Shown here: positions 1 to 64,000 of the stretch, piece after piece | How positions within the stretch are numbered: the first letter of the stretch is position 1 | How the letters are laid out: the number at the start of each line of letters is the position of its first letter | Assembly: GCA_011364965.1 (NCBI GenBank) | Contig: RDOB01000001.1 | Span: forward strand, 1-64,000 | DNA from: Candidatus Heimdallarchaeota archaeon | Lineage (GTDB): Archaea > Asgardarchaeota > Heimdallarchaeia > Hodarchaeales > Hodarchaeaceae | Reading direction: 5' to 3' | Length of the DNA: 64,000 nt | Translations under genes and position numbers: made by a program | The notes under the pieces: generated by a model | The model's input: only the letters and a program-made list of their open reading frames with translations | Database searches by the model: none | What the model was told of the DNA's origin: nothing

Positions 1-2
1 GA

Positions 3-893
3 TGTTAATGCTTTTCCTGCGAGTTTACAGGTGGGAGGTACTATATAGGCAAAAATTTTATCACATTCATTGGCGAGAACGAGTTTAACAGGAATTTTTT
101 TCCGAGTATGTCCTTTATTCATATTATAATCCGTGATTTTCGTATCCCCATTACAAAGCAGCTCATCCTTATACTTCTGAACCAAAGGTTTTACACCTGA
201 ATTAACACGGGCCCGAATAATAAAAAAAACCTGTTTATCAAGGAGCCACTCGACTAAGTCATAGTTATAAAAATCTCCATCCCCCAATATTCCAATGACC
301 TTTTCTTGAGCGAGTAAAGGGCTTAAGAGGTCTTGAAACCGGTGAAGAGTCGAGTATTTTTTGGGAATTAATTGAACTCCTAATGTAATAGGTTCGGGTG
401 CATTTACCCAAATAACACTGAAAAATTGATAAAATTGGGAAGTACTAGCCTTTGGTTTTCCGTTACGAATATAGGAAGATGTAGTTTTCGCATAATTAGG
501 ATCCAGGTGAAAATCAATCGCAAGTATCATCCCACGCTTTCGTGCACGTTGAAAATTCTCGGGAAGGCTATTTAGAAACTGAAAAAAGCCAATTTGCTGT
601 GTTCCTGTAATTTGGTCAACAGTGTTCGTTTTTAACCAAGCTAAAGTAGTCTCACCGGAAGGAATTGAGATGTTTTGATCTCGAAGATCTCTAGCTTTGC
701 GGGAAATGGAAGTTCGATCTATTGCGGATAGTATAAGTAATTTCAACCGTGATTTCATGTCAAAGGTAGAACTAGTCGGGATTGGATTTGATAATATTTG
801 AAACTTATCAAACCAACGTACCACAAACTTTATAAGAGCTGGAGTTTTTCTAGCTTTTCGTGGTGGAAAGCGAGGTAGCTTTATTTGATCCAT
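3..893 (-). CDS. DDE transposase, ISH3-like, 3' end outside the window (absent from the ORF track)
   Basis: Manual translation from ATG 893: MDQIKLPRFPP...IPSGETTLAWL...MILAIDFHLDPNY...ILGDGDFYNYDLVEWL...FFIIRAR. Shows the first two DDE acidic motifs and no stop up to the window edge. Confidence 0.85.
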   Translation of the reverse strand, partial: MDQIKLPRFPPRKARKTPALIKFVVRWFDKFQILSNPIPTSSTFDMKSRLKLLILSAIDRTSISRKARDLRDQNISIPSGETTLAWLKTNTVDQITGTQQIGFFQFLNSLPENFQRARKRGMILAIDFHLDPNYAKTTSSYIRNGKPKASTSQFYQFFSVIWVNAPEPITLGVQLIPKKYSTLHRFQDLLSPLLAQEKVIGILGDGDFYNYDLVEWLLDKQVFFIIRARVNSGVKPLVQKYKDELLCNGDTKITDYNMNKGHTRKKIPVKLVLANECDKIFAYIVPPTCKLAGKALT

Positions 894-960
894 AATGACT
901 ACTAATCGCTTTTCTCCACATTTAAGTCTTTCCCCTCCAAGATTGGGTCAAACTCTCTCT

Positions 961-982
961 CTCCCATAGTTACGAAGTACTG
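961..982 (-). repeat. Putative terminal inverted repeat (left end) of the IS
   Basis: CAGTACTTCGTAACTATGGGAG about 70-90 nt upstream of the transposase start; the partner repeat is not visible. Confidence 0.45.
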
Positions 983-1022
983 ACGGATTTGACGATGTTA
1001 ATAATTCTTAGCTTTGTCATTT

Positions 1023-1454
1023 TCAATTTTGATATTGATATTTGAAAAGATAATATGGATTTTCCTCAGGTCCCAAAAACAAAAATGCTCCTCGAAGTGT
1101 TAAAAGGTTTATAGACACCACAATGCCTAGAGTTCCTTTATTAATTGTAACTAATGAGAATGTTATAATTAATAAGCTTATTACGGTACCAGTAAGGATC
1201 ATGGTACGGTGTAGTTTCTTAGTTCGAAACTTTCTTTGTAAAGGATCCTCCTCTGCAAACGCATAATCGATAGCTAATATACTAAGATTGTAAGTAAGAA
1301 TAGCGGCCCAAATTAAAAAAAACACAAAGATAAAGAGCATCATCACGATATCTAAACCTATAATAATTCTAGTAACCTCGTATAAAGAATCAAATACAAT
1401 TAATACGACAACAAGGATACCTAAACCGATATCAAAGCGATTGAGGGAATTCAT
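1023..1454 (-). CDS. Hypothetical membrane protein (about 4 TM)
   Basis: 143 aa ORF with four hydrophobic stretches. Confidence 0.6.
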   Translation of the reverse strand: MNSLNRFDIGLGILVVVLIVFDSLYEVTRIIIGLDIVMMLFIFVFFLIWAAILTYNLSILAIDYAFAEEDPLQRKFRTKKLHRTMILTGTVISLLIITFSLVTINKGTLGIVVSINLLTLRGAFLFLGPEENPYYLFKYQYQN

Positions 1455-1545
1455 TCTTTACAGAGAATTCGCGGAGTTTAATGTTTTAAATATGTAATAT
1501 TAATGAAATTAGGGTTTCGCTAGAAAATAGAGGATTCTCTCTTTT

Positions 1546-1731
1546 TCACTCTTTTTTAAAAGAGAAGAAAACCTTTTTTTCCGCGAAACATACAGGACAG
1601 ACCCAATCGTTTGGGAGTCTTGTAAAAGGGGTACCTGGTTTAATTCCTAATACTGCGTCACCTATTTCAGGTTTGTAAATATACCCACATACCCTACAAC
1701 AGAACCATCCTTCTATCATTGAGATAAACAA
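1546..1731 (-). CDS. Rubredoxin
   Basis: CRVCGYIY...PGTPF..LP.DWVCPVC rubredoxin signature. Confidence 0.92.
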   Translation of the reverse strand: MFISMIEGWFCCRVCGYIYKPEIGDAVLGIKPGTPFTRLPNDWVCPVCFAEKKVFFSFKKE

Positions 1732-1756
1732 CTTTAAATCGATATTTCACTTTTTC

Positions 1757-2776
1757 TCAGTTTCCATCTATTATCCCTTCCGATGTGACGGAAAATACAG
1801 CTTCACTTTCCGGGAGAAGAGGACTATCAACAATTCTAGCAATTCTAAGATCACCCTTAGATTTTCTCAAATAAACACGGGTTTGAGCGGCATGAGCAAC
1901 AATATTTCCACCGACAGGATAAGTTGGATCTCCAAAGAATTGATCTGGTTTTGATTGAACCTGATTTGTGACAATTACAGCCATATTTCCTATTTCCGCT
2001 GCTCTCAATATTGTATGTATGTGTTGATTCAACTTTTGCTGCCTAGCTGCAAGTGTACCTCTTCCTGTGAATTCAGCACGAAAATGAGCAATAAGTGAAT
2101 CGACAACCATTAACTTAACAGGTTCCTTAGGAAGGTAATCTTTGATTGTTTTTTCAACTAGAACCATTTGGTGGTCGCTATTATGGGCTCGACCGTGAAG
2201 AATGTTTTCTAAGACCTTTTCGACATCAAGATCCTCTTTAAACCTTTCTGCCATCGAAACTATTCTTTCGGGTCTGAAAGTTCCTTCACTATCAATATAC
2301 ATCACCTTCGGATACTCATCACCATCACGTAAACCTCCTTTCTCCCGAGGTAATTGGACTGTTACACATAATTGATGAGCAACCTGAGTTTTTCCTGAAC
2401 GATATTCTCCATAAAATTCTGTTACAGCCCCTGTTTCGATCCCTCCACCAAATAACATATCTAATTTCTGACTTCCGGTAGTGATCTTTGCTAAATCCTT
2501 TCGTCTTTCTAAAACAGACTTTGCTGTCTCAAAATCGATATCAAGGGCTGCTTGCGCAGCTTCAATAATCTTCTTGACAGTTCTTTCGCCCATTCCACCT
2601 ATAGCAGCCAATTCACCCACTGATACAGTCGCAATTGATTCTAATGTTGAAAAACCAGCTTCAACTAGCTTGTTTGCTGTGGTTGGTCCAATTCCTGGAA
2701 GATCTGTTATCGATGTAATCTTTGGTTCATCTTTCGAGGGGGGTTCACTAGTTTCAGCTTTTTTCTTAGGTGTCAT
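1757..2776 (-). CDS. radA: DNA repair and recombination protein RadA
   Basis: N-terminal HhH (LPGIGP), FETA polymerisation motif, Walker A GEYRSGKT, YIDSEGTFRPER, RQQKL, GGNIVAH. Confidence 0.97.
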   Translation of the reverse strand: MTPKKKAETSEPPSKDEPKITSITDLPGIGPTTANKLVEAGFSTLESIATVSVGELAAIGGMGERTVKKIIEAAQAALDIDFETAKSVLERRKDLAKITTGSQKLDMLFGGGIETGAVTEFYGEYRSGKTQVAHQLCVTVQLPREKGGLRDGDEYPKVMYIDSEGTFRPERIVSMAERFKEDLDVEKVLENILHGRAHNSDHQMVLVEKTIKDYLPKEPVKLMVVDSLIAHFRAEFTGRGTLAARQQKLNQHIHTILRAAEIGNMAVIVTNQVQSKPDQFFGDPTYPVGGNIVAHAAQTRVYLRKSKGDLRIARIVDSPLLPESEAVFSVTSEGIIDGN

Positions 2777-3192
2777 TTTTTCTCCTGTCCTTAACTATCT
2801 GCTATATTATGATTAATTTGATCCAATATTCCTCTGAATGAGCCTTCTTTTTTATTCAAAATAATATAATGATAATTTGAATCAATTTAGGCCTTAAATG
2901 AATATTGATCTTTTGGAAATTCTCCTGTAGAAACATTCAATATAACTTTATTAAGTGCTTCGATGAGATTCACCTCAAACTCGCAAATTTCAATCCTATT
3001 TCTTAAAGACTCTAAAGAACGGACTTTTCAAATTAAAAATGCAAAGATTAATATCTTCAATTCAGCTTTTCTCTCTTAATTCCTGTTAGATTTTATTAGG
3101 GAATACAAAAATCCTTAAATCCATCATATAGTGATACACTTCTATAGTGTTAGGAATCACAATAACTATCTGTGAATAAAGAATAAAACAGA

Positions 3193-4119
3193 ATGGGATC
3201 AAACTTGAACATTATCAGATATTCTATGCCTAAATTAAATCTGGGTCGCTTTCTTCACATTCGAAGACGTGCAATTTCTCCAGTTATTGCAACTATCATG
3301 ATTTTCGGTTTAATCATAACAGGTGTAATGATTACATTTATTCAAGTACTTCCCTACATTGAAAAAGCAAAAAGCCAAGAATCGGTTTCAGCGGTACAGA
3401 ATAGCTTCCTTGAATTGGATACTGCTATCAAATCACTAATTAGTGAAAGTGGATCTCCTGGGGGTTATAGAACGGTTTTTGTTCAAAAACCTCAAGGTAG
3501 AATTGATTATATACCCAATCGTAATTTTGTATCTTTTGGTCTTAAAGATCAAGATGATAATTCTATACTCATGATTTTACAGGAACAGGGAATGGGATTA
3601 TTAGATTGGCAATATAGTAGTCCACAATCTCTTCTTCCTCGTGGAACAACGAAATTCTTAACAGGTCCTGATCCTTATAAAACGCGGAATCCTGTTTTCC
3701 TCACTGGTACTTTCTCAAACGAAGAGTATAATGATCTAACAAATTTGACTTTAAGTCATCAGAATGACCGAAAACATCATATTTCTTTAAATTATCGAAT
3801 TTCCGTTTATTTAACTATTTCTACTCAACCAAACCCTCAGATTCAGATTCAAGTCTTTTTGATAATTCTATCAGCAGATTTTAATTCAATTTTCTCTCAA
3901 TATAAACAATTTTCGATACGTTCAACTCAAAATATTTCCACGCCAGTTAATATTCCAAAAAATGATTCAATAGCAGAATTAAATCTTGTGTGGAAGAATG
4001 AAAAAATGCAGACATTTGATTCACTCTGGAATACAAAAGCGATTCAAGGATTCGAACCGAAATATTTCGATATTGTGATTCAAACTTATATATTTGAAAT
4101 TGGTTTATCTACAACCTAA
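3193..4119 (+). CDS. Type IV pilin-like protein with class III signal peptide
   Basis: RRRA|ISPVIATIMIFGLII: basic residues, Ala at -1, then a hydrophobic helix; first gene of the pilus operon. Confidence 0.8.
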   Translation: MGSNLNIIRYSMPKLNLGRFLHIRRRAISPVIATIMIFGLIITGVMITFIQVLPYIEKAKSQESVSAVQNSFLELDTAIKSLISESGSPGGYRTVFVQKPQGRIDYIPNRNFVSFGLKDQDDNSILMILQEQGMGLLDWQYSSPQSLLPRGTTKFLTGPDPYKTRNPVFLTGTFSNEEYNDLTNLTLSHQNDRKHHISLNYRISVYLTISTQPNPQIQIQVFLIILSADFNSIFSQYKQFSIRSTQNISTPVNIPKNDSIAELNLVWKNEKMQTFDSLWNTKAIQGFEPKYFDIVIQTYIFEIGLSTT

Positions 4120-4140
4120 GAAAATGGATTTGGTCAAGAA

Positions 4141-4587
4141 ATGGCGTCTCAATATATTACTTTCATGATTGTTTTCATATTGGGATTAAGTGTTGTTGTG
4201 ATGACAAACACTATGTTCATATCCATGAGCGCACAATTTCAAGAAAATATTGCAGATATCGAAATGGATCAAATATTGAGCAGAGTAAGACTTAATCTTC
4301 AAGAAATGATACTTTTAGTATCAGATTCTAATTTAACTATCCAAAGAGAAATAGATCTTCCCACAATCCTAGGTGAAAGGTTTAGATATTCGATTGATCT
4401 TTCAAATACGACAACCCATATCATTATCAAAGGTTACACAATTAATAGAGAAATATATCAGACAATGGCTTTCTCTATAGAAAATAAATATATTATTCAT
4501 ACCTCAGGTGTTTTTCAAAGCACTTCTAAATTACTAAATCTTAATGTGAGGATTACCTCTAATTTCCTCACAATTTCAATATCCTAA
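4141..4587 (+). CDS. Minor pilin-like protein (N-terminal hydrophobic helix)
   Basis: N-terminal TM helix, an LPTILG..FRYSI segment like archaeal accessory pilins, and operon context. Confidence 0.6.
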   Translation: MASQYITFMIVFILGLSVVVMTNTMFISMSAQFQENIADIEMDQILSRVRLNLQEMILLVSDSNLTIQREIDLPTILGERFRYSIDLSNTTTHIIIKGYTINREIYQTMAFSIENKYIIHTSGVFQSTSKLLNLNVRITSNFLTISIS

Positions 4588-4619
4588 AAAATGATACGAT
4601 AAATATTTAGTCTAACAAG

Positions 4620-6140
4620 GTGAATGAAGTAATGGCCGAATCAAGTAGCTTAATTCGTGAAACATATCCACTAATCCCTCCTTTTAGCTATGCACTTGTT
4701 GCTACAGATCCAGAAACAAAACAAACGAAATATACTGTAGTAGAAGTGCCATTAAGTACAAAAGAAAAAGATATTTTAGATATGGTAAAAAATATCCTCG
4801 AAGAAGAGCTTGATGTTGATTTTAACGTTCTTAAAAGTCCAGATGTAGCTCGAGATTATTTGAGATCAAAAGTTATTGCAATTGCAAAAGATTACGGTCT
4901 TAAATTAGATGAAAAAACCTTTGATAAAATAAATTACCATATAGCACGAGATTTTGTTGGTTTCGGCCCGATAGATGCTATGTTGAAAGATCATAACGTA
5001 GAAGATATATCCTGTGATGGTGTAGGAATTCCAGTCTATATTTGGCATCGAAAATTTGAAAGTATCCAAACAAATGTAAAATTTGATAATGAAGATGATC
5101 TAGACGCATTTATTATTAAATTGGCACAGCGGGCTGGAAGGCATATTAGTGTTGCAAGACCTTTACTAGATGCTGCATTGCCAGATGGCAGTCGATTACA
5201 ATTAACGTATGGCAGAGAGGTCACGCAAAGGGGAAGTACATTTACTATTAGAAAATTCCGTTCAGATCCACTTACAATAACAGATATGGTGATTTTTAAT
5301 ACGATTGATGAAGATCTAGCAGCATTTTTATGGTATGTATTGGAAAATAGAAATTCCATTGTGATTGCAGGAGGTACCGCTGCAGGTAAAACCTCATTAC
5401 TTAACAGTTTAGCAATGTTTATTCGTCCAGGTATGAAGATTGTATCTATTGAAGACACTGCAGAATTACACATTCCACATGAAAATTGGATTCCTGCAGT
5501 TGCAAGGGAGGGTTATGGCGGAAGGGAAATGGATGGATCACGACGGGGTGAGGTTTCAATGTATGATCTTCTCCGTGCTGCTTTAAGACAAAGACCTGAT
5601 TATCTTTTCGTAGGAGAAGTAAGAGGAGCGGAAGCTTACAATCTTTTCCAAGCCATGGCTACTGGGCATACTGGAATGGGCACAATCCACGGGGATAGTG
5701 TAACTGGAACCATTAGAAGGTTAGAAAATGAACCAATGAATATTCCGCGAACATTAATTCAAACACTGAATTTCCTTCTTGTTCTTCGAAAAGTACGAAG
5801 GGGAGACAAACAAGTTCGTCGTGTAATTGAGTGTACTGAGATCGTAGGGATAGATCCCGTAACAACAGAACTCATTACAAACAAGGTATTTGGTTGGAAC
5901 GCAAGAGAAGATTCCTATATCAACTATGGACGGTCTTATGCTTTAGAGGGAATACAAGAAGGCCAAGGATTGACAGAAAACCAGGTTTATGAGGAATTAG
6001 ATCGTCGGAAGACAATTTTACGTTGGATGGTGAAAAAGAAACTTGCTCATTATTCTCAAGTAGCTGAGGTAGTAAATAATTATTATCAAAATCCTCTTGA
6101 AACAGTTGATAGAGCAAAACGAGAATTAAAGTCTCTGTAA
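4620..6140 (+). CDS. Type IV pilus/archaellum-family assembly ATPase (PilB/FlaI/TadA-like)
   Basis: EDISCDG, Walker A GGTAAGKT, SIEDTAE, ALRQRPD, VGEVRGAEA, His box GHTG..TIH. Confidence 0.95.
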   Translation: MNEVMAESSSLIRETYPLIPPFSYALVATDPETKQTKYTVVEVPLSTKEKDILDMVKNILEEELDVDFNVLKSPDVARDYLRSKVIAIAKDYGLKLDEKTFDKINYHIARDFVGFGPIDAMLKDHNVEDISCDGVGIPVYIWHRKFESIQTNVKFDNEDDLDAFIIKLAQRAGRHISVARPLLDAALPDGSRLQLTYGREVTQRGSTFTIRKFRSDPLTITDMVIFNTIDEDLAAFLWYVLENRNSIVIAGGTAAGKTSLLNSLAMFIRPGMKIVSIEDTAELHIPHENWIPAVAREGYGGREMDGSRRGEVSMYDLLRAALRQRPDYLFVGEVRGAEAYNLFQAMATGHTGMGTIHGDSVTGTIRRLENEPMNIPRTLIQTLNFLLVLRKVRRGDKQVRRVIECTEIVGIDPVTTELITNKVFGWNAREDSYINYGRSYALEGIQEGQGLTENQVYEELDRRKTILRWMVKKKLAHYSQVAEVVNNYYQNPLETVDRAKRELKSL

Positions 6141-6147
6141 TAGATGC

Positions 6148-7071
6148 ATGGAGTGTCCTTCTGTGAGTAAATTTATCCGAAGAGTTGGTTATCTTAGATT
6201 TGGAAGATATTTGGAGCCATTATTTGAAAAGGGACGATTTGAACGATTAAATACAAGTCTAAAGAAGGCAGGAATGGATATATCGATACGAGCCTACTTA
6301 GGAAGTGCTCTTTTAACCTCAATTTTGCTTACAATTTTCGTATTTATATTCTCATTTTTGACTTTGAACATTGTATTCCAAAATATCACTCCAGATACAC
6401 CACCAGAAAACATATTGACTGTTTCTTTAATTCTTGGAATTTTTTTGGGTATACTTACTGGAATATTTACTTATTTCCCCTTCCTTTATTGGCCTCAGAT
6501 GAAAGCAACGGATAGAAAAATTCTAATTGAAGCAGGCTTAACTTCAACTGCATCGTACTTATCTGCTATGTCGAGTTCGGGAGTTCCCCCTGATAGATTG
6601 TTTTATTCGTTAGCAGGAGAAGAATCAGTTGCACCTGAAATTTCAAAGGAGAGTAAACGTATCACAAGAGATATTGAAATATTTGGGTATGATATTCTAA
6701 AGGCATTAAGAACTGCAGCTGAACGTTCTCCATCCGAGAGATTCGCAAAATTTCTTGATGGTATGTCTGCAACCATTACAAGTGGAGGAGATTTAACGTT
6801 TTTCTTAGCTGCAGAAACAACTGCTTTGATGAAGGTTAAAGAAGAAGAAACTAAAGAATTTATAGATCAATTAGGAGTTCTTGCAGAAATCTTCATGATT
6901 GTTGGGGTTGTTGCTCCCTTATTTTTTGTAGTAATTCTTGCTATTCTTGCTGTTATAAGCCCTGAAGCAACTCTGGGCCAAGTTTTCATGATTTTCTTAA
7001 CATACTTCATAATGCCTATTCTACTTGTTATTATGAATTTAATGGTTAGTACAATTTCAAGAGAAATCTGA
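6148..7071 (+). CDS. Type IV pilus membrane platform protein (TadC/PilC/FlaJ-like) 1
   Basis: T2SSF-like segment (SSGVPP...FGYDILKAL..AAERSPS..F..FL.G...TITSGGDL) with flanking TM helices. Confidence 0.9.
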   Translation: MECPSVSKFIRRVGYLRFGRYLEPLFEKGRFERLNTSLKKAGMDISIRAYLGSALLTSILLTIFVFIFSFLTLNIVFQNITPDTPPENILTVSLILGIFLGILTGIFTYFPFLYWPQMKATDRKILIEAGLTSTASYLSAMSSSGVPPDRLFYSLAGEESVAPEISKESKRITRDIEIFGYDILKALRTAAERSPSERFAKFLDGMSATITSGGDLTFFLAAETTALMKVKEEETKEFIDQLGVLAEIFMIVGVVAPLFFVVILAILAVISPEATLGQVFMIFLTYFIMPILLVIMNLMVSTISREI

Positions 7072-7093
7072 TCAATATGGAGGTACAAGGATA

Positions 7094-8056
7094 TTGGTAA
7101 AGTTGTCTAAAAAGCGCGAACGAAACCTTTGGATTTTATCTATTGCATTGTTCATAATTAGCTTACCTGTAGGGTTATTATTCTACACTCCCCTAATCGA
7201 ACACTTATTTCAAGTACAACCTCCAACCATTTCAGACCCTCCCTTACCTGAAGGTGAAACTCATCCTTATATCTATTCAATTAGAGAAGTATTTAACATT
7301 GGATTCTTTGATATTATTGATATAACTGCATTAGCTATACTCGCTCTTATTCTGTTACCTGCATTAGCTTACAGATCTGATCGAAACTGGAGGGATAATA
7401 TTGATGAACATATTCCATCCTTACTTAGAGAAATATCTGATGCCCAAAAAACAGGATTACCATTACCCCGAGCAATCATGGAATCATCTAAACATCAATA
7501 TGGTGCTCTTACTCCTGAGCTCAAAAAAATGGCAGCAAAAATTAGTTGGGGGATTCCTTTCTATGATGCACTTCGCAGTCTAACGGAAACTGCAGACACC
7601 CCCTTAATGAAGAGAACATCATTATTGATACTAGAAGCTGAAAGATCTGGTGGTGCAATTGAAGAGGTGTTTGAAGCAGCACATAAACATGTTTCAGAAA
7701 TCTTGGGGCTTAAAAGAGAACGGTTAGGGGCAATGAAACCTTATACTATGATAATTTATGCTTCATTCATTGTTTTTGCTCTAGTGATGCTCATTCTCCT
7801 CTATTCATTCTTTACAATACTCGCTCTTCAAATTGTTGAAGCAGTCGCAGAAGGGCAAAATCCCACCGCAAAGCTCCCCTTTAATTTAGCAGGATTACAA
7901 TTAATATTCTTCCACTTAATGCTAATTGAAGCTACCTTTGCAGGCCTAATTGCAGGAAAAATGGGTGAGGGAGACTCAAAATTAGGTTTAAGACACTCAT
8001 GTATACTAGTGGGGATCTCATATTTATTCTTTAAGATTCCGATATACTTTTTATAA
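7094..8056 (+). CDS. Type IV pilus membrane platform protein (TadC/PilC/FlaJ-like) 2
   Basis: TGLPL..AI...YGAL..EL..ISWGIPF..AL, SGG.I.EV, and C-terminal FAGLIAGKMGEG...GLRH. Confidence 0.9.
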   Translation: MVKLSKKRERNLWILSIALFIISLPVGLLFYTPLIEHLFQVQPPTISDPPLPEGETHPYIYSIREVFNIGFFDIIDITALAILALILLPALAYRSDRNWRDNIDEHIPSLLREISDAQKTGLPLPRAIMESSKHQYGALTPELKKMAAKISWGIPFYDALRSLTETADTPLMKRTSLLILEAERSGGAIEEVFEAAHKHVSEILGLKRERLGAMKPYTMIIYASFIVFALVMLILLYSFFTILALQIVEAVAEGQNPTAKLPFNLAGLQLIFFHLMLIEATFAGLIAGKMGEGDSKLGLRHSCILVGISYLFFKIPIYFL

Positions 8057-8075
8057 GCATAAGAGGTTGTAAAAA

Positions 8076-8534
8076 ATGGGAAAAGAAGAAAAAATGTTAA
8101 CAGAACTGCTAGAAAAAATCTCAACGCTGGAAGATAAGATTACAAACATGGAATTCCTCTTAGTTCAAGGTATGGGAACTGGAGGGGGATCACTTCCCAC
8201 TCCAAGTCCTTCAGTAAATACTGGTCAAATTCCAGCAGGCGCAGTAAAAGTTGACCTCGCTCCGATTGAAAATCGCATAACACTGATCGAAGAAAATGTT
8301 AAAGTAATTACAAATCAACTTACATCATTAACAGAAGTAACTAAAGGAATGCAGACTGAAAAAACACAAAAAGCAGATGAATTAATAACTCAAGCTACCA
8401 CCCTTCTTGAAAGAGGACTACAACTCACCGAGTTAGAGACAACAATGCTCGAGGTAAAAGATCGCCTTGAAGAAATTATTGTACAACTTGAGGTAGCAAA
8501 TGTAGGTGTAGTTAGTGAAGAAAAATCTTCGTAG
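8076..8534 (+). CDS. Coiled-coil hypothetical protein in the pilus operon
   Basis: Heptad-rich helices separated by a G/P/S linker; SD-like GAGG upstream. Confidence 0.65.
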   Translation: MGKEEKMLTELLEKISTLEDKITNMEFLLVQGMGTGGGSLPTPSPSVNTGQIPAGAVKVDLAPIENRITLIEENVKVITNQLTSLTEVTKGMQTEKTQKADELITQATTLLERGLQLTELETTMLEVKDRLEEIIVQLEVANVGVVSEEKSS

Positions 8535-8571
8535 AATGAAAAAGCTATAAGTTACAGGAATAATTAGAACG

Positions 8572-9753
8572 ATGAACAGGAAGATTGGCTTTTTATTCAA
8601 AAGAAGGAGAGGACAAATAAGAGCAGTGGATTTTGTTGTTAGCCTCTTTCTTTTTTTATTAATGCTATCACAACTAATCTTGTTAATCATTAATGTTCAA
8701 TCAGGAATAATTAGCACTCGTGAGGGATACATTTCATATGATGAATTAGATATTTTTGGAAGAGCAATTCTACAAAAAGAGGGGGATCCTAATTGGGGAT
8801 ATCAGCAAGGACTCCCTGACAATTTTGGTTTAGCCATAGAGAACTCACATTCAGGATTAACCTTAGATCCATCCAAAATTGCACGATTAATAACTGGTAC
8901 AACATATCCTATTTCTTCAGTATCAGGTTTTGATATATTTGACTATTCTACATTAAAGAATTGGATACATCTTGAATCAGAATATGATTTTCAACTTACA
9001 TTAACTCCGAGTCTAAATGTGGATTTATCAGTGACTTTAGAAAATACTTCATGGAACAATCTTGAAGTTTTTGTATCAGGATCCAATGAAATACCTATTG
9101 AGAACGCAATAGCTCAATTTTGGATACTTGATTTGACCGATAGGGAAATTATTAACAATGGAATTCAAACTACAGATCAATGGGGAGAAGCAGTAATTCA
9201 ATATGAAGTACCAAATTTAAATGATCCAGAAAGAGCTCATATTCCAATAGTTATTGTTAGCAAATTTAATTTATGGGGATTAGACTGGGTCAATCCTAAT
9301 CTAGAAAGAGCTGTTGTTGGGACAGTCTCAAACACCACTTTATGGTTAGGAGGTACCTCTCCTTCAACAATGCTGGTTTCAGACATTTTGGAGTCTACAG
9401 GAACTCTTGATACCCACTTTTTATCAATATTATATGAAGATACCAATGGAGTCTACAAAAATATTTCATTAGACGTGTCTACAAGTCTCGATGCAAATGA
9501 ATCACTTGGTATTCCTAGTGAGGGACTAGTAGTATGTTTTAGCATTTCCAAATTTGATAGTGTCTATAAAGTAGGAGTAGGGACATATCCAGCCATATTA
9601 GACAATGACTTATCAGCTTCTGGATCATTTTACCAAATTTTTGGAGAACTGACTTTTCCTGACCGAATCAGAGCAATGATCTCCAAAGATTTTCCAGTAA
9701 TTGTCCGAGGTTTGTCAATGAAGTGTCAAATTACACTTTGGAGGGAAGGTTAA
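8572..9753 (+). CDS. Large minor pilin/adhesin with GQ-type class III signal
   Basis: KRRRG|QIRAVDFVVSLFLFLL followed by a beta-rich extracellular region. Confidence 0.8.
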   Translation: MNRKIGFLFKRRRGQIRAVDFVVSLFLFLLMLSQLILLIINVQSGIISTREGYISYDELDIFGRAILQKEGDPNWGYQQGLPDNFGLAIENSHSGLTLDPSKIARLITGTTYPISSVSGFDIFDYSTLKNWIHLESEYDFQLTLTPSLNVDLSVTLENTSWNNLEVFVSGSNEIPIENAIAQFWILDLTDREIINNGIQTTDQWGEAVIQYEVPNLNDPERAHIPIVIVSKFNLWGLDWVNPNLERAVVGTVSNTTLWLGGTSPSTMLVSDILESTGTLDTHFLSILYEDTNGVYKNISLDVSTSLDANESLGIPSEGLVVCFSISKFDSVYKVGVGTYPAILDNDLSASGSFYQIFGELTFPDRIRAMISKDFPVIVRGLSMKCQITLWREG

Positions 9754-9757
9754 AACT

Positions 9758-10255
9758 TTGTTAAACAAAAGAAAAGGACAATTACAGATTGCAGAAACTT
9801 TAGTTTCTGTCACCTTAATGCTAGCTCTTGCTCTCCTTTTAATTAGTGCTGCTAACCAATTAACTTCACCTTCAACAGACTTTACATATTTAAATCAAAC
9901 CGCAGAAGATATTCTTGCCACAGCGGATGAATTAGGATTATTAAGACCATGTGTTTACCTATTTGGTAATATAAATTATGATGATGCATATACTCTCTAT
10001 CAGGATGCATTAATAGATTATATTAAGGTTCATATGCCACCCAAACTAGGTTATTCTTTGATTTGTCATGAAATCATTGATGGTAGTACAAATCCCTCTT
10101 ACTTTACCATCATTGGAACCTCTGCAGATATATTAGCTTATCAGGGGGATGCTATCGTTGTCGCTAATTACCATCTAGGATCTTTCAGTTCCTCAGAATT
10201 TGGATTATTTGATTTACAATATCTTGTTCAATTATTTATTTGGGAGAAGATCTAG
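9758..10255 (+). CDS. Minor pilin with GQ-type class III signal
   Basis: KRKG|QLQIAETLVSVTLMLAL. Confidence 0.8.
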   Translation: MLNKRKGQLQIAETLVSVTLMLALALLLISAANQLTSPSTDFTYLNQTAEDILATADELGLLRPCVYLFGNINYDDAYTLYQDALIDYIKVHMPPKLGYSLICHEIIDGSTNPSYFTIIGTSADILAYQGDAIVVANYHLGSFSSSEFGLFDLQYLVQLFIWEKI

Positions 10256-10969
10256 ATGAGAACGTTGAATCATATTAAGAGTAAAAGTAGAAGGGGACAA
10301 ATGTTTATTCTTGCAACAATGCTGATTGCAATCTACTTAGTTACGATGACTGCAGCTTTAATGAACCTAGGGGTATATCAAATTGATGTAGAACAAGATA
10401 TTATTCTCGAGCCCTATAATGATGTGAAACGAGAAATCCAATACTACTTGGAATTTCTATTGGCTGATTATTCATCCAATGAGTCAATTATTTCGCTCGA
10501 ACCATATATTGCTAGATTACAGTATTTTCTTCGTTCTCTAGAGCTTTCTTATACAGAAAGAGGAGTTCAGATTGATTTAATGCTTAAAACAAATGAATTT
10601 CACCTTCAATCTAATAAGCCTCCTTATAGTAATACAACGGATTCCACGGTATATATTAGTCAAATAGGTGCTATTTTTGAATTAAAGCTAAGTACAATCT
10701 CTAGTTCCTATTCAATCGAAGAAACCTTTTCTATTTCATATATAGGGCGAGCAGAGATAGATGATACCACTGTTATAGTACAAGAATCTAGGGGAAAACA
10801 ATTTCATTTTATAAATGCTTTTTCGATCTTTATTGATAATGGAAGCATTCTTATTCCATCATTATCTACAAATCAAATTGGAGTATACTCTTTCGAGACG
10901 ATAGGAGATATTAACAATCTTGGGATCCTATATATTACTTTAGAAAATGGGATCCGGATCTTTTCGTGA
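10256..10969 (+). CDS. Minor pilin with GQ-type class III signal
   Basis: SRRG|QMFILATMLIAIYLV. Confidence 0.8.
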   Translation: MRTLNHIKSKSRRGQMFILATMLIAIYLVTMTAALMNLGVYQIDVEQDIILEPYNDVKREIQYYLEFLLADYSSNESIISLEPYIARLQYFLRSLELSYTERGVQIDLMLKTNEFHLQSNKPPYSNTTDSTVYISQIGAIFELKLSTISSSYSIEETFSISYIGRAEIDDTTVIVQESRGKQFHFINAFSIFIDNGSILIPSLSTNQIGVYSFETIGDINNLGILYITLENGIRIFS

Positions 10970-10975
10970 AACCAT

Positions 10976-13900
10976 ATGAATAAACTTGAATTTGAAGAGT
11001 ACATTCAACAAATTAAGAAGAACTTGATTGTTCAACTTGAAATTGCTGCAAGTGCACGAAATAAAAGACTGGATCCGACTGATAAAATTGAGAGTATTTT
11101 ATCCTATAACCCAAAATCAAAAATTTCCGCGATATTAGACATTCCTGGTCTTGAAGATTTTCTTCCTGAAAATCTCACGAAGGTAGAAAATTTAGTAATT
11201 TTTTCTGCAAATATTGCAAGCCAAATTGTAAATGAACGATTTATAAAAAAACCAAGAGAGGATCTTATACTACTAGCTTTGCATAGCGCTTTGGTCATTT
11301 TAAGCCAGGGATTGATATCTGTTCCCCAAGAAAGTATCCCAAAAGTTTCGGTTAGCCCAAAATCAAACCATCTTACAATATATTTCTCAAATACGGTTCG
11401 ATATGTTGATGGGGAAGTTATTGGTTTGGTTATATTTATTGCTGATATTATAAGGGATATCTTGCATCTAGATAGATTTATTCCGACTCCAGAGCTAACA
11501 GGAAGATACGTTGAAGAATTGGAAATCTATTATAATTTAAATGATAAAATAAATTCGCTAAGAAGAGATATTGTTGAACTTCTTGTTTATAATATTGGTA
11601 TAGAAATTTCAGGGGAGCCATATGAGAGAATTGAGGTAATAAAATATAGAAATCTACCTAGTGTTACTAATCAGCTAAGAATGGGGATGTGTGTTGCAAT
11701 CGAACGATTTATTGAAAACATCAATGATATTGCTCTAAAAAGATTGAACTCTGGGATAATGAAATGGAACTGGCTTAAATATCCATTTTCAGGCTTAACG
11801 CGGAAAAAATTACAATTTGGACTTCACGATGTAAGAGCTACTCAACCGTTACTTTCTGAATCAAACAAACCTGGTGGATTCAGATTGAGATATGGATTAT
11901 CTAGAAATATTGGACAGGGAGCAGTAGGTATTCATCCTAGCATCATTTATCTTGTAAAATTACTTACTCCAGGAACTAATATCAGAATGGATGTATTAGA
12001 GGGAAACTTGACTGTTTTCCCAGTTATCAATATTTTGGGACCATTAGTGGAGCTAAAAGATGGTTCAGCGAGAAGAATGAAATCATTAGAGGAAACTAGG
12101 GCATTAGAAGACGAGATAGTTCAAATCTGGGAAATGGGGGATATATTATTATCACCAAACGATATACCTACAGCTGAAAGTATCGAGGAAACAGGATGGT
12201 CTGAAGAATGGTGGAGCGCAGAGATTTGGAAATATGTACATTCATATGCTAAATCTCTGGAGGTTTTAGCTGCAAGAACGGGGATAGACATTGAAAACCT
12301 CCGGGATTTTCTAGAGAAACCCACAGTAAATTCTCCGAATGCAAGTCAGGCAATAGGATTAGCAAAGGTAACTAAAATTCCATTGCACCCTTCCTTCTCT
12401 TTAAATTGGAATGAAATTACCATAAGCGAATTATTATGGTTGTTGAATAACCTTTCCTTTACTTCAGATGGATTTATACCTTTTTCAGAAGAGATGAGAC
12501 TTCTTTTCCTTCGTCTTGGTATGGAATTCAAATTAAAGGATAATCTATTTCATTCAGAACATACACTTATTTTTGAAGCTCTGAAAAAGAAAGAAAAACT
12601 TCTAAATTCGATTCTGATGGACAATCCTCACGCTTATACTGAAGAAATAGTATCTATGTTAATTGAGATACCATTAAAGTCATTATGTCAGCGAAGGATA
12701 GGTGTAAAAATAATAAAAGCTGAAAAAGCTGAACCTAGACAAATCAATCCTCCCGCTCATATTTTATTTCCTATAGGAAATTTCGGAGGTCCACAAAGGA
12801 ATTTGTTGAAAATATCTAAAGAAAAGCAATTTAAAGTTCAGTTATCAGAAAGATTCTGTCCAACTTGCGAAATATCCACGTTTACTGCTTTTTGTCCTAA
12901 ATGTAAACAGGAAACCGAACAACATTATATCTGTAGAGAAGGACATGTTTCAAAATCAAAAATTTGCGAACAATGTGATAATTATGGATTTCCAGCTCGT
13001 TACAAGCAAATTGATCTAGGTAAAATGATCGAGGTACAACTTAACAAAATTCAGGAATTCAAGATTAAGAAAATCAAAGGTATTTCCTACCTCAACAATC
13101 GATATAGAATACCTGAACACATAATGAAAGGAATTTTGAGATCGTATCGAAATTTATATGTTTATAAAGATGGTACTATTCGTTTTGATCAAACAAACGC
13201 CATATTGAGGTTCTTTAAACCAAAAGAGGTTAATTCGTCTATCGATAACCTGAAAAGACTTGGATATACTCATGATGTAAATGGAAATGATATAAATGAT
13301 GAAAACCAATTGTTAGAATTGTTTCCATACGATATTATTGTAAGTGAGAACGCTGCAGATTACTTAGTTGATATTGCAAAATTTTTAGATGATGAATTAA
13401 TTTATCTTTATGATATGTTACCTTATTTCAGAATAAATACGAAAAAAGATATCAACGGAATTTTAGTAGTTGGGATGTCTCCTTTTTCAATGGTTGGGGT
13501 AATTGGAAGGATAATTGGTTATTCAAGAAACAATGTACTTTATGCTCACCCCTTGTGGCACAAGCTGAAAACGAGAAATTGTTCGGGGAACATTGATTCT
13601 ATTGCTCATTTATTAGACATCTTTTTAAATTTCTCCAAAGAACTTGTTCCAAATGTCCGTGGAGGGTCCCTTGATGTTCCTAATATTATAAATCTGCCCG
13701 ATAGCTGGGAGGATACTCATATATACTCAAATTACCTATACATTCCATTGAATTTACAGTTTTATCAATCTCTAAAAGGGAACCCTTCTATCTCAGAGAT
13801 CCTGTCGTATAATGAATCTTTTTTAACACCTAAGAATTCCTTGCTATATACGATTGACGATATTTCCCTCTATGACATGAAAAATGACTTTCAAGAATCC

Positions 13901-14296
13901 AAAATCTTTAATAAAATTGAATCTGAACTTAAGATCCTCCGAGTAATACGAGGTGTAAATGAAGGAGAATTTGTGGATAAAATTCTTGAATATGACCTAT
14001 TAGAGAAAATTTCAGGGTCATTTGACAGATTTTTCCTGCAGCCAGTGCGATGCAAAGCTTGTAACAAAACCTTTAGACGTGTTCCAATCTCTGATTCATG
14101 CCCGAATTGTCAGCGAAAAACGCTAACCTTGACTCTATCAGAGGGATGGGTACTTAGGTACTTGCAAATTGTGAAAGAATTGAAAGAGAAATACTCAGAT
14201 GATATATCGGATTATTCTAAATCGTGGATTGATTTAATAGATTTGAATAAACGATTATACTTTGATAGAGGCCCTCGTCATACTACTCTTATCTGA
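10976..14296 (+). CDS. polC: DNA polymerase D large subunit (DP2) homologue, predicted catalytically inactive
   Basis: DP2 motifs GGFRLRYG, PPAHILFPIG..GG, KGILR...VYKDGTIRFD, GRIIG, LNFS, RGG..D.P and Zn ribbons are present. The catalytic RNCDGDED reads RNCSGNID and there is no C-terminal PIP box. Confidence 0.9.
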   Translation: MNKLEFEEYIQQIKKNLIVQLEIAASARNKRLDPTDKIESILSYNPKSKISAILDIPGLEDFLPENLTKVENLVIFSANIASQIVNERFIKKPREDLILLALHSALVILSQGLISVPQESIPKVSVSPKSNHLTIYFSNTVRYVDGEVIGLVIFIADIIRDILHLDRFIPTPELTGRYVEELEIYYNLNDKINSLRRDIVELLVYNIGIEISGEPYERIEVIKYRNLPSVTNQLRMGMCVAIERFIENINDIALKRLNSGIMKWNWLKYPFSGLTRKKLQFGLHDVRATQPLLSESNKPGGFRLRYGLSRNIGQGAVGIHPSIIYLVKLLTPGTNIRMDVLEGNLTVFPVINILGPLVELKDGSARRMKSLEETRALEDEIVQIWEMGDILLSPNDIPTAESIEETGWSEEWWSAEIWKYVHSYAKSLEVLAARTGIDIENLRDFLEKPTVNSPNASQAIGLAKVTKIPLHPSFSLNWNEITISELLWLLNNLSFTSDGFIPFSEEMRLLFLRLGMEFKLKDNLFHSEHTLIFEALKKKEKLLNSILMDNPHAYTEEIVSMLIEIPLKSLCQRRIGVKIIKAEKAEPRQINPPAHILFPIGNFGGPQRNLLKISKEKQFKVQLSERFCPTCEISTFTAFCPKCKQETEQHYICREGHVSKSKICEQCDNYGFPARYKQIDLGKMIEVQLNKIQEFKIKKIKGISYLNNRYRIPEHIMKGILRSYRNLYVYKDGTIRFDQTNAILRFFKPKEVNSSIDNLKRLGYTHDVNGNDINDENQLLELFPYDIIVSENAADYLVDIAKFLDDELIYLYDMLPYFRINTKKDINGILVVGMSPFSMVGVIGRIIGYSRNNVLYAHPLWHKLKTRNCSGNIDSIAHLLDIFLNFSKELVPNVRGGSLDVPNIINLPDSWEDTHIYSNYLYIPLNLQFYQSLKGNPSISEILSYNESFLTPKNSLLYTIDDISLYDMKNDFQESKIFNKIESELKILRVIRGVNEGEFVDKILEYDLLEKISGSFDRFFLQPVRCKACNKTFRRVPISDSCPNCQRKTLTLTLSEGWVLRYLQIVKELKEKYSDDISDYSKSWIDLIDLNKRLYFDRGPRHTTLI

Positions 14297-14447
14297 AATA
14301 TAGATACCTAACATGTTTAATGTGATTAATTCCGTGTTTACAATGCAAAGCTTTTTTTAACTTCAGATTTACAATAATCTTGATAATCAACTTTTATTGA
14401 TATTCCTAATTAAATCCTCAAAAGTCAATTGCTGTGAAGGCGTCAAA

Positions 14448-15053
14448 ATGATTGATAATGAAAGAGAAGTCTTAATTGGTACATTATTAGAAGCTCAGAA
14501 AAAGAAAATCGTAATGATTTCAAGTGACAAACCTGTTACTAAGGCAGCAAAACTGATGGCTGAAAGTAAAGTCGGATCAGTTGTCATCAAGAATGACATA
14601 ATTGAGGGAATAATTACCAAAGGTGATATCATTAATCGTGTATTGGGAAAAGCTTTAGATCCTGGAATCATTTTAGTTGCTGACGTAATGAGTAAGCCAA
14701 TAATTTACATTTCATCTGACGAAACTCTTGAAAATACAATGCTTCAGATGGCCAAGGAAAATATCGAGAGAATTTTGGTCGTGGAAGACAACGACTTAAG
14801 TAAACCTTTAGGAATAATTTCAACTAATGATATTATAAAATTTGCACCAGGATTACTTCGCATAAGAAGAGAAAAACTCTTGATTGGAGCGGAACTTGAA
14901 TCTGATGGCAGAAATTTGGAATTTCAAGGATTTTGTGATGACTGTGGAAATTTCTCACTTAACTTAAGGACAACAAATGGATATACTCTTTGTCCAGATT
15001 GCTTTGGGTCTCAAAGGGAAGAGGATATAGGATCTGATGATGAAATCATGTAA
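14448..15053 (+). CDS. CBS-pair protein with C-terminal Zn ribbon
   Basis: Two CBS repeats (GIIT.GDI, GIIST.DI) plus CDDC...CPDC. ATG 14448 preferred to TTG 14397. Confidence 0.85.
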   Translation: MIDNEREVLIGTLLEAQKKKIVMISSDKPVTKAAKLMAESKVGSVVIKNDIIEGIITKGDIINRVLGKALDPGIILVADVMSKPIIYISSDETLENTMLQMAKENIERILVVEDNDLSKPLGIISTNDIIKFAPGLLRIRREKLLIGAELESDGRNLEFQGFCDDCGNFSLNLRTTNGYTLCPDCFGSQREEDIGSDDEIM

Positions 15054-15055
15054 AA

Positions 15056-17065
15056 TTAATCCACCTCTGAAATCATAGAATCATGAGGAATGAATTTCAC
15101 AAATTCATTCAAATCAATTCCCTTAACTTTCGCTTTATCTTCATTAGTATTAATTTTTTCATAAAAAATATTTTGAATCTGTTTGGCTAATTTACCTTTA
15201 GGGGTAGATCCTGGCTTTATTGTCACAACAACTGGACTAATTTGCTCTATATGCTCTTTAGATCCGCAAATGACCATAGCATTGGATTCACGAAAATCTA
15301 CCCCGATTGATAATATCATTTCAACTCCTTTCACAAAATTTCGGGATCCTCTGACCATAATTCCTCCTCTGGGTATATATTCGCCACTTGGAGCCGTGAA
15401 ACTTACATTTTCTCCAGAAACGTAATAAACATCAATAGCACTATATCCTGCTTTCCATCCACTTGAGTAAACAGCTGCTAGTTTTGCAGCAGTATTGATA
15501 TCAGCCTCTTTAACAGCTTTTTCACTACTATTCATGATTAAGATAGTATAAGGTGCGCCGCGAAGATCAGCATGAAAAAATATATCCTCTGAAGTCATTC
15601 TCCTTTTAACTATGTATTCATTGCTTGAAATATCCCTTCCTCCTATTATTAAAAAACCATTAGGGGAAATACTCCAATGATATTTCTCATACCAGTTTCG
15701 TTTTCGTCTCTGAAGTATTATTGAGTCAGAAATTTTCTTCTCCTCAATATTTTCATTTAATTGTTCCAGTTTCAATTTAGTTTTTGCTAAAGCTTTTTGA
15801 GCTGGGATAATCTTCTTCGACGCTTTCTTTGAAAGTTGATAATATTCATTCGCAATTTCCGATGGCGATTTACGGAAATCTACTTCAATTTCCTCTGAAT
15901 CAAGCTTGATATTAATAATAGCTCTGTCAGGATTTAAAGATTTAAAGATTTGCAATCCCTTAATACCCTTCTCCTTTGCATTTTTTAGTTTGAAGATAAT
16001 TTCTTCCCAGCTAATATTTTTCCTTCTTGCATCAACAATAATTTTTAACAAATTCTCAATTTCACTAAAATTTTGATACACAAGATCTCCTAGTTCCTTG
16101 TATTTATCTTTTTTAAGATAGAACTCTTCAATTGCTTTCTCTTGAGAAGTCAAGACTTTTATAATCTTTTTCTTCTGTTTGGAATATGTTGTTTGATCTT
16201 CTGATTTTCTAGGAATATTGCTAATATAAAAATGATCTAAGGCCTTAGATAAATTTTCAAAGAATTTTCTTTTACAATCTGCAGATATAAGATTAATTGG
16301 CTGATAGGAAAATGGAGATTCATCAACAGTTAAACAAACTGAAGGAATTGGGTTATTTAATTCGCCTTTTATACTTGTTATTGCTAATAGGAAATTTTCT
16401 ATATCTTTGGGTGAAATATCGGTGATTTTCTTATTTTTAGGGATATCAGCGCGCTTTAAGATCTCCTCAATTAAGATTCCACCACCTCCAAGCTCGGAAG
16501 CGAAGAACCTTACTACTTCAATATCTTTTTGAACTGTTGTCTCCAAAAGCTGAATAATATCATTTTTTTCCATAGCTAATACAGATTTTCCTCTACTTGG
16601 AGGCAAAAAAAATTCTTTTCCTGGAAGTAAATCTCTGTGACGCATTTTTTTGTACCAAAGGGCAGAAATTACACGATTTTGTTCCCCTACTAGAACAAAA
16701 TTGGGATGAGTACCAAATAGTTCTACATATAGGTTGTAATTTTGCTTACCACTGAATTCCATCTGAATAATTCGATCGAATTCGACTTGCTTCAAGGTAA
16801 CCAGTTCAGCGCCTTTCAAGTGCTTTCTAATGGCCATTATTTTATCTGAGGGACGTTCTGGAATTGAATGTTTATATTCAGTTAAATAAAATCGAACTCC
16901 TGGTTCGATCAATAACATTGGACTTCTGAAAACCCCTTTACCCTTGAATTTAAAGAGATAATATCTATCATCTGAATCTCGGTAAATATTGTCGACACGA
17001 TACCCAATTAATGGTTGTAATTCCCTACTTATGACATAAATATCCATACTCGACATTTTCTTCAT
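15056..17065 (-). CDS. rqcH: Ribosome quality control factor RqcH/Rqc2/NEMF (NFACT family)
   Basis: MSSMDI, FDRII, YVELFG, coiled-coil middle, and NFACT-R motifs WYEKY.W, IGGRD...NE, FHAD..GAP, APSGEY. Confidence 0.92.
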   Translation of the reverse strand: MKKMSSMDIYVISRELQPLIGYRVDNIYRDSDDRYYLFKFKGKGVFRSPMLLIEPGVRFYLTEYKHSIPERPSDKIMAIRKHLKGAELVTLKQVEFDRIIQMEFSGKQNYNLYVELFGTHPNFVLVGEQNRVISALWYKKMRHRDLLPGKEFFLPPSRGKSVLAMEKNDIIQLLETTVQKDIEVVRFFASELGGGGILIEEILKRADIPKNKKITDISPKDIENFLLAITSIKGELNNPIPSVCLTVDESPFSYQPINLISADCKRKFFENLSKALDHFYISNIPRKSEDQTTYSKQKKKIIKVLTSQEKAIEEFYLKKDKYKELGDLVYQNFSEIENLLKIIVDARRKNISWEEIIFKLKNAKEKGIKGLQIFKSLNPDRAIINIKLDSEEIEVDFRKSPSEIANEYYQLSKKASKKIIPAQKALAKTKLKLEQLNENIEEKKISDSIILQRRKRNWYEKYHWSISPNGFLIIGGRDISSNEYIVKRRMTSEDIFFHADLRGAPYTILIMNSSEKAVKEADINTAAKLAAVYSSGWKAGYSAIDVYYVSGENVSFTAPSGEYIPRGGIMVRGSRNFVKGVEMILSIGVDFRESNAMVICGSKEHIEQISPVVVTIKPGSTPKGKLAKQIQNIFYEKINTNEDKAKVKGIDLNEFVKFIPHDSMISEVD

Positions 17066-17357
17066 TTGTACCTACTCCTTCGCTATATCTAATAGCGAGT
17101 TTGGTTTAATAAGAAGAAGAACTTGGTTTTTCCCCTTGATTCCTTTCTTTCCATTAGAATGCACAGTAATTATTATTAAACTAGGATTACGTTTGATTGA
17201 GCTGAAAAAGACCATTATTTGCTTTTATCAACGAGTTTAAGGAATCATTTATTAATTCTGATTCTTTATCTTATTCCTAAGTAATTCAATCTGAATATTC
17301 ATTTCAAATGTTTTAGTACTCTCAATATAATTTTTTTTGTTTTCGAGATGATTAATA

Positions 17358-17942
17358 ATGTCAAAAGAACCCGTAAAAACAACAAATCCGTTATTAAACA
17401 TGATTTTAGTATTTAGTGCAGGTTTATCAGCTCTGGAGCTTGCTCAACTGGTTTTTGACCCAGCAAATGTAGCATCGCTAACATCATTAGAATTTAATGA
17501 AGTTCTAGCCCAAATGTTTAGAGGAATGTATTTATCAGCATCCACGATTACTTCATTTTGGGCTGTTTTAATAGCATGGATAATTGCAGGGATGATCGCA
17601 GGTGTTAGAGCAAAACATGGCTTTTGGGGAGGAATTGCAGGATTTTTTGGAACAATAATAGGAATTGGATTTCTAGTTGTATTGAATATAGATATTTTGA
17701 CCTCTAGTGATGTTATAGAATTTTTTGGGGGAGCAGCAGCCTGCATATTAGTCGCAACTATTTCCGCATATGCAACAGGAAATGCAACGAAACCTAAACA
17801 AACTCTAACCAAAACTGTAAAAACTCGTAAAGCATGGGATGCATCTAAAACAAAAGATGTTTGGACTTGTTCTAAATGTGGAAATACAATACCACCTGGA
17901 GCATTTCAATGTCCTATTTGCTCAGAACCTGTGATTGAATAA
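17358..17942 (+). CDS. Membrane protein with C-terminal Zn ribbon
   Basis: About 4 TM helices plus WTCSKCG...CPIC. Confidence 0.75.
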   Translation: MSKEPVKTTNPLLNMILVFSAGLSALELAQLVFDPANVASLTSLEFNEVLAQMFRGMYLSASTITSFWAVLIAWIIAGMIAGVRAKHGFWGGIAGFFGTIIGIGFLVVLNIDILTSSDVIEFFGGAAACILVATISAYATGNATKPKQTLTKTVKTRKAWDASKTKDVWTCSKCGNTIPPGAFQCPICSEPVIE

Positions 17943-17988
17943 TTTGGAAAAAAAATTGAAGGAGTATTTTGGATTTCCCCAAAATACT

Positions 17989-18513
17989 TCAAAGTATTCT
18001 CTTTTGTCGTAAATTTTCGAGATGGTCTGATTGGTTATCAATTTCTACAAATAATTCTTTTAATACCTCATTAAGTTGAAAAAATGTCTTCTCTTCAAGA
18101 ATGGACTCTAGATCTGCTCCTGATTCTCCAAGTTCTATCGAATGAAGGGTTTTATAGGCATTCCGAATAGATGATTCCATCTCTTTAAGATTATCAATAA
18201 GGTCTCTTGATAATTTAGCCCCAATTTCGGGTAACTTTGTATCTAAGATTTCGATTCCCCCTAATTCAGTTAAAAGATCCATTAAACTCCAATAATGCTC
18301 TTGAAGCTCCTCTAATATTACCCCTATTCTTTTGAATAGGCGTTTTTTTTCGGCTACACCTTCAGATTTTGCATTATCCTTCAGGTGGGCTACATGTGCA
18401 GTTAATTCTTCATAGAAATCTGACGCGAGAGCACGATGGCTTTCTATGTCATGCACAAGTCGATTGATTTCAGAAAAAATCGAAGTTGAAGTGCGGAATT
18501 CTATGTTTGTCAA
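17989..18513 (-). CDS. Hypothetical helical protein
   Basis: 174 aa charged helical ORF with GGAG upstream of a TTG start. Confidence 0.6.
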   Translation of the reverse strand: MTNIEFRTSTSIFSEINRLVHDIESHRALASDFYEELTAHVAHLKDNAKSEGVAEKKRLFKRIGVILEELQEHYWSLMDLLTELGGIEILDTKLPEIGAKLSRDLIDNLKEMESSIRNAYKTLHSIELGESGADLESILEEKTFFQLNEVLKELFVEIDNQSDHLENLRQKRIL

Positions 18514-18847
18514 AACGTTAGACTCTCCTTTCAGAAAAAGTCGTCTAAATCGTGTGTTTATATGAAAACACCGCGCTGATACAGGAATAATATGTCCTCT
18601 CGGGAATAAAAAGCTTCCTAATCGTGAAGGGAAAATAATCTCTATTTCTCTTTAAAGACATAAATTCCTCTTTCATCCTTGGAACTCTCCCCGCAGTATC
18701 TGCATTCCTAATTTCTTAATTTATGTGCTTTTTTCGATGAATTCAGTATAAGATAGCTAGTTTAAGAACTAAGAGAGGAGAGGTATGAATAAAAAAGTTT
18801 GATACAAAATCGGTCCAGAATAAATTAATTACTAGATTTTAACACAG

Positions 18848-20131
18848 GTGAGCTTATTAATGGATGCATTGATCTTAGCAGCTGGTAAAGGAACTCGTTT
18901 GAATCCATTCACATCCAATTTGCCAAAACCGCTTGTACCAATTGGGGGAAAGCCCTTACTTTGCAGGATATTAGATTCTTTGGTAGGAAAAGTCCAAAGG
19001 GTGGTAATTGTTGTAGGTTTTAAATCAGATTTGGTTAAAGAGGTTATTAACACATATAACTATCCTTACGAAATAATATGGATTCAACAAGATCAACAAT
19101 TAGGAACAGGAGACGCAGTACGTATTTCTGCTAAATATATAAGATCAAGATTCTTTTTTATGATGTATGGAGATATTTTTACTAGCTTATCTACGATTGA
19201 AGAAGTCTTTAAAGATTATACATCAGGTAAAGATACTTCAGGTATTTTTGCGACTATAGAAGTGGCCAATCCGGAAAAATATGGATGGATAGAAACAGAA
19301 AACAACCTTCTTATTTCAATTAGAGAAAAAGATCCAAATCCAAAAGGTTCCTGTATAAATACAGGTATAATGATTTTACCTTCAGTCATTTTCAATATAC
19401 TTGAAAGAGCTCAAAGATCCACGAGAGGGGAATTCGAGCTCACTGATGGAATAAATCAGCTCATTAAAACTGGTTGTGAATTAAAAATTCATCATATTAA
19501 ATCCTACTGGATAGACACAGGATATCCATGGGATATCCTTCAAGCTAATGAAATTGCAATGAATGAAATAATTGACACGCCTGAACACCTGAAGAACTCG
19601 AGTGTAACAATAGAAGGGGCAGTTAAAATTGATCCAAGTGCAATATTGAGACCAGGAACATATATCCAAGGACCAGTAGTAATAGGAGAAAACGCTATTT
19701 TAGGACCAAATTGCTTCATTAGACCAGGTACATATCTAGCGCGAAACGTCAAAATAGGAAATGGGGTTGAAGTAAAAAATAGTATTATTCTAGATGGTAC
19801 GACAATTGGACATTTATCTTACATTGGTGATTCGTTGATTGGGAAAAATTGTAATTTTGGAGCAGGAACTAAAATTGCAAACTTGAAACTTGAAAGAAAT
19901 GACATTGAAATGACTATAAAAGGTGATCGTATTTCTAGTGGAAGAAGAAAACTAGGAATAGTTATGGGAGATAATGTTTCTACAGGAATAAATGTATCTC
20001 TTATGCCAGGAATAACAATAGGAGAAAATTCAAAGATAGGAGCGCACACACTCATCACAAAGAATTTGAAATCCAATACACTTATCTATCAAGATCCAGA
20101 CAATGGAATAATTGAAAAATCACTTGAATAA
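18848..20131 (+). CDS. glmU: Bifunctional sugar-1-phosphate nucleotidyltransferase/acetyltransferase (archaeal GlmU-like)
   Basis: LAAGKGTRL.P.T...PKPL, LGTGDA, RGEFELTD, hexapeptide repeats, HLSYIGDS, NFGAGT. Confidence 0.9.
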   Translation: MSLLMDALILAAGKGTRLNPFTSNLPKPLVPIGGKPLLCRILDSLVGKVQRVVIVVGFKSDLVKEVINTYNYPYEIIWIQQDQQLGTGDAVRISAKYIRSRFFFMMYGDIFTSLSTIEEVFKDYTSGKDTSGIFATIEVANPEKYGWIETENNLLISIREKDPNPKGSCINTGIMILPSVIFNILERAQRSTRGEFELTDGINQLIKTGCELKIHHIKSYWIDTGYPWDILQANEIAMNEIIDTPEHLKNSSVTIEGAVKIDPSAILRPGTYIQGPVVIGENAILGPNCFIRPGTYLARNVKIGNGVEVKNSIILDGTTIGHLSYIGDSLIGKNCNFGAGTKIANLKLERNDIEMTIKGDRISSGRRKLGIVMGDNVSTGINVSLMPGITIGENSKIGAHTLITKNLKSNTLIYQDPDNGIIEKSLE

Positions 20132-21638
20132 TGACAGGCTATTTGCGATGCGGAATCCGAAAGAAATTAATATTATAAAAAAGCCAGCATCTGCAGTTCA
20201 ATTTAGAATTGGCCTTGTATATCCAAATACATATCAGGTTGGTATGTCGGGGTTGACTATAAAGCTCCTATACCATCTTTTAAATCAGCATGAGAATATA
20301 GTAGCAGAAAGGATATTCTATTCTCCTAAATCTAACTTTCTTCCATGTTCCTTAGAAAATCAAAAGCCTTTGCGTAAATTCGATCTTCTGATGTTCACAG
20401 TCCAATTTGAATTAGATCTTATAAATGCCATCAACCTCCTGCTACATAGTAAAATTCCAATTTATTCCAAAGATCGGAGCATTGGATTTCCCTTATTAAT
20501 CATAGGAGGACCAGTGATCACCGCAAATCCAGTTTTATTATCTCAAATATTTGATTTTGTATTTCTTGGAGAATTTGAAGATATTTCTAGCAAATTTCTA
20601 GATTCTATTTTTCAAAGTAAGGTATCAGGCTTAGAAGAAATGATTAATTCAATTGAGGGGTTTTATAAACCCCTTAATTTACCTACTAATCCAGTTCCTG
20701 TAATTACTAAAGATTTAGATTTAGTAAATTATCCTTTATCACAAATCAGTCCAATTGAAGAAGAAAAAAAAAGAAAAAGTGCATTAAATGGGTACTTTTT
20801 ACAAGTTTCAAGGGGTTGTCCACATGGATGTCATTTTTGTCTAATTGGCCAAATTTTCAGACCGCATAGAGAAAGATCACTACATATTCTTCAAGAGTAC
20901 ATTAAAGCTGGAACGAAAGCGACGCAAACTGATTTCATCTCTTTAATTGGATCAAGTACAGCTGATTACACCAAATTACCCGAATTATTATCATTTATGC
21001 TTGATAATCAGTATAAATTCACTCTCCCTAGCATCAGAGTAGACAGTGCATTTTCTCTACTAAATTTAATCAAAGATTCAGGGCAAAAAAGTCTAACGAT
21101 TGCCCCAGAAACAGGTAATGATGAACTACGAAGAAATATCGGGAAGAGGATTTCCAATCAAGAAATTAAGAGTTTTTTTAAAGAATCAGTAAATCTTGGA
21201 ATAAATCAATTCAAACTTTACTTCATCTTGGGATTATCACAAGATATAAATTCAGAATCAACGTCAATCTTAGAATTATTAAATGAAATCTCTACAATCA
21301 ACCAGAAAATAATGTTAAACATTTCTATTACTCCATTTGTTCCAAAACAGAAAACTAGATTGAGAGAATTATGCCCTAATTATGAAGAAATAAATTCCCA
21401 GATTTCTAGAATTAAAAAAATCAGAAGTAAGAATCTCAAAATAAAGGTATTTCCACCTAGATGGGCAGAGATACAAGCTATTCTTTCATTAGGGGGAGGG
21501 GAATTGACTAATAAATTAATAGAAGTAGCTAGGGATGGTGGATCGTATCAAAGCTGGAAAAAAACTTTCAACAATGCTTTGACTTCCTATTACCAAAATG
21601 AGATTTGTAATAGTGGTTCCTATCGCGGTTCTGAATGA
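20112..21638 (+). CDS. Radical SAM protein
   Basis: YPNTY.VGMS, IIGGP...NP, SRGCPHGCHFC (CxxxCxxC), TIAPETG, FKLYFILGL. Confidence 0.88.
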   Translation: MKNHLNNDRLFAMRNPKEINIIKKPASAVQFRIGLVYPNTYQVGMSGLTIKLLYHLLNQHENIVAERIFYSPKSNFLPCSLENQKPLRKFDLLMFTVQFELDLINAINLLLHSKIPIYSKDRSIGFPLLIIGGPVITANPVLLSQIFDFVFLGEFEDISSKFLDSIFQSKVSGLEEMINSIEGFYKPLNLPTNPVPVITKDLDLVNYPLSQISPIEEEKKRKSALNGYFLQVSRGCPHGCHFCLIGQIFRPHRERSLHILQEYIKAGTKATQTDFISLIGSSTADYTKLPELLSFMLDNQYKFTLPSIRVDSAFSLLNLIKDSGQKSLTIAPETGNDELRRNIGKRISNQEIKSFFKESVNLGINQFKLYFILGLSQDINSESTSILELLNEISTINQKIMLNISITPFVPKQKTRLRELCPNYEEINSQISRIKKIRSKNLKIKVFPPRWAEIQAILSLGGGELTNKLIEVARDGGSYQSWKKTFNNALTSYYQNEICNSGSYRGSE

Positions 21639-23347
21639 ATTACATCTTTTGCTTCTCTTAAATAACGCAATACATCACGAACGTTTGAAATAGGGGATAT
21701 GGAAACGCTAGAAACTCGTTGATCTCGTATATCGTCTAAAACTTTCTCTGCTAAATTTTTAAATCTGGGGACAGACAGAGAAGAGTGGAAAAAAGGTTCA
21801 AGAATTTCTTCAGCTTCTTCATACCTTCCTTGGGCACATAAAATTATAGATAACAGAAATTCCCCTTTCGAACGATTCGGAATATCTGAAATTTCAGTTA
21901 AAATTCTTTTTACCATAGATTCTGCTTTTCTTAGTGAATTTTGGTTTTCTGAAAGACGATATTCATGCAGATTGCTTTCAGAAAGAGCAAATAAAAGAGA
22001 AGTCTTCATTTTGGAGCATTTATTAGTTTTTGCTAGCCCTTCTTCTAAATATTTCTTAGCATTCCCAATATTAAATCGATCTAACTCAAATTTCCCTTGA
22101 AGATATTTTAGATAGAGCTCTGAACACGGATCAAGATTTTTTTCGTCAACAGATTCAAGGAGACTTGGAATTGCTTCGGTTTTTTTCAAATCTATCATTA
22201 ACTCAATATAATGAAGTAATAAAGATGCTTTTCTTTCATCAGAATCAATCTCATCGATAATTGATTTAAGATTGATTGCATGTTTCAATGCTTGATCATC
22301 ATTATTTTGAAGGTAATTGATAAGTGCAAGACCAGATTCGGCCTTTGATTGATATTGTTGATTATTACAGCCAATAGCATTTTTTAATGTTAATCTATAC
22401 AATTCTTTTGCCTTATGAAGCTCTCCTCTCTCTTTATGGATTGAAGCCCAAGTGGAATATGGATATAATAACAATCCTGTTATTTTTTGATGTTTAATTT
22501 CAATATCTTTCGCGATCGAAATTGCATTTTGAAAGTGTTTCTCAGAAGCTTCATTCTGCATCTTCATTGCGTAATGAGAAGCATAGTTGGTATATGCGAT
22601 TATTATCCGATTCTTAGCATCTATCTTCTTTAAATGAGCAATTGCTGCCTCTTGATGATTTTCATAACTATTTGAATTCTCCTCTTTTGAAAGGAAGGTG
22701 TGCATTAATGCAGAATTAAGATTGTGATTAAATTTAACTGCATTGTTTAGAGACTCACTAGCATCTAGATTAATTGATCTGGATCCTTTAGCTGCTTCAA
22801 AAAATAACGCAGGAGATAAAAGAGCGTTAATTCTCGGATCTAAATCGATTTTTTCCCCAAATAAGTGCTGAAGTGTTTTTTGGAGATTACTTAATTGATT
22901 ATTCCGTCCAGAATTATTGAGTATTAATGCAAATGGGGTGGATAAATCCAGAATCGCTTCTTGGTCTTTATTTTTCTTAGCTAATTCAAAGGCATCTTGA
23001 ATAAGAAGAATCCCCTTTTCTAGATCAAGGAATTCAGCGACTCCTGCCCCTAAATAACCCTGAAGCAGTATATTTGGTGATTCATCAGTCAAATAGTTCT
23101 GATATTTCGCGAAAAAAGATATATCGCATTGAATCCATGCCAATTTGGAGTACAGAGAAAGTATTTCGCTAGAAGAATAATTACTCTTTTCAACAAGAGA
23201 TTTTACTTCTCTAGTCCAGTCAGATAAAGATGGTACGAAATTTTCTGCCTTATTTTTTGAAATTTCTCGTTCAAGTTCCTTTATTTGACTCTTGAGTAAA
23301 TAATTAGCGAAAACTGCTATTTCGCTTGGAAATTCTATAATTTGCAT
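21620..23347 (-). CDS. TPR-like helical repeat protein
   Basis: 575 aa all-alpha sequence with TPR-like periodicity (A..Y..A, G....A...L). Confidence 0.7.
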   Translation of the reverse strand: MQIIEFPSEIAVFANYLLKSQIKELEREISKNKAENFVPSLSDWTREVKSLVEKSNYSSSEILSLYSKLAWIQCDISFFAKYQNYLTDESPNILLQGYLGAGVAEFLDLEKGILLIQDAFELAKKNKDQEAILDLSTPFALILNNSGRNNQLSNLQKTLQHLFGEKIDLDPRINALLSPALFFEAAKGSRSINLDASESLNNAVKFNHNLNSALMHTFLSKEENSNSYENHQEAAIAHLKKIDAKNRIIIAYTNYASHYAMKMQNEASEKHFQNAISIAKDIEIKHQKITGLLLYPYSTWASIHKERGELHKAKELYRLTLKNAIGCNNQQYQSKAESGLALINYLQNNDDQALKHAINLKSIIDEIDSDERKASLLLHYIELMIDLKKTEAIPSLLESVDEKNLDPCSELYLKYLQGKFELDRFNIGNAKKYLEEGLAKTNKCSKMKTSLLFALSESNLHEYRLSENQNSLRKAESMVKRILTEISDIPNRSKGEFLLSIILCAQGRYEEAEEILEPFFHSSLSVPRFKNLAEKVLDDIRDQRVSSVSISPISNVRDVLRYLREAKDVIHSEPR

Positions 23348-23491
23348 AACAAGTAGATCCTAGGCAAATAAGATAAAAACTTTAATGTTTACGCAAGCAT
23401 ATTAACATTTTATTATAACCTATCCTGAAACTTGTTCGCAGAAATTTTCAAATAAGAAATCTTAAGTAGGACAAAAAGTGGGTGTAATAAA

Positions 23492-24694
23492 TTGGGTATA
23501 TTAGTTGGAATAGTTGGGAAGCCAAGTTCTGGTAAGACAACCTTTCTCAATGCTCTATGCGCTACTGATGCAAAAACTGGAAATTATCCGTTCACCACAA
23601 TTGAACCAAACCAAGGTGTAGGTTTTGTAACTACTCCTTGCTTATGCAATGAATTGGGAGTCAAATGTAACGCGAGAAATTCAGAATGTATTGACCAAAT
23701 CCGTAAAATCCCAGTAAAAGTAATTGATGTTGCGGGACTCGTTCCAGGGGCGTATGAAGGAAGGGGGATGGGAAATCAATTTCTATCAGATCTAGCACAA
23801 GCTGATATCCTCATTCATGTAGTGGACATTTCTGGATCTTTAAATGAAGATGGAGAAGATGTAGAACCAGGAACACATGATCCTATGAAAGACGTTTTAT
23901 TCTTAGAGAATGAGATTGCTCAATGGATCTTAGGAATTCTTAAAAAGGATTGGATTCGTGCTACTCGAAAAATTAAATCAGAAAGAGGAAATATTGTTGA
24001 TTATATTACAGATAAATTAACTGGCCTAAAAATCACCAGATCTGCTGTTCTTCAAGCAATTAGTGCAGCGGATCTTTCTACTTCAACTTCTGCAGAATGG
24101 TCTGATCAGGATCTTCTGCATTTAAGCTGTCAAATTAGAAAAATAGGGAAACCAATAATTATAGCAGCTAATAAAGTTGACCGACCAACATCAAAAGCTA
24201 ATTATGAAAAACTAACAGCTGAAATGCGTGATACAATTGTTGTACCAACAGCTGCTTTGATTGATATTGTACTTGAGGGATTAAAAAAACAAAAAAAGGT
24301 AGAATATTTCTCTGAGAGCGGAAGATTATCCGTTGCAGGGGACCTATCTCCAAAAGAGGAAGAAATAATAAAAAAAATCCAAAAAGAAATTTTGAATGAA
24401 TATAAAACCACTGGGGTATTTGAAACATTAAATAAAGCCATATTTGATGTATTAAATTTATTCCCTGTGTATCCAGTAGCTGATGTAACTCACTTTAGTG
24501 ATAAAGATGGTTTAATTCTCCCAGATGTTTTTCTCGTGAAAAAAGGGACAACTATCAAAGAATTTGCAGGCATGATTCATCAAGATTTTATGAAGAATTT
24601 TATCTATGGGATCGATGCTCGTGTTAACCGTAAAATCTCTGAAAAACATGAATTGAAGTCAAATGATGTAGTAAAAATAGTTGCAGCAGCCTAA
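23492..24694 (+). CDS. ychF: Obg-family YchF/Ygr210-type GTPase with TGS domain
   Basis: GKPSSGKT, YPFTT, DVAGLV, GNQFL, NKVD, and C-terminal TGS (GTT..FA..IH). Confidence 0.92.
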   Translation: MGILVGIVGKPSSGKTTFLNALCATDAKTGNYPFTTIEPNQGVGFVTTPCLCNELGVKCNARNSECIDQIRKIPVKVIDVAGLVPGAYEGRGMGNQFLSDLAQADILIHVVDISGSLNEDGEDVEPGTHDPMKDVLFLENEIAQWILGILKKDWIRATRKIKSERGNIVDYITDKLTGLKITRSAVLQAISAADLSTSTSAEWSDQDLLHLSCQIRKIGKPIIIAANKVDRPTSKANYEKLTAEMRDTIVVPTAALIDIVLEGLKKQKKVEYFSESGRLSVAGDLSPKEEEIIKKIQKEILNEYKTTGVFETLNKAIFDVLNLFPVYPVADVTHFSDKDGLILPDVFLVKKGTTIKEFAGMIHQDFMKNFIYGIDARVNRKISEKHELKSNDVVKIVAAA

Positions 24695-24706
24695 TATTGT
24701 CTCCTA

Positions 24707-25192
24707 TTAATCTTCATTAGAAGAAGGATATCTCTTTTTAATAACAGCACGATTCTTTATCTCCTCTGCTTTTTTAAAGTAATATCCAGTGGATCTTTTA
24801 GGTCCAAATGAACGAATCCCCTCTTTTTGTAACTTTTCTATTAATTCGGTCGCTATATGTTCTGAAATTTCTCCGCGATTTTTTAGAAAGTTAATTATTT
24901 CTTGACCTTCCTCTATAGTTTTTGCTCTACCTAAGAAGTCAAATACATTTGGATCATAGTTATTTAATGGATCTATTGGGGATTTATCTTCTTCTTTGAG
25001 GGTTGAAAGAATAAGATCTTCTTTAACCTCATCAATTTTTATCGCCATGCTATTGTCTTGCAACTCTGAATATAAATGTGGAAATTTTTCTTTTAAATCT
25101 TCAATGTCGATATTCTGATCCACGGAAAGAGTTTGAGGAGGAAGATCAGCTTTTTTCTCCTTTTTTCCTCGATCTTCATTATATTCTTTCAT
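24707..25192 (-). CDS. DUF2095-like conserved archaeal protein
   Basis: KFPHL..EL, YDPNVFDFL.RA.T.EE..EII.FL..RGEI, GIRSFGPKR..GYY. Confidence 0.75.
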   Translation of the reverse strand: MKEYNEDRGKKEKKADLPPQTLSVDQNIDIEDLKEKFPHLYSELQDNSMAIKIDEVKEDLILSTLKEEDKSPIDPLNNYDPNVFDFLGRAKTIEEGQEIINFLKNRGEISEHIATELIEKLQKEGIRSFGPKRSTGYYFKKAEEIKNRAVIKKRYPSSNED

Positions 25193-25204
25193 TTAGTACA
25201 ATCC

Positions 25205-26167
25205 TTATTTTTTATCAAGTTCGTGGAGATTAACACAAAATTCAGGCCGTTTACCTTTCAAAACCAGTCTCACCTGTTCAGCTGTAATTTCTCCTGCTCT
25301 AATTTGAGCTTCAACAGTCGATGCTCCAATATGGGGCGATACATAACTGTTTTTAAGTCCAAATAGGATGTTTTTCTTGGCAGGTTCTTCAGAAAATACA
25401 TCAAGCCCTGCTCCTGCTATTTTCTCATCACTGAGTGCCTTATAAAGAGCTTGTTCATTAATGATTCCCCCACGAGCACAATTTATAATAAAAGCTGTTG
25501 GTTTCATTAATGATAATTCTCGGTCTCCTATCATGTTTCTCGTTTCATCTGTCAAAAGCGCATGAATAGTTATATAATCAGACCTAGCAAATATTTCGTC
25601 TAAATCCATTATTTGTTCAGTACCCATTTTTTGAAATATTTCTTGGGGAAGATAAGGATCATAAATTATACAATTCATTCCGAAAGCTTGTGCCCTCTTG
25701 ACAACCTCAGAACCGATTCTACCACACCCAATGAAACCTAGGGTCTTTTTGAATAATTCTGATCCCATAAGATGTTTTTTTGGCCAATTTCCCGCTTTGG
25801 TTTCATTGTTTGCATCTATAATTTTTCTACTAAGGGCCATTATGAAGGTAAAGGCCATTTCTGCAACAGTAATTGTCGAGGCAAGTGGAGAATTGACAAC
25901 ATAGATACCTTGATTTGTTGCTGCTTCAACATCAATATTATCTACTCCCACTCCAGCTCTTCCAATAACTTTGAGCTTTATTCCCCTTTCTATTACTGTT
26001 TGAGGAATATTGGTGGCACTTCGTACAATTACTGCATCATATTGTTCTATTACTTCTATTAATTCCGATATAGAATAATGATGCTCAGTTACATCGAATT
26101 CTTTTTTTAACTTTTCAACTGCTGAAGCTGCAATTGAATCTGCAACTAAGATTTTAATTTTTAACAC
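25205..26167 (-). CDS. serA: D-3-phosphoglycerate/2-hydroxyacid dehydrogenase (no ACT domain)
   Basis: VRSAT, GRAGVGVDNID, GCGRIG, INCARGG, LDVF..EP, PHIGAST.EAQ. Confidence 0.85.
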   Translation of the reverse strand: MLKIKILVADSIAASAVEKLKKEFDVTEHHYSISELIEVIEQYDAVIVRSATNIPQTVIERGIKLKVIGRAGVGVDNIDVEAATNQGIYVVNSPLASTITVAEMAFTFIMALSRKIIDANNETKAGNWPKKHLMGSELFKKTLGFIGCGRIGSEVVKRAQAFGMNCIIYDPYLPQEIFQKMGTEQIMDLDEIFARSDYITIHALLTDETRNMIGDRELSLMKPTAFIINCARGGIINEQALYKALSDEKIAGAGLDVFSEEPAKKNILFGLKNSYVSPHIGASTVEAQIRAGEITAEQVRLVLKGKRPEFCVNLHELDKK

Positions 26168-26428
26168 ATCCTAAATATGAAAAGCTTTTCTGATCTATGA
26201 TATGAAAATTTATGGTGAAATCGCCTTGAAAGAGGGAACCTTAAATTGAAGTTTAAGGCTATTTCTTTAGCATACGTAAAATTCAGAAAGCGGTATCCTT
26301 GGATCAATATTCTGCCAAGTATTTAAAACACTGAAGAATAAAGCCTTTATCACGTATCTCCGCTCTGGAATGTTGCAGGAGATTATTTAAACATAATCTT
26401 GCAGAACCTATAGGAGGTATTTATCCCC

Positions 26429-26992
26429 ATGAGTACATATAAATACGTATCTAAATTTTGGAAAGAAAGAAAGGACGATTTCAAACAGTTAAGGATTGAT
26501 CGTTTAATCCAATGGCGAAGGGAACCGACGGTACTTCGAATCGAGAATCCGACAAGAATTGATAGAGCGAGAGCACTTGGCTATAGACGAAAGAAAGGAT
26601 TTATTTTAGCGAGGGTTCGAGTACCACGTGGAGGACGAAGAAAGCCTCGTCCAAATAGTGGAAGACGCTCAAAACGTATGGGTGTCACTAGATTAACATC
26701 GAGGAAATCTCGGCAATGGATCGCAGAAGAACGATGTTCTCGTCGTTATGTAAATCTTGAAATTTTAAATAGTTATCCTGTTCTTGACGATGGAAGGCAT
26801 AGATGGTTTGAAGTAATCATGATTGACCCTCAGGCTCCTGAAATCATATCAGACCCAAAAATCAATTGGATATGTCAAGGAAATCAGAAAAATCGTGTAT
26901 TACGCGGAAAAACTTCCGCAGGACGTAAATCACGAGGTTTACAAAGAAAAGGTAAAGGTTCTGAACACACACGGCCTTCTTATGATAGATAA
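26429..26992 (+). CDS. rpl15e: 50S ribosomal protein L15e
   Basis: PTRIDRARALGY..K.G, AEER, LNSY.V, FEVIMIDP, RGKTSAG; GGAGGT SD upstream. Confidence 0.97.
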   Translation: MSTYKYVSKFWKERKDDFKQLRIDRLIQWRREPTVLRIENPTRIDRARALGYRRKKGFILARVRVPRGGRRKPRPNSGRRSKRMGVTRLTSRKSRQWIAEERCSRRYVNLEILNSYPVLDDGRHRWFEVIMIDPQAPEIISDPKINWICQGNQKNRVLRGKTSAGRKSRGLQRKGKGSEHTRPSYDR

Positions 26993-27008
26993 TTTTGTCT
27001 AAGCTAAA

Positions 27009-27042
27009 TTTGGGGCTTAAAATCCCCGAACCTTTCTTTTTT
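27009..27042 (+). terminator. Hairpin plus T-tract after rpl15e
   Basis: TTTGGGG-8 nt-CCCCGAA followed by TTTCTTTTTT. Confidence 0.4.
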
Positions 27043-27202
27043 CGCTGATAAATGGGTAAGTAGATAAATCGTTATATGAAGAAGTTACATTTAATAGCTG
27101 CATGGCTAGTTTTGTAAATTATAAAAATAATTCACAATCCTTCTCCTTCAATCTTGAGAAAAATACAAATATCTACACAAATTCACAGGTACTCAAAAAG
27201 AA

Positions 27203-27919
27203 GTGTGCAATTTGCCTAGAGAATACATAGATTCTTTCTATCTTCAATCATCAACTCAACTAGACCAGTTCATTCAATTTGCACAACTATTCGGGTATTC
27301 GGAACTCTGGATTAGTGGATTTAACAAGAAACCAAAAGAAAAAGGATATCCTTCCCTTCGCGTTTTTCTACGCTTAAATTTAGGTGAGAATAATGAAACA
27401 AAAGAACAATTAGCTACTATTCTCAGCAAACAGAGACGAAATTTTTCCATTATATCAATAAATTGCAACACGCCTGATATTGCTGCTTGGGCATCTCAAG
27501 ATAACCGAGTGGATTTGGTTACCTTTCCAGTATTAAGTTTTGGCAAGTTAATGACCCGTTCGGTTGCTAATTTAATGCTCAAATTTGAAAAAACACTCGA
27601 AATATCATTAGCTTCCATTTATCGGTTACCAGAGAGACTTTATATTCCAGCTTTTCGTCAACTTGCCAAAGCATTAGATATTACACAAAAAAAGCATATT
27701 CCAACAGTATTCAATTCTGGTGCAAAAAACATCTTTGAGATAAGATCTCCTAAAGAACTGATTTCTTTATTTCAATTAGTATCAAATGAAATCCATCCTC
27801 CGTTAGATGGGATAAGTGATATTCCGATGGAATTACGAAAACGAAATATGGTGAAAATTAGTCCAGATTATGTATCCCCTGGAATTTATAGGATATATCA
27901 CAATTTTGAGGAGGAATGA
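27203..27919 (+). CDS. rnp3: RNase P subunit Rpp30
   Basis: A.QDNRVD, LEISL, SGA....EIRSP.EL, PGI tail; canonical position after rpl15e. Confidence 0.85.
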   Translation: MCNLPREYIDSFYLQSSTQLDQFIQFAQLFGYSELWISGFNKKPKEKGYPSLRVFLRLNLGENNETKEQLATILSKQRRNFSIISINCNTPDIAAWASQDNRVDLVTFPVLSFGKLMTRSVANLMLKFEKTLEISLASIYRLPERLYIPAFRQLAKALDITQKKHIPTVFNSGAKNIFEIRSPKELISLFQLVSNEIHPPLDGISDIPMELRKRNMVKISPDYVSPGIYRIYHNFEEE

Positions 27920-27923
27920 GAAG

Positions 27924-28325
27924 ATGAAGGAGAGAAATAGGTACTTAACACTACGATTCATCAGTCCAAAAAAAATTTCAGAGAAGGAAGCGTGGTTTAC
28001 CATTTCTTCTTCAGTGAAGAAAATGTATGGATCGTATGGAGCCTCTACTATCGGGTTATTCCTATCCTATTTTGAGGAAGATAATCAAGTCGGAATTTTC
28101 AGAGTTTCACATAATTCAACATATCTTCTCGCAGCTGCATTATGCTTCATTAATACTAGAAATAACCAATCCATTTATATTTATTCAGAAAATACATCTG
28201 GTACAATAAAAAAGGCTCGTACTTTATTGAGTAAGGAAAAATATAATAAAAGAGCTAAAATAATACGTAACCTATTATTCAATCATCTGAATGCAAATCT
28301 CGATGATGACAAACTACATACCTGA
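27924..28325 (+). CDS. rnp2: RNase P subunit Pop5/Rpp14
   Basis: MKERNRY, YG..GA, GIFRV.H, TSGTIKKA. ATG 27924 follows GAGGAGG. Confidence 0.85.
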   Translation: MKERNRYLTLRFISPKKISEKEAWFTISSSVKKMYGSYGASTIGLFLSYFEEDNQVGIFRVSHNSTYLLAAALCFINTRNNQSIYIYSENTSGTIKKARTLLSKEKYNKRAKIIRNLLFNHLNANLDDDKLHT

Positions 28326-28602
28326 GCTAGTGAGGTCACCGTCCCAGTCTGAGAGATTATTTTAGAGGGGATTCAAGTAAAATCGCAAAGATTTTCTGAT
28401 TGTGTTTAATATTATAGCTCGATTAGCAACCGAGTATATTTTAGAGTCAAATGGTCTAAAATTTGCCAATCTCCTCTAAGCACAAAATTTCAGCAATTTG
28501 CTAATAATTTATGGCTTTGTTTAACTAAATCATTCTATTTTGAACAATATATTTCTAACCTAAATCGAAGATTATTTATTTCAAAAACATGATTTTTTAA
28601 TC

Positions 28603-28917
28603 ATGAGTACTGAATTTACAAAAAAGGTGAAATTTCTCATAAAATGCATTCCTCCTGGAAAAGTAGCAACCTATGGCCAAATTGCTACACATGCGGGAAA
28701 TCCCCGAGCTTCCCGTCAAGTAGCGTGGATCTTACATTCAGCAAGCAAAAAAGATGATTTACCTTGGCATCGAGTTATCAATAGTAAAGGAAAAATTTCA
28801 TTGCCACATGGAGGAGGGTACGAAGAACAAGTATCATTATTGGAACGTGAGGGAGTTAAATTTACCAAATCTGGAATGATCAACCTCAAAATGTTTCTAT
28901 GGGATCCATTTGAATAA
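28603..28917 (+). CDS. Alkyltransferase-like (ATL) MGMT-family DNA damage sensor
   Basis: IPPGKVATYGQIA...RQV...LPWHRV: Trp in place of the MGMT catalytic Cys. Confidence 0.9.
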   Translation: MSTEFTKKVKFLIKCIPPGKVATYGQIATHAGNPRASRQVAWILHSASKKDDLPWHRVINSKGKISLPHGGGYEEQVSLLEREGVKFTKSGMINLKMFLWDPFE

Positions 28918-28952
28918 GAAAATCAAGAATAAGATTAGATCCGTGGAACTGG

Positions 28953-29378
28953 TTAATCATTTCCAAGGGTAAAATAAAGATATGCAACAATTGCACCGGC
29001 AATTGCAGTAAAGAATACGGAGAACCACATATCAAAAAGAAGAAGTGTGGAAATGAAAAATACTATAAATAAACCTGCGATTTCTAGAATATTCATGTTT
29101 CCTCCTGCATACTCACGTATTATTGCATAAACAACAATAGTTGAGAAGAACATGATACCCCAGATAAATAAATGAAATAATATTAATAATGGAGTAAAAG
29201 TGCCTCCGAATAAATCTACCTCGAGAAATAAAAATCCGAAAAATGTAGTTTCTATATCTCTAGAGAAAAACAGAAAGATTATTTCAATAAGAAAGCTTAT
29301 AGATAAAATGAATACTCCTAAAATGACTGTTCTTGTTTGCTCTGAAACCCATATATTTCGATAAAGAGATTTGGCCAT
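28953..29378 (-). CDS. Hypothetical membrane protein
   Basis: Highly hydrophobic 141 aa ORF with about 4 TM helices. Confidence 0.65.
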   Translation of the reverse strand: MAKSLYRNIWVSEQTRTVILGVFILSISFLIEIIFLFFSRDIETTFFGFLFLEVDLFGGTFTPLLILFHLFIWGIMFFSTIVVYAIIREYAGGNMNILEIAGLFIVFFISTLLLFDMWFSVFFTAIAGAIVAYLYFTLGND

Positions 29379-29859
29379 TTTCTCAAAAACTCCAACCTAA
29401 GTTCTCCAAACTCTGCTTATTGAGATTGAGCTTTTATCTTTTATTTTTCTAAATTGACTTTTCTTAATAATCCTAAGAGAGATACAAAGTAAAACCAGAT
29501 TAGTACGTCCTTTGCCAAAACAGCTTAATATCGCTTTTCTATTTACTTCATTTGAAGCGTAAAATTTGCTATTATAGTTGGTAGAACATTACATGATTGA
29601 TTCTTAATAACTACTAACTACTCGTCAATAAGGAAACAAAATAAAAGCGAATCTTTATAAAGAAAAGAGATAGGAGGAAATTAATAGAATGTTTGGGAAC
29701 ATTGTCCTCTGACACCAAAAAAGCACTTTCACAATAATGATCTCTTAAGCTTGCCATGCTCAAACACTTCAATTACGTATACACTAAAAAAATTGACCAT
29801 GAGTTAAAAAAACGCCCTGAGAATTAATCAACTTGTAGTTCCCAAGAGGAATTCCGAAA

Positions 29860-30561
29860 ATGAAGATCGTGTTATTAGGACCATATAATTCAGGAAAATC
29901 AACAACAGTTCATAAAGTGTGTGGCAATTCAGCAATTTCTATTGACTATGGGGGTACAACTGTTGCTTTAGATCATTGCCGAACTCAAATTTATGGCGTG
30001 GAAATATTCTTATTTGGCACACCAGGGCTCAGTCGGTTTGAAGTGATCAGAAAAATCTTAAGTAAAGGCGCTGATGGAATTTTATTTGTAGTGGATTCAG
30101 TGAATGTCGCATCATTTGAAGAAGCACACAAACTTCTTCAGGAAGTATATGAAATTCTGCCTGGTGTTCCTGTTGTATTATGTGCGAATAAACAGGACAT
30201 TCGGGGTGCTAAAACCCCCCAAGAGGTTGCTGACGCGGTTTTAGGTAAAGACCAAGATGTTATATCAGTAATTGGTACCTCAGCTACTACTGGAACCAAT
30301 TTGGAGAAAGCTTTTGGAGCTATTGTATTAAATGCAATTAAGCAGTATTATGAAATTCTCCTTGCAGTAAAGCATTCAAACGGAGAATTAGCAAATATAG
30401 CAGAAAATTTGAATGAACCTAAAGAGAAAGTTCATTCTAGGCTTCAATTCGCCTCTTGGCGGCGATTAATTTCTGCTGATTGGGATAATTTAACTTTTAC
30501 TCTTCCAAAAGGAGTATCTAATATCTTAGATATTTTGGAATTTGGTAGTAAACAGATTTAA
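29860..30561 (+). CDS. Small GTPase (MglA/conservon-like) with C-terminal wHTH-like extension
   Basis: GPYNSGKST, TTVALD, FGTPGL, NKQD, SAT; about 70 aa HTH-like tail. Confidence 0.85.
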   Translation: MKIVLLGPYNSGKSTTVHKVCGNSAISIDYGGTTVALDHCRTQIYGVEIFLFGTPGLSRFEVIRKILSKGADGILFVVDSVNVASFEEAHKLLQEVYEILPGVPVVLCANKQDIRGAKTPQEVADAVLGKDQDVISVIGTSATTGTNLEKAFGAIVLNAIKQYYEILLAVKHSNGELANIAENLNEPKEKVHSRLQFASWRRLISADWDNLTFTLPKGVSNILDILEFGSKQI

Positions 30562-30588
30562 AATGCTAGAACAAATTTTTGATAATTA

Positions 30589-30780
30589 ATGGAGTTGAAT
30601 CATATGGTTGAAAAACCTGATGTTTATATTTGTCAGAATAAGGAATGCGAACATAGATTTCAAAAAGCAAAATTTGTAACAGTCCAAGATGAGGATGGTA
30701 TATACATAACTAAACCAGCTTGTCCCAACTGCGGAACCACAGATATTATTTCTTCAGCTTGGTTATTACGAGATGAATAG
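30589..30780 (+). CDS. Small Zn-ribbon protein
   Basis: CQNKEC...CPNCG. Confidence 0.65.
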   Translation: MELNHMVEKPDVYICQNKECEHRFQKAKFVTVQDEDGIYITKPACPNCGTTDIISSAWLLRDE

Positions 30781-30810
30781 CAACCCGATTTAATAACTCG
30801 GAGCCATAAC

Positions 30811-31338
30811 TTGATGAGTTTCTTAATAAGTTCTCAGCGAACACTAGAACGTGATGCTCTTTCAGAAAGTTATTATGTCATCTCTGACGTATTAGGGTAT
30901 GAATTATCTCCATTGAGATCGAGAGTGCCAGGTCTCAGCATATTAAAACTAAATTCTGATATCAATCCGTTTGAAGTGATTAGTAAAATCCGTGATTATA
31001 TTGCTGATACTGGACCACTAATCACTTGTCTTAAAATTGTTCCTTTAGAACAGCTTATTAAAACTGACCTCCCTCTTATTGTTGAAACAGCTTTTGAGCT
31101 AGCAGAGGAAAAGATAAAAACAGAACATTCATGGAAGGTCAATTTACGGAAACGACAGTCAAACCTTGGAACATTTGAAGTAATCGAAGCAGTCGCGGAA
31201 AGAATTGATTGGGGTAAGGTTGATCTCTCAAATCCTGATTATGAAATTAGAATAGAAATCATCAGAGATTTAACTGGAATATCTGTGATGCCCCCTATGA
31301 CTGAGATTCGCATGGTTGAATGGCTAGACCAGAATTAG
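30811..31338 (+). CDS. THUMP-domain RNA-binding protein
   Basis: LKIVPL, SWKVNLRKR, KVDLSNPDYEIRIEI. Confidence 0.85.
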   Translation: MMSFLISSQRTLERDALSESYYVISDVLGYELSPLRSRVPGLSILKLNSDINPFEVISKIRDYIADTGPLITCLKIVPLEQLIKTDLPLIVETAFELAEEKIKTEHSWKVNLRKRQSNLGTFEVIEAVAERIDWGKVDLSNPDYEIRIEIIRDLTGISVMPPMTEIRMVEWLDQN

Positions 31339-31347
31339 TTGAGAAAA

Positions 31348-31908
31348 TTATTTCGATAAAACTAAAAGAGCAATCCTTTGGAGGATTGCAGACTCAATTT
31401 CTAAATAATTATACTCTGATGCTTTAAAGCCCTCTTCAATGAGGAGGCGGACTACATTATTATGTTTGGATGCCAGATTTTCAAGCAATTCATTGTAAAG
31501 ATTAATATCCAAAGTTTCAATAAGTAAATCTGTAGCTTCCGAACTTTCAAGCTCATTAGTTCCAATGACTATTCCAATTACTTCTTTAGTTGATGCTTTT
31601 ATGCCTATTAACTCTATTGCTTTATTTATTTGTCTATAACCAGATGTATACAAGAGTAATTCGACTGAAAGACTCCTAGAGATCATACGATTGTCAATAT
31701 AAGCTTTGATAGCGTGCCATGCTGCAGAGTACAAGTGCTTATACCCCCAAATATATTGATTATCTAGGAGCTGAGAAGCAATTACCCCATCTTTCGAAAT
31801 TTTGCTTAAAATCATACCTAGTCGTTCGGGATCAGGTTTGGTGTTAAGAACTCCGCAAAAAGAGTATAATTTATGCCCTTCAATTGTTTCTGTAAAATAT
31901 TGAGTTAT
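31348..31908 (-). CDS. cgi121: KEOPS complex subunit Cgi121 (start probably ATA 31908; ORF track starts at 31815)
   Basis: QLLD...G.KHL..A..HA..A...ISRSLSVELLLY.SG.RQI.KAI..IG, and RIAL. The frame stays open for 31 codons upstream of the ATG. Confidence 0.85.
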   Translation of the reverse strand: MTQYFTETIEGHKLYSFCGVLNTKPDPERLGMILSKISKDGVIASQLLDNQYIWGYKHLYSAAWHAIKAYIDNRMISRSLSVELLLYTSGYRQINKAIELIGIKASTKEVIGIVIGTNELESSEATDLLIETLDINLYNELLENLASKHNNVVRLLIEEGFKASEYNYLEIESAILQRIALLVLSK

Positions 31909-32021
31909 CTAGAAACCGCTCCAAAATCTAATGGGAATTTCTTATCAGTGCGTTTATTTTATATCCTATTATTAAAATCTGTACGTATTATTAGGTTCCT
32001 TTTATTTCTAAGGATACGAGG

Positions 32022-32633
32022 ATGATGGTTGAATTCAGAGTATTAAATTGGACGGATATCGATTCTTTGGCAAGACGTCTCTACCATCAAATAAAAAAAG
32101 CAAGATTTCAACCTGAAATTATACTCGGTATCAGTAGAGGAGGGTGGATCCCAGCGAGACTTTTAAGTGATATGTTTGAAGCTGAGTGCCCTTTTTTAGG
32201 AAACACATCTTCAGTTTTAGCTACAATGCAGATCAAATTCTATACAGGGATAGCAGAAACACACAAAAGTCCTGTTGTGGCACAAGATGTCGGTGTAGAC
32301 ATTTATCAAAAGAAAATATTGCTAGTTGATGATTTAGCGGATACTGGGGAAAGTCTTGAGTGCGCGCTGGATTACTTAAGTCTTAAAAAGCCTAAAGTGG
32401 TTCAAATAGCAACATTACTCTACAAGCCTTGGAGTAAAGTGAAACCTCATTATTTTGTTGAAGAAGCAACTGAATGGGTTGTATTTCCTCATGAATATTA
32501 CGAATTTATGACAGAACGAACTATTGCAGAAAATTTAGACAAAACGACAGCTTGGGCTACATTTCTAGAGCTAGGGATACCTGACTCTTCAGTTATCTTT
32601 TTTGTTGAGAATTTTCTTTCTAACAAAGACTAG
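32022..32633 (+). CDS. Purine phosphoribosyltransferase family protein
   Basis: GISRGG.IPAR, LLVDDLADTGES PRPP motif, WVVFP.E. Confidence 0.9.
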   Translation: MMVEFRVLNWTDIDSLARRLYHQIKKARFQPEIILGISRGGWIPARLLSDMFEAECPFLGNTSSVLATMQIKFYTGIAETHKSPVVAQDVGVDIYQKKILLVDDLADTGESLECALDYLSLKKPKVVQIATLLYKPWSKVKPHYFVEEATEWVVFPHEYYEFMTERTIAENLDKTTAWATFLELGIPDSSVIFFVENFLSNKD

Positions 32634-32716
32634 TAATTCTTCTCCATTATGAAAACTAATTTTTAGAACCTTTAAAGGGGGTATAAATGGTATTATTTGA
32701 TAAAATCTAGAACTTC

Positions 32717-34624
32717 GTGATTCATATGCAACTTTTACTTATTCATTCAAACGGATTCCAATATAAGGTGAATGAGAAAGCTATATCTAATCCTGAAAAA
32801 TTGTCAGAGGTAATTCCAGGGGAATACAGTACCAAAGATTCAGTACTCATCATCTTTGTAGCTGTAGAGGATGATGATAGGCAAAATACATCAAATTTGA
32901 TCCAATTCGCAGTAAGAGAAATTTTACAGGCCATGAAAGATATCAAGGAGAGTAATTTAATTCTATATCCATGGGTTCATTTATCGAAGTATAAACCTGC
33001 AGAACCTAAAGAGGCTTTAAAAATTCTAAATCAGTTAAATAACGCTATTATAGGGGAATCTGCTGATTTGAAAGTCATAAGGGCTCCTTTTGGTTATTAT
33101 AAAAGTTTTTCTCTTAATTGTAAAGGCCATGCACTTGCAGAACGATCAAAGGAGATATCTAGTGACTATCTTGAGACACAAACCGAAAAAAAAACAGAAA
33201 TTACTACTGCGATTTCTGCAGAAGAAGAATCAACATCCAGATTTTATATTGTTTCTCGTAATGGAGATCTTATAGATTACAAAAATTATTCATTTGAAAA
33301 AGTTAGAAATTTTGAGCTATTTGTGAAATATGAGACCGCTAAAGATAGAACAGTAAGTGAACCACCAAAACATGTTGAAACTATGAAAAATTTAGAACTA
33401 ATAGATTATGAACTCGGTAGTGACCCTGGAAACTTTAGAATTCTTCCTAGAGGTTATGTAGTAAAGCAATTGATTGAAAAGCATGTAATAAATATGGCTA
33501 TCGATTATGGGGCTTTGGTTTTAGAAACCCCGATAATGTACTCTTATGAACATCCATCTCTTAAGAAATATTTAGAACGATTTCCTGCACGACAATATGT
33601 TGTAAAATCTGGTGAGCATGATTATTTCTTACGTTTCGCGGCTTGTTTCGGTCAATTTCTAGCAATGTCTAACTCGATAATCAGCTACAAACAATTACCC
33701 CTAAAAGTATTTGAAATGGCGAAATCTTTTCGACGTGAACAAAGAGGAGAACTCGCAGGAATTAGAAGACTTCGTGCATTTACAATGCCCGATCTTCATA
33801 CTATAGCAGATAGCTTAACAATGGCTAAAGAAGAATTTGAAACCCAGTTCAATCTAGCTAAACAATACATGAAGGATATTGAAATTGAATTTGAAACAGC
33901 TTTTCGTATGACAACGGAATTTTATGAAGAGAATAAAAATTGGATTCTTTCTCTTATTAAAACTTTAGATAAACCTGTATTACTTGAGCTATTTGAAAAA
34001 CGATATGCCTATTTCATCCTCAAATTCGAATTTAATGTTGTTGATGGGCAAAACAAAGCAGCAGCGTTATCAACAGTTCAAATTGACGTTGAAAATTCTG
34101 AAAGATTTGAGATTAAATATACTAATCAACTTGGAGAAGATAGTTATCCATTCTTACTACATTGTTCCATTTCTGGCTCTTCAGAAAGAGTCATTTATGG
34201 AATCCTAGAAGAACAGCTAAGGTTAAGTAATGAAGGTGGGAAACCAACATTTCCATTATGGTTATCTCCGAGTCAAGTCCGAATCTTACCTGTATCGGAA
34301 CAATTTAATGAGGAAGCAATCACCATTTCCGATCAATTAAAAAATGCGTTAATTAGAGCGGAAATAGATGATAGGGATCTTTCATTATCCAAAAAAATTC
34401 GAGCAGCTGAAAAATTATGGACCCCTATAATCTTGGTATTGGGTAAAAAAGAAACAGAAGAAAAAAAATTGAGCGTAAGATATCGAAAGGAAAGAAAACA
34501 AGAGTTTCAATCTATTGAGGAAATAATTTCATATATTAAGGAAAATACTAAAGGTAAACCGTGGTTCCCCCAAGTCTTCCCCAATCTGGTTTCGAAACAA
34601 CCGATCTTTACAAGAACCGTTTAA
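32717..34624 (+). CDS. thrS: Threonine--tRNA ligase, archaeal type with N-terminal editing domain
   Basis: LLLIHS, YP.VHLS, APFGYYK.F...CKGH.LAE, LRFAACFGQF, FRREQRGE, FTMPD.H, LHCS..G..ER. Confidence 0.96.
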   Translation: MIHMQLLLIHSNGFQYKVNEKAISNPEKLSEVIPGEYSTKDSVLIIFVAVEDDDRQNTSNLIQFAVREILQAMKDIKESNLILYPWVHLSKYKPAEPKEALKILNQLNNAIIGESADLKVIRAPFGYYKSFSLNCKGHALAERSKEISSDYLETQTEKKTEITTAISAEEESTSRFYIVSRNGDLIDYKNYSFEKVRNFELFVKYETAKDRTVSEPPKHVETMKNLELIDYELGSDPGNFRILPRGYVVKQLIEKHVINMAIDYGALVLETPIMYSYEHPSLKKYLERFPARQYVVKSGEHDYFLRFAACFGQFLAMSNSIISYKQLPLKVFEMAKSFRREQRGELAGIRRLRAFTMPDLHTIADSLTMAKEEFETQFNLAKQYMKDIEIEFETAFRMTTEFYEENKNWILSLIKTLDKPVLLELFEKRYAYFILKFEFNVVDGQNKAAALSTVQIDVENSERFEIKYTNQLGEDSYPFLLHCSISGSSERVIYGILEEQLRLSNEGGKPTFPLWLSPSQVRILPVSEQFNEEAITISDQLKNALIRAEIDDRDLSLSKKIRAAEKLWTPIILVLGKKETEEKKLSVRYRKERKQEFQSIEEIISYIKENTKGKPWFPQVFPNLVSKQPIFTRTV

Positions 34625-34905
34625 TGAATTTACAGGATTTAAGGAAAATAAGGATGATTTGTTCAGACATCATTTTTAAGAATCCCTACATATTATAAGA
34701 TGATGAAGAATTTACAATAATCAGCCCAATATTCACATCCCTATTGGGAATTAAAACAAAAAATCATATATATTCCTGTGTCCAAATCTATGATGGCCAA
34801 CTGATACACAATCAATTGCGATAAGGAAAAAAAGGCGAACCCTTATCTCAGGCTCAATTAGGGAAGATCTGGATTCTAAAAAATAAAACAAAGACGGGAT
34901 TTCAA

Positions 34906-35457
34906 ATGCCAACTAAACTATTTGGTCGAGAGATCGAGAATCAACTTGCTTTCGTTGGCCTTGCGAATGCAGGTAAAACTACACTAGTTAAAAGATTAAA
35001 AGGTGATGACAATCTCGAAACTGTTCCCACCATGGGTATGAATATCGAGACGTTAAAAATTGGGGAGATTGAAGTAATGGCTGTTGATTTAGGCGGTCAA
35101 GTTACATTTCCCTCAAGTCTCTGGGAGCCATTTGTTTCACAAGCTTCTGGAATAGTATTTGTTTTTGATTCAGCAGACAAACTTAAGGTCGAGGAAGCGG
35201 GTAAGTGGCTAAAAAAGGTAATTAAGTGGGCACCTGAAGATTCAGCTTTTCTTTTTCTTGCGAATAAACAAGATTTAGATGAAGCAATGAAAACAGAGGC
35301 AATAATACATACATTGGAACTAGAAAAAGAGATGTCAGAACGGCCTAGAACTTTTGGGGTTTATCCCTGTTCAGCTCTTTTAGGTCAGGGCGTAGACGAA
35401 GCATGGAACTGGATGAGTGAACGAATTCAGAGTACATTTTCACGAAAAAAGATATAG
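34906..35457 (+). CDS. Arf-family small GTPase 1
   Basis: GLANAGKTT, PTMG.N.E, DLGGQ, NKQD, CSA. Confidence 0.92.
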   Translation: MPTKLFGREIENQLAFVGLANAGKTTLVKRLKGDDNLETVPTMGMNIETLKIGEIEVMAVDLGGQVTFPSSLWEPFVSQASGIVFVFDSADKLKVEEAGKWLKKVIKWAPEDSAFLFLANKQDLDEAMKTEAIIHTLELEKEMSERPRTFGVYPCSALLGQGVDEAWNWMSERIQSTFSRKKI

Positions 35458-36030
35458 GTGCTGGCAATGAGTTTCCTTACTAAGTTACGAGCAAAGTTCG
35501 CAAAAGAAAAGCTAACAGTTAAAATTGCATGGTTAGGATTAGATCATGCAGGGAAAACGACGATAGTCAAGAGAATTACCTCAGGGGAATTTGATGATAG
35601 TACATTCAGAACTCTAGGGATGAACGTAGACGAATTCAGCTCAGGGAATGTGCGATTCATTTCTTGGGATATAGGAGGACAAGCAGCATTCAGAGAATCG
35701 CTTTGGGAAAGTTATATGGCAGGATCAATGGGAATAGTATATGTCATAGACTCTGCAGACAAATCAAGGTTCGCAGAGGCCCAAGCGGAGTTATGGAGAT
35801 ATGTACTAGACAATGATAAAGTTCAAAATATTCCCATCCTTGTATTAGCTAATAAACAAGATCTGGAAGATGCAGCCTCAGCTGGAGAGGTAGCAAGGTC
35901 TCTTAATTTGCATAAGGTTACAACCCATTCTTATGCTATTGTTCCTACTTCGGCCAAGACAGGGTTTAATGTTGAAGAAGGATTGGAATGGCTTCGACAA
36001 CGAGTAACAGAAAAACTCGAACTCCTCTAA
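35458..36030 (+). CDS. Arf-family small GTPase 2 (ATG 35467 is an alternative start)
   Basis: Amphipathic N-terminal helix SFLTKLRAKF, GLDHAGKTT, WDIGGQ, NKQD, SAK. Confidence 0.93.
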   Translation: MLAMSFLTKLRAKFAKEKLTVKIAWLGLDHAGKTTIVKRITSGEFDDSTFRTLGMNVDEFSSGNVRFISWDIGGQAAFRESLWESYMAGSMGIVYVIDSADKSRFAEAQAELWRYVLDNDKVQNIPILVLANKQDLEDAASAGEVARSLNLHKVTTHSYAIVPTSAKTGFNVEEGLEWLRQRVTEKLELL

Positions 36031-36887
36031 GGTTGTTTTTTCTTCATTACTTTCTTCTCTGAAACGTCATTAATACGCCAACACAGTGCTAAGAAGAGTT
36101 CATACAACTTTTGAAGATCGAGATCTTTTTTGATTCTTGTATATACTCGTATTGATGGATCCTCAGTCGAATCAACGGATATTCTTACTAAAGCGTCCCG
36201 ATTATTATACAAATGTTTCAGTAGAGTCTTATCACCTAATAAATACATACCAGAGCGTTGAGAAGACGCTTTTATGACAAAAAAGTCATCTAACCGCGTA
36301 ACGCCAAGCTTAATATCATCCAATTGAAATAATACATTTTGATGCTTTTTAATTTGGCCTGTTTCATTTTGAGGTATTATCTCCACCTTAGTTGGTACTT
36401 TACCTTTCTTTGGATTAGCCTCCAACGCTATATAGTCATTTGCACCTGAAAACCATGAAATGATCACATTAAGCATGAGATGGCGCTCCTCTAAAGCAAA
36501 AACTACGCGGAAGTCTTTAAAGGGAATATTTTGAGCTTTATTATAAGTAGGGAATAATAATCCCCCATTTGAACTGAATTTTTCTGGTACAAGGTCAGTA
36601 AATTCTTTAGAAAAAACCTCCAAAAGAGATTCACGAGCTACATTCATAATCTTGTGATTTTTTCTTCTACCTGCCCAAAGAAGGTAAAAAGTAAAGAATA
36701 AAACCGTGCCAGGACCCAAAAAAATTATAAAATAGTCAAATAATGAATAAGAAGTGCTCTGTAGAAAAAATATCTTCAGAGAATTTATTATAGTCTGAAA
36801 TAGATAAGTAAAATTGTTCATGGATCTCAAAGAAAAACCAGAAGTAGGAAATTTATTTGTTTCTAGAAATAAAACTACCAATTTCAC
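36027..36887 (-). CDS. Single-pass membrane protein resembling CCDC47/DUF1682 (PAT complex subunit)
   Basis: TM then GRRKN.KI....L...F..EF, and F.L..R..MLN.I.....G.ND.I; recognised by eye against CCDC47 motifs. Confidence 0.55.
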   Translation of the reverse strand: MKLVVLFLETNKFPTSGFSLRSMNNFTYLFQTIINSLKIFFLQSTSYSLFDYFIIFLGPGTVLFFTFYLLWAGRRKNHKIMNVARESLLEVFSKEFTDLVPEKFSSNGGLLFPTYNKAQNIPFKDFRVVFALEERHLMLNVIISWFSGANDYIALEANPKKGKVPTKVEIIPQNETGQIKKHQNVLFQLDDIKLGVTRLDDFFVIKASSQRSGMYLLGDKTLLKHLYNNRDALVRISVDSTEDPSIRVYTRIKKDLDLQKLYELFLALCWRINDVSEKKVMKKKQP

Positions 36888-37347
36888 AATAATTAAATTC
36901 AGTTTTTCCCTGTTTTCCTACAACTTGATAAATTTTAAAAGGCGAGATTTCATCAGAACCTATTTTAATTGGTTCTATGACTAAGGCTACCGAATAATTA
37001 TTGTGTAATTGAAAAGAATAAATGTGGGTCTCAATATCAGTATTTGAAAGAAATAATCCGTATCCTGGATGAGAATGCCACCAACCCACAACATAATCAT
37101 CTTCATGAAGTATTTTCTCAAAAGCTTGAAAATCCTCTTCTGCAAAAGAAACAGAGGCCTCATCTCCCTCGGTGACGAAAACCATTCTTGTTATCACAAG
37201 CTCATCATTCCTCCTCATTTTCCCTCCTAATAATCCAATTGCTTCTCTAGGTATTGATTTCTTTGATATATCTGAAATTTTCTTTAAGGTGGAATATGAT
37301 ATTGTAACAGATTTGACTTGTTGGGTGAGTATAACAGGTTTTGAAAT
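36853..37347 (-). CDS. JAB/MPN+ (JAMM) metalloisopeptidase, deubiquitinase-like (start probably ATT 37347; ORF track starts at 37218)
   Basis: VVGWWHSHPGYGLFLSNTD JAMM motif. The catalytic Glu motif PREAIGLLGG lies in frame upstream of ATG 37218. Confidence 0.9.
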   Translation of the reverse strand: MSKPVILTQQVKSVTISYSTLKKISDISKKSIPREAIGLLGGKMRRNDELVITRMVFVTEGDEASVSFAEEDFQAFEKILHEDDYVVGWWHSHPGYGLFLSNTDIETHIYSFQLHNNYSVALVIEPIKIGSDEISPFKIYQVVGKQGKTEFNYCEIGSFISRNK

Positions 37348-37362
37348 TTGAAGTCCCTCATC

Positions 37363-37905
37363 CTATTGAGCATACTTTTGGGTCCACTCGATAGCATTAT
37401 TCCAATATAGGTCAAATTTTTCTCTCATTTGCTTTCCTGCTTCTGGATTAAATGGATCATTAGGATCAACAAGATATTCAGGAAATTCACCCTCTTGTGT
37501 TACCTGATAAACATCTAACATCATCTCTATATGTTCAAAAACACTAGGAAGGGTTATGGTTTCCTTCCATCCTCCTACTTTTCCGATATTATTCCAATTA
37601 ATTAAACTCAGACAAACGTTGGAGCCCCATTTCCATTGAGTTCTCCCGATGGCGATATTCGGATGCCAAATTTGAGTTATGAAGTTTACAATCGGAGGTC
37701 TAAAGGGATATTCTGGGGGTAATTCAACTTTTATTTCCCATTTTCCATTTTCATAAGGAGTCCCAACTTTTCCTTTAATTATTGCTTTATAATGATGGAG
37801 ATTATTGTTGATTATCTGCCATTTGATAGTACTAGTCTTAGGGGGATAAGTTTTCAGCATTCGTTTGAATTCTTCTCTTAATCGGCGAGAATGGAGATCC
37901 TGCAA
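37363..37905 (-). CDS. Ubiquitin-conjugating enzyme E2
   Basis: RRL.EE, GTPYE.G, P.EYPF.PP.V.F.TQIWHPNI, catalytic VCLS, W, P.DPFNPEA. Confidence 0.95.
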   Translation of the reverse strand: MQDLHSRRLREEFKRMLKTYPPKTSTIKWQIINNNLHHYKAIIKGKVGTPYENGKWEIKVELPPEYPFRPPIVNFITQIWHPNIAIGRTQWKWGSNVCLSLINWNNIGKVGGWKETITLPSVFEHIEMMLDVYQVTQEGEFPEYLVDPNDPFNPEAGKQMREKFDLYWNNAIEWTQKYAQ

Positions 37906-38139
37906 AATGTTTCAGTCCTCTTGTGATTTATTTTTAACATAATGGGTTGTTCTATTATCAGGGTGTCACTTATTAAGCAGCCGAGAAAACCTCAACTTAA
38001 TTCATCTGATAATAATTCACAGCTATAATTATTTTTAAAGCTGGCCTTTGTATGGACAATTTTTATGGCCTTATAAGCTATCTTTTTAAGCTCTGTAATC
38101 ACAATCAGAGTAACTAATCCATCCTATTTGAGTGGGTGA

Positions 38140-38940
38140 TTGTCTATCATGTCCGACAGTGATCTTAGGAGCGCTTCATGTACAGGATGTGGCGCTCCTC
38201 TTTCTACTAAGCCTTCATACAAGCTTCCTGTGAAGTGTGAATACTGTGATCTTACAAATTATCTAAAGAAAACAGTAGTAACACCCGAAGAAGCAAGAAT
38301 TCACGATGCAGAAGAAGAAGCAGAAACCTATTATCTAATTTATAAGGAAACACAAAAAATTCTTGAGAACTTTCATGGAGAAATGGTCGGAGATGAAGTA
38401 GGTAAAGTAAGAATAAAGATGCAAATCAATAGGTATGCCTTTCCCCTCTTAATTGTCTTAGATGATTTACCAGGTCGACCCTATGTGGATGGCCCTGGTA
38501 AATTGCGAGAAATCCTACAATGTGACCTTGGTGAACTTAACTCAATGAAAAACTGGATTCCAGGGACTAGCTCTATCATGGATGTCCTTGAAGAGTTATA
38601 CGAGCGAGTAAGTGCAGTTTTACCTACAGATATTGAAGAAAGCCCTCAAAGATCAAAAGAAAGTGAAGTATTAACAAAAGAAAAGGATGATTTAATCAAA
38701 CAAATTCTCACTAATTATGATACTCTAGCAACTAAAAAACAGGTAATTGTCCGATTCTATTCTCAGGATGGAGAAATAATACCATTTGTTATTAAACGCA
38801 AAAAAAATTATCCAATAGGTATAGAAGAACAGTACCTTGTAAAATTTCCTTTAATTCGAGGCCTTTTGGAAGATTATGCTAAGGGTAGAATTGATCTTCT
38901 TACTACATTAGCTGAAATTGAGAAAATGTTATATATTTAA
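38140..38940 (+). CDS. Zn-ribbon plus UEV/RWD-like (inactive E2-fold) protein
   Basis: CTGCGAPL...CEYC followed by LP.RPYV...L.SM.NW.PG.SSI.DVL.EL, an E2-variant-like pattern without the HPN motif. Confidence 0.55.
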   Translation: MSIMSDSDLRSASCTGCGAPLSTKPSYKLPVKCEYCDLTNYLKKTVVTPEEARIHDAEEEAETYYLIYKETQKILENFHGEMVGDEVGKVRIKMQINRYAFPLLIVLDDLPGRPYVDGPGKLREILQCDLGELNSMKNWIPGTSSIMDVLEELYERVSAVLPTDIEESPQRSKESEVLTKEKDDLIKQILTNYDTLATKKQVIVRFYSQDGEIIPFVIKRKKNYPIGIEEQYLVKFPLIRGLLEDYAKGRIDLLTTLAEIEKMLYI

Positions 38941-38964
38941 AACATCAATAAGGAATGACTAAAA

Positions 38965-39288
38965 ATGGCAAAAAGAGACGTTATCTGGGATTCTGAATCT
39001 CGATCAAAAACCAGTCCAGATTCTGGCATTGAAAAGATGATGAAAATCCGTTTTAAAGACCCACAACTCCCACCGGAACAAAATTTACGGGAGAAGTATA
39101 TCAATATTAATGGAACTGTTTTTCAAGCGATCACTGCTGCAAGAGATGCATTCAATATCCCTGAAGTAGTTCCCATTGCATTACTGTTTAAAGGTAGAAG
39201 GATGAATCCTTCCAATAGCCTTTCTTCTTATGGAATTGAGGAAAATGCAATTTTAATGATAGTTCCAGATCAGATCAAAGGTGGTTAA
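38965..39288 (+). CDS. Ubiquitin-like modifier with exposed C-terminal GG
   Basis: FNIP...LLFKGRRM...SL.SYGI.E..IL ending in IKGG-stop; adjacent to E1. Confidence 0.92.
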   Translation: MAKRDVIWDSESRSKTSPDSGIEKMMKIRFKDPQLPPEQNLREKYININGTVFQAITAARDAFNIPEVVPIALLFKGRRMNPSNSLSSYGIEENAILMIVPDQIKGG

Positions 39289-39314
39289 CACAAAATCGTT
39301 AGAAGGAAAATCTA

Positions 39315-40565
39315 ATGGATTCGGATATTCCTTCTTCAAGATTTGATAGACAGGAGCGCCTATCACTCTGGGATCAAAAATTAATTGAAAAAATAACGGT
39401 TTTAGTCGTTGGTGTTGGAGGTACAGGGAGTGAAGTATGTAAGAATTTATCTTTACTAGGGATTGGTAAATTGATTCTTGTAGATGTTGATTCTATAGAA
39501 TATTCCAATTTAAATCGCCAAATGCTTTTTAGCAAAGAAGATATCGGACAAAATAAAGCTGAAGTAGCTAAAGTAAGGATACTCCATCACTTTAATCCTG
39601 AATTAGAGGTAGAAGTATTTCCTTTTTATGTCCAAGAAATACCTGATAAAACTTTTGAATCGGTGGATGTCATTGCAGGATGCGTAGATAACTATTTAGC
39701 TAGACAATTTCTGAATTCAATAGCTATTGAACATCGAATTCCTTTAATAGATTCAGCAACTGATGGCTATTTAGGCCAAGTACAATCTATTATACCATTT
39801 CAAACTGCTTGCTTAGCATGTGATAATCCTCCTCCACCACAAGAAACTCAAGTTTTAATGGAACCATGTTCAATAGTGGGCGTTCCAAGATCCCGTGAAC
39901 ATTGTGCTTGGAAAGCTCTTTACGAATTTAATACATTATTCAATCGGAAACCAAATGAGACTGAAAAAGATCTGGAAAAATTAACTCAATTGGCCAACGA
40001 ATACACAGAAAGGTATAATTTTGGAAAATTTGAGAGAAAAGAATTATTGCAATTGATTATGTTTCATGTGCCAAGCCTTATCACGGTGAACGCTGTAACC
40101 AGTGGAATTCAAACTCAAGAGATTATAAAAACGATTTTTTCGATTAAACGGAGGGAGCTAAGAAAATCAGAAAGGTTAGCCTTGCAGCAATTAGAAACCT
40201 TAACAAGATTCAAAATTCCAAGTTTGTCCATTTATTCAGCATTAACAGGAACTCTAAATACATTTGATCTTGTTCAGGATCCAGAATGTACTGTATGCGG
40301 AAATATGTCCAATTTAACCCAAAAAATTGAAAAAATAAAGATAAATAAGAAAAATTCCTTGAAAACAATAATAAATGGTTTTTCAGAGAAGTTTAATAAG
40401 GAATTTATAGCTTTTAAAGGAAATTCGGTTCTACAAGAGGATAGATCATTAGAATCGTTATTGAGGGATGGAGATCGCATTACACTTAGTTCTAAAGAGG
40501 ATGAGCAAGAATTTAGAGTACGTATAACTTTTACTCCCCCAAGAAAACAAAGAAAGAAAGAATAG
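39315..40565 (+). CDS. Ubiquitin-activating enzyme E1 (UBA3/ThiF-like with catalytic Cys domain and C-terminal UFD-like region)
   Basis: RFDRQ, GVGGTG.E, DVD.IE.SNLNRQ, KA, CVDN..AR, CLAC, catalytic PCSIVGVPRSREHC, CTVC. Confidence 0.93.
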   Translation: MDSDIPSSRFDRQERLSLWDQKLIEKITVLVVGVGGTGSEVCKNLSLLGIGKLILVDVDSIEYSNLNRQMLFSKEDIGQNKAEVAKVRILHHFNPELEVEVFPFYVQEIPDKTFESVDVIAGCVDNYLARQFLNSIAIEHRIPLIDSATDGYLGQVQSIIPFQTACLACDNPPPPQETQVLMEPCSIVGVPRSREHCAWKALYEFNTLFNRKPNETEKDLEKLTQLANEYTERYNFGKFERKELLQLIMFHVPSLITVNAVTSGIQTQEIIKTIFSIKRRELRKSERLALQQLETLTRFKIPSLSIYSALTGTLNTFDLVQDPECTVCGNMSNLTQKIEKIKINKKNSLKTIINGFSEKFNKEFIAFKGNSVLQEDRSLESLLRDGDRITLSSKEDEQEFRVRITFTPPRKQRKKE

Positions 40566-40579
40566 GAAAAATCTAAAAG

Positions 40580-40906
40580 TTATCTTTTATAAAATACTTT
40601 GATTCGATTTCTTTTGATCGGTAATATCACAGGGATATCAGGATTCAAATATGGTTCCTTATATCCTCCATCTACTTCCTTCTCGGCCGTCAATTGTTCA
40701 TACAATTGCTTCATAACTTGGTCTCTTGACATGGAAGGTAAAATAGATTTCTTGGGATATCTTGAACCTTTCTGAGCGTAATTCCTCTCAATTTTTACAT
40801 TTCTGCGACCACATTTTGGGCAATACCAAACCCCTGATTTAGGAACTTGACGAGGATTATATCCGCAATTACTACATTTGAGATCTGGATTGGACATTAA
40901 TATCAT
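40580..40906 (-). CDS. Zn-ribbon protein
   Basis: CSNCG...WYCPKCG. Confidence 0.65.
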   Translation of the reverse strand: MILMSNPDLKCSNCGYNPRQVPKSGVWYCPKCGRRNVKIERNYAQKGSRYPKKSILPSMSRDQVMKQLYEQLTAEKEVDGGYKEPYLNPDIPVILPIKRNRIKVFYKR

Positions 40907-41079
40907 AATCCATTATTGGTTTAAAATTCAGTTTATTCTTTGAGCTTTCAATATAATATTAACTTATAGATAGCTCCATTTAAAATTCTACTAATTATAT
41001 TGATAAATCACTCATTATTGCCAATCTCAGTTTAAATTAGACTTAAGAAAATCTAATCTTACTTGTAAAAGGGACTGCA

Positions 41080-42828
41080 ATGCTTAAGCGGAAATTGAAA
41101 TCATGGTTGAAACTGGCTTCTGCTTCAAATGAACCTCTTACACTCCATGATTTCTCTGAAGCTAATATTGAAATTCTTGCAGATTTTTTAAGACATAAGA
41201 TTGGATCTAAGGAACTTAATGGAATTGTTACTCCTGATAATTCGTTTTATATACCAATGAAATATATAGACGCATTAATAACGAGTAGTTTAGAATCTAA
41301 TGGTACTATAGACATTTGTGATTTAATAGATGCTACCAATTTACCAGGAGAAATTTTAGAAAGCGTTATTCGTAGAAAAGTAAGCCAAATAGATGGATTC
41401 TTTGATGTAATAAATAGAAAATTCTTCACTAAAAAAGGCGCAAGACTAGAATTACTCAAATTGATCGGTAGTACTCTTTCTTTGGATTTAAATTATCTAT
41501 TGAATAGCCTTTATTGGACACAAGATTATCTTGAAGCAGTTTTAAATATGCTAACACAAAATGGCGAGTTTATAGGTTATATTGATCCTTTAAAACAGCG
41601 ATTATACAATTTCACGATTCTCAATTTCAGTTTAAATCAAGATTTTGATAGAAATCTCGAATCGATGAGAAAATTCATACAAACAAATTTTGATCTAAAT
41701 TCAGAGGTATCATTAAAAGATTTAGCAGGATTAACACGATTATCTGAAACTGAAATCAGAGATCTATTGAGAAAACATTGCAAAAATATCACTTTTTTGT
41801 TTTCCTCTGATTTCAAAAATATCTATAACGTATTAGAAATCTTTGGGTATGTATTAAGAGACATTCATGTTTATAATGAAATTCCTATTGAATTTTGGTT
41901 ACAAAGATTAGACATTGATAAAAACGATTTTATGACTTTCCTAAGGGTAATAAATCAGAGTTTGGGAGCTGAGCTTTCAGAAAAGGAATTAAAATCGAAC
42001 CCAATTGAAAATTGGTTCAATCAGGGTATAGATATCGAAGAATTAGCCCTGAAGCTACATTTGGAACCTTTACAACTGCTAACGGAGATCAAAAAATTCT
42101 CAGATCAACTAGGGTTGATTTTAATAACAGGGGAATTTAGAGATCCTTTTTTAATTAAAGGTATAGAGGAATTTGAGATTTTTTGCCAAGTTGATACATC
42201 TATTCATCACAATCCTCAATTATATTTTGAATGTCAAAATTGTCGACGAATAATGTGCTCAAATTGCCGTTCTTCAGGAAGCACACATGTCTGTCCGTTC
42301 TGTGGGAATATTTCAGCATTTATTATCGATCTTCCAAGGCATTGCCAAACCTGTGAGTTGAACTACACCCATTCATTTAATTTAGAGAGTACCGAAGAAT
42401 GTTATTTTTGTAAAAAAGGTCCCTTAAAATCTGGATGGATTGAAAAAAAGGAAATTTTGTACCCTGAAACAGAATTGGACCGAAAATTACTTGAATGGTT
42501 AAACACCGTAAGAAATGAAAGAATTCCTCTTCGTGAAATAATTTCGAACCTTGGAGCTCCTGATCGTGTAGTTATTGAACTACTAGAAACCCATATACTC
42601 TCTAGCAAGGTTAGTGGAAAGATTGATATTAAAGATCTAACTCTTAATAGGAAGGGAGAAAAAAAAGGTGTTTTATGTAGTATATGTGAAACTATACAAC
42701 CAGAGGGAAATGAGTATTATTGTAATTTCTGTAAAACCACTATTTGCATAAATTGCTACAATAAGATGAAATCCGTTGGAATGATTTCGTGCACGGAGTG
42801 TGGAAGCGAGTTGGTGAAATTTAACTAA
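41080..42828 (+). CDS. Multi winged-helix/PCI protein with internal Zn fingers and C-terminal C4C4 RING-like finger; candidate E3 ligase
   Basis: Repeated wHTH units (G.I..D..F/Y, IGYID, SGKID), a CxxC cluster, and C-terminal CxxC-x11-CxxC-x4-CxxC-x11-CxxC. Confidence 0.7.
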   Translation: MLKRKLKSWLKLASASNEPLTLHDFSEANIEILADFLRHKIGSKELNGIVTPDNSFYIPMKYIDALITSSLESNGTIDICDLIDATNLPGEILESVIRRKVSQIDGFFDVINRKFFTKKGARLELLKLIGSTLSLDLNYLLNSLYWTQDYLEAVLNMLTQNGEFIGYIDPLKQRLYNFTILNFSLNQDFDRNLESMRKFIQTNFDLNSEVSLKDLAGLTRLSETEIRDLLRKHCKNITFLFSSDFKNIYNVLEIFGYVLRDIHVYNEIPIEFWLQRLDIDKNDFMTFLRVINQSLGAELSEKELKSNPIENWFNQGIDIEELALKLHLEPLQLLTEIKKFSDQLGLILITGEFRDPFLIKGIEEFEIFCQVDTSIHHNPQLYFECQNCRRIMCSNCRSSGSTHVCPFCGNISAFIIDLPRHCQTCELNYTHSFNLESTEECYFCKKGPLKSGWIEKKEILYPETELDRKLLEWLNTVRNERIPLREIISNLGAPDRVVIELLETHILSSKVSGKIDIKDLTLNRKGEKKGVLCSICETIQPEGNEYYCNFCKTTICINCYNKMKSVGMISCTECGSELVKFN

Positions 42829-42832
42829 AATA

Positions 42833-43735
42833 TTACTCAGAGGTTTTAGATTTATATTGGGCAAGCTTTTGGGCATATTTATCCGATAATTCCTTATAAC
42901 TTTCTTCAGATAATTTCCCACTTAGAAACATCTCATCAGCTTGCTCCAACATATGTTCGTACTTAGAAATTTTAGCTGAAACGTCATCGAATGATTTTCG
43001 CTCCTCATCAAGTTCTCTTTGAGTTTCTAATACTTGTTTTTCAACCTCATATGCTAGTAGTGTTTGATATTCTTCAGGGACTTTAAAACCTCCAATTTCA
43101 AGACCCACTAATTCTAATCCCCAGCGAGATGTTTCTGGTGCCAGTTCGGATCTGGTCTGTATTGTTAAACTCCTTCTCTCCCTCAAAAGATCGGAAACGG
43201 TATAACGCGACATAATGTGTTTCACAGCTGCAATAATCGTTTGCTTTATCCAATTTCTTAACTCCTCACTTGTATAGTAGTGCTTATGTGAGACAACATT
43301 CATAATAAAGTTCCTTGGATTAACAACTCGTAATCTGGATATTCCATAGCATCCAATCATTATATTATCAATTGTATATACCCCAGGTGAACCCCACTTA
43401 ACTAGAAACTCTCCCTTGGTAATCCAAATGATTTCACCTCCAGGCCGTTTAGCTGTTTTGTCTAATTCATAAATTCCACTCCCAGCAACACCAACTAAGG
43501 CTCCTGATTGCAATAGGACAGCAGCTTCAAGCTCTTTAACGATAAATCCATCAAATTTTCGAAAACTATCGTACTCATCAGATTTTAATCTTGAAATAAG
43601 CGATTCTTGTCCGAATTCAGAGGAGAGAATAGTTTTTCCTTTAAACTTTTTCGTCCCGATATGCACTGTATCTCCAATTCGTTTGAATAAACCCCCAAAT
43701 TTTTCTGTTTCCGCCATTTGAGTTCCACCTACCAA
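42833..43735 (-). CDS. SPFH/band-7 domain protein with C-terminal coiled coil and short helical module
   Basis: IVKE.EAAV....G, KWG, G.YG...RV.NP..F, WGLELVGLEI..F.VPE. Confidence 0.8.
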   Translation of the reverse strand: MVGGTQMAETEKFGGLFKRIGDTVHIGTKKFKGKTILSSEFGQESLISRLKSDEYDSFRKFDGFIVKELEAAVLLQSGALVGVAGSGIYELDKTAKRPGGEIIWITKGEFLVKWGSPGVYTIDNIMIGCYGISRLRVVNPRNFIMNVVSHKHYYTSEELRNWIKQTIIAAVKHIMSRYTVSDLLRERRSLTIQTRSELAPETSRWGLELVGLEIGGFKVPEEYQTLLAYEVEKQVLETQRELDEERKSFDDVSAKISKYEHMLEQADEMFLSGKLSEESYKELSDKYAQKLAQYKSKTSE

Positions 43736-44715
43736 TTATCGTCTCCATATATTCCTGGAAAGTAATACTGATCCCCTGTATCTAATGAGCTCACCTTTCG
43801 TGCGATTTTTTGATTTATCAAACTCTCCAACACTCTTGTTACTCTTTGGTGATCCCATTTTGTTTTGATCATGATTTCTTCAATTGTGACATAACCCTTG
43901 TTTACAGCTAAATTGAAGATCTTACTTGCATCATTAGTCAAAGAAACTGGTGTAAATTCTATTATTTTAACACCAGAACGCTTTGATATATCTTCAATTA
44001 GACCATCATCCTTTAAATTCTTACAAGATTTTTCTAAATCTTTAATTGAGAATTCCACATCTGGAACTTGGCTTTTCAACTTGGTGTATAAATTTGCAAG
44101 GGTAATATACCCACCTGAACTAGCTGGAAGTTTTTTACCCTGTTCGAGTATTAAATCCCCAAGAAATTCCTCGAATTTCCCTTTTCCAAATAATTTGGGC
44201 TTTTTACTTGCATCAAGCGCAGTTACAGTTAAAGAAAGTCCTTCTTTGCGAATTAACTCTTCCTCTAACTGCTTTATCCGCTTCTCATATTTTTTCTGTA
44301 AATCTTTAATGTTTTTTGTTGAAACTGAGGCACCATTGGCCAGTTTTTGCTGAACTTGAATGATTTCATCAAGCTGTTGGATTTGTTCATTAAGTTCCCG
44401 GAGTTCCCCCCGAACATCCAAATTTTCTTCTCCAAAATCAATAGATTCTGATAACTGAATACACTGGTCTGCTATTCTATCACAGATGATTGATGATAGT
44501 AATTGAGCAACACGGATTTCACCACTCATTTTTAAATTAGATTTGGTATTATCTGGATGAATAATATAATCAGGAATGGATTCACTTGCGTAACGGATCT
44601 CATCAAATTTTGATATAATCTTTAAGATTAGATCAGATGCACTCCTAGCATTAGAAGAAATACTGCTATTTAATGTTATTAATGAGTCACTAGCCTTAAG
44701 AAAGAATTCTTTCAT
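43729..44715 (-). CDS. ESCRT-II Vps22/Vps36 (EAP30) homologue with N-terminal coiled coil
   Basis: GGYITL..LY, S..DL..SC..L, P..LT.D...I..LA...GYVT...W...R....L..L, YYFPG. Confidence 0.88.
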   Translation of the reverse strand: MKEFFLKASDSLITLNSSISSNARSASDLILKIISKFDEIRYASESIPDYIIHPDNTKSNLKMSGEIRVAQLLSSIICDRIADQCIQLSESIDFGEENLDVRGELRELNEQIQQLDEIIQVQQKLANGASVSTKNIKDLQKKYEKRIKQLEEELIRKEGLSLTVTALDASKKPKLFGKGKFEEFLGDLILEQGKKLPASSGGYITLANLYTKLKSQVPDVEFSIKDLEKSCKNLKDDGLIEDISKRSGVKIIEFTPVSLTNDASKIFNLAVNKGYVTIEEIMIKTKWDHQRVTRVLESLINQKIARKVSSLDTGDQYYFPGIYGDDNW

Positions 44716-44990
44716 TAGTAATTTCCCCAGAATGAGAAGATACTTGATTTTAGAGGAGAATTCTATGTTCTACCTCTATTTGCATTTGCTACGTTTTCTG
44801 GCTTTTTAAAGTTTTATATGCGGGACTTGTTTAATTCCTTCTTAATGGTTTTTATGCTTTTTGGATTAGACTCCTATTAAATAATATGAATTGGTGCATT
44901 TATTTTTTTATTTTTGAGATAATATAGATTTTAAATTGCTATTGAGTTCGCACAGACCCTTAATTCAACCTGTTAATACTCATATAGAGT

Positions 44991-45488
44991 TTAGAGAGGA
45001 TCTTGGGAGACTTTTTTAGCCATTAGGTAAGCAGATTCGAAATCGCGATAATAATGACGAATTTCTTTCAAAATTTCATATCCTAAGGTTTTATAAAGAT
45101 TAACTGCTGCAGAATTAGATACTCGAACCTCAAGATATAGCTCAGTTGCCCCCTGTTGAATCATCGCTTCCATAGATTTTTTCAATAAATAAGTAGCAAT
45201 TCCTCGATGTCGAAATTTTGGTTTAACAGCGATACTTACTGTATGCCCCTTTTTAGCGCGATGAAATATTGAAAAATAACTCAAACCGCTTTCTAATCTT
45301 GCCATGGTGTATCCGACGATTTCAGATCCGATTTGACAGACTATAAAGGCAGAGGGTAGTTCTGCATAGATTGTTCGAAAAAAACGTTCAGGGTAATTCT
45401 CCGGAAGAGTTTGATGATTTATTTCCATAACTTGTTCAAGATCAGCTAATTCAAATTTCCTGATTACAATTGGAGATTGTTCCGTCAT
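44991..45488 (-). CDS. ard1: N-terminal acetyltransferase (archaeal Ard1/Naa10-like GNAT)
   Basis: IN..TLPENY, GHTVSIAV...RHRGIAT, LEVRVSN..A..LY, YY.D.E.AY.M. Confidence 0.92.
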   Translation of the reverse strand: MTEQSPIVIRKFELADLEQVMEINHQTLPENYPERFFRTIYAELPSAFIVCQIGSEIVGYTMARLESGLSYFSIFHRAKKGHTVSIAVKPKFRHRGIATYLLKKSMEAMIQQGATELYLEVRVSNSAAVNLYKTLGYEILKEIRHYYRDFESAYLMAKKVSQDPL

Positions 45489-45661
45489 AATAGTCCCTTT
45501 TCTTTCGCCAATTCTTTCATTCGTCTACGATAGCCAGCATATTTATCGTGTAAAGAAAATCTTGGAGGAGAAGCGTTCATAAACCTTTCATTACATTTTT
45601 CACAGACTGTACGGTCTGGATCAATAGTGTAACTACATTCACATTTCTTTAATAGACGCAT
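45485..45661 (-). CDS. nop10: H/ACA RNP subunit Nop10 (58 aa, absent from the ORF track)
   Basis: Manual translation MRLLKKCECSYTIDPDRTVCEKCNERFMNASPPRFSLHDKYAGYRRRMKELAKEKGLL; PPRFS..DKY..YRR motif; follows aIF2a. Confidence 0.92.
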   Translation of the reverse strand: MRLLKKCECSYTIDPDRTVCEKCNERFMNASPPRFSLHDKYAGYRRRMKELAKEKGLL

Positions 45662-45684
45662 GAAAACCCCTGAAAATAATGAAT

Positions 45685-46470
45685 TTATATCCTTTCAAAT
45701 GACATTTCAGCTTGAAAAGGTTTGAATTTTTTAATAATTTGATCCTGTAAATCTTTCCAAAGAGATTCGGCCTTCTTCCAATCCTCACTTTCGATCGTAC
45801 AACGGTATTCGGGAGGTGAAATGATTTGCAATCCTATTTTTGAATTCATATGCTTTTTCTGAAAGTTCTTAAAATAAGACGAAAAAAAATCCCTAATTCT
45901 TACAGCTCCATCAGGTTCATAACATGTAAGTTTAATAGTTCCATGTAATTCAACTAGAGATGGTTCCAATTCTTTAATAGCTAATTGGTGAATCTCATTT
46001 GCAGCTTCCTTTTGTACCCCCTTATCAATTAGAAGCTTAGCTTCTTCCTCTCTTGCTCTTAGTAAACCCTCATAAATTGAACCAAAATTAGAAAGAAGAA
46101 TTTTCTCAACAGATTCAGTAGAGATTCCTACTTTTTCACAAGCGACTGCAACAATTCCGCGAGCACGATTCTCTTGTTTGAACTCATTTAACTTCTGTCG
46201 ACGTTGAGGTTCAGAGACCCGCCGAATTGACATATCGATTTCTCCCCTCTTTTCATCAATACGGAGTATTTTGGCCACAGCTTTTTGCCCTTCGCGGATA
46301 TGGCTTCTAATATTTCGAACCCAAGTTCGACTTAACTCCGAAATATGAACAAATCCTGCTTCAGAACCGAGGATTTCATAGTCAAATATTTCGAAATATG
46401 CTCCATGATCAGTTAATTTAGAGCACGTTCCTATTACTAACTCTCCAACTTCGGGGAACTTTGAATCCAT
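45685..46470 (-). CDS. eif2a: Translation initiation factor 2 alpha subunit
   Basis: PEVGELVIGT, S1 domain HISELS..WVRNIR, IDMS.RRV, PP.YR. Confidence 0.95.
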   Translation of the reverse strand: MDSKFPEVGELVIGTCSKLTDHGAYFEIFDYEILGSEAGFVHISELSRTWVRNIRSHIREGQKAVAKILRIDEKRGEIDMSIRRVSEPQRRQKLNEFKQENRARGIVAVACEKVGISTESVEKILLSNFGSIYEGLLRAREEEAKLLIDKGVQKEAANEIHQLAIKELEPSLVELHGTIKLTCYEPDGAVRIRDFFSSYFKNFQKKHMNSKIGLQIISPPEYRCTIESEDWKKAESLWKDLQDQIIKKFKPFQAEMSFERI

Positions 46471-46483
46471 AGATTATCGCCTA

Positions 46484-46675
46484 TTACTGGTCTAAAACAT
46501 CAATTACTTCAGCATTGAGTCCAGCACGTCCAGATCGGGGCTCTGCTAAAACTTTTCCGCAAACACGGCACTCAACAATAGTGGTAGCATGAGTAAAAAC
46601 CTCTTGCACATTTCCACATTCGCATGTTACTTTTAAGAAATTTGAGCGGGGTTCAGGAATATACTTCTTTTTCAT
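46484..46675 (-). CDS. rps27e: 30S ribosomal protein S27e
   Basis: PRSNFLKV.C.CGN.Q.VF.HA...V.C.VCG..LAEP..G.A. Confidence 0.95.
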   Translation of the reverse strand: MKKKYIPEPRSNFLKVTCECGNVQEVFTHATTIVECRVCGKVLAEPRSGRAGLNAEVIDVLDQ

Positions 46676-47343
46676 TTTTGTTCACTTAAATTTAACTTTG
46701 CCTTATCTATTTCAACTAAACGGGCAACTAATTTCGCTATTAAAGCTTTAGCGTTCTCTTGGGGTAAGAAAGTTACATCAGTCTTCTTAAAGGGCCCATA
46801 TACATTATTATCCAATCCAACAAAACTCTCAACGTCCTCAAGGAACCGAATCATTATCTTTGGGGGAGAATCTATAAAATTCTCTTCAATATCCTCATTT
46901 ATTGTCGAATGTTCTATTGAATCAATGGACAATTCTATATTTGGAGAAATTTTTTCAAGATCTAAAATGTTTTCAGAATCATGGTACGGGTTCTCCAGAC
47001 CAAGGGCTTCTATTGAACGTTTAAGATTTGTGATTAGACGCTTCTCACCCCAAGTAAGTAGATTTTCACTAATTGGATTATTCGATAGAACTAGATCGGT
47101 AATTTTCCTTAAACGTATTCGAGCTAGATCTTTTCGCAGAAATTCTATCCTTTGTATCACCAATTCAGCGATTTCGGGCCATTCATTGGATGTAGAGTCA
47201 CTGTATAGTTTTGAAAGCTTCCCATCCAGAGATATATAAAGATCAGATGGTATTTCTAGTAATGAAGGACTTTCCCATTCTTGTTTCCACAATCTATAAA
47301 GCTCTTTATACTCCAAAGTCTTAATCCCATTCAAAAGAAACAA
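46672..47343 (-). CDS. gins15: GINS complex subunit Gins15/51
   Basis: Helical A domain (E...L..IP..LY, R.RKI, LT..EK) plus B domain IRFLEDV..FVG.D...YGPF...DV..LP.ENA..LI. Confidence 0.85.
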   Translation of the reverse strand: MFLLNGIKTLEYKELYRLWKQEWESPSLLEIPSDLYISLDGKLSKLYSDSTSNEWPEIAELVIQRIEFLRKDLARIRLRKITDLVLSNNPISENLLTWGEKRLITNLKRSIEALGLENPYHDSENILDLEKISPNIELSIDSIEHSTINEDIEENFIDSPPKIMIRFLEDVESFVGLDNNVYGPFKKTDVTFLPQENAKALIAKLVARLVEIDKAKLNLSEQK

Positions 47344-47735
47344 TAATAAAGATATTTATATTCCATTCTTTCATATACGAAGGCAATATGTCATAGAAAT
47401 GCCAAAGAAAAACAGAAATATTAAACTATATTAGCTAAATTAGCCTGTTTCTCAGAAGCTGAAAAATTTGATAAAATAAGTTGATAGGAATCTAAAATAA
47501 AGTAAATAAAGGGGATTCAAAGAATATTTCGTATTAATTTGTACTATTCAAGATAAATTATATTCTTTTACTTGTACGAGGCTTGGAAACCAGAATTGCA
47601 AAGAAAATGACTATTTTATGACAAGCTTTTTTATGATCTAATAGAATTGGAAAAGATGATAAATATGACAGAAAACAAGTAAAAACGACGTATATCCAAG
47701 CTTTATAGACTTCTTGTTGAAGTAATTCTTAGTAA

Positions 47736-47857
47736 GCCACTGTGGCTTAGTTTTTGTTTAGATAGCTTGAAAATTGAGCATCTAGCAAATAGAGCAACTC
47801 GGTTATAGCGCCTCCTTGGTAAGGAGGATGTCGGGGGTTCAAATCCCCCCAGTGGCT
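47736..47857 (+). tRNA. tRNA-Thr(GGT) with a 47-nt D-loop intron (47751-47797)
   Basis: Acceptor GCCACTG/CAGTGGC plus U73; anticodon arm CCTCC-TTGGTAA-GGAGG; T arm GGGGG-TTCAAAT-CCCCC. Removing the intron restores the D arm GCTTAG|CTCGGTTATAGC. Confidence 0.92.
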
Positions 47858-48077
47858 CTTTTTATCATGCATTATCATTTTTTTAAAAATGTAGATTTGT
47901 TCAAATTAGAATTGGTTCCGATTTTCCCACTAAATAACAAAATCTTAATATAGTAGAGCACTTTCTACCGATGTGTTTATCAAAATTTTCAATTCCAAAA
48001 TACCCTTGTGATTTTCTTCCTATCTTCTGAATGATTAGCATTATAAATTAAAGTTACAATATGGAGATTTCTTTCTA

Positions 48078-48905
48078 ATGATTTCTATTGACCTTACTAG
48101 TTTTTCAATTATATTTACTCTAGCGGTTCTTTTTATAGGTTCTTGGCAAGATATCCATTCTCGTGAAGTCACTGATTTGATTTGGTATATTTTAATTCTT
48201 GGAGGGATAATAATTCATTTGTTTCAAATAAGGGTTTTTCTAATATCTGAAATCCCACCTGATAGCTATATTGCCACATGGATTTCCAATATTGGGGTAG
48301 GAATTTTCCTTGTAGTCTTTTTGACGATATTTGGCCTTGGAGGGGAAGCTGATCGCATAGCTTTTCTAGTTTTGGCAATAATTTCTCCTATTAACCTTCC
48401 TATTTTTCAAGTTAATAATCCAAATTATTCCTTAATTTCTTCTGTTATTCCAAATATTCTGGGTACATTCTTTAACGCTTATTTCATTACCTTACCAGTT
48501 CCATTGATTATTTTTCTTTTTAATTTATTCAATCAAATCGCTAATCCTAAATTTTATAACTTTTCTCATGAATCGAAGCTATCTACCTTTTTTCTAAGAT
48601 TTATTGGTTATCCCAAGTCAACTGTTAACTTGGAAACATTATTAGAAAAGAATCCATGGCATTTTGACTTTCTTGAGGATTATAAAGAAGAATCGGGATG
48701 GTTTATATCGTATCGAATTCGATTAGACACCCCTGAAGAGGATCTAAAGCGAAAAAAACGTGTATTAAAAAAGATACAGGCAACGAATAAATCAGAAGTT
48801 TGGATTCAACCTACATTCCCTTTTATTCTCCTCATAACGCTGGGATACACCTTAAATGTATTTTGGGGGAATTTGATCTTCTTATTTGTAGCTTTATTAT
48901 TCTGA
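48078..48905 (+). CDS. pibD: Prepilin/preflagellin peptidase (A24, PibD/FlaK-like)
   Basis: First Asp in SWQDIHSREV.D, second Asp in GGEAD, multi-TM, C-terminal VWI.P..PF...I..GY. Confidence 0.85.
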   Translation: MISIDLTSFSIIFTLAVLFIGSWQDIHSREVTDLIWYILILGGIIIHLFQIRVFLISEIPPDSYIATWISNIGVGIFLVVFLTIFGLGGEADRIAFLVLAIISPINLPIFQVNNPNYSLISSVIPNILGTFFNAYFITLPVPLIIFLFNLFNQIANPKFYNFSHESKLSTFFLRFIGYPKSTVNLETLLEKNPWHFDFLEDYKEESGWFISYRIRLDTPEEDLKRKKRVLKKIQATNKSEVWIQPTFPFILLITLGYTLNVFWGNLIFLFVALLF

Positions 48906-49162
48906 TGATGTTATTAATTCGAATATCCCGAATTTATACCCGTATTTCAATGAATTTGAGTAAAAAGTTAATATTCTGGAGTAAATTTAATATTAATCAC
49001 ATAATTCGGGAGATAAGAGAATTTGTGTCAATAATAAATGCATATTCTAATTCGCTAAATTTATTAATATTCACTTAATATTTGGAATTGACAAGAAGAA
49101 AGAGAACGCTTTTCTTCACTTATTGAATTATTGCATTACTTTCACCACAGGAGCAACCTAGG

Positions 49163-49657
49163 TTGATTGATCCCAGAAGATTTGACACAGTTCTTAGTAA
49201 AATCATCAAGAGCGAGCCTGGTATAAAAAAAGTGATATTAGTTGATCGTACAGGCCTAACTATAGCTCATGTCTCAAAATTTAGTTACGTTTCAGTTGAT
49301 GTCGACGGAATTGGTGCAATTGCATCTGCTGTATTCATGGCTTCCGCAGAACAAGGCAATAATCTGACTATTGGAGGTCTTGACATAGTTACCTCTGAAT
49401 TTGATACAGGTAAGATTTTTGCGAGTGCTTGTGGAAGGGGAATTCTAACTATCATTTCCGACGCAGAAGTAAATATTGGAATGATTCGCTTATTGATGAG
49501 AAAAGCGAATGAAGAACTCAGCAGCATTTTAGACGAGTTTCTTGCAGGACAGCCGACACGAACGATAGTGGGACCTTCCTCTAGTTCTCCTGAAGTTAGA
49601 TCAAGCTTGGAAAAAGATGAATTAGAAGCAGCACTACGTGAACTTGAAAAATTCTAG
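49163..49657 (+). CDS. Roadblock/LC7 (MglB-like) protein with C-terminal helix
   Basis: ILVDRTGL.IA, IGAIASA, NIGMIRL; directly upstream of the MglA-like GTPase. Confidence 0.88.
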   Translation: MIDPRRFDTVLSKIIKSEPGIKKVILVDRTGLTIAHVSKFSYVSVDVDGIGAIASAVFMASAEQGNNLTIGGLDIVTSEFDTGKIFASACGRGILTIISDAEVNIGMIRLLMRKANEELSSILDEFLAGQPTRTIVGPSSSSPEVRSSLEKDELEAALRELEKF

Positions 49658-49701
49658 CATTTCCTGTTATTTTATTTCCATTACAAAAGGAGCTTCCCCA
49701 T

Positions 49702-50283
49702 TTGCGAAAGGATGCTGAAGGTCGCCATAGATTCAAGATTGCTTTTTATGGCCCCTCCTTATCGGGTAAAACATCTACACTTGCTTGGTTATATAATAAA
49801 GTTGATGGACTGGAGAAAGGAAAATTTACACAGCTAGCTGATCCAACAGGAAGGACTCTATTTTTCGATTTTGTACCAATGCAGGCAACAACAGGAGTGG
49901 TTTTCGATGTTTATACTACAGCGGGACAGGAGAGACATAAACATCAGCGAAAAATCGTAATTCAAGGGGTTGATGGAATCATTTTCGTTGTAGATTCTAG
50001 TGCCTCTCAAATGGAAGAGAATCTAGAATCATTAGAGGAACTACGATCTCATCTTGGAGATCAATTAGGTAATTCGATTCCTATGGTTATTACGTTAAAT
50101 AAAAGAGACGTTCCAGACGCTTTATCAAGATCTGAGTTAATAGAAAAGTTGAATATTCACAATTACCCGATTTACGAAACAGTTGCTACAACAGGGATTG
50201 GAGTGAAAAGAGCGTTTCAATCCCTAGCAAGAGAAATATTAATGATCCAACTATATGGGACTAAAGAGGCTCAAATTAAGTAA
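49702..50283 (+). CDS. mglA: MglA-family small GTPase
   Basis: KI.FYGP.LSGKT, RTLFFDF (intrinsic Arg finger), YT.AGQ, GVDG..FV.DS, NKRD, A..G.GV. Confidence 0.88.
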   Translation: MRKDAEGRHRFKIAFYGPSLSGKTSTLAWLYNKVDGLEKGKFTQLADPTGRTLFFDFVPMQATTGVVFDVYTTAGQERHKHQRKIVIQGVDGIIFVVDSSASQMEENLESLEELRSHLGDQLGNSIPMVITLNKRDVPDALSRSELIEKLNIHNYPIYETVATTGIGVKRAFQSLAREILMIQLYGTKEAQIK

Positions 50284-50284
50284 T

Positions 50285-50536
50285 TCACGATTTTTCGATT
50301 ATCGCGGTCCAACCTCTTGTTTCAATCAAATGCATATTACTAGGCAATCTTTGTTCTAAATGAGACAGAGCCACTTTTCGGTTATCGAATGGAGCATTTT
50401 TTAATATTTTTACCCTTATTCTCTTATAAACCTTTAGTTGTTCCTTTAATTCATTAAAGAAAGCTTCACTCAATCCATTCTTACCAATTTGTATCGTGGG
50501 TATATTATTTTGATGAAGTGGTTTCGCTCGGGTCAA
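50285..50536 (-). CDS. YhbY/CRM RNA-binding protein
   Basis: PTIQIGKNGL...NE...QL....I.VKIL, RG.T.I. Confidence 0.85.
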   Translation of the reverse strand: MTRAKPLHQNNIPTIQIGKNGLSEAFFNELKEQLKVYKRIRVKILKNAPFDNRKVALSHLEQRLPSNMHLIETRGWTAIIEKS

Positions 50537-50942
50537 TATTTGTCACGTTTACTTTATTTTATTTTATATTTATCAAAAGACGCGGAATCTCTCCACAATT
50601 TTACATTTTTCGATTTGTTGATTTCATTTTCTCTCGATTAGTATAAGAAATAATAATAATAGAAATATGCTCTATTTGGTTTCCAAGTTTTAGTATTCTT
50701 AATGACATGAATGATCTGAGACTGAATTTCCAATTTCACGTTTAGACATACAAGATAAGGGAGCTTAGGGAGGTTTTAGTGATATAAATTAATTATAAAG
50801 GTAATTAGGTTCGTTATTTGAATAATCTGAAAATAGAATTCACAACGTTTTTAAAGTTGAAGATCGTGTTTTCAATTAAGAATCCTGTGAGGGGTGTTTT
50901 TCACCCTATAATTTTGTAAATCCAGAAAAAAAGGGCAAAATT

Positions 50943-51347
50943 ATGTATATACCAGATAGTGAAGCTGATCTCCAGATACATAAAGAGATCGTGAGCGTTC
51001 TTGAGGCTTTTGTGAGCAAATTACCAGCAATCGATTTTGCTAGCGTTGTTTCATTGGAAGGATTGCCTATTTCTTCTTTTCCAGCTACTCTCCCAGGAGG
51101 ATTAGACGATGTAAGGGTTGCTGCAATGACAGCTGCTATTTTGAGCCTCGGAGAACGAGCTGTAATGGAAACAGGGAAAGGTGAAATGACTAGGATACTT
51201 GTTGAAGGAGATAATGGATACTTAATCTCTGTACAAGCAGGAACAAAAGCGGTCCTTACAGCCTCTGCAAATCGTTCCGTAAAGCTCGGTTTAATATTTT
51301 TGGATATGAAACAAGCAGCAGAAAAAATTGGGGAAATACTTGGATAA
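50943..51347 (+). CDS. Roadblock/LC7 protein
   Basis: VVS.EGLPI, RVAAMTAAILSLGER, G..G, LGLIFLDM. Confidence 0.92.
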   Translation: MYIPDSEADLQIHKEIVSVLEAFVSKLPAIDFASVVSLEGLPISSFPATLPGGLDDVRVAAMTAAILSLGERAVMETGKGEMTRILVEGDNGYLISVQAGTKAVLTASANRSVKLGLIFLDMKQAAEKIGEILG

Positions 51348-51354
51348 GAATGAC

Positions 51355-52614
51355 TTAGAGGGAATCCATTAATCGATTTCTCATATCTTGAGCTTTTTGG
51401 TAAAAATGTTCTTGGAAGATGTGTTTATTTAAAGATTGAGCTTGTTCTGAGGCTAATTCATAATGAATTAAAGCTCCCTCAAAATTCTTTTGAGCAGCTT
51501 CAAGATCTCCAAATGATCCATGAGTCATCATCAGCCCTTTGATATCTTCCAACTGCTCGAAACGCTCTTTAGCTTCTCTTAAGTAATATTCAGCCTGATC
51601 AATGCTTTTATGAGCAATTAATACCTTGGCTAAATAAACTTGAGCTATTGCTAAGGATTGTGGTTCATTTCTTTCTTCAGCTAAAGAACGAGCTTTATCA
51701 AATTGCCTCATTGCTTCTTCGTATTGTCGAAGCCTGAAATAACACTCTCCTAGGTTGCATAAGGCATTTATAACTGCTTTATGTCTGTTGGCTTTCTTGG
51801 CATAGGTCAACGCTTCTTCAAACTTTGAGATTGCTTGATCATAGACACGACTTTCATATAAGAGAATACCTTCAGTTGATGCAACATTTTCTTCTAGCAT
51901 GGGATCTCCTAATTGACTTGCAAGGATTTGTGCTTTTGATAACAATTCTTTTGCTAAATCATAATTCTTTGTGTCAAGAGTAAGCTCTGCTTGTGCAAAA
52001 ACGGCATGGAACTGACCATTTACATCTGCTAGCACATCGAATATTTTTGAAGCTTTTGATAGGATATCCATTGCCTTTTTGGGTTCACTTTTAGTCATTC
52101 TTCTTCCTTGTTCAATTAATCCCCAGGGTTCCTCTCCAATTATGTCACCTATCACTCGCCATTCACTTTTTGGCATTGAAGCGATTATTATCTTGTTTCT
52201 CCATAAATTTGGTTTATCAAAAAGATCGGAAACTAAACCTAAAAGCAAATCTCCACCATCTACTCCAGATTTTTCAGAGAGACTTTTGGGCCCAACAGCT
52301 CGTAAACGTAAATCCCCATCAGTAAATTCGAATAAGACACCCATTGGAATATTCCTTGTTCGTGATTCTCCCCATTTTCTTCCTACAACAACAAGAAAAT
52401 TCTTGGGGGACATCTCCAAATCTCCTCTAGAAACACTTCGAAGCCCCTGGATCCATGCATACTCTGTTTTAAAGAAACTTGAGATCAATTCACCTTTAAA
52501 CTCAGGATCCCAGTCTACTAAGTTCTCAGCGTCAGATAGATCGATAACATCGGTATCTTCTGTGCCACCTAAAGCAAAAGTTACCTTCCAAGTAACCATA
52601 ATATTTCCGCTCAA
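51355..52614 (-). CDS. TPR protein with N-terminal alpha/beta domain
   Basis: C-terminal TPR/MalT-type repeats (A...LG..Y...YEEA...F..A). Confidence 0.8.
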   Translation of the reverse strand: MSGNIMVTWKVTFALGGTEDTDVIDLSDAENLVDWDPEFKGELISSFFKTEYAWIQGLRSVSRGDLEMSPKNFLVVVGRKWGESRTRNIPMGVLFEFTDGDLRLRAVGPKSLSEKSGVDGGDLLLGLVSDLFDKPNLWRNKIIIASMPKSEWRVIGDIIGEEPWGLIEQGRRMTKSEPKKAMDILSKASKIFDVLADVNGQFHAVFAQAELTLDTKNYDLAKELLSKAQILASQLGDPMLEENVASTEGILLYESRVYDQAISKFEEALTYAKKANRHKAVINALCNLGECYFRLRQYEEAMRQFDKARSLAEERNEPQSLAIAQVYLAKVLIAHKSIDQAEYYLREAKERFEQLEDIKGLMMTHGSFGDLEAAQKNFEGALIHYELASEQAQSLNKHIFQEHFYQKAQDMRNRLMDSL

Positions 52615-52695
52615 TTGGTATTTCCTATATAAATTGATAATTTATCCTACTTTTTAATTGCATCTTAATACAATTTTACATATTATAAACCATAG

Positions 52696-54129
52696 CTAAG
52701 GATCAGGATCGTTAAGTGTTAGTTCTTTTCTATGTCGATATTTGGGATGATATAATTTCAACATTCGTGGGGGGATTCGTTTTAGCTCATCTTCAGGAAG
52801 ATCGCTCAACAAATCCCACGCTAGTTCCAACGTTTCAAATATCCCTCGTTCCTCATAATATCCTTGACTTAAAAATTCATTCTCAAATCGATCTGCGAAT
52901 GTTAAATATTTTTTATCTACAGGAGTTAAACTTTCTTCACCGACAACAGCGACTAAATCTCGCAAATTTCTTCCCAAAGAATAACCAGCAAACATCTGAT
53001 CAGCAACTGATTTGTGACATGCATGAGTTCGACCTTTTCCAATTCCTTCCCTCATCAATCTACTCAAGCTAGGCATAGGATCAATGGGAGGGTATATCCC
53101 CCTTCTATACAGGTCTCGGTCAACGATCAGCTGCCCTTCAGTAATGTAACCCGATAAATCAGGAATAGGATGAGTAATATCATCAGAAGGCATTGATAAT
53201 ATTGGTAGCTGAGTTATGGTTCCTTTTTTCCCTTTAATCCGTCCTGCACGTTCATAGATAGTCGCTAAATCAGTATAAAGATAACCAGGATATCCTCTTC
53301 TCCCAGGTACTTCTTCTCTTGCTGCAGATATCTCTCTTAAAGCCTCTGCATAGTTTGTCATATCTGTTAAGATAACTAAACTATGATAATCATATTCAAA
53401 TGCTAGGTATTCTGCAACAGAAAGAGCAATTCGGGGAGTAATTAATCGTTCAGCTGCAGGAGAATCTGCTAAGTTAAGAAATAATATCACTCGTTCTAAT
53501 GCACCTGTTGTTTCAAAATCTGATCTAAAGAACCGAGCTTCTTCCGTAGTAATACCCATCGCTGCAAAAATAACTGCAAATTCTTCTTCTTTTCCCAGCA
53601 CACGAGCTTGCCTTGCAATTTGTGAAGCTATGTTGTTATGAGGTAATCCAGACCCAGAAAAAATTGGTAATTTCTGGCCACGAATAAGAGTATTTAGTCC
53701 ATCAATTGATGAAATCCCAGTTTGTATGAACTCTCTTGGATATTCGCGTGCATAGGGGTTTATCGGAGCTCCCGTAATATCTAATCTCTCTTCAGCAAAT
53801 ATTTGAGGTCCTGCATCTATTATCTTACCACTACCTGAAAAAACTCTTCCTAGCATATCCTGTGAGACAGAAATTTTTATATTTTCGCCTAAAAATCGAA
53901 CAGAGGTTTTTTTGGTATCTAAACCTTGTGTTCCCTCGAATACCTGAACCACAGCGATATCTTCTCCCACTTCTAACACTTGTCCAGTCCGTTTCTCTCC
54001 GTTAGGGGCTGAAATCCTTACGATCTCACCATAAGAAACTCCTTTGATGTCTTTTACAAAAATTAAAGGGCCAGCAATAGATGAAACTGTTGAATAGGTT
54101 ATTGTGGAGGAAGGTAATTCATTAGACAT
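52696..54129 (-). CDS. atpB: A/V-type ATP synthase subunit B (isolated gene)
   Basis: [60 protein letters not shown]. Confidence 0.96.
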
Positions 54130-54279
54130 TATATGACCCCGAAAAAAAGCTAATTTATGGGATTAAGCTAGGGAAATTAGACTTTCAAATTATTTTCGTA
54201 TGAATAAGTGGTGATTTCTTTTGCTTAGTTATTTAAAAAAGGAAAGATTAGCTCTTGTTATCATTACAGAACCTATTCT

Positions 54280-55068
54280 CTATATTTTTTCCCAATATGG
54301 TATATCTCCTGCTGTAAATTCTCGCATAACCATTTTAGAAACTTCAATAATATTAGGTACGCCTCCCTTTCCGAGAAATCCTCTGTTTTGAGCGATATAT
54401 GAAAGAATCTCATCATTTGTCATATCAAGCTTTGGTAAGCCATATCTCTCTGCAATTCCTTCAGGGTGATGCGATTTAATTCTATTAAGAAAATAATGGA
54501 CAGAAGCCACAGGATCTTCCACTATGTCGATAGAAGAAGCACCCATAAACGTGTGCAGGTCTTTATCAGGATGATCAAATGGAATAATGCCAGGTGTGTC
54601 ATACATTAGAATTTTCCTTGACATTCTAATTGCTTGTGTATGTCGTGTAACACCTGGTTTTTGACCAGTACGAGCAACATGTTTACCTCTCAAAACATTG
54701 ATCAAGCTGCTCTTTCCTGTGTTTGGAATGCCAACAATCGATACTAAAGTCTCCTCCCTTTTTCTAGCATATCTATGGATTTTTTCACGTAACTTTTTTG
54801 TACCAAGTCGCTTTTGTGACGAAACGTAGACCGATGGAAATTCTTTATTGAAGGAAGATATTATAACATCACACACCTCTCTTGGAACGAGATCACATTT
54901 ATTAATCACAATAATTAAGGGAATACTAAGCTCTTTCGTAAAATTCTCTACCGTTGAAACCCTGCTTAAGAGGGGGAATCTACTATCTATTACTTCCAAT
55001 ACGATATGACTGCTTTTTATTAGCTGGAAAACTTGACGGTGTTCCTTCTTTCTTTGCATATATCTCAA
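54280..55068 (-). CDS. Circularly permuted ribosome-biogenesis GTPase (RbgA/YlqF/Nog2 family)
   Basis: Motif order NKCD (G4), GIPNTGKSS (G1), PGVT, DTPG (G3); RG...KGG.P. Confidence 0.92.
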   Translation of the reverse strand: MRYMQRKKEHRQVFQLIKSSHIVLEVIDSRFPLLSRVSTVENFTKELSIPLIIVINKCDLVPREVCDVIISSFNKEFPSVYVSSQKRLGTKKLREKIHRYARKREETLVSIVGIPNTGKSSLINVLRGKHVARTGQKPGVTRHTQAIRMSRKILMYDTPGIIPFDHPDKDLHTFMGASSIDIVEDPVASVHYFLNRIKSHHPEGIAERYGLPKLDMTNDEILSYIAQNRGFLGKGGVPNIIEVSKMVMREFTAGDIPYWEKI

Positions 55069-55402
55069 CTAATATCAAGGTATTCTTTCTTTTTTCAAGT
55101 AAAACATGTGGAAATTTTACCATTATAAATAAGTGGTATGGTGATTATGTTTAATAACTTTTTATTCCAAATTATTCTTCCTATTCTTAAGATCATCCTT
55201 CTTATGATCCGTAAATAAAACTTTGTGCGATTATCACACAATAACAAAGGAATTTAATCATTCTCCAGTTTTATTTTTTTCATCATATCAAAGTGGTTAA
55301 AAGGTGTCAGGAATTTTCTTGATATGTGAAAGATGAGGTAATACTTCAGTAGAAATTTGTCAACTCCTCTCTCTACACCTTTTCGATAAGCCTTTCGATA
55401 TA

Positions 55403-55831
55403 ATGATGATGATTATGACTTCAGAAAATGATTATCTTACAAAGTTAAAAAGAGCACGAGAAAAACTTCCTTCACACGTTTTTGAAAAATCAAGATTTGA
55501 GATTCCTACGGCGGATGTATTTCCAGAAGGAAATAAGACTTGGATTACTGATTGGAATCGAATTTTAAAAGTTTTGAATCGAGAGGAAGATGCAGATCAT
55601 CTTGCTAAGCATTTAGCGAGGGAATTTGCGACTTCTGCCGTAGAAGAACGGGGAAGACTTGTTCTGCAAGGAAAATTTTCAAAAAAACTGATCAATCGTG
55701 AATTAGAAACATATGTGAAAGAATTTGTAGTATGTGAAGAATGTGGGAAACCAGATACAAAATTGATTAAAGAAGGCAGAATATTAATTAAAACTTGCGA
55801 AGCCTGCGGGGCTAGAGTCGCAGTGCGTTGA
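55403..55831 (+). CDS. eif2b: Translation initiation factor 2 beta subunit
   Basis: RFEIP, GNKT, L.RE.AT, FV.CEECGKPDT, CEACGA. Confidence 0.93.
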   Translation: MMMIMTSENDYLTKLKRAREKLPSHVFEKSRFEIPTADVFPEGNKTWITDWNRILKVLNREEDADHLAKHLAREFATSAVEERGRLVLQGKFSKKLINRELETYVKEFVVCEECGKPDTKLIKEGRILIKTCEACGARVAVR

Positions 55832-55863
55832 GGAATTAAGCTTCAAGTTTAGTAGAAATAAGA

Positions 55864-56214
55864 TTGGGGAAAAAAATGAATGATTCTCAACCCTCAAAAA
55901 AAGTATCTTTCAAAGTACATCAAAAGGATAAAACTGAAATCCTAGCTATTTGTGATAAAGAGTTATTTGGAAAAAGGTTGAGAGGAGAGAAAGCAGGAAT
56001 GATTGTTCCTTCCGAATTCTATGATGGAGAAGAAATCCCAACGGAAGATGCTTTACAACTTATGAAAAGGTATCAGAATGTTAACGCTCTTGGGTCTGTT
56101 CTTGAATTAGCAATTCAAAAAAGACTTTTTAATGAAGAAGCAGTCCTTTGGTTCAAAACTGAAGAGGGAAAAAAAATTCCACACCTGTTAATATTCTCTA
56201 TCCCCCCAATCTAA
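55864..56214 (+). CDS. DUF424 family protein
   Basis: KVH, LAICDKEL.GK, FY.GE, N..G, IPH; usual position between aIF2b and NMD3. Confidence 0.85.
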   Translation: MGKKMNDSQPSKKVSFKVHQKDKTEILAICDKELFGKRLRGEKAGMIVPSEFYDGEEIPTEDALQLMKRYQNVNALGSVLELAIQKRLFNEEAVLWFKTEEGKKIPHLLIFSIPPI

Positions 56215-56237
56215 AAAGATTTCTTGGAGGAAAAAAG

Positions 56238-57326
56238 CTGAATTCAAATTGCATTGAATGTGGAGAAAATTTAGTATTTTTTCGGCATTTATGTCAAGCT
56301 TGCTTTTTAAAGCTAAATCCGATTGTAAAAAAGAAAAATATACTGAAAGCAGTAGCTTGTGACAAGTGTGAACTAATGTTTACAAGGGGTAAATGGACAA
56401 AATTCTATCTTGTAGATGTGGGTGACGCAAAATTCAATGAATTTCTTTCACAAGAAATTCTGCAAGTGTGGGATTTCAATTTTAAACCCACAACAATCAC
56501 TCTTGAAGGGATGAGCGTGTCTTTCAATGAATTTAATCATACTCCGCAGATAACTGGAGTGGTTAAAATCTTAGCTAGCCCCGATGTCTTTGTTCCTTTA
56601 ATTGAAATCTCTGAAGATCTTGAGATAGACGTTGATTGGGGAGAATGCATTGAATGCCGAACCCGATTATCGGGATCTTATAGCTCAAAGATTCAAATAC
56701 GTCGCGATCTTAAAATTGGAAAAAAAACCTTGGAAAAGTGGGTTATGGAAATTGAACAGATGAGTCTGGAATTTTTGACATCTGAACGGAAAAATCCCTT
56801 ATTCAGTATAACATACTTAAAAAATGGGATCGACGCTCTATTCCGTACAAAATCTCCAGCAAATACAATAGGTAGATTATTTGCAAAAAAATATGGAGGA
56901 TTAGTTACTGTAACTACCGAATTTGCTGGTTTTGATAAATCCAAATCTAAAGAATACCCTCGAAAACCTGTTGTATTGGTAACTCTGCCACCTTTTGAGA
57001 TCGGAGAATTAGTTGAGTATAATTCTAAAATTATTCAGATACATTCCTTTGGAGACTATGGAGTGGAATTTTGGGATTTTGAGAAAAAAGAATGGATTAA
57101 GAGTCCAGTTAAACAATTTTTCGACTCAAAACCAAATAAAATTGACTATATCGAACTAGAATTACAAATAATTGCTTTTGAGCATGATGGAACTGCTCAA
57201 TTGATGAGTTCTGATAACTATGAGATTTTTTATACTCACTCTTCAGATTTGGGAATTACAAAAGAAGGAGAATTAATTCATGGTTATTTATATAACGGAA
57301 AAATGTTTATTAAGCGAGGAAAATGA
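56238..57326 (+). CDS. nmd3: Ribosome export/assembly factor NMD3 (start probably CTG 56238; ORF track starts at 56376)
   Basis: In-frame upstream CIECG...LCQACF and CDKC; CIEC..R..G.Y...IQIR; GIDA; C-terminal SH3/OB-like region. Confidence 0.85.
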   Translation: MNSNCIECGENLVFFRHLCQACFLKLNPIVKKKNILKAVACDKCELMFTRGKWTKFYLVDVGDAKFNEFLSQEILQVWDFNFKPTTITLEGMSVSFNEFNHTPQITGVVKILASPDVFVPLIEISEDLEIDVDWGECIECRTRLSGSYSSKIQIRRDLKIGKKTLEKWVMEIEQMSLEFLTSERKNPLFSITYLKNGIDALFRTKSPANTIGRLFAKKYGGLVTVTTEFAGFDKSKSKEYPRKPVVLVTLPPFEIGELVEYNSKIIQIHSFGDYGVEFWDFEKKEWIKSPVKQFFDSKPNKIDYIELELQIIAFEHDGTAQLMSSDNYEIFYTHSSDLGITKEGELIHGYLYNGKMFIKRGK

Positions 57327-57344
57327 TTAGGAAGGACCAATATA

Positions 57345-58727
57345 TTGAAGAGTCAAAAAGGCTCGTTGTCGCAGAAGAACATTATTGAAATATCTGCTCA
57401 AATAATTACTTATTATGAAGAGAATCAAATTTCTCTAAGAAATGCAATGAAAATTGTAGAAACACAATTTAATGTAGAAGATCCAGAATCTTATTCACGA
57501 ATTCATGCTCTAGTTTTTGAGACAGTTAGACACCAAAATGTCTTAAATCGTCTTTTTCATAATTTTTTTCAAAAATATTTGGCAAACAAGGTCGAAACTG
57601 AATTTCGGAATCTATTACGAGTAATTACATATCTTTTAACCTTTTCTGACCAAAAAAATGATGAAAATCTTTGGTTTGAGACACAAAAAATATTAGATGG
57701 TTCTAAATTTAATAATTATTCAAGAGACCTTTCTAAAAATTATATAATTCAACTAAAGAATTGGGAATTGGATCATCTTCTCAAAGAGATCGAAGATCCT
57801 GAAGAGAAGTTGGCAGTAGGGTATTCTCATCCAACTTGGTTTGTAAGAGATTTAATAAAATTCTATGGATTAGAAACAGCTGTTGAAATTTTCAAGTCAA
57901 ATAATATTATTGGCGCAGTGTACGTCCGTCTAAATCTATTGAATTATCGTAAAGAAGAGATCTTTAAACGATTACAAGAAGAAAAGGTCAATTATCAAGT
58001 TGATAGTGATTTGAATGATGTTCTAAAGATTATTTCAAGTGAGAGCCCATTACCACGTCTTCAGTCTTTTATAGATAATATGTATTATATGCAAAATAAA
58101 GGTTCAGCATTAATCTCTCATGTACTGAACCCCCAGAAGAATGATCTTATTTTGGATACCTGCGCAGCCCCAGGGGGAAAAACTTTTCATATTATGACTT
58201 TGGTTGAAGATTCAGCTAAAGTAATAGCAATAGATAATAACTTTAGAAGAATGAATGAGTTATTAAAAAAGATCCAAGCTTTCCGTGTTGAAAATATTTA
58301 TCCCATAATATTTGACCTTCGGATCTCTCTTCCCTTTAAAATGCAATTTGACAAAATATTGGTAGATGCCCCTTGTTCAGGTTCTGGAACATTTAGCTCG
58401 AGACCAGATTCCAAATGGAGAGTAGATAGACACCACGTAAAATGGTTAAGTAAATTGCAGTATAACCTTCTAGATAATGCAGCAAAATATCTAAGAAAAT
58501 CACCTGAAGCTGCTTTGGTATATTCAACGTGTTCTCTTCTTCCTCAAGAAAATGAAGAAGTTATATCGAGATTTCTCAGAAATAATAAATACTTCACCCT
58601 TAACCCACAATCCCCTTTTATTGGAGTACCAAGCCCATCTTTTCCTTTAGCTCAACGGTTATTTCCACACATCCATGAAACAGAAGGATTCTCAATATTC
58701 AAAATGGGATGGAAAGATATCAACTAG
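57345..58727 (+). CDS. RsmB/NOP2/NSUN family RNA m5C methyltransferase
   Basis: YSHP.W, D.CAAPGGKT, ILVDAPCSGSG, LVYSTCS...ENE, GF.IF. Confidence 0.93.
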   Translation: MKSQKGSLSQKNIIEISAQIITYYEENQISLRNAMKIVETQFNVEDPESYSRIHALVFETVRHQNVLNRLFHNFFQKYLANKVETEFRNLLRVITYLLTFSDQKNDENLWFETQKILDGSKFNNYSRDLSKNYIIQLKNWELDHLLKEIEDPEEKLAVGYSHPTWFVRDLIKFYGLETAVEIFKSNNIIGAVYVRLNLLNYRKEEIFKRLQEEKVNYQVDSDLNDVLKIISSESPLPRLQSFIDNMYYMQNKGSALISHVLNPQKNDLILDTCAAPGGKTFHIMTLVEDSAKVIAIDNNFRRMNELLKKIQAFRVENIYPIIFDLRISLPFKMQFDKILVDAPCSGSGTFSSRPDSKWRVDRHHVKWLSKLQYNLLDNAAKYLRKSPEAALVYSTCSLLPQENEEVISRFLRNNKYFTLNPQSPFIGVPSPSFPLAQRLFPHIHETEGFSIFKMGWKDIN

Positions 58728-58731
58728 CTTT

Positions 58732-61428
58732 TCAACCAAAAAAGTCCATGAGATTGATTTGACCAGTTGCTACTTCTGTTGTATCAATATCTAATGCTCC
58801 AAATAATTGATCGAATATCGAATCTATCATTGAACGATAGGATTTGATATCTATTTTGGTATCTTCTGTATAAAGCTCTAATGGGATAACATGTTTATCT
58901 GTTTGAGTTTTAATGTACTTTATTAATTGGCCAGCCTTAATAAAGGATTTATTGCTAGAATTTCCATCGTGTGTCTTTTTATATTGTTTTTGGAGCGAAT
59001 TTTCTAATTGTTTGGCTGCTTTAACATGTTGAGCATTCACTTTATACGCATGAAGGGGTTGCGTTAATTGCATTGTAATTGCTAAGTCCTCTCCTGTATA
59101 TTTCCCATTTTCTAATTTCTGATATATATTTTTTACCAATTCCTTAACTTTATTCTTAGCAATATCAAAATCTTCTTCTGAATGGACTTCAGAAAGTATT
59201 TTGAGTACATCTGCGAAGCCATCTTGGAGGAACATTGGTGTATTTCTTTTTTTACCCATTAAACCCTTTACATCAACACTCGAATCAGGATATACACCAA
59301 AATAATTTTTCTTCCGCTCAGATAACACCACATATCGATATATCTTTTCCATCTCCAAGCTTACTTCCAATTCAGCTGTACTCCAATTAATAATTTCCTC
59401 TATTTCTTGTTTTGAAGGATTTTCTAAGAAAACTGAATCTGTATCTCCATATAAAACCTTTATCCCTAATATTTGTGCTTTTTGTATTGTTTTCTCGATA
59501 GCGTCCCTCCCGTAAGCGGTTGTTGAGTCCGCAACGGGTAAGCAATATAATGGAAATCGATCACTTCCCAAGACTCCATATGATGCATTTATCAAAACCT
59601 TTAGACTTCTCTCCAAAATACGATTAAAAATTTGATTTGAGGACTTTCTCTTAGATTCAGGTTTTATCCAACGCACTCTAACATCCTTTATGAAACCGAT
59701 GATATCAGACATGATCCCCCTGTTTTCCTGACAAACCCAATACTTGGTTTGAGGAACGTGATTTTCCTTGCATTTTTCATGATTGCATAAAATTGTTTCA
59801 TAACTCAAATTAAACGTACCAATAATTGAAGGATATAGTGAGGCAAAATCCAACACTGCGACATTGAAATGAACTCCAGGAACAGGATCTATAACTCTAG
59901 CACCTTTATACTTCTTTCCTTTTATAATTGCTTCAGAACTAGCTTGAGTTCCTTTGATTAACAGATCTTCTGGATTAGGTATTAATAATCCGCGTCTTCG
60001 ATGTTCAAAATAAAATAAGCTTTTTACCCAAGTTGAAACGCTCGTTCTGACTAAATCATCGATGGGTGTACGAGAGACCCTTGAAAGTATAAATATTAAA
60101 TTTAGGGGGGTTTTTTCGTCAAATAATAATAAATCCAACGTGATTTTTGCATCACGGAGACAATAATTTATTAATTCCCACTCTGGTAACTCCGAAATAC
60201 CAGTACTTATCTTTAACTTTCCTATGCCAAGTAAAGCCTCTGCAATCGCATTAAGATTCTCTTCACGGTATTTATTTCCAAATGCATATGTTTTAATGGC
60301 AATATTATGATAGAAACGATACAAATCTAAATGAAGGGCACTTTTAAAGTTACAGTCCCCGCTCCTTTTATTCCAAATGATTGGATTTGTCTCACGAATT
60401 TTAAGATGTCTAGCGCGTTCATGCAGGTATGGAAAATCAAAATTATCCCCGTTGAAAGAAGTTACAACAGTATATTTAACAAGGAGTTCAAAAGCTCTTT
60501 TAATTAAGTCCTCTTCGGCGGTAAACCGTTCTATTATTAATTCTGAAGGGATAATTTCTGTTTTTTCACCTCTATCAATCTCATCCCTATTTAATACTAA
60601 AGCATATTCTTTCCCTCTATTATCAACTAAACAAATACAGATAATTCGGAATTTAGGATCACTAGGTTGAGGAATTTGCCCTTCTTCGTATTCAGTCTCA
60701 ATGTCACATGCTACAACAGGCATATCAGGAATTTCTTGAGTAAAATCATCGATAAAAACATCTATTAAACCTTCGTATTGTTTAAGATAATTTAGTGCCG
60801 TATCAGGTATATTCATACCTGAAGTTGAACTTTTAGCCTCAATAAACTTATAATTCTCTTCATCCCACCAATATTTACGTCCAGGAACCAGTTGTGTATC
60901 GTAAAGCCAGTTTTGATGGTATTTTATCTTCGATTCCCATGTATCCCCCAGAACATCTCGAACTTTGGGAACTTCGCTAGGAGTAGGAGTATAAATCTTA
61001 GTAAGGTTAACTTCCGAGCTAGCAAGTAAATCTTTTTTATTAATCGACTCAAAACGTTTGATGGTACCTTTTGGAAATTTATACTGCTCGAGCTTTTCTA
61101 TGGGTTCACGAGATAGGCAGTAGGGAACATGGCCATAAGGATCGTTGATATATAATACTCTTTGATTAGCAGTATCGTAAAGTTTGATCCCAGCTCCATT
61201 GAATTTAGCATCATAAACCGTACTCAGAATAAAATAATCAGTATAAGATTTCAACTGGTAGCTTTCAACTTGTACTTTATTCCCTACTCTCTCCTTATTG
61301 GAGACTCTGTTCAATTCATGGAATAATATATTAGTTTTAGTATTATTTTCTTGAGTTATTTTTTTAGGAATTGATGTGGATCCTTCAACAAATTCATCAA
61401 GTTTTGGTGACATAATATTTACAACCAA
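58732..61428 (-). CDS. polB: Family B DNA polymerase (PolB1-like), intact
   Basis: Exo I DIE, Exo II FNGDNFDFPYL, Exo III YCLRDA; DFASLYPS, KVLINASYG, YGDTDS, KKNY; C-terminal PIP box QINLMDFF. Confidence 0.96.
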   Translation of the reverse strand: MVVNIMSPKLDEFVEGSTSIPKKITQENNTKTNILFHELNRVSNKERVGNKVQVESYQLKSYTDYFILSTVYDAKFNGAGIKLYDTANQRVLYINDPYGHVPYCLSREPIEKLEQYKFPKGTIKRFESINKKDLLASSEVNLTKIYTPTPSEVPKVRDVLGDTWESKIKYHQNWLYDTQLVPGRKYWWDEENYKFIEAKSSTSGMNIPDTALNYLKQYEGLIDVFIDDFTQEIPDMPVVACDIETEYEEGQIPQPSDPKFRIICICLVDNRGKEYALVLNRDEIDRGEKTEIIPSELIIERFTAEEDLIKRAFELLVKYTVVTSFNGDNFDFPYLHERARHLKIRETNPIIWNKRSGDCNFKSALHLDLYRFYHNIAIKTYAFGNKYREENLNAIAEALLGIGKLKISTGISELPEWELINYCLRDAKITLDLLLFDEKTPLNLIFILSRVSRTPIDDLVRTSVSTWVKSLFYFEHRRRGLLIPNPEDLLIKGTQASSEAIIKGKKYKGARVIDPVPGVHFNVAVLDFASLYPSIIGTFNLSYETILCNHEKCKENHVPQTKYWVCQENRGIMSDIIGFIKDVRVRWIKPESKRKSSNQIFNRILERSLKVLINASYGVLGSDRFPLYCLPVADSTTAYGRDAIEKTIQKAQILGIKVLYGDTDSVFLENPSKQEIEEIINWSTAELEVSLEMEKIYRYVVLSERKKNYFGVYPDSSVDVKGLMGKKRNTPMFLQDGFADVLKILSEVHSEEDFDIAKNKVKELVKNIYQKLENGKYTGEDLAITMQLTQPLHAYKVNAQHVKAAKQLENSLQKQYKKTHDGNSSNKSFIKAGQLIKYIKTQTDKHVIPLELYTEDTKIDIKSYRSMIDSIFDQLFGALDIDTTEVATGQINLMDFFG

Positions 61429-61833
61429 AATATTAAATTAAGATTTTCAAAGCAAATGCATAACGATCAATCTGATACATTTAATACATACCAGAAGTTT
61501 ATTTGATTTGTTTATAATATTCTAGTATTAAAAACTTCATAACCGTATTTTCTTAATGGCAATCTCTTCTTATTGGTTTTTTTATTCTTATTATTACGCT
61601 TGGGACAAATATTCAATTTTAATTTATAAGAGAGAGCTCCTAGCAATTAAAAAACCAAAATATTGGATAAATACAAAATTAACAGATTTTAATGTTTTTC
61701 ATAATTTAAAGGAAAGAAAATTAAATAGGAAGGGGAGATATTTTTAGACAGAGCTTTTTGGATATTTTATGAAATGCAGAGTGTTGTAATTATACTCCTA
61801 TAAAACAATAAAACGTAATTCGTGTGACATGAG

Positions 61834-62169
61834 ATGAGTTCAATTGAATTAAATGCCAAAAAAATTGAAACTTTAACTAAAGTGGCGAGACTGCTTGGAG
61901 ATCAGCTTCGAGAACAGAATAATAAGATTGAACAGTTACAGATAGAATTAGAAAAATTAAAAGAATTATTTAAAAGTAAAATTGAGTCCAATTCTGCTGT
62001 TTTAACAGAGGAAAAAGATATCAAAATAGCACAACAAATTAAACCAACCTTAGCTTCAAGGCAAGCTCCTGAAGTTGCAAAATTAGCTCAACAAAAAGCT
62101 ACTGCTAGAAACATCTCATCTGAAAAAGAAGAATTAAGAAAAGCATTAAAAATCATTGAAGAATTATAA
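61834..62169 (+). CDS. Small coiled-coil protein
   Basis: Heptad-rich N-terminus, linker, terminal amphipathic helix. Confidence 0.6.
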   Translation: MSSIELNAKKIETLTKVARLLGDQLREQNNKIEQLQIELEKLKELFKSKIESNSAVLTEEKDIKIAQQIKPTLASRQAPEVAKLAQQKATARNISSEKEELRKALKIIEEL

Positions 62170-62181
62170 TAAGGATTCTTA

Positions 62182-63846
62182 CTATCTCAAAACTTGACGT
62201 ACCAGTTGTCTTATTTCTAAGGGTACAAAATCCTTATTTCCTAAAAGTGCGTCTTTATATGATCGATTTCTATCTCTCCACTCTGTTGTATCCAACTGAT
62301 ACAGCTCTTCTCCTGTAGATGATATTATAACTTTTAGAATTCGATTATCCACAAAGTCGTTAAGTTTCTTAGTCAAATTTGAAACGTTTTCAAACGAAAT
62401 GTTTAGAATTTTACGTAGTTGTTCTTTGGATAGAGAATTTTCTGCCCCTAGTATAAATAAGATCCAATTATCAGGATGTGCTAAGAAAGTTTTAACTAAA
62501 TTAGTAACTATTTGCACATTCACACTTTCTGCACCTGTTAATTGTCCTTGCTTCATTGTAAATTCCTGAGTAACTTTGTAACTTAATTCCCTCTCTGAAT
62601 TCGAATGACTAAGTTGAGCTAACCGATCTTTCAGAATATCAACTTCTTCTCTGAGCTGAGTGAGATCTTTCACGACATGAGAGTCTTGATATTCTGGAAT
62701 TTTTGATGTATCGTCCGTTAAATCTGCTTTCAGAAGCAATCGCTGTTTCATTTCTTCATATTCGCGTTTCATTTGGATTAAAATATATTCGAATTCCTCA
62801 ATTTTCTCTGCAAGATGATCTGCGATTTCTTCATCGATTCCACGAGACCAAGCTAGTTTTTCTGGAACTCCTTGAGTAGTTTTATTGAGCTCTCTTTCCA
62901 AATTAGATTTTATTGTTTCCAGTTCAATAATTCTTGACTCCTGATTTTGAATTTTATTTTTTAGACCAGATAAAATGGTAGGAGATGTAAGAATAATTTC
63001 ATTATCAGAATTTTTTGGAATTCGATATACTGGCACAAAAGCTCCTGCTCCTTCGATTATAGATCCGTCTATGATCTCCACCCCCAATTGCCTTAATAAT
63101 ACAACTAACTCCTCTGTTTCATCGTTTTTTCTAAACATAAACATATCCTCCCCATGACGGTAAATTCGCGAAAACCTTAGCCATGTGTTCACGAAATCTA
63201 AAACATCCTGCTCATCATCACAATTGGAAACCGATCGTATTATCTCTGGAAAGTTGGCTTCATATTTACTGGTAAAAACCTTTACAAGTGCTGAGCAAAT
63301 TTGAACAGGAATCTTTATATAATAACCCCTTTGATTTTGGGCAATTTCACCTTCTGGACATAATTGAATATCAAATATTGAGTCAAATGTTTCTAGTAGA
63401 GCATCTATCTTTTCTCGTTGGTCAGTTTGATAAGTTCCTGTGAGAAATACATTCTTTGAAAGCGTTAATAATCCTAACAATTTTGCTAAAGAATTATTCT
63501 TGGTTTTCACTGGAAGCTTAATCGGTAATTGGTTTTTCTTGTTACCAATACTGGTTACTGTGAAAGAAATTAAGAAAAGTTCTTGAGGATCAGTCACTAA
63601 AAGCTTAATAGTAGAAAGAGGAATTGACATCTCTGGATTTGATCGATATCGAGACCATTGCGCACGACTAACGATTGGTTCAAGATTTTTTAGAACAACA
63701 CTTTTCTGAAACACAAATCTTCTCCCTCTAGGGGTTAAATTAACGCGCGTATCATCTGCAAAATGTTCTAAGGATAACCATTCATCAATAATGTGCTCTG
63801 CATCCTGTTCGGATTCGGATTCTAAGATAGACTCGTGGATTTTCGT
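62182..63846 (-). CDS. Hypothetical protein: HTH/degenerate LAGLIDADG-like N-terminus, coiled coil, C-terminal wHTH (ORF track starts at 63714; frame is open upstream)
   Basis: 510 aa ORF plus an in-frame upstream extension after GGAGGA; coiled coil near aa 250-370; wHTH-like tail. Confidence 0.6.
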   Translation of the reverse strand, partial: TKIHESILESESEQDAEHIIDEWLSLEHFADDTRVNLTPRGRRFVFQKSVVLKNLEPIVSRAQWSRYRSNPEMSIPLSTIKLLVTDPQELFLISFTVTSIGNKKNQLPIKLPVKTKNNSLAKLLGLLTLSKNVFLTGTYQTDQREKIDALLETFDSIFDIQLCPEGEIAQNQRGYYIKIPVQICSALVKVFTSKYEANFPEIIRSVSNCDDEQDVLDFVNTWLRFSRIYRHGEDMFMFRKNDETEELVVLLRQLGVEIIDGSIIEGAGAFVPVYRIPKNSDNEIILTSPTILSGLKNKIQNQESRIIELETIKSNLERELNKTTQGVPEKLAWSRGIDEEIADHLAEKIEEFEYILIQMKREYEEMKQRLLLKADLTDDTSKIPEYQDSHVVKDLTQLREEVDILKDRLAQLSHSNSERELSYKVTQEFTMKQGQLTGAESVNVQIVTNLVKTFLAHPDNWILFILGAENSLSKEQLRKILNISFENVSNLTKKLNDFVDNRILKVIISSTGEELYQLDTTEWRDRNRSYKDALLGNKDFVPLEIRQLVRQVLR

Positions 63847-64000
63847 AAATATTCCTCCATCTGTGATATTGAAACGTATTTCTTTAAGTCCATGAATTTA
63901 TTAATTAGATTAATTGGGTCTGATATAATAAATATAATGGTAACATGTAATTATTATTTTGTTTGAAAAAGAAGAAAAAAGCCTTTTCTATGGTTGGTTT

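What the first reader, a model, noticed from the sequence alone, without database searches (positions are those of the whole stretch)
1757..14296. Type IV pilus operon ending in a catalytically dead PolD, divergent from radA: candidate DNA-uptake/processing system
Seen: eight tightly packed pilus-operon genes (five pilin-like, one ATPase, two TadC-like, plus an intervening coiled-coil gene) run into the DP2 homologue with only a 6-nt gap (10969 to 10976). radA points away from a shared 416-nt intergenic region. Established: type IV pili drive DNA uptake in competent prokaryotes, and recombinases are often co-regulated with them; polC normally sits with replication genes, not pili. Inference: a polymerase-dead DP2 has been repurposed as a DNA-binding or handover factor for pilus-imported DNA feeding RadA. 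I know of no described system with this composition.
Basis: partly seen in the sequence, partly recalled or inferred. Interest (0 to 1): 0.9.

Follow-up and report, generated by a model that had tools for sequence, protein, structure and literature searches.

The report
Dead PolD subunit trailing pilus operon
In one family of Hodarchaeales (Asgard archaea), the genome's only gene for the large subunit of DNA polymerase D has lost its catalytic residues and is the last, tightly coupled gene of a surface-filament (type IV pilus-like) operon; comparison with relatives points to one old gene rearrangement, not a DNA-uptake machine.

Summary
Nine co-oriented type IV filament genes (3193-10969) run into a full-length DP2 gene (10976-14296) after a 6-nt gap. 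A RadA paralogue diverges across 416 nt. DP2 reads NCSGNID where canonical DP2 has NCDGDED, so both aspartates shown essential in Pyrococcus are gone. It is the only DP2 in this 87%-complete genome.

The organism is a Hodarchaeales archaeon, in the same genus as B3_Heim. The inactive PolD of this group was published in 2020 (Kazlauskas et al., PMC7544198).

The p165-p237-DP2 junction is kept in 19 of 19 congeners with an assembled flank. It is also kept in a deeper metagenomic lineage whose downstream genes differ. DP2 is therefore very probably co-transcribed with the pilus genes.

Against a shared function:
- The linkage traces to one event.
- The sister family has a dead DP2 away from pilus genes.
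- The same pilus module exists class-wide without DP2.
- Active DP2 genes in sister families also have unrelated neighbours.
- No ComEC or DprA was found.
- DP1 stays beside orc1/cdc6.

Most likely this is a non-catalytic PolD remnant riding on a pilus transcript. The DNA-uptake reading is not excluded (about 0.1). This scan found the same locus earlier in other Hodarchaeales genomes.

The parts
1757..2776 (-). RadA paralogue (339 aa; HhH plus Rad51 core), one of five Rad51-family genes in the genome, divergent from the pilus operon
   Evidence: Pfam Rad51 E 2e-91 and HHH_5. Five Rad51-family loci in the genome, with paralogues 70, 56 and 43% identical. 75-80% identical and in the same position in congeners.
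2777..3192 (.). 416-nt divergent intergenic region holding a conserved 22-nt element (3100-3121, GGAATACAAAAATCCTTAAATC). Probably the operon promoter region.
   Evidence: The element recurs upstream of pil308 in several congeners. It is unique in this genome at up to 3 mismatches. Sequence shown. The promoter role is inferred.
3193..4119 (+). pilin (308 aa) with a classic archaeal class III signal, RRRA|ISPVIATIMIF
   Evidence: N-terminus; weak DUF7289 hit; 47-60% identical in congeners.
4141..4587 (+). small pilin-like protein (148 aa) with an N-terminal hydrophobic helix and no clear cleavage motif
   Evidence: conserved position in congeners.
4620..6140 (+). type IV filament assembly ATPase (FlaI/PilB-like), single-copy orthologue across the class
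   Evidence: T2SSE E 4e-37. FlaI 430 bits, under the 550 cut-off. 90-94% identical within the genus, 55-66% across families, found in 78 of 83 class genomes. dN/dS about 0.02.
6148..8056 (+). two TadC-like platform genes (307 and 320 aa), a split FlaJ/UpsF-type platform protein
   Evidence: One T2SSF domain each. They match the N-terminal and C-terminal halves of ArlJ/FlaJ and UpsF models, far below the cut-offs.
8076..8534 (+). soluble coiled-coil protein (152 aa), a conserved member of the pilus module
   Evidence: No family, no TM segment. Follows tadC2 in other families as well.
8572..10969 (+). three pilin-like genes: p393, p165 and p237 (class III signals RRRGQ|, KRKGQ|, SRRGQ|)
   Evidence: N-termini; weak DUF7261 hit for p237. 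The same tadC1-tadC2-cc-p393-p165-p237 order occurs in a Heimdallarchaeaceae-type genome.
10976..14296 (+). DP2, the large subunit of PolD (1106 aa): full length, polymerase-dead, C-terminal PIP box lost, CTD zinc finger kept; terminal gene of the operon
   Evidence: The catalytic loop (NCSGNID, residues 868-874) lies at about 13577-13597. dN/dS 0.09-0.14.
14340..14362 (+). oligo-T run (GCTTTTTTTA) about 55 nt after the DP2 stop. Possible archaeal transcript end.
   Evidence: Sequence. The DP2-to-CBS spacer varies from 133 to 396 nt among congeners. The terminator role is inferred.

Best explanation
This locus is the type IV filament operon that is conserved across the class Heimdallarchaeia. 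It has a FlaI-like ATPase, a split FlaJ/TadC platform, a coiled-coil protein and four to five pilins.

In one family of Hodarchaeales (the genus that includes B3_Heim, plus a deeper metagenomic lineage), the genome's only DP2 gene was relocated to the 3' end of this operon. That DP2 was already polymerase-dead in the ancestor of the order (D956N). It is now expressed from the pilus transcript by read-through and translational coupling.

DP2 itself is a conserved non-catalytic remnant of PolD. It most likely still pairs through its C-terminal domain with DP1, which remains next to orc1/cdc6, while family-B polymerases copy the genome.

The adjacency to pilus genes and to a RadA paralogue is a legacy of gene order. 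It became locked in once DP2 depended on the operon's promoter. It is not a shared biochemical pathway.

Shown: the gene identities, the dead active site, conserved linkage, purifying selection and the distribution. Inferred: co-transcription, DP1 pairing and the absence of a pilus-related role.
For: Dead active site:
- D956S and D958N in the window. D956 is replaced in every Hodarchaeales DP2 seen. D958 is kept in 67% of 39 sequences.
- 63 of the 212 columns that are at least 93% conserved in 69 canonical DP2 are replaced. These include the RMGRPEK and APHTS motifs and the C-terminal PIP box.

Not a pseudogene:
- dN/dS is 0.09-0.14.
- Many replaced positions are themselves invariant within the clade.
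- The CTD zinc finger and helices are among the best conserved parts.

Coupling:
- The p237-to-DP2 gap is 5-7 nt, or a 4-nt overlap, in almost every genome measured. The DP2-to-CBS gap varies from 133 to 396 nt.
- There is a GAGG-like stretch before the ATG and no conserved TATA-like element in the last 90 nt.
- p165-p237-DP2 is contiguous in 19 of 19 congeners with the flank assembled and in L061-L063.

Single origin and no dependence of the pilus on DP2:
- The sister family f2 has a degenerate DP2 that is not next to pilus genes.
- In families f3-f5 the ATPase and an active DP2 lie far apart or on different contigs.
- In G038 the same six-gene module ends at an HSP20 gene.

DP2 neighbourhoods are uninformative in this class:
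- An active DP2 follows Mrp antiporter genes by 87 nt in G031. In G038 it follows an LSM gene.

Other points:
- The whole block radA...p174 is syntenic in the genus, including the unrelated CBS and NFACT genes.
- DP1 is retained in 20 of 21 congeners and evolves at a similar rate to DP2 (42-51% against 47-57% identity). It lies tail-to-tail with orc1/cdc6 in all 19 loci examined.
- Literature: the B3/LC3-like group lacks an active DP2 and has a PolB with a zinc C-terminal domain (PMC7544198). The genome has a 1470-aa PolB.
Against: - The junction survives in a deeper lineage (DP2 39% and p237 32% identical) whose downstream genes are different. This is more than general synteny would predict.
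- Loss of the PCNA-binding PIP box, together with many new clade-invariant residues, suggests DP2 has left its old replisome role. It may have a new one.
- A minor-pilin operon is an odd place from which to express a replisome scaffold.
- DP1-DP2 pairing was not demonstrated here.
- DP1 was not detected in the sister family with either query.
Confidence: 0.6

Rival explanations
1. The dead DP2 has been recruited as a DNA-binding or hand-over factor of a pilus-based DNA-uptake or DNA-exchange system. It would receive imported DNA at the cytoplasmic face and pass it to the neighbouring RadA paralogue.
For: - Tight coupling to the pilus operon is conserved in 19 of 19 congeners and in a deeper lineage with changed downstream genes.
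- DP2 is under purifying selection, carries clade-specific invariant residues and has lost its PIP box.
- The RadA here is one of five paralogues, so it could be specialised.
- Type IV pili are tied to DNA exchange in Sulfolobales (PMC11823120 abstract). From my own knowledge, they are also tied to natural transformation in Methanococcus.
Against: - The linkage has a single origin.
- A dead DP2 without pilus linkage exists in the sister family.
- The same pilus module is present in 78 of 83 class genomes without DP2.
- No ComEC or DprA was found in this 87%-complete genome.
- DP2 has no membrane segment or new domain. It is collinear with canonical DP2.
- radA is separated from the pilus genes by unrelated genes in G038 and is absent from the other fetched pilus loci.
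- Cultured Hodarchaeales show filaments at contacts with partner cells, which suggests attachment (10.1101/2025.02.26.640444).
Confidence: 0.12
2. The DP2-DP1 pair is kept as a polymerase-dead, nuclease-competent DNA-processing complex used in repair or recombination. It would be co-regulated with a RadA paralogue and the filament operon in a Ups-like stress response, without touching the pilus physically.
For: - DP1 keeps motifs I, II, IV and V. In motif III it changes only N to E across the genus (GEHD).
- Kazlauskas et al. thought that B3 DP1 may still be active.
- The divergent radA/pilus arrangement with a conserved, genome-unique 22-nt element is kept in the genus.
- The PIP box is lost.
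Against: - In this window's species DP1 motif III is GERD and DP2 has lost both aspartates. Catalysis by either subunit therefore seems dispensable here.
- DP1 is encoded elsewhere, next to orc1/cdc6.
- No expression data exist.
- No repair genes were seen in the operon.
Confidence: 0.15
3. DP2 is a decaying pseudogene that merely remains open.
For: - The catalytic residues are lost.
- DP2 evolves much faster than the ATPase.
- One congener (G015) has an internal TGA.
Against: - It is full length and open in about 40 distinct sequences at 45-57% identity.
- dN/dS is about 0.1.
- There are more than 150 invariant columns.
Confidence: 0.02

Closest known systems
Inactive PolD of the 'Heimdall_B3/LC3-like' group (Kazlauskas, Krupovic, Guglielmini, Forterre, Venclovas 2020, NAR; PMC7544198, Suppl. 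Figs S15-S16)
   Same: It is the same clade: B3_Heim is a congener (P0031, on the 87,993-nt contig that is G002:C21). DP2 has a degraded active site, DP1 is divergent, and a large PolB with a zinc C-terminal domain co-occurs.
   Different: That paper does not mention gene context. Added here: the loss is order-wide; D958 was lost more than once; the PIP box is gone; dN/dS is about 0.1; and the gene is the last cistron of a type IV filament operon in one family.
Canonical PolD large subunit DP2 (P. abyssi, PDB 6HMS, 6T8H, 5IJL; T. kodakarensis 6KNB)
   Same: Collinear over residues 5-1089. All three Pfam domains are present. The zinc-finger cysteines and the C-terminal DP1-binding region are kept.
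   Different: D956 and D958 are replaced. The RMGRPEK and APHTS motifs are degraded. The C-terminal PIP box is replaced by GPRPTTL(I/F). The score falls below the cut-off of every NCBIfam equivalog (741 against 1269 for the best-matching model).
Sulfolobales Ups pili with the Ced DNA-import system
   Same: A type IV pilus operon linked to DNA exchange and recombinational repair (PMC11823120 and PMC11868833 abstracts). From my own knowledge (van Wolferen et al. 2015), the ups operon is followed by DNA-processing genes.
   Different: The UpsF model matches at only 46 bits against a cut-off of 400. Ced homologues were not searched for. There is no evidence of damage induction. The trailing gene here is a dead polymerase subunit, not a nuclease or helicase.
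Archaeal type IV filament systems (archaellum FlaI/FlaJ, Aap-like and Epd-like pili; PMC13705601)
   Same: Core set: ATPase, platform protein and class III signal pilins. A candidate A24 peptidase lies elsewhere in the window.
   Different: The platform protein is split into two genes. There are no archaellins and no ArlH, ArlF or ArlG. That survey reports that Asgard T4F genes are rarely in one ordered locus, whereas this one is a compact nine-gene operon.
Eukaryotic Pol epsilon (inactive C-terminal half) and the inactive B subunits
   Same: A polymerase module kept as a non-catalytic structural part, with its small-subunit partner retained while other family-B enzymes do the synthesis (concept from PMC7544198).
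   Different: The fold is unrelated (two double-psi beta-barrels). A structural role for Hodarchaeales DP2 has not been shown.

Membership tests
PolD large subunit (DP2) family | N-terminal, central and catalytic DP2 domains in order, full length | tested here: met
   PF03833, PF24844 and PF24846 with E 5e-37 to 1e-71; E 8e-146 to P. abyssi DP2 over residues 5-1089.
PolD large subunit (DP2) family | Catalytic aspartates D956 and D958 in the NCDGDED loop | tested here: not met
   NCSGNID in the window. D956 is absent in all Hodarchaeales DP2 examined. Essentiality is taken from PMC4996933.
PolD large subunit (DP2) family | C-terminal zinc finger and helical CTD that binds DP1 | tested here: met
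   CxxC...CxxC and the following helices are conserved (C1026, C1029, C1042 and C1045 are invariant). Binding to DP1 itself was not shown.
PolD large subunit (DP2) family | C-terminal PCNA-interacting (PIP) box | tested here: not met
   The canonical KQxSLxDF tail is replaced by GPRPTTL(I/F) in all Hodarchaeales sequences aligned.
Archaeal type IV filament (pilus) system | T2SSE-type assembly ATPase | tested here: met
   PF00437 E 4e-37. It is the only strong T2SSE hit in the genome.
Archaeal type IV filament (pilus) system | Polytopic platform protein (T2SSF domains) | tested here: met
   Two adjacent genes with one T2SSF domain each. They match the two halves of FlaJ/UpsF.
Archaeal type IV filament (pilus) system | Pilins with a class III signal peptide | tested here: met
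   RRRA|ISPVIAT, RRRGQ|, KRKGQ| and SRRGQ| followed by hydrophobic helices. These were read by eye, not with a predictor.
Archaeal type IV filament (pilus) system | Class III signal (prepilin) peptidase in the genome | tested here: inconclusive
   One Peptidase_A24 match at window 48114-48491, 23.6 bits against a cut-off of 26.5.
Archaellum | FlaI equivalog score; archaellins; ArlH, ArlF, ArlG | tested here: not met
   FlaI model 430 bits against a cut-off of 550. No archaellin or other archaellum family matched the locus proteins.
Natural-competence DNA-uptake machinery | ComEC-type DNA channel and DprA | tested here: not met
   PF03772 and PF02481 gave no match in the own genome, which is 87% complete. 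The controls matched 10-11 reference genomes.
Sulfolobales Ups/Ced DNA-exchange system | UpsE/UpsF/UpsA-B equivalogs and CedA/CedB | tested here: inconclusive
   UpsF model 46 bits against a cut-off of 400 for both platform halves. Ced proteins were not searched, as none of the libraries used was known to hold a model for them.

The most novel reading that the evidence does not exclude
In Hodarchaeaceae-type Asgard archaea, a polymerase-dead, PCNA-uncoupled DP2 has been exapted as the cytoplasmic DNA-handling component of a type IV filament system, possibly together with DP1 as a nuclease. The system would take up or exchange DNA and feed a dedicated RadA paralogue. That would be an archaeal competence or exchange route built without ComEC or DprA.
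Probability: 0.12. Interest if true: 0.8.

Novelty: new variant of a known kind. Interest (0 to 1): 0.35.

Why it matters
Hodarchaeales are among the closest known archaeal relatives of eukaryotes, and their replication apparatus is used to model how the eukaryotic polymerases arose. A PolD that has lost its polymerase chemistry and its PCNA box, yet is kept under selection, parallels the inactive modules of eukaryotic Pol epsilon and the B subunits. Knowing what it now does would bear on that transition. Its expression from a surface-filament operon is an unexplained regulatory oddity. If the coupling were functional, it would point to an undescribed archaeal DNA-uptake route. If it is accidental, as judged here, it is a clear case of conserved operon membership that does not imply shared function.

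Tried and rejected
- Co-fold of DP1 (residues 150-515) with the DP2 CTD (985-1106), using alignments A1 and A2. The tool gave no verdict (runs 0.39, 0.00, 0.03). It counts neither for nor against binding.
- Public RNA runs. No RNA holder was listed for 8000-13000, so co-transcription could not be tested and read laying was not used. The stretch is held by DNA runs of seven studies, two rows of which may be the source sample.
- The search for related loci in genome contigs with DP2 gave no confirmed locus. Relatives were reached through the genome search instead.
- Stop-codon read-through fusing p237 to DP2. The two genes are in frame in the window (6-nt gap), but gaps of 5, 7 and -4 nt in congeners break the frame. 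Rejected.
- Internal promoter for DP2. A TATATATT stretch about 40 nt upstream in the window is not conserved in congeners. This does not exclude a promoter further inside p237.
- Regulon search with the conserved 22-nt element upstream of pil308. It is unique in the genome.
- Ancient radA-pilus linkage. Seen only loosely in G038, about 4.3 kb away with a transposase, a glycosyltransferase and a Ras-like GTPase in between. Not seen in the other fetched pilus loci.
- Strict co-degeneration of DP1 and DP2. The window species has the most degraded motifs in both. The B3 clade, however, lost D958 while keeping GEHD in DP1. Not a rule.
- Literature. The 2025 replisome survey (PMC12680538) and the 2026 T4F survey (PMC13705601) do not mention the DP2-pilus linkage.

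Full report
**What is in the window.**
ORF listing and profile searches give this map:
- radA, 1757-2776 on the minus strand: HhH plus Rad51 core.
- A 416-nt spacer.
- Nine co-oriented genes on the plus strand:
  - pil308: classic archaeal class III signal RRRA|ISPVIAT.
  - pil148: N-terminal hydrophobic helix only.
  - A T2SSE ATPase. FlaI is the best NCBIfam model, at 430 bits against a cut-off of 550.
  - Two TadC-like genes that match the N and C halves of FlaJ/UpsF.
  - A soluble 152-aa coiled-coil protein.
  - Three further pilin-like genes: p393, p165 and p237, with RRRGQ|, KRKGQ| and SRRGQ| signals.
- After 6 nt, a 1106-aa DP2 at 10976-14296.
- An oligo-T run about 55 nt past its stop.
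- A CBS-domain gene, and a convergent NFACT gene.

**DP2 is polymerase-dead.**
- DP2 aligns with P. abyssi DP2 over residues 5-1089 (E 8e-146) and carries all three DP2 Pfam domains.
- Canonical DP2 reads RRNCDGDED; the window reads TRNCSGNID.
- In P. abyssi numbering these changes are D956S and D958N. Sauguet et al. describe D956 and D958 as the two invariant aspartates critical for polymerase activity (PMC4996933).
- I aligned 39 clade members against 69 canonical DP2. Of the 212 columns that are at least 93% conserved in canonical DP2, 124 are kept, 25 are partly kept and 63 are replaced.
- The replaced positions include the RMGRPEK motif, the APHTS motif, R866 and the glutamine of the C-terminal PIP box. 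The whole KQxSLxDF tail is replaced by a clade-conserved GPRPTTL(I/F).
- The genome (87% complete) holds only this one DP2. It also holds one DP1 and three PolB loci, one of them a 1470-aa open frame.

**Who it is, and what is already known.**
- Names attached to database relatives identify the clade as Hodarchaeales.
- One congener is Candidatus Heimdallarchaeota archaeon B3_Heim (P0031, on an 87,993-nt contig, which is G002:C21).
- Kazlauskas et al. 2020 reported that the 'Heimdall_B3/LC3-like' group lacks an active DP2, has a divergent or inactive DP1, and co-occurs with a PolB that bears a zinc C-terminal domain (PMC7544198).
- The dead DP2 as such is therefore already known. NCBI often labels these proteins 'hypothetical'.

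**Extent of the inactivation.**
- All 20 congeners with a DP2 lack D956. Most read NCNGDID. The B3 subclade reads SCNGA/V..D. The window reads NCSGNID.
- D958 was thus lost at least twice after D956, as expected once catalysis was gone. The third aspartate and the following serine stay invariant.
- The two genomes of the sister family f2 have TANGDID and NVFLGAVH. A deeper metagenomic lineage has NCNGDVD.
- Families f3-f5 of the same class keep CDGDED, some with an intein at that site.
- The change is therefore order-wide and old.

**The gene is not decaying.**
- It is open and full length in about 40 distinct sequences at 45-57% identity.
- dN/dS is 0.09-0.14 in unsaturated pairs. This is similar to the CBS gene and the pilins, and far above the ATPase at about 0.02.
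- Many replaced positions are themselves invariant in the clade.

**The linkage.**
- In 12 congeners with long flanks, the order radA <> pil308-pil148-ATPase-tadC1-tadC2-cc-p393-p165-p237-DP2-CBS < NFACT is identical.
- p165-p237-DP2 is contiguous in 19 of 19 congeners whose DP2 5' flank is assembled, and in two further metagenome contigs.
- The p237-to-DP2 spacer is 5-7 nt or a 4-nt overlap, while the DP2-to-CBS spacer ranges from 133 to 396 nt.
- The bases before the ATG form a GAGG-like stretch. No TATA-like element is conserved in the last 90 nt.
- The most informative case is L061, a lineage with DP2 only 39% and p237 only 32% identical. There p237 overlaps DP2 by 4 nt although every downstream gene differs.
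- DP2 is therefore very probably the last cistron of the pilus transcript. No RNA data exist to prove it.

**Why I do not read this as a DNA-uptake machine.**
1. The linkage is one evolutionary event.
   - In family f2 the degenerate DP2 has other neighbours: a p194-like gene, or an unidentified 349-aa ORF.
   - In families f3-f5 the orthologous ATPase and the active DP2 are megabases apart or on different contigs.
2. The pilus system does not need DP2.
   - The ATPase is a single-copy orthologue in 78 of 83 class genomes.
   - The six-gene module tadC1-tadC2-cc-p393-p165-p237 recurs in a Heimdallarchaeaceae-type complete genome. There it ends at a convergent HSP20 gene.
3. The premise that polC sits with replication genes fails in this class. 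An active DP2 lies 87 nt behind two Mrp-antiporter subunit genes in G031. In G038 it lies behind an LSM gene.
4. Within the genus the whole block is syntenic, including the plainly unrelated CBS and NFACT genes. Conservation of adjacency alone says little. Once DP2 depends on the upstream promoter, the junction is protected by selection whatever its function.
5. Neither ComEC nor DprA was found in the genome. DP2 has gained no membrane segment or extra domain.
6. DP2's canonical partner stays in a replication context.
   - DP1 is present in 20 of 21 congeners and evolves about as fast as DP2.
   - It keeps nuclease motifs I, II, IV and V, with GNHD changed to GEHD (GERD in the window).
   - It lies tail-to-tail with orc1/cdc6 in all 19 loci examined.
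   - The DP2 C-terminal domain that binds DP1 in canonical PolD is among the best conserved parts.
7. Cultured Hodarchaeales bear filaments at contacts with partner methanogens. The authors link these to attachment (10.1101/2025.02.26.640444).

**What keeps the novel reading alive.**
- The junction survives where the downstream synteny is broken (L061).
- DP2 has lost its PCNA box and acquired many new invariant residues.
- The adjacent RadA is one of five Rad51-family paralogues (70, 56 and 43% identical copies elsewhere), so it could be specialised.
- There is a precedent for pili tied to DNA exchange in Sulfolobales (PMC11823120 and PMC11868833). From my own knowledge, DNA-processing genes trail the ups operon, and type IV-like pili are needed for transformation in Methanococcus.
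- I put the uptake/hand-over reading at about 0.12. I put a looser 'repair complex co-regulated with RadA and the filament' reading at about 0.15.

**Verdict.**
- Best explanation (0.6): a non-catalytic PolD remnant whose gene was captured by the 3' end of the class-wide type IV filament operon in one Hodarchaeales family.
- The dead DP2 is already published. The operon capture was not mentioned in any paper I searched or read.
- Other agents of this scan noted the same locus in other Hodarchaeales genomes and reached the same view. I treat that as repetition, not as independent evidence.
- Interest is moderate to low unless transcript or interaction data show a real link.

Noticed in passing
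G000:C9:375408-376148, C14:20126-20866, C11:340085-340765, C16:93227-93925, and window 1757-2776: The genome carries five Rad51/RadA-family genes. Three score about 305 bits. The three copies I read (L086, L088, L089) carry an N-terminal HhH domain and are 70, 56 and 43% identical to the window copy; the C16 copy was not read. This is an unusually large RadA paralogue set for an archaeon.
   Followed up: partly
G000:C12:307619-309160 (L002:1342-2889, minus strand): DP1 lies tail-to-tail, 11 nt from an Orc1/Cdc6 gene. Nuclease motif III reads GERD here and GEHD in all 18 congeners, against the canonical GNHD. Motifs I, II, IV and V are kept. Orc1 is 80-87% identical across the genus, while DP1 is only 42-51%.
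   Followed up: partly
G000:C9:184646-185530 (L049, L050): A 1470-aa open frame carries weak, split PolB matches. It is probably the Pol-epsilon-like PolB with a zinc C-terminal domain described for Hodarchaeales in the literature.
   Followed up: no
window 48114-48491 (+): The only Peptidase_A24-like match in the genome (23.6 bits, just under the 26.5 cut-off) lies in a 288-aa frame. It is a candidate class III signal peptidase for the pilins of this operon, about 45 kb away on the same contig.
   Followed up: no
window 58984-60042 (-): A 901-aa family-B DNA polymerase gene lies in the same window (Pfam DNA_pol_B E 6e-49).
   Followed up: no
window 3100-3121: A 22-nt element, GGAATACAAAAATCCTTAAATC, sits about 70 nt upstream of pil308. 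It is conserved in several congeners and unique in this genome. It is likely a promoter or operator of the pilus operon or of radA.
   Followed up: partly
window 3-893 (-): A DDE transposase fragment sits at the very start of the contig. A related DDE transposase also sits between radA and the pilus genes in G038 (L054:5256-6200).
   Followed up: no
G015:C1:2667766-2671074 (L010): The DP2 of one congener has an in-frame TGA and is recorded as an 868-aa protein (P0042). This is either a sequencing error or a real truncation in that species.
   Followed up: no
G022 and G023 (family f2): No DP1 was detected with the genus DP1 protein or with Pfam PF04042 in the two sister-family genomes (80-85% complete). 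Their DP2 is only 24-26% identical to the window's. PolD may be degenerating further there.
   Followed up: partly

Follow-up and report, generated by a model that had tools for sequence, protein, structure and literature searches.

A single-copy family-D DNA polymerase large subunit of a Hodarchaeales archaeon has lost its catalytic residues

The 64,000-nt stretch of DNA analysed here (hereinafter designated the window), from a Hodarchaeales archaeon (Asgard, Heimdallarchaeia), carries polC, the gene for the large subunit (DP2) of family-D DNA polymerase (PolD), at positions 10976..14296 of the forward strand. The encoded protein (1106 aa) is full length and its catalytic residues are lost.

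A complete DP2 with substituted catalytic motifs

The open reading frame runs through 1106 codons with zero internal stops, as the initial annotation had stated, and a stop-free frame of this length has a chance probability of ~3e-40 at 33.5% GC. The Pfam models of the DP2 N-terminal, central and catalytic domains (PF03833, PF24844 and PF24846) are all matched with E-values of 1e-37 to 1e-71, and residues 5-1089 are collinear with P. abyssi DP2 (6hms_B; phmmer E 8e-146). The AF2 model (pLDDT 88) gives Foldseek TM scores of 0.80-0.82 to P. abyssi DP2 chains (6t8h_B and 8ppt_B). The protein is a homologue of the family-D large subunit by its collinear domains and two-DPBB fold; it shares with the canonical DP2 of P. 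abyssi and Thermococcus sp. 9°N (6HMS, 6T8H, 8PPT) the domain order, the two-barrel fold (TM 0.8), Zn-I, Zn-II, Zn-III and the RRxP motif, but differs from them in the lost catalytic residues of the acidic (a), basic (b) and selectivity (s) motifs and in the lost C-terminal PIP box. The features expected of an active enzyme are missing, namely the a-motif Asp pair, the b-motif Lys, P-H-T, the C-terminal PIP box and scores above the NCBIfam equivalog cut-offs (741 bits versus 1269 for PRK04023 and 647 versus 702 for TIGR00354). It also lacks the intein that many Heimdallarchaeia relatives carry at RRNC|.

The a motif (13568..13597, forward strand) reads K865-T-R-N-C-S870-G-N872-I-D874 in place of the canonical K-R-R-N-C-D-G-D-E-D, one dNTP-binding Arg being replaced by Thr. 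Codons 13574-13597 (AGA AAT TGT TCG GGG AAC ATT GAT) encode RNCSGNID, residues 867-874, which align gap-free in phmmer with RNCDGDED of P. abyssi DP2 (6hms_B), so that S870 (TCG) and N872 (AAC) occupy the positions of D956 and D958, the two invariant catalytic Asp (Sauguet 2016); the initial claim that both Mg-binding Asp are substituted is therefore correct. In 9°N PolD, D964A and D966A abolish synthesis and R960A lowers it (Zatopek 2020). All 82 canonical DP2 sequences in our alignment (82/82) have D-x-D at both catalytic positions, which places the S870/N872 change beyond ordinary variation.

The other two catalytic motifs are eroded as well, in agreement with the initial reading of MDVLEG and GMSPFSM as remnants of ERPGK and GLAPHTS. 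The b motif (11984..12004, forward strand) has become R337-M-D-V340-L-E-G343 instead of K-x-E-R-P-G-K, so that G343 takes the place of the Lys that grips the 3′ end of the primer, a position with Arg in the clade consensus. The corresponding Lys of 9°N PolD, K398, contacts the primer 3′ phosphate, and K398A extends <15% of primers by 1 nt (Zatopek 2020). In the s motif (13481..13489, forward strand), P836-F837-S838 stands in place of P-H-T, with Phe (F837) at the steric-gate His, a residue that positions the dNTP and whose counterpart in 9°N PolD, H931, is needed for dNTP binding (Zatopek 2020). At the C-terminus (14255..14293, forward strand), the tail LYFDRGPRHTTLI comes after a stretch conserved only in this clade, LLFDKGPRPTTLI, which stands where canonical DP2 have the PIP box; the protein ends in GPRHTTLI, whereas most of the 82 canonical DP2 have a KQxSLxxF-type box or a close variant. 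The initial annotation had noted the PIP-less RHTTLI terminus.

Assembly error as a source of the lost Asp codons is ruled out by Logan contigs from three studies (marine sediment, mangrove and soil metagenomes; depth 6-26), which cover 12800-14300 with 0-2 differences and uphold the substituted codons around 13570-13600, although the sample that yielded the genome may be among these runs. Zero differences fall at 13583-13591, and the same S870 and N872 codons are thus present in independent assemblies. Given this loss of catalytic residues, and as part of the overall reading favoured below, we think it rather probable that the DP2 of this genome would be unable to polymerise DNA.

The Zn ribbons are kept, as the initial annotation had described. 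The seven Cys of the Zn-I/Zn-II modules (C628, C631, C640, C643, C653, C664 and C667; 12857..12976, forward strand) are present, six of them invariant and C664 nearly so (>=90%) in the 42-sequence alignment A3. The Zn-III module (C1026, C1029, C1042 and C1045) and the R1034-R1035-x-P motif for DP1 docking (14051..14110, forward strand) are invariant columns in alignments A1 and A3.

Copy number, clade distribution and selection

Searches with PF24846 and with the protein itself found one DP2 in this genome, which is 87% complete. Each of 20 same-genus genomes, including one closed 4.9-Mb genome, also has one DP2, and double matches in these genomes are fragments of one gene. The initial annotation had offered as one option an inactive paralogue beside an active polC elsewhere; the single DP2 here and in these 20 genomes gives no support to such a second polC.

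The loss of the first Asp extends to all but one (P0015) of the ~40 Hodarchaeales DP2 examined. The residue at this position is N, rarely K or S, and D once, in ~38 genus-level sequences and one sister-family sequence; the other sister-family DP2 (G022) is highly degenerate and has no recognisable acidic motif. Across the clade, N870 is present in 95% of sequences and D874 in all except G022. Most of the genus reads N-G-D-I-D and the B3_Heim type N-G-A-T-D, and the S-G-N-I-D of this genome is unique among the ~40. The second Asp (D872) was lost separately in one genome of the sister family and in the B3_Heim subclade, which has A or V there. The DP2 tree was rooted on a canonical sequence, since the midpoint root was misled by very long sister-family branches; the genus and the sister family, with the B3_Heim sequence (P0031) included, are monophyletic with support 1.0, on long stems (0.60 and 0.51 versus a median of 0.07). 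The DGDID sequence of P0015 was rejected as the ancestral state: it is nested deep inside the NGDID clade, and its D is thus a reversion or an error. The inactive type of DP2 is therefore single-copy and distributed clade-wide, and the PolD of this genome is the most eroded seen within the main family, having lost beyond its relatives both the second Asp and the catalytic His of DP1.

Purifying selection acts among DP2 orthologues: pairs with dS of 0.35-1.4 have Nei-Gojobori dN/dS of 0.09-0.14 over the whole gene and 0.03-0.21 for single domains. For this genome, dS to every relative is saturated (pS 0.75-0.82), and selection on its terminal branch was for this reason read solely from retained conserved sites, complemented by relative-rate ratios. 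The initial suggestion of selection rather than decay is thus supported among the orthologues. Of the 117 canonical-invariant positions kept by the clade consensus, 110 are kept here, and 87-94% of clade-invariant sites are matched in every domain at an overall identity of only 57%. An intact frame, an orthologue dN/dS of ~0.1 and this retention are unlike a pseudogene. The DP2 relative rate, as the distance ratio to a sister pair, is 2.42 versus 1.45-2.10 for six control proteins, the highest of the seven; DP2 is somewhat accelerated in this lineage, and the losses of D872 and of the DP1 His could mark relaxation toward decay.

Two further observations concern constraint. Few regions of DP2 are as constrained as its DPBB-2 'catalytic' domain (dN/dS 0.06-0.12), and DNA binding or another function of the cleft may be retained; such constraint is no obvious prediction of a pure scaffold model. 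In one same-genus genome (G015), an in-frame TGA lies at an invariant Gly codon of DP2, which may be dispensable there if the TGA is real.

The partner subunit, family-B polymerases and the neighbouring pilus operon

DP1, the search for which the initial annotation had proposed, is present on another contig, adjoining orc1/cdc6. Its frame is intact and dN/dS among DP1 orthologues is 0.14-0.21. Its motif III reads PGERD(A) instead of the canonical PGNHD and so differs from the GEHD of 18 other same-genus DP1 examined and the GNHD of class relatives. The missing His corresponds to H451 of P. abyssi DP1, which donates the proton and whose change to Ala (H451A) is the usual way to make an exo-minus enzyme. 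Lacking the G-N-H-D of an active Mre11-like 3′-5′ exonuclease, DP1 has very probably lost proofreading too, as judged from this motif. Searches with the DP1 protein and PF04042 found no DP1 in G007 or in either of the two sister-family genomes; at a completeness of 71-85%, and with the DP1 of LC3 reported as very divergent (Kazlauskas et al. 2020, PMC7544198), the missed matches carry no conclusion.

The sequence features for holoenzyme assembly, comprising Zn-III, the RRxP loop and the C-terminal helices for the DP1 groove, are all present, and the two subunits are predicted to assemble. R1131/R1132 of P. abyssi DP2 dock into the DP1 OB/PDE groove, and in a complex model of DP1(118-515) with DP2(975-1106) R1034/R1035 and the Zn-III residues lie within the predicted DP1 interface. 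The model has an ipSAE of 0.89 versus 0.01 for the best control. Among solved complexes 58 of 80 attain that mark, among mismatched pairs 2 of 110; as a homologous DP1-DP2 complex is already solved, this pass may reflect likeness only and is no proof of binding. At least 81% of contacts agree between model runs, and partner pLDDT is at least 80.

Three family-B polymerases (PolBs) of this genome have intact exo and pol motifs. The PolB1-type enzyme in the window (58732..61428, reverse strand; 898 aa) has all exo/pol motifs, as read from its translation, and a C-terminal PIP box, QINLMDFF; in the PDB it matches S. solfataricus PolB1 best (1s5j, E 1e-167), it is present in 39 of 41 Heimdallarchaeia genomes, and it is a candidate replicase. 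The second, on another contig, is B3-like. The third, Pol-epsilon-like B10 (1467 aa, contig C9), has an ELDTDG motif and a CSEC...CIFC tail, and its best PDB matches are Pol epsilon catalytic subunits. B10 occurs in 20/21 same-genus, 2/2 sister-family and 0/17 other Heimdall-family genomes, that is, only in Hodarchaeales among the 41 searched. Its Zn-finger tail did not bind Hodarchaeal DP1 in yeast two-hybrid. The three intact enzymes fit the earlier proposal that the lineage replicates with PolB, a proposal we keep as an inference. The link then drawn to the PolD-to-PolB switch at eukaryogenesis was already made for Heimdall B3/LC3 (Kazlauskas et al. 2020).

Directly upstream of DP2 lies a type IV pilus-like operon (3193..10969, forward strand), recognised from Pfam matches and N-termini. 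It comprises a pilin-like gene, a PilB-type ATPase (4620-6140), two PilC/T2SSF genes and four small proteins, three of which have RGQ-type N-termini; 6 nt separate its end from the DP2 start. The order radA <- -> pilin, PilB, PilC x2, four small proteins, DP2, CBS is kept in all same-genus loci examined, with gaps of 8-10 nt, even though DP2 is only 47-57% identical and dS is saturated. We did not see this neighbourhood around DP2 in the sister family, where the motif is inactivated as well, which indicates that the juxtaposition postdates inactivation. We treat the operon as genomic context, with a putative functional link at most. The position of DP2 at its end is unexplained by a replisome model.

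Candidate roles of an inactive PolD

We consider it reasonably likely that a dead DP1-DP2 pair is kept by selection as a replisome scaffold and that PolB1, PolB3 and B10 synthesise DNA. The single-copy polC would then encode a full-length, correctly folding DP2 whose polymerase activity is gone, maintained with DP1 as a non-enzymatic module. The pair would dock on the CMG helicase via the DP1 N-terminal domain and GINS and could organise or stimulate the replisome, resembling the dead C-terminal half of Pol epsilon with Dpb2; synthesis and proofreading would fall to PolB1 with its PIP box, the PolB3-like enzyme and Pol-epsilon-like B10. We infer both the scaffold or helicase-activating role and the assignment of genome replication to any one of the PolBs. 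Precedents for a non-catalytic role exist: DP1N binds Gins51C in an arrangement structurally homologous to Dpb2N-Psf1C, Dpb2 itself being an inactivated DP1 homologue, and DP1 and DP2 together, as in T. kodakarensis PolD, raise the ATPase of MCM-GINS 5-11 fold and its helicase activity too. The C-terminal PIP box (cPIP) also binds primase in Thermococcales; its loss removes one known scaffold contact and counts against the scaffold reading.

Other explanations were weighed against the same data. Recruitment of the dead DP2 into a type IV pilus-linked system for taking up or processing DNA, as its DNA-binding part and on one transcript with the pilus genes, would account for the 6-nt spacing from the last pilin-like gene and for the conserved order, yet the sister family has the inactivated motif without this neighbourhood, the obligate partner DP1 lies elsewhere beside orc1/cdc6, DP2 keeps its DP1-docking motif and unrelated genes are often mixed in archaeal operons; we regard it as improbable. 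It is quite improbable, too, that in the main Hodarchaeales family the dead DP2, as last gene of the operon diverging from radA, was co-opted as a component that binds or handles DNA in pilus-linked uptake and recombination, instead of or besides a scaffold role. An altered site might still support nucleotidyl transfer or another metal-dependent reaction, for example through an N-x-D-x-D in a +2 register, which the clade consensus N870-G-D872-I-D874 mimics; the near-universal N870 and D874 and the DPBB-2 domain with the lowest dN/dS would agree with this. We judge such activity very unlikely, as the shifted triad here is S-x-N-x-D with one carboxylate left, D872 was lost independently in other lineages, Arg or Gly has taken the place of the essential Lys (in E. 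coli RNAP, Arg at the equivalent Lys kills the enzyme) and the steric-gate His is Phe.

Slow decay of a functionless relic in this particular lineage draws on erosion beyond that of its relatives (loss of the second Asp and of the DP1 His, and Gly for the b-motif Lys), on the highest rate ratio of the seven proteins and on the TGA in G015. Against it stand the intact 1106-codon frame, the matched clade-invariant sites, the intact DP1 and the three SNPs found over DP2 among independent samples, two synonymous and one E-to-D, and decay seems quite unlikely to us. An active polC hidden in the 13% of the genome that is unassembled, with this DP2 as its inactive paralogue, would be compatible with the incomplete assembly, but a second DP2 occurs in no same-genus genome, the closed one included, and all DP2 found in Hodarchaeales belong to the inactive type, which leaves this extremely unlikely.

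The scaffold reading applies to a PolD whose inactivation in Hodarchaeales has been known since 2020: 'Heimdall B3/LC3' were described as having no active DP2 and linked to the Pol-epsilon-like PolB B10, from two MAGs and with no selection analysis (Kazlauskas, Krupovic, Guglielmini, Forterre and Venclovas 2020, NAR 48:10142, PMC7544198; text and Suppl. Figs S15/S16). The present genome is a more eroded new example of this inactive PolD, which it resembles in clade (B3_Heim DP2 is P0031), in the likewise substituted active site, in co-occurrence with Zn-finger-tailed B10 and in a divergent or inactivated DP1. It differs from B3_Heim in having S-G-N-I-D rather than N-G-A-T-D, and in a motif III (GERD) without the catalytic His, whereas B3 DP1 has all five motifs and was judged possibly still active (Kazlauskas 2020, PMC7544198). 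In Aenigmarchaeota/Baldrarchaeia, DP2 is lost and DP1 kept with a PolB-DP2CTD fusion (PMC7544198, PMC12680538). As there, synthesis would pass to PolB and the DP1 module survives, but here the whole DP2 is kept and the B10 tail is a different Zn finger. Eukaryotic Pol epsilon, with the dead C-terminal PolB module of Pol2 and Dpb2, would offer a functional analogy in its dead polymerase body and nuclease-dead B-subunit, retained there for replisome/CMG assembly, as we propose here. Unlike that module, the family-D core is a two-barrel rather than a family-B fold and is a separate protein, not fused to an active polymerase.

Few known archaea are as closely related to eukaryotes as Hodarchaeales. 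Eukaryotes discarded the PolD catalytic core, but its C-terminal domain and the inactivated DP1 persist in them as B-subunits. The inactive state itself has been on record since 2020, which limits its surprise value. A living lineage in which a dead DP1-DP2 pair under strong constraint coexists with a Pol-epsilon-like PolB would represent a natural intermediate for the eukaryotic transition. With both catalytic Asp of DP2 and the catalytic His of DP1 gone, this genome would allow the cleanest test of a role that is purely non-enzymatic, and Hodarchaeales PolD may be used to ask which roles PolD has apart from polymerisation, such as CMG activation or primase contact.

Loss of catalytic residues from both PolD subunits

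The gene for DP2, the PolD large subunit (polC; 10976-14296, +), is, as the initial annotation stated, an uninterrupted frame of 1106 codons. Its product matches all three Pfam DP2 domains and aligns with P. abyssi DP2 over residues 5-1089 (phmmer, E 8e-146), but scores under every NCBIfam polC equivalog cut-off, which accounts for the many DP2 orthologues deposited as 'hypothetical protein'. The acidic a-motif codons at 13574-13597 (AGA AAT TGT TCG GGG AAC ATT GAT) read RNCSGNID, and, where the phmmer alignment runs without gaps, S870 and N872 lie opposite P. abyssi D956 and D958, the invariant catalytic aspartates of DP2 (Sauguet 2016), confirming the reported substitution. Both positions carry D-x-D in 82/82 canonical DP2 sequences, and alanine mutants of both residues have no polymerase activity in Thermococcus 9 deg N and P. 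horikoshii PolD (Zatopek 2020). The basic b-motif K-x-E-R-P-G-K has become R337-M-D-V-L-E-G343, in which Gly takes the place of the Lys in contact with the 3' end of the primer (Arg in most relatives); PolD retains almost no activity when this Lys is mutated (K398A), and E. coli RNAP is inactivated by the corresponding K-to-R change (Zatopek 2020). T866 replaces the dNTP-binding Arg (R960 equivalent), and the selectivity s-motif P-H-T reads P-F-S. The C-terminal end is GPRHTTLI, whereas a KQxSLxxF-type PIP box or close variant ends most of the 82 canonical sequences; the genus has a conserved tail, LLFDKGPRPTTLI, in its place. Alignment to canonical DP2 thus also bears out the described erosion of the basic and GLAPHTS motifs and absence of a PIP box.

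Three separate studies, of marine sediment, mangrove and soil, supply Logan contigs (depth 6-26) that span 12800-14300 with two differences or fewer, none of them in the motif, and so with no GAT or GAC at either substituted codon. Some of the runs may derive from the source sample itself. Because these independent contigs agree at the motif and TCG is at least two substitutions from every Asp codon, assembly error does not explain the substitutions. S870 and N872 are unique to this protein among ~40 Hodarchaeales sequences. Loss of the second Asp recurs in the B3_Heim subclade (A/V) and one sister-family genome and nowhere else; three independent losses in all argue that D872 has no essential function left in this clade. 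A register-shifted N-x-D-x-D triad could be imagined as the active site of relatives reading NGDID, but is not conceivable for SGNID.

The gene for DP1, the Mre11-like exonuclease subunit, lies on contig C12 of the same genome (L002 1342-2889, -; 515 aa), 11 nt from a convergent orc1/cdc6 gene (68-1330, +) in what may be an origin-proximal arrangement. Its motif III is PGERDA, compared with GEHD in 18 other same-genus DP1 and GNHD in canonical relatives. The replaced His is equivalent to H451 of P. abyssi, which donates the proton and whose change to Ala (H451A) gives the variant routinely used as exonuclease-deficient. Both PolD activities are, as read from the alignments, without residues experimentally shown to be essential; at the level of its predicted residues, the enzyme is dead.

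Clade distribution and family-B polymerases

An inactive paralogue beside an active polC had been considered and finds no support: the genome (2.97 Mb, 16 contigs, 87% complete) holds one DP2, one DP1 and three family-B polymerase genes, and a single DP2 is likewise present in each of 20 genomes of the genus, one of them closed (4.9 Mb). A second DP2 in two same-genus genomes was rejected, the double matches being fragments of one gene. Close homologues are labelled Hodarchaeales, Heimdallarchaeota (B3_Heim included) or Promethearchaeota. The a-motif reads NCNGD[IV]D or NCNG[AV]xD in same-genus relatives, TANGDID in one of the two sister-family genomes and is degenerate past recognition in the other. 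Other Heimdallarchaeia families retain NCDGDED, often with an intein directly after RRNC; this catalytic-loop intein occurs in many Heimdallarchaeia DP2 (L032-L036 and other same-class loci) and in 0/~40 dead-motif Hodarchaeales DP2.

Genus and sister family form one DP2 clade (support 1.0) with long stem branches (0.60 and 0.51; the median for internal branches of canonical DP2 is 0.07). Canonical DP2 has 171 positions with at least 93% invariance; the consensus of the clade agrees with it at 117 of them and has another residue at 39. These changes are concentrated in the a-, b- and s-motifs, in GxRxGRPEKA and in an H..D..GN segment, and many replacement residues are at least 90% conserved inside the clade. 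The sole DGDID in the clade (P0015, a Logan contig) is nested deep among NGDID sequences and therefore reflects either an error or an AAT-to-GAT reversion.

A 'Heimdall_B3/LC3-like' group without active DP2 was described previously, with LC3 DP1 inactive, B3 DP1 possibly active, and DP2 inactivation ascribed to the gain of B10, a PolB group with a Zn-finger tail (Kazlauskas et al. 2020, NAR, PMC7544198). Beyond that paper, the literature open to searching yielded no further mention of inactive Hodarchaeales DP2, and a 2025 replisome survey handled Hodarchaeal DP2 as simply present. Inactive Hodarchaeales DP2 was thus published in 2020, and the genome studied here is a new, more eroded member.

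The PolB1-type polymerase of the window (58732-61428, -) is complete for the Exo I-III and Pol A-C motifs and terminates in QINLMDFF; among solved structures it matches S. solfataricus PolB1 best (E 1e-167), a member of the family that serves as replicase in PolD-less Crenarchaeota. The PolB1-type gene is present in 39/41 Heimdallarchaeia genomes and therefore predates DP2 inactivation. The same-genus orthologue in G012:C289 (L074/L076; 1231 aa) carries a ~330-aa insert between query residues 531 and 529, probably an intein. A B3-like PolB lies on contig C11, and the 1467-aa B10 polymerase on contig C9 (L067:1525-5928). The latter matches Pol epsilon catalytic subunits and has DxxSMYPS, ELDTDG and a CSEC...CIFC tail; its polymerase domain is interrupted by a Cys-rich insert, and its terminal Zn finger is preceded by a long basic linker of low complexity. 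B10 occurs in 20/21 same-genus, 2/2 sister-family and 0/17 other-Heimdall-family genomes, the same distribution as dead DP2, which represents one evolutionary event rather than a statistical association. With three family-B polymerases and no active DP2 paralogue found in the genome, the proposed replication by PolB is plausible.

Constraint on the inactive subunits

Purifying selection, also proposed initially, is evident in orthologue pairs with unsaturated dS (0.35-1.4), where DP2 dN/dS is 0.09-0.14 (Nei-Gojobori; N-terminal 0.05-0.13, central 0.11-0.18, DPBB-2 'catalytic' 0.06-0.12, CTD 0.03-0.12) and DP1 dN/dS is 0.14-0.21. On the genome's own branch dS is saturated and the support is indirect, coming from conserved sites: 110/117 canonical-invariant sites retained by the clade are kept, and clade-invariant sites are matched at 87-94% per domain, with overall identity only 57%. 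An open frame of this length at 33.5% GC has a chance probability of about 3e-40, and three SNPs across samples comprise two synonymous changes and one E-to-D. DP2 has a relative-rate ratio (distance from the genome's own protein to a sister pair, divided by that between the two members of the pair) of 2.42, versus 1.45-2.10 for DP1, B10, PolB1 and three other window proteins, which indicates no more than a modest acceleration and argues against neutral decay. A slow decay of DP2 along this lineage, in favour of which stand greater erosion than in relatives and an in-frame TGA in same-genus genome G015, is very unlikely. That TGA (G015:C1, L014) falls at an invariant Gly codon (own G237) with ATG directly after, dividing DP2 into about 238 + 868 aa, and could be a real nonsense mutation, a split gene or a sequencing error.

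The Zn-I/II cysteines and Zn-III are invariant, confirming the retained Zn ribbons, as is the RRxP loop, whose docking site is the OB/PDE groove of DP1. An AF2 model of DP2 (pLDDT 88, pTM 0.87) reaches TM 0.80-0.82 when superimposed on the DP2 chains of DNA-bound P. abyssi complexes. The predicted complex of DP1(118-515) and DP2(975-1106) scores 0.89 versus 0.01 for the best control, at a mark reached by 58/80 solved complexes and 2/110 mismatched pairs; runs share at least 81% of contacts with partner pLDDT of at least 80, and the interface takes in R1034-V1036 and the last helix. Since the P. abyssi complex is already solved, this score indicates that the interface looks preserved and is not proof of binding.

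A possible non-catalytic role

DP2 is the last gene of a conserved type IV pilus-like operon (3193-10969, +) diverging from radA (Rad51 family; 1757-2776, -; E 2e-91), with a gap of 6-10 nt before DP2 in all same-genus loci. Downstream lie a CBS-pair protein (14397-15053, +) and an NFACT homologue (ribosome quality control; 15056-17065, -), both syntenic across the genus, and the entire order is kept in three distant same-genus genomes. The PilB-type ATPase (4620-6140, +) is unusually strongly conserved, with 91-94% identity to same-genus orthologues versus 42-75% for neighbours and 48-56% for DP2. A role of dead DP2 in pilus-linked DNA handling is nonetheless very unlikely, because the sister family lacks this neighbourhood and DP1 lies near orc1/cdc6.

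Across the clade, substitution patterns show that the DP1-DP2 pair persists under selection. The DPBB-2 region is strongly constrained, which suggests a continuing importance of the DNA cleft, possibly in binding DNA. The N-terminal domain of DP1, conserved across the genus studied here, binds Gins51C in T. kodakarensis, an arrangement homologous to Dpb2N-Psf1C of Pol epsilon, and in that species DP1 and DP2 together, neither alone, raise MCM-GINS ATPase 5-11 fold and unwinding too. A Heimdallarchaeal PriL binds the DP2 CTD (yeast two-hybrid, 2025 replisome survey). We infer that the DP1-DP2 pair is probably kept for a non-catalytic role in the replisome.

Follow-up and report, generated by a model that had tools for sequence, protein, structure and literature searches.

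We identify, on the reverse strand of the stretch of archaeal DNA analysed here (64,000 nucleotides, hereafter ‘the window’; AT-rich, with a GC content of about 34%), a gene whose product is, with high confidence, a true homologue of the CCDC47 core, consisting of a single transmembrane (TM) helix, a G-x-x-K-N motif and a cytosolic alpha/beta domain. CCDC47, also called calumin, joins Asterix in the PAT complex and is a component of the multipass and SND3 translocons, where it acts as a ribosome-docked scaffold for multi-pass membrane proteins. The possible homology raised by the initial annotation is borne out by our analysis: CCDC47 is the top structural match of the archaeal protein, comes top in sequence searches run in both directions, and relatives of the protein score over the Pfam cut-off for the family. 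What is new is an archaeal ‘mini-CCDC47’ that lacks the tail, for which no PAT partner was detected and which belongs to a family that is absent from the literature we searched.

The longest open reading frame (ORF) at this position, 36027..36887 on the reverse strand, starts from a GTG at 36887 and encodes 286 aa; it is present as originally described, and on the same strand as the genes for JAB (36853..37218) and E2 (37363..37905). This is a real gene and not a chance frame, since every one of the 21 other genomes of the genus has an intact orthologue (59–72% identity), and since, of 400 genomes of the phylum searched with the profile, 113 contain the family. The 35-nt overlap with JAB reported in the initial annotation, however, is present in the longest ORF only and is a start-codon artefact: the GTG falls within the JAB reading frame, whereas thirty homologues of the protein start at or near M23 and an ATG, at 36821, is placed 31 nt past the JAB stop codon; on these grounds the true coding sequence is most likely the 264-aa one, with no overlap between the two genes. 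The gene and the parts of its product are as follows (AF2, AlphaFold2):

36030..36821, reverse strand: CCDC47-like gene, most likely coding sequence (264 aa; ATG at 36821, stop codon at 36027-36029)
36747..36821, reverse strand: short N-terminal segment, residues 1-25, with an amphipathic helix at 2-18 (AF2 model; predicted to be extracytoplasmic)
36672..36743, reverse strand: single TM helix, residues ~27-50, LFDYFIIFLGPGTVLFFTFYLLWA (homologue comparison and AF2 model)
36657..36671, reverse strand: juxtamembrane motif G51-R-R-K-N55, i.e. G-x-x-K-N (family alignment)
36057..36656, reverse strand: cytosolic alpha/beta globular domain, residues 56-255, with the CCDC47 fold (AF2 model and structure searches)
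36030..36056, reverse strand: short basic C-terminal tail, the EKKVMKKKQP region (from the sequence)

Working from the N-terminus of the protein onwards, we see that the initial segment is without counterpart in the structural alignments, which start at model residue 30, and that the TM helix aligns to the TM helix of CCDC47 from residue 135/141. By the positive-inside rule, and with RRKNHK following the TM helix, we would expect a single-pass protein of N-out/C-in topology. The G and N of the G-x-x-K-N motif are near-invariant in the archaeal family and identical in human CCDC47 (GKNKN); below this, the globular domain carries a conserved arginine, R113 (EERHL), and a conserved aspartate, D129 (ANDYI). 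The two stretches that had been recognised as CCDC47-like—WAGRRKNHKIMNVARESLLEVFSKEF, residues 71-96 of the 286-aa ORF and immediately after the hydrophobic helix, and VVFALEERHLMLNVIISWFSGANDYIAL, residues 128-155 of the same ORF—are the same ones that align to human CCDC47 in the family-profile search described below. The archaeal protein then stops 9 residues past the last helix of the domain, the ORF ending ‘EKKVMKKKQP’; the long C-terminal coiled coil is, as had been pointed out, absent. Nearly all tails across the family end in a short K/R-rich stretch, with members from one family of the same class (f4, including L038 and L039) carrying ~60 additional K/E/R-rich residues at the C-terminus; this extra tail matches the coiled-coil end of the Pfam profile for CCDC47.

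A first AF2 model, made with 30 close homologues, was poor (pLDDT 64.8), and Foldseek with that model gave no significant result (7tm3_4 at rank 3, E 0.14). It was superseded by a second, for which diverse members of the family were collected from whole genomes to give an alignment of 67 sequences, all of them archaeal, and for which templates were not used; this model has a pLDDT of 92.2 and a pTM of 0.84. Searched against the PDB with Foldseek, it returns three matches at E <=0.001, each with a probability of 1.00: 7tm3_4 (5e-8; TMq 0.66), 9i78_4 (2.3e-7) and 6w6l_7 (4.2e-6); the next match after these CCDC47 chains being TtfA, at E 4e-3. Our reference chains for CCDC47 are chain 4 of PDB entries 7TM3/7TUT, chain 7 of 6W6L and chain 4 of 9I78; we infer the identity of the last as ctCCDC47 not from the PDB entry but from the accompanying paper, according to which the cytosolic domain of ctCCDC47 is well resolved in 9I78 (PMC12572126). 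VIA-align, a search independent of Foldseek, was run against 48,161 representative chains and places 7tut_4 first (Z 18.5, rmsd 3.3 Å, 227 residues, model 30-261 on chain 135-404) and 9i78_4 second (Z 17.2), followed by TtfA (6t84; Z 11.3, 160 aligned, rmsd 3.5), with all others at Z <=6.1. The spans aligned indicate that the archaeal protein superposes, from its TM helix to its last helix, on the TM and globular domain of CCDC47. CCDC47 chains thus come first in both searches by a wide margin; the outcome that had been named as telling against homology, the absence of any significant profile or structural match to CCDC47, is not what we observe.

The Pfam family for CCDC47 (PF07946, formerly DUF1682) has a profile length of 326 and a curated cut-off of 27.7 bits. 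It is the sole Pfam match of the archaeal protein, with residues 62-162 placed on profile positions 11-124; at 13.4-13.6 bits (E 0.043), the protein’s own score falls short of the cut-off, and the profile check proposed in the initial annotation is therefore sub-threshold for the window protein but positive for same-class relatives, which exceed the curated value. PF07946 is matched by 20 of the 30 close homologues and by 26 of the 67 diverse relatives at E <=0.01 (best 1.5e-9), the only other Pfam family reached at this threshold among the 67 being DUF3137 (3/67). Above the cut-off we find L041 (37.9 bits), L039 (32.5 bits) and P0088 (29.1 bits); L039, which is a long-tailed protein of the same class, aligns through residues 15-304 to profile positions 8-314/326. 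HHalign connects the window’s own clade to the clade with L039 and L041 at 97.9% probability (E 6e-13, 221 columns). Positions ~252-326 of the profile are matched by no member of the window’s clade.

In the reverse direction, a profile of the 67-sequence family searched against 177,635 distinct PDB sequences returns the CCDC47 chains 6w6l_7 and 7tm3_4 as its two best matches (E 0.039), in an alignment that spans CCDC47 from the TM helix (residue 141) to residue 281. Within it, the conserved G, N, R and D of the archaeal family are identical residues in human CCDC47, falling in ‘YIIGKNKN’, ‘LKRQDLL’ and ‘VSDQV’. Narrower queries recover less: phmmer with the window protein finds no match among PDB sequences, a narrow profile (A1) finds only noise in the PDB (e.g. 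Mrs2, L30), a small profile (A6) does not recover CCDC47 from the PDB, and a divergent alignment (A3) used as query gains just 3 further sequences. Searched against 1.84 billion representatives, the family profile finds short relatives only, of about 200-280 aa, with no relative of eukaryotic length among the matches; residues 1-130 of P0088 match nothing at E <=10 among proteins of >408 aa. NCBIfam holds no model for this archaeal family. Two ORFs of 466-467 aa (L058 and L059) that gave weak matches in the TM/motif region were rejected as unrelated multi-TM proteins.

With an identity to CCDC47 of just 9-14%, an E-value for the window protein that is itself marginal in Pfam, and a fold that also recalls the widespread type III secretion chaperone/YbjN-like arrangement (Z 5-6), it might be argued that the resemblance is convergent or a modelling artefact, and that this is an unrelated single-pass protein with a common alpha/beta sandwich. 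We regard this as very improbable: the sequence matches are reciprocal and the structural ones independent; relatives exceed the curated cut-off across nearly the whole of the PF07946 profile; four conserved residues are identical within an alignment that stays co-linear all the way from the TM helix to the domain’s end; and the gap to other folds is wide (Z 18.5 versus <=6.1, TtfA excepted).

Like CCDC47, then, the archaeal homologue has a single TM helix followed directly by G-x-x-K-N, a cytosolic alpha/beta domain that superposes over 227 residues at Z 18.5, a conserved R and D within the pattern ‘L-x-x-R-x-x-L ... D’, and a basic C-terminus. Unlike CCDC47, it is 264 aa long rather than 483; it has no signal peptide or acidic lumenal domain, with ~25 residues ahead of the TM helix in place of ~135; and it is without the C-terminal coiled coil (CCDC47 beyond about residue 404), the part that in its eukaryotic counterpart reaches Sec61, the ribosome and the tunnel exit. 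Its host also differs in being an archaeon without an ER, in whose genome no Asterix, TMEM147 or eL6 was detected. A natural variant lacking the tail provides a minimal system in which to consider the roles of the TM helix, the G-x-x-K-N motif and the globular core alone.

Homologues of the gene bear the source labels Hodarchaeales or Heimdallarchaeota; the window thus comes from a Heimdall-group Asgard archaeon. Within the window’s class the family is near-universal (f1 21/21, f2 2/2, f4 26/31, f5 3/3, f6 8/12 and f7 11/12 genomes), a distribution that looks like that of a housekeeping gene, and it is patchy elsewhere; both of the matches in f20 (2/135) are spurious. A quick maximum-likelihood tree, with the archaeal family members as rows, midpoint rooting and SH-aLRT support only, splits the family into two groups at a branch with 97% SH-aLRT. 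Group A (19 rows) contains members from other Asgard classes together with a third paralogue from one same-genus genome, and group B (48 rows) contains the window’s clade (100%), a sister from the same order, the clade of this genome’s own paralogue, and a clade of the Heimdall class with the long-tailed forms. The paralogue in question is a second, divergent CCDC47-like gene in the same genome (G000:C9:623698-624423; L034:993-1781:+), whose product has 263 aa and a basic tail of slightly greater length, and groups with P0075, P0076 and P0078.

The CCDC47-like gene lies among genes for a ubiquitin-like system and for small GTPases:

34906..36030, forward strand: two tandem Arf-family small GTPase genes (PF00025, 132.5 and 161.8 bits)
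36853..37218, reverse strand: mini-JAB/MPN gene, upstream of the CCDC47-like gene (PF01398, 32.3 bits)
37363..37905, reverse strand: E2 ubiquitin-conjugating enzyme gene (PF00179, 84.9 bits)
38140-38940, forward strand: zinc-ribbon ORF of 266 aa (no Pfam match)
38965-39288, forward strand: Ub-like protein gene, in the ubiquitin-like cluster
39315-40565, forward strand: E1/ThiF gene, in the ubiquitin-like cluster

The ubiquitin-like toolkit is complete and clustered within 37363-40565. The JAB/MPN protein, at 121 aa, covers only the C-terminal half of PF01398 (54-110/117) but retains the H-x-H...S-x-x-D metal motif; as JAB orthologues of the same genus are of equal length, it is a mini-JAB conserved in this short form rather than a truncated gene. 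The tandem Arf genes, which share ~35% identity, run convergently towards the 3' end of the CCDC47-like gene, and the pair is retained elsewhere in the genus at loci with flanks of sufficient length. Further along, at 41080-42828 on the forward strand, there is an ORF of 582 aa in which several C-x-x-C zinc-ribbon pairs occur towards the C-terminus.

Wherever the flanks are long enough in loci of the genus, the gene order E2-JAB-CCDC47-like, converging on Arf-Arf-ThrRS, is conserved. One could accordingly picture the protein as a membrane anchor or adaptor for the adjacent E2, JAB, Ub-like and E1 proteins, for instance in an ERAD-like quality-control module: it is encoded on the same strand as E2-JAB and so close behind the JAB stop that co-transcription is likely, with the whole Ub-like toolkit inside 4 kb. 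This we consider improbable, since the E2-JAB adjacency is missing at all loci outside the genus (L026-L068; ThrRS does not recur there either), though the family is far wider; other lineages have different neighbours, namely a KaiC-like ATPase or CstA; and CCDC47 has no known ubiquitin-related function. With its synteny confined to the genus, the E2/JAB operon was rejected as a deep functional link, and no functional connection can be drawn from this neighbourhood: the adjacency reflects chance gene order within the genus or, at most, co-transcription specific to the lineage. Weak Arf-like matches are found near two class-level loci, L038 and L039. A KaiC/RecA-like ATPase gene (PF06745/DUF7504) is a recurrent neighbour, at 9 loci (L029, L030, L031, L040, L041, L044, L047, L067 and L068) from five other families (f3, f5, f6, f7 and f29); it is not adjacent in the window’s genus.

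What does a CCDC47 homologue do in an archaeal cell? Eukaryotic CCDC47 has Asterix as its binding partner and also makes contact with Sec61, with the ribosome and with a small part of TMCO1 (PMC9630114; for its role and contacts see also PMC7505659). The search for an Asterix-like partner, proposed in the initial annotation, drew a blank: neither this genome (87% complete) nor any of 83 genomes of the class yields a PF03669 match above cut-off, although a small, fast-evolving 3-TM protein such as this could evade an HMM. Nor did we find TMEM147 in this genome, a result that says little as the same search is also blank in control genomes, or, above cut-off, eL6. The latter is the ribosomal protein touched by the globular domain of CCDC47 in eukaryotes. 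One Oxa1-type (EMC3/TMCO1-family) gene, of the ordinary archaeal kind, is present in this genome; a complex prediction for the Oxa1-like and CCDC47-like proteins scored 0.00, giving no verdict either way. In three genomes of the same genus the Oxa1-like gene is a 436-aa ORF (G065:C1:469530-470753, G067:C81:57972-59243 and G074:C18:33343-34572; loci L090-L092), in which the match falls into two parts, residues ~1-154 and 139-202, with ~230 residues inserted; an intein or an additional domain could account for the insertion.

The reading we favour, that the protein is both a CCDC47 homologue and a scaffold or accessory of membrane-protein biogenesis near the translocon, has as a whole a little less than an even chance of being right. 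Under this proposal the protein would lie on the cytoplasmic side of the membrane, close to the ribosome, SecYEG and/or the Oxa1-type insertase, where it would assist membrane-protein biogenesis as a scaffold or in chaperone-like fashion. Its globular domain and basic tail would be turned toward the ribosome or rRNA, whilst the conserved TM helix and juxtamembrane motif would ‘hold’ an intramembrane partner in place of Asterix. Lacking the C-terminal helices, the protein would not be expected to contact and gate SecY in the manner of CCDC47 and Sec61.

TtfA, the third-best structural match, suggests a different job for the same fold. This mycobacterial trehalose monomycolate transport factor A (PDB: 6T84) shares with the archaeal protein an N-terminal membrane anchor and the fold of the globular domain, and is an accessory of the multi-pass membrane protein MmpL3, with which it acts in complex in mycolic-acid export (PMC6593404). 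DUF3137 (PF11335), a bacterial family of unknown function, is matched by P0082 (31.7 bits), P0083 and P0068 over the first half of the globular domain; with these few distant archaeal members matching it, DUF3137 and the archaeal CCDC47-like family probably share a superfamily, although the window protein itself has no match to the DUF3137 profile at E <=0.01. Members of group A adjoin CstA genes at 4 loci (L049, L057, L060 and L064), and a 240-aa protein of unknown kind is encoded beside the group A gene at 9 loci.

An alternative, somewhat less probable than a role near the translocon, is that the protein is indeed homologous to CCDC47 but serves as an anchored accessory of another multi-pass complex, e.g. 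a transporter, the translocon role being a later, eukaryotic specialisation; that Asterix, TMEM147 and eL6 were not found favours such a history and counts against a role near the translocon, as does, for the latter, the absence of the tail. Set against this, the window gene belongs to group B, separated by the 97% SH-aLRT branch from the CstA-linked group; no CstA or DUF3137 gene is detected in this genome (87% complete) and no transporter gene is adjacent; and the best Get3/ArsA gene and the nearest KaiC-like gene are on the same contig but 32-35 kb distant. The similarity to CCDC47 also far exceeds that to TtfA (Z 18.5 versus 11.3), whose identity to the archaeal protein is 2%, for which PDB sequence searches give no sequence-profile link to the archaeal family, and whose mycolic-acid pathway is absent from archaea. 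Taken together, the bacterial relatives (TtfA and DUF3137) and the CstA-linked archaeal paralogues mean that function is not to be read straight from the eukaryotic name; with group A lying beside CstA and TtfA sharing the fold, a role at the translocon is plausible, at somewhat below even likelihood, but unproven.

A more far-reaching version of the favoured reading, and a rather unlikely one in our estimation, is that the PAT-complex scaffold has its archaeal precursor in this family, a membrane-anchored factor of the Heimdall group that would work near the ribosome, organising SecYEG and an Oxa1-type insertase for multi-pass assembly. Were this true, a primordial multipass translocon would be older than eukaryotes and the ER; the forms with long tails would most nearly resemble the eukaryotic state, and the window’s genus would carry a derivative that lacks the tail. 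The finding suggests that the CCDC47 scaffold arose ahead of both its partner Asterix and the ER; with a homologue found almost throughout the Heimdall-group class, the Asgard inventory gains a part of the machinery that handles multipass membrane proteins.

CCDC47 is treated as eukaryote-only in published papers, a 2025 paper describing the PAT complex as strictly conserved throughout eukaryotes. Our literature searches returned no paper that pairs CCDC47 or ‘multipass translocon’ with Asgard, or DUF1682 with archaea; Eme et al. 2023 and six of its supplements make no mention of CCDC47, PF07946 or DUF1682, and the sole paper found to pair CCDC47 with Heimdallarchaeia reports homologues of TRAP, not of CCDC47. 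Automated annotation, for its part, already assigns PF07946 to at least one of the homologues (P0029).
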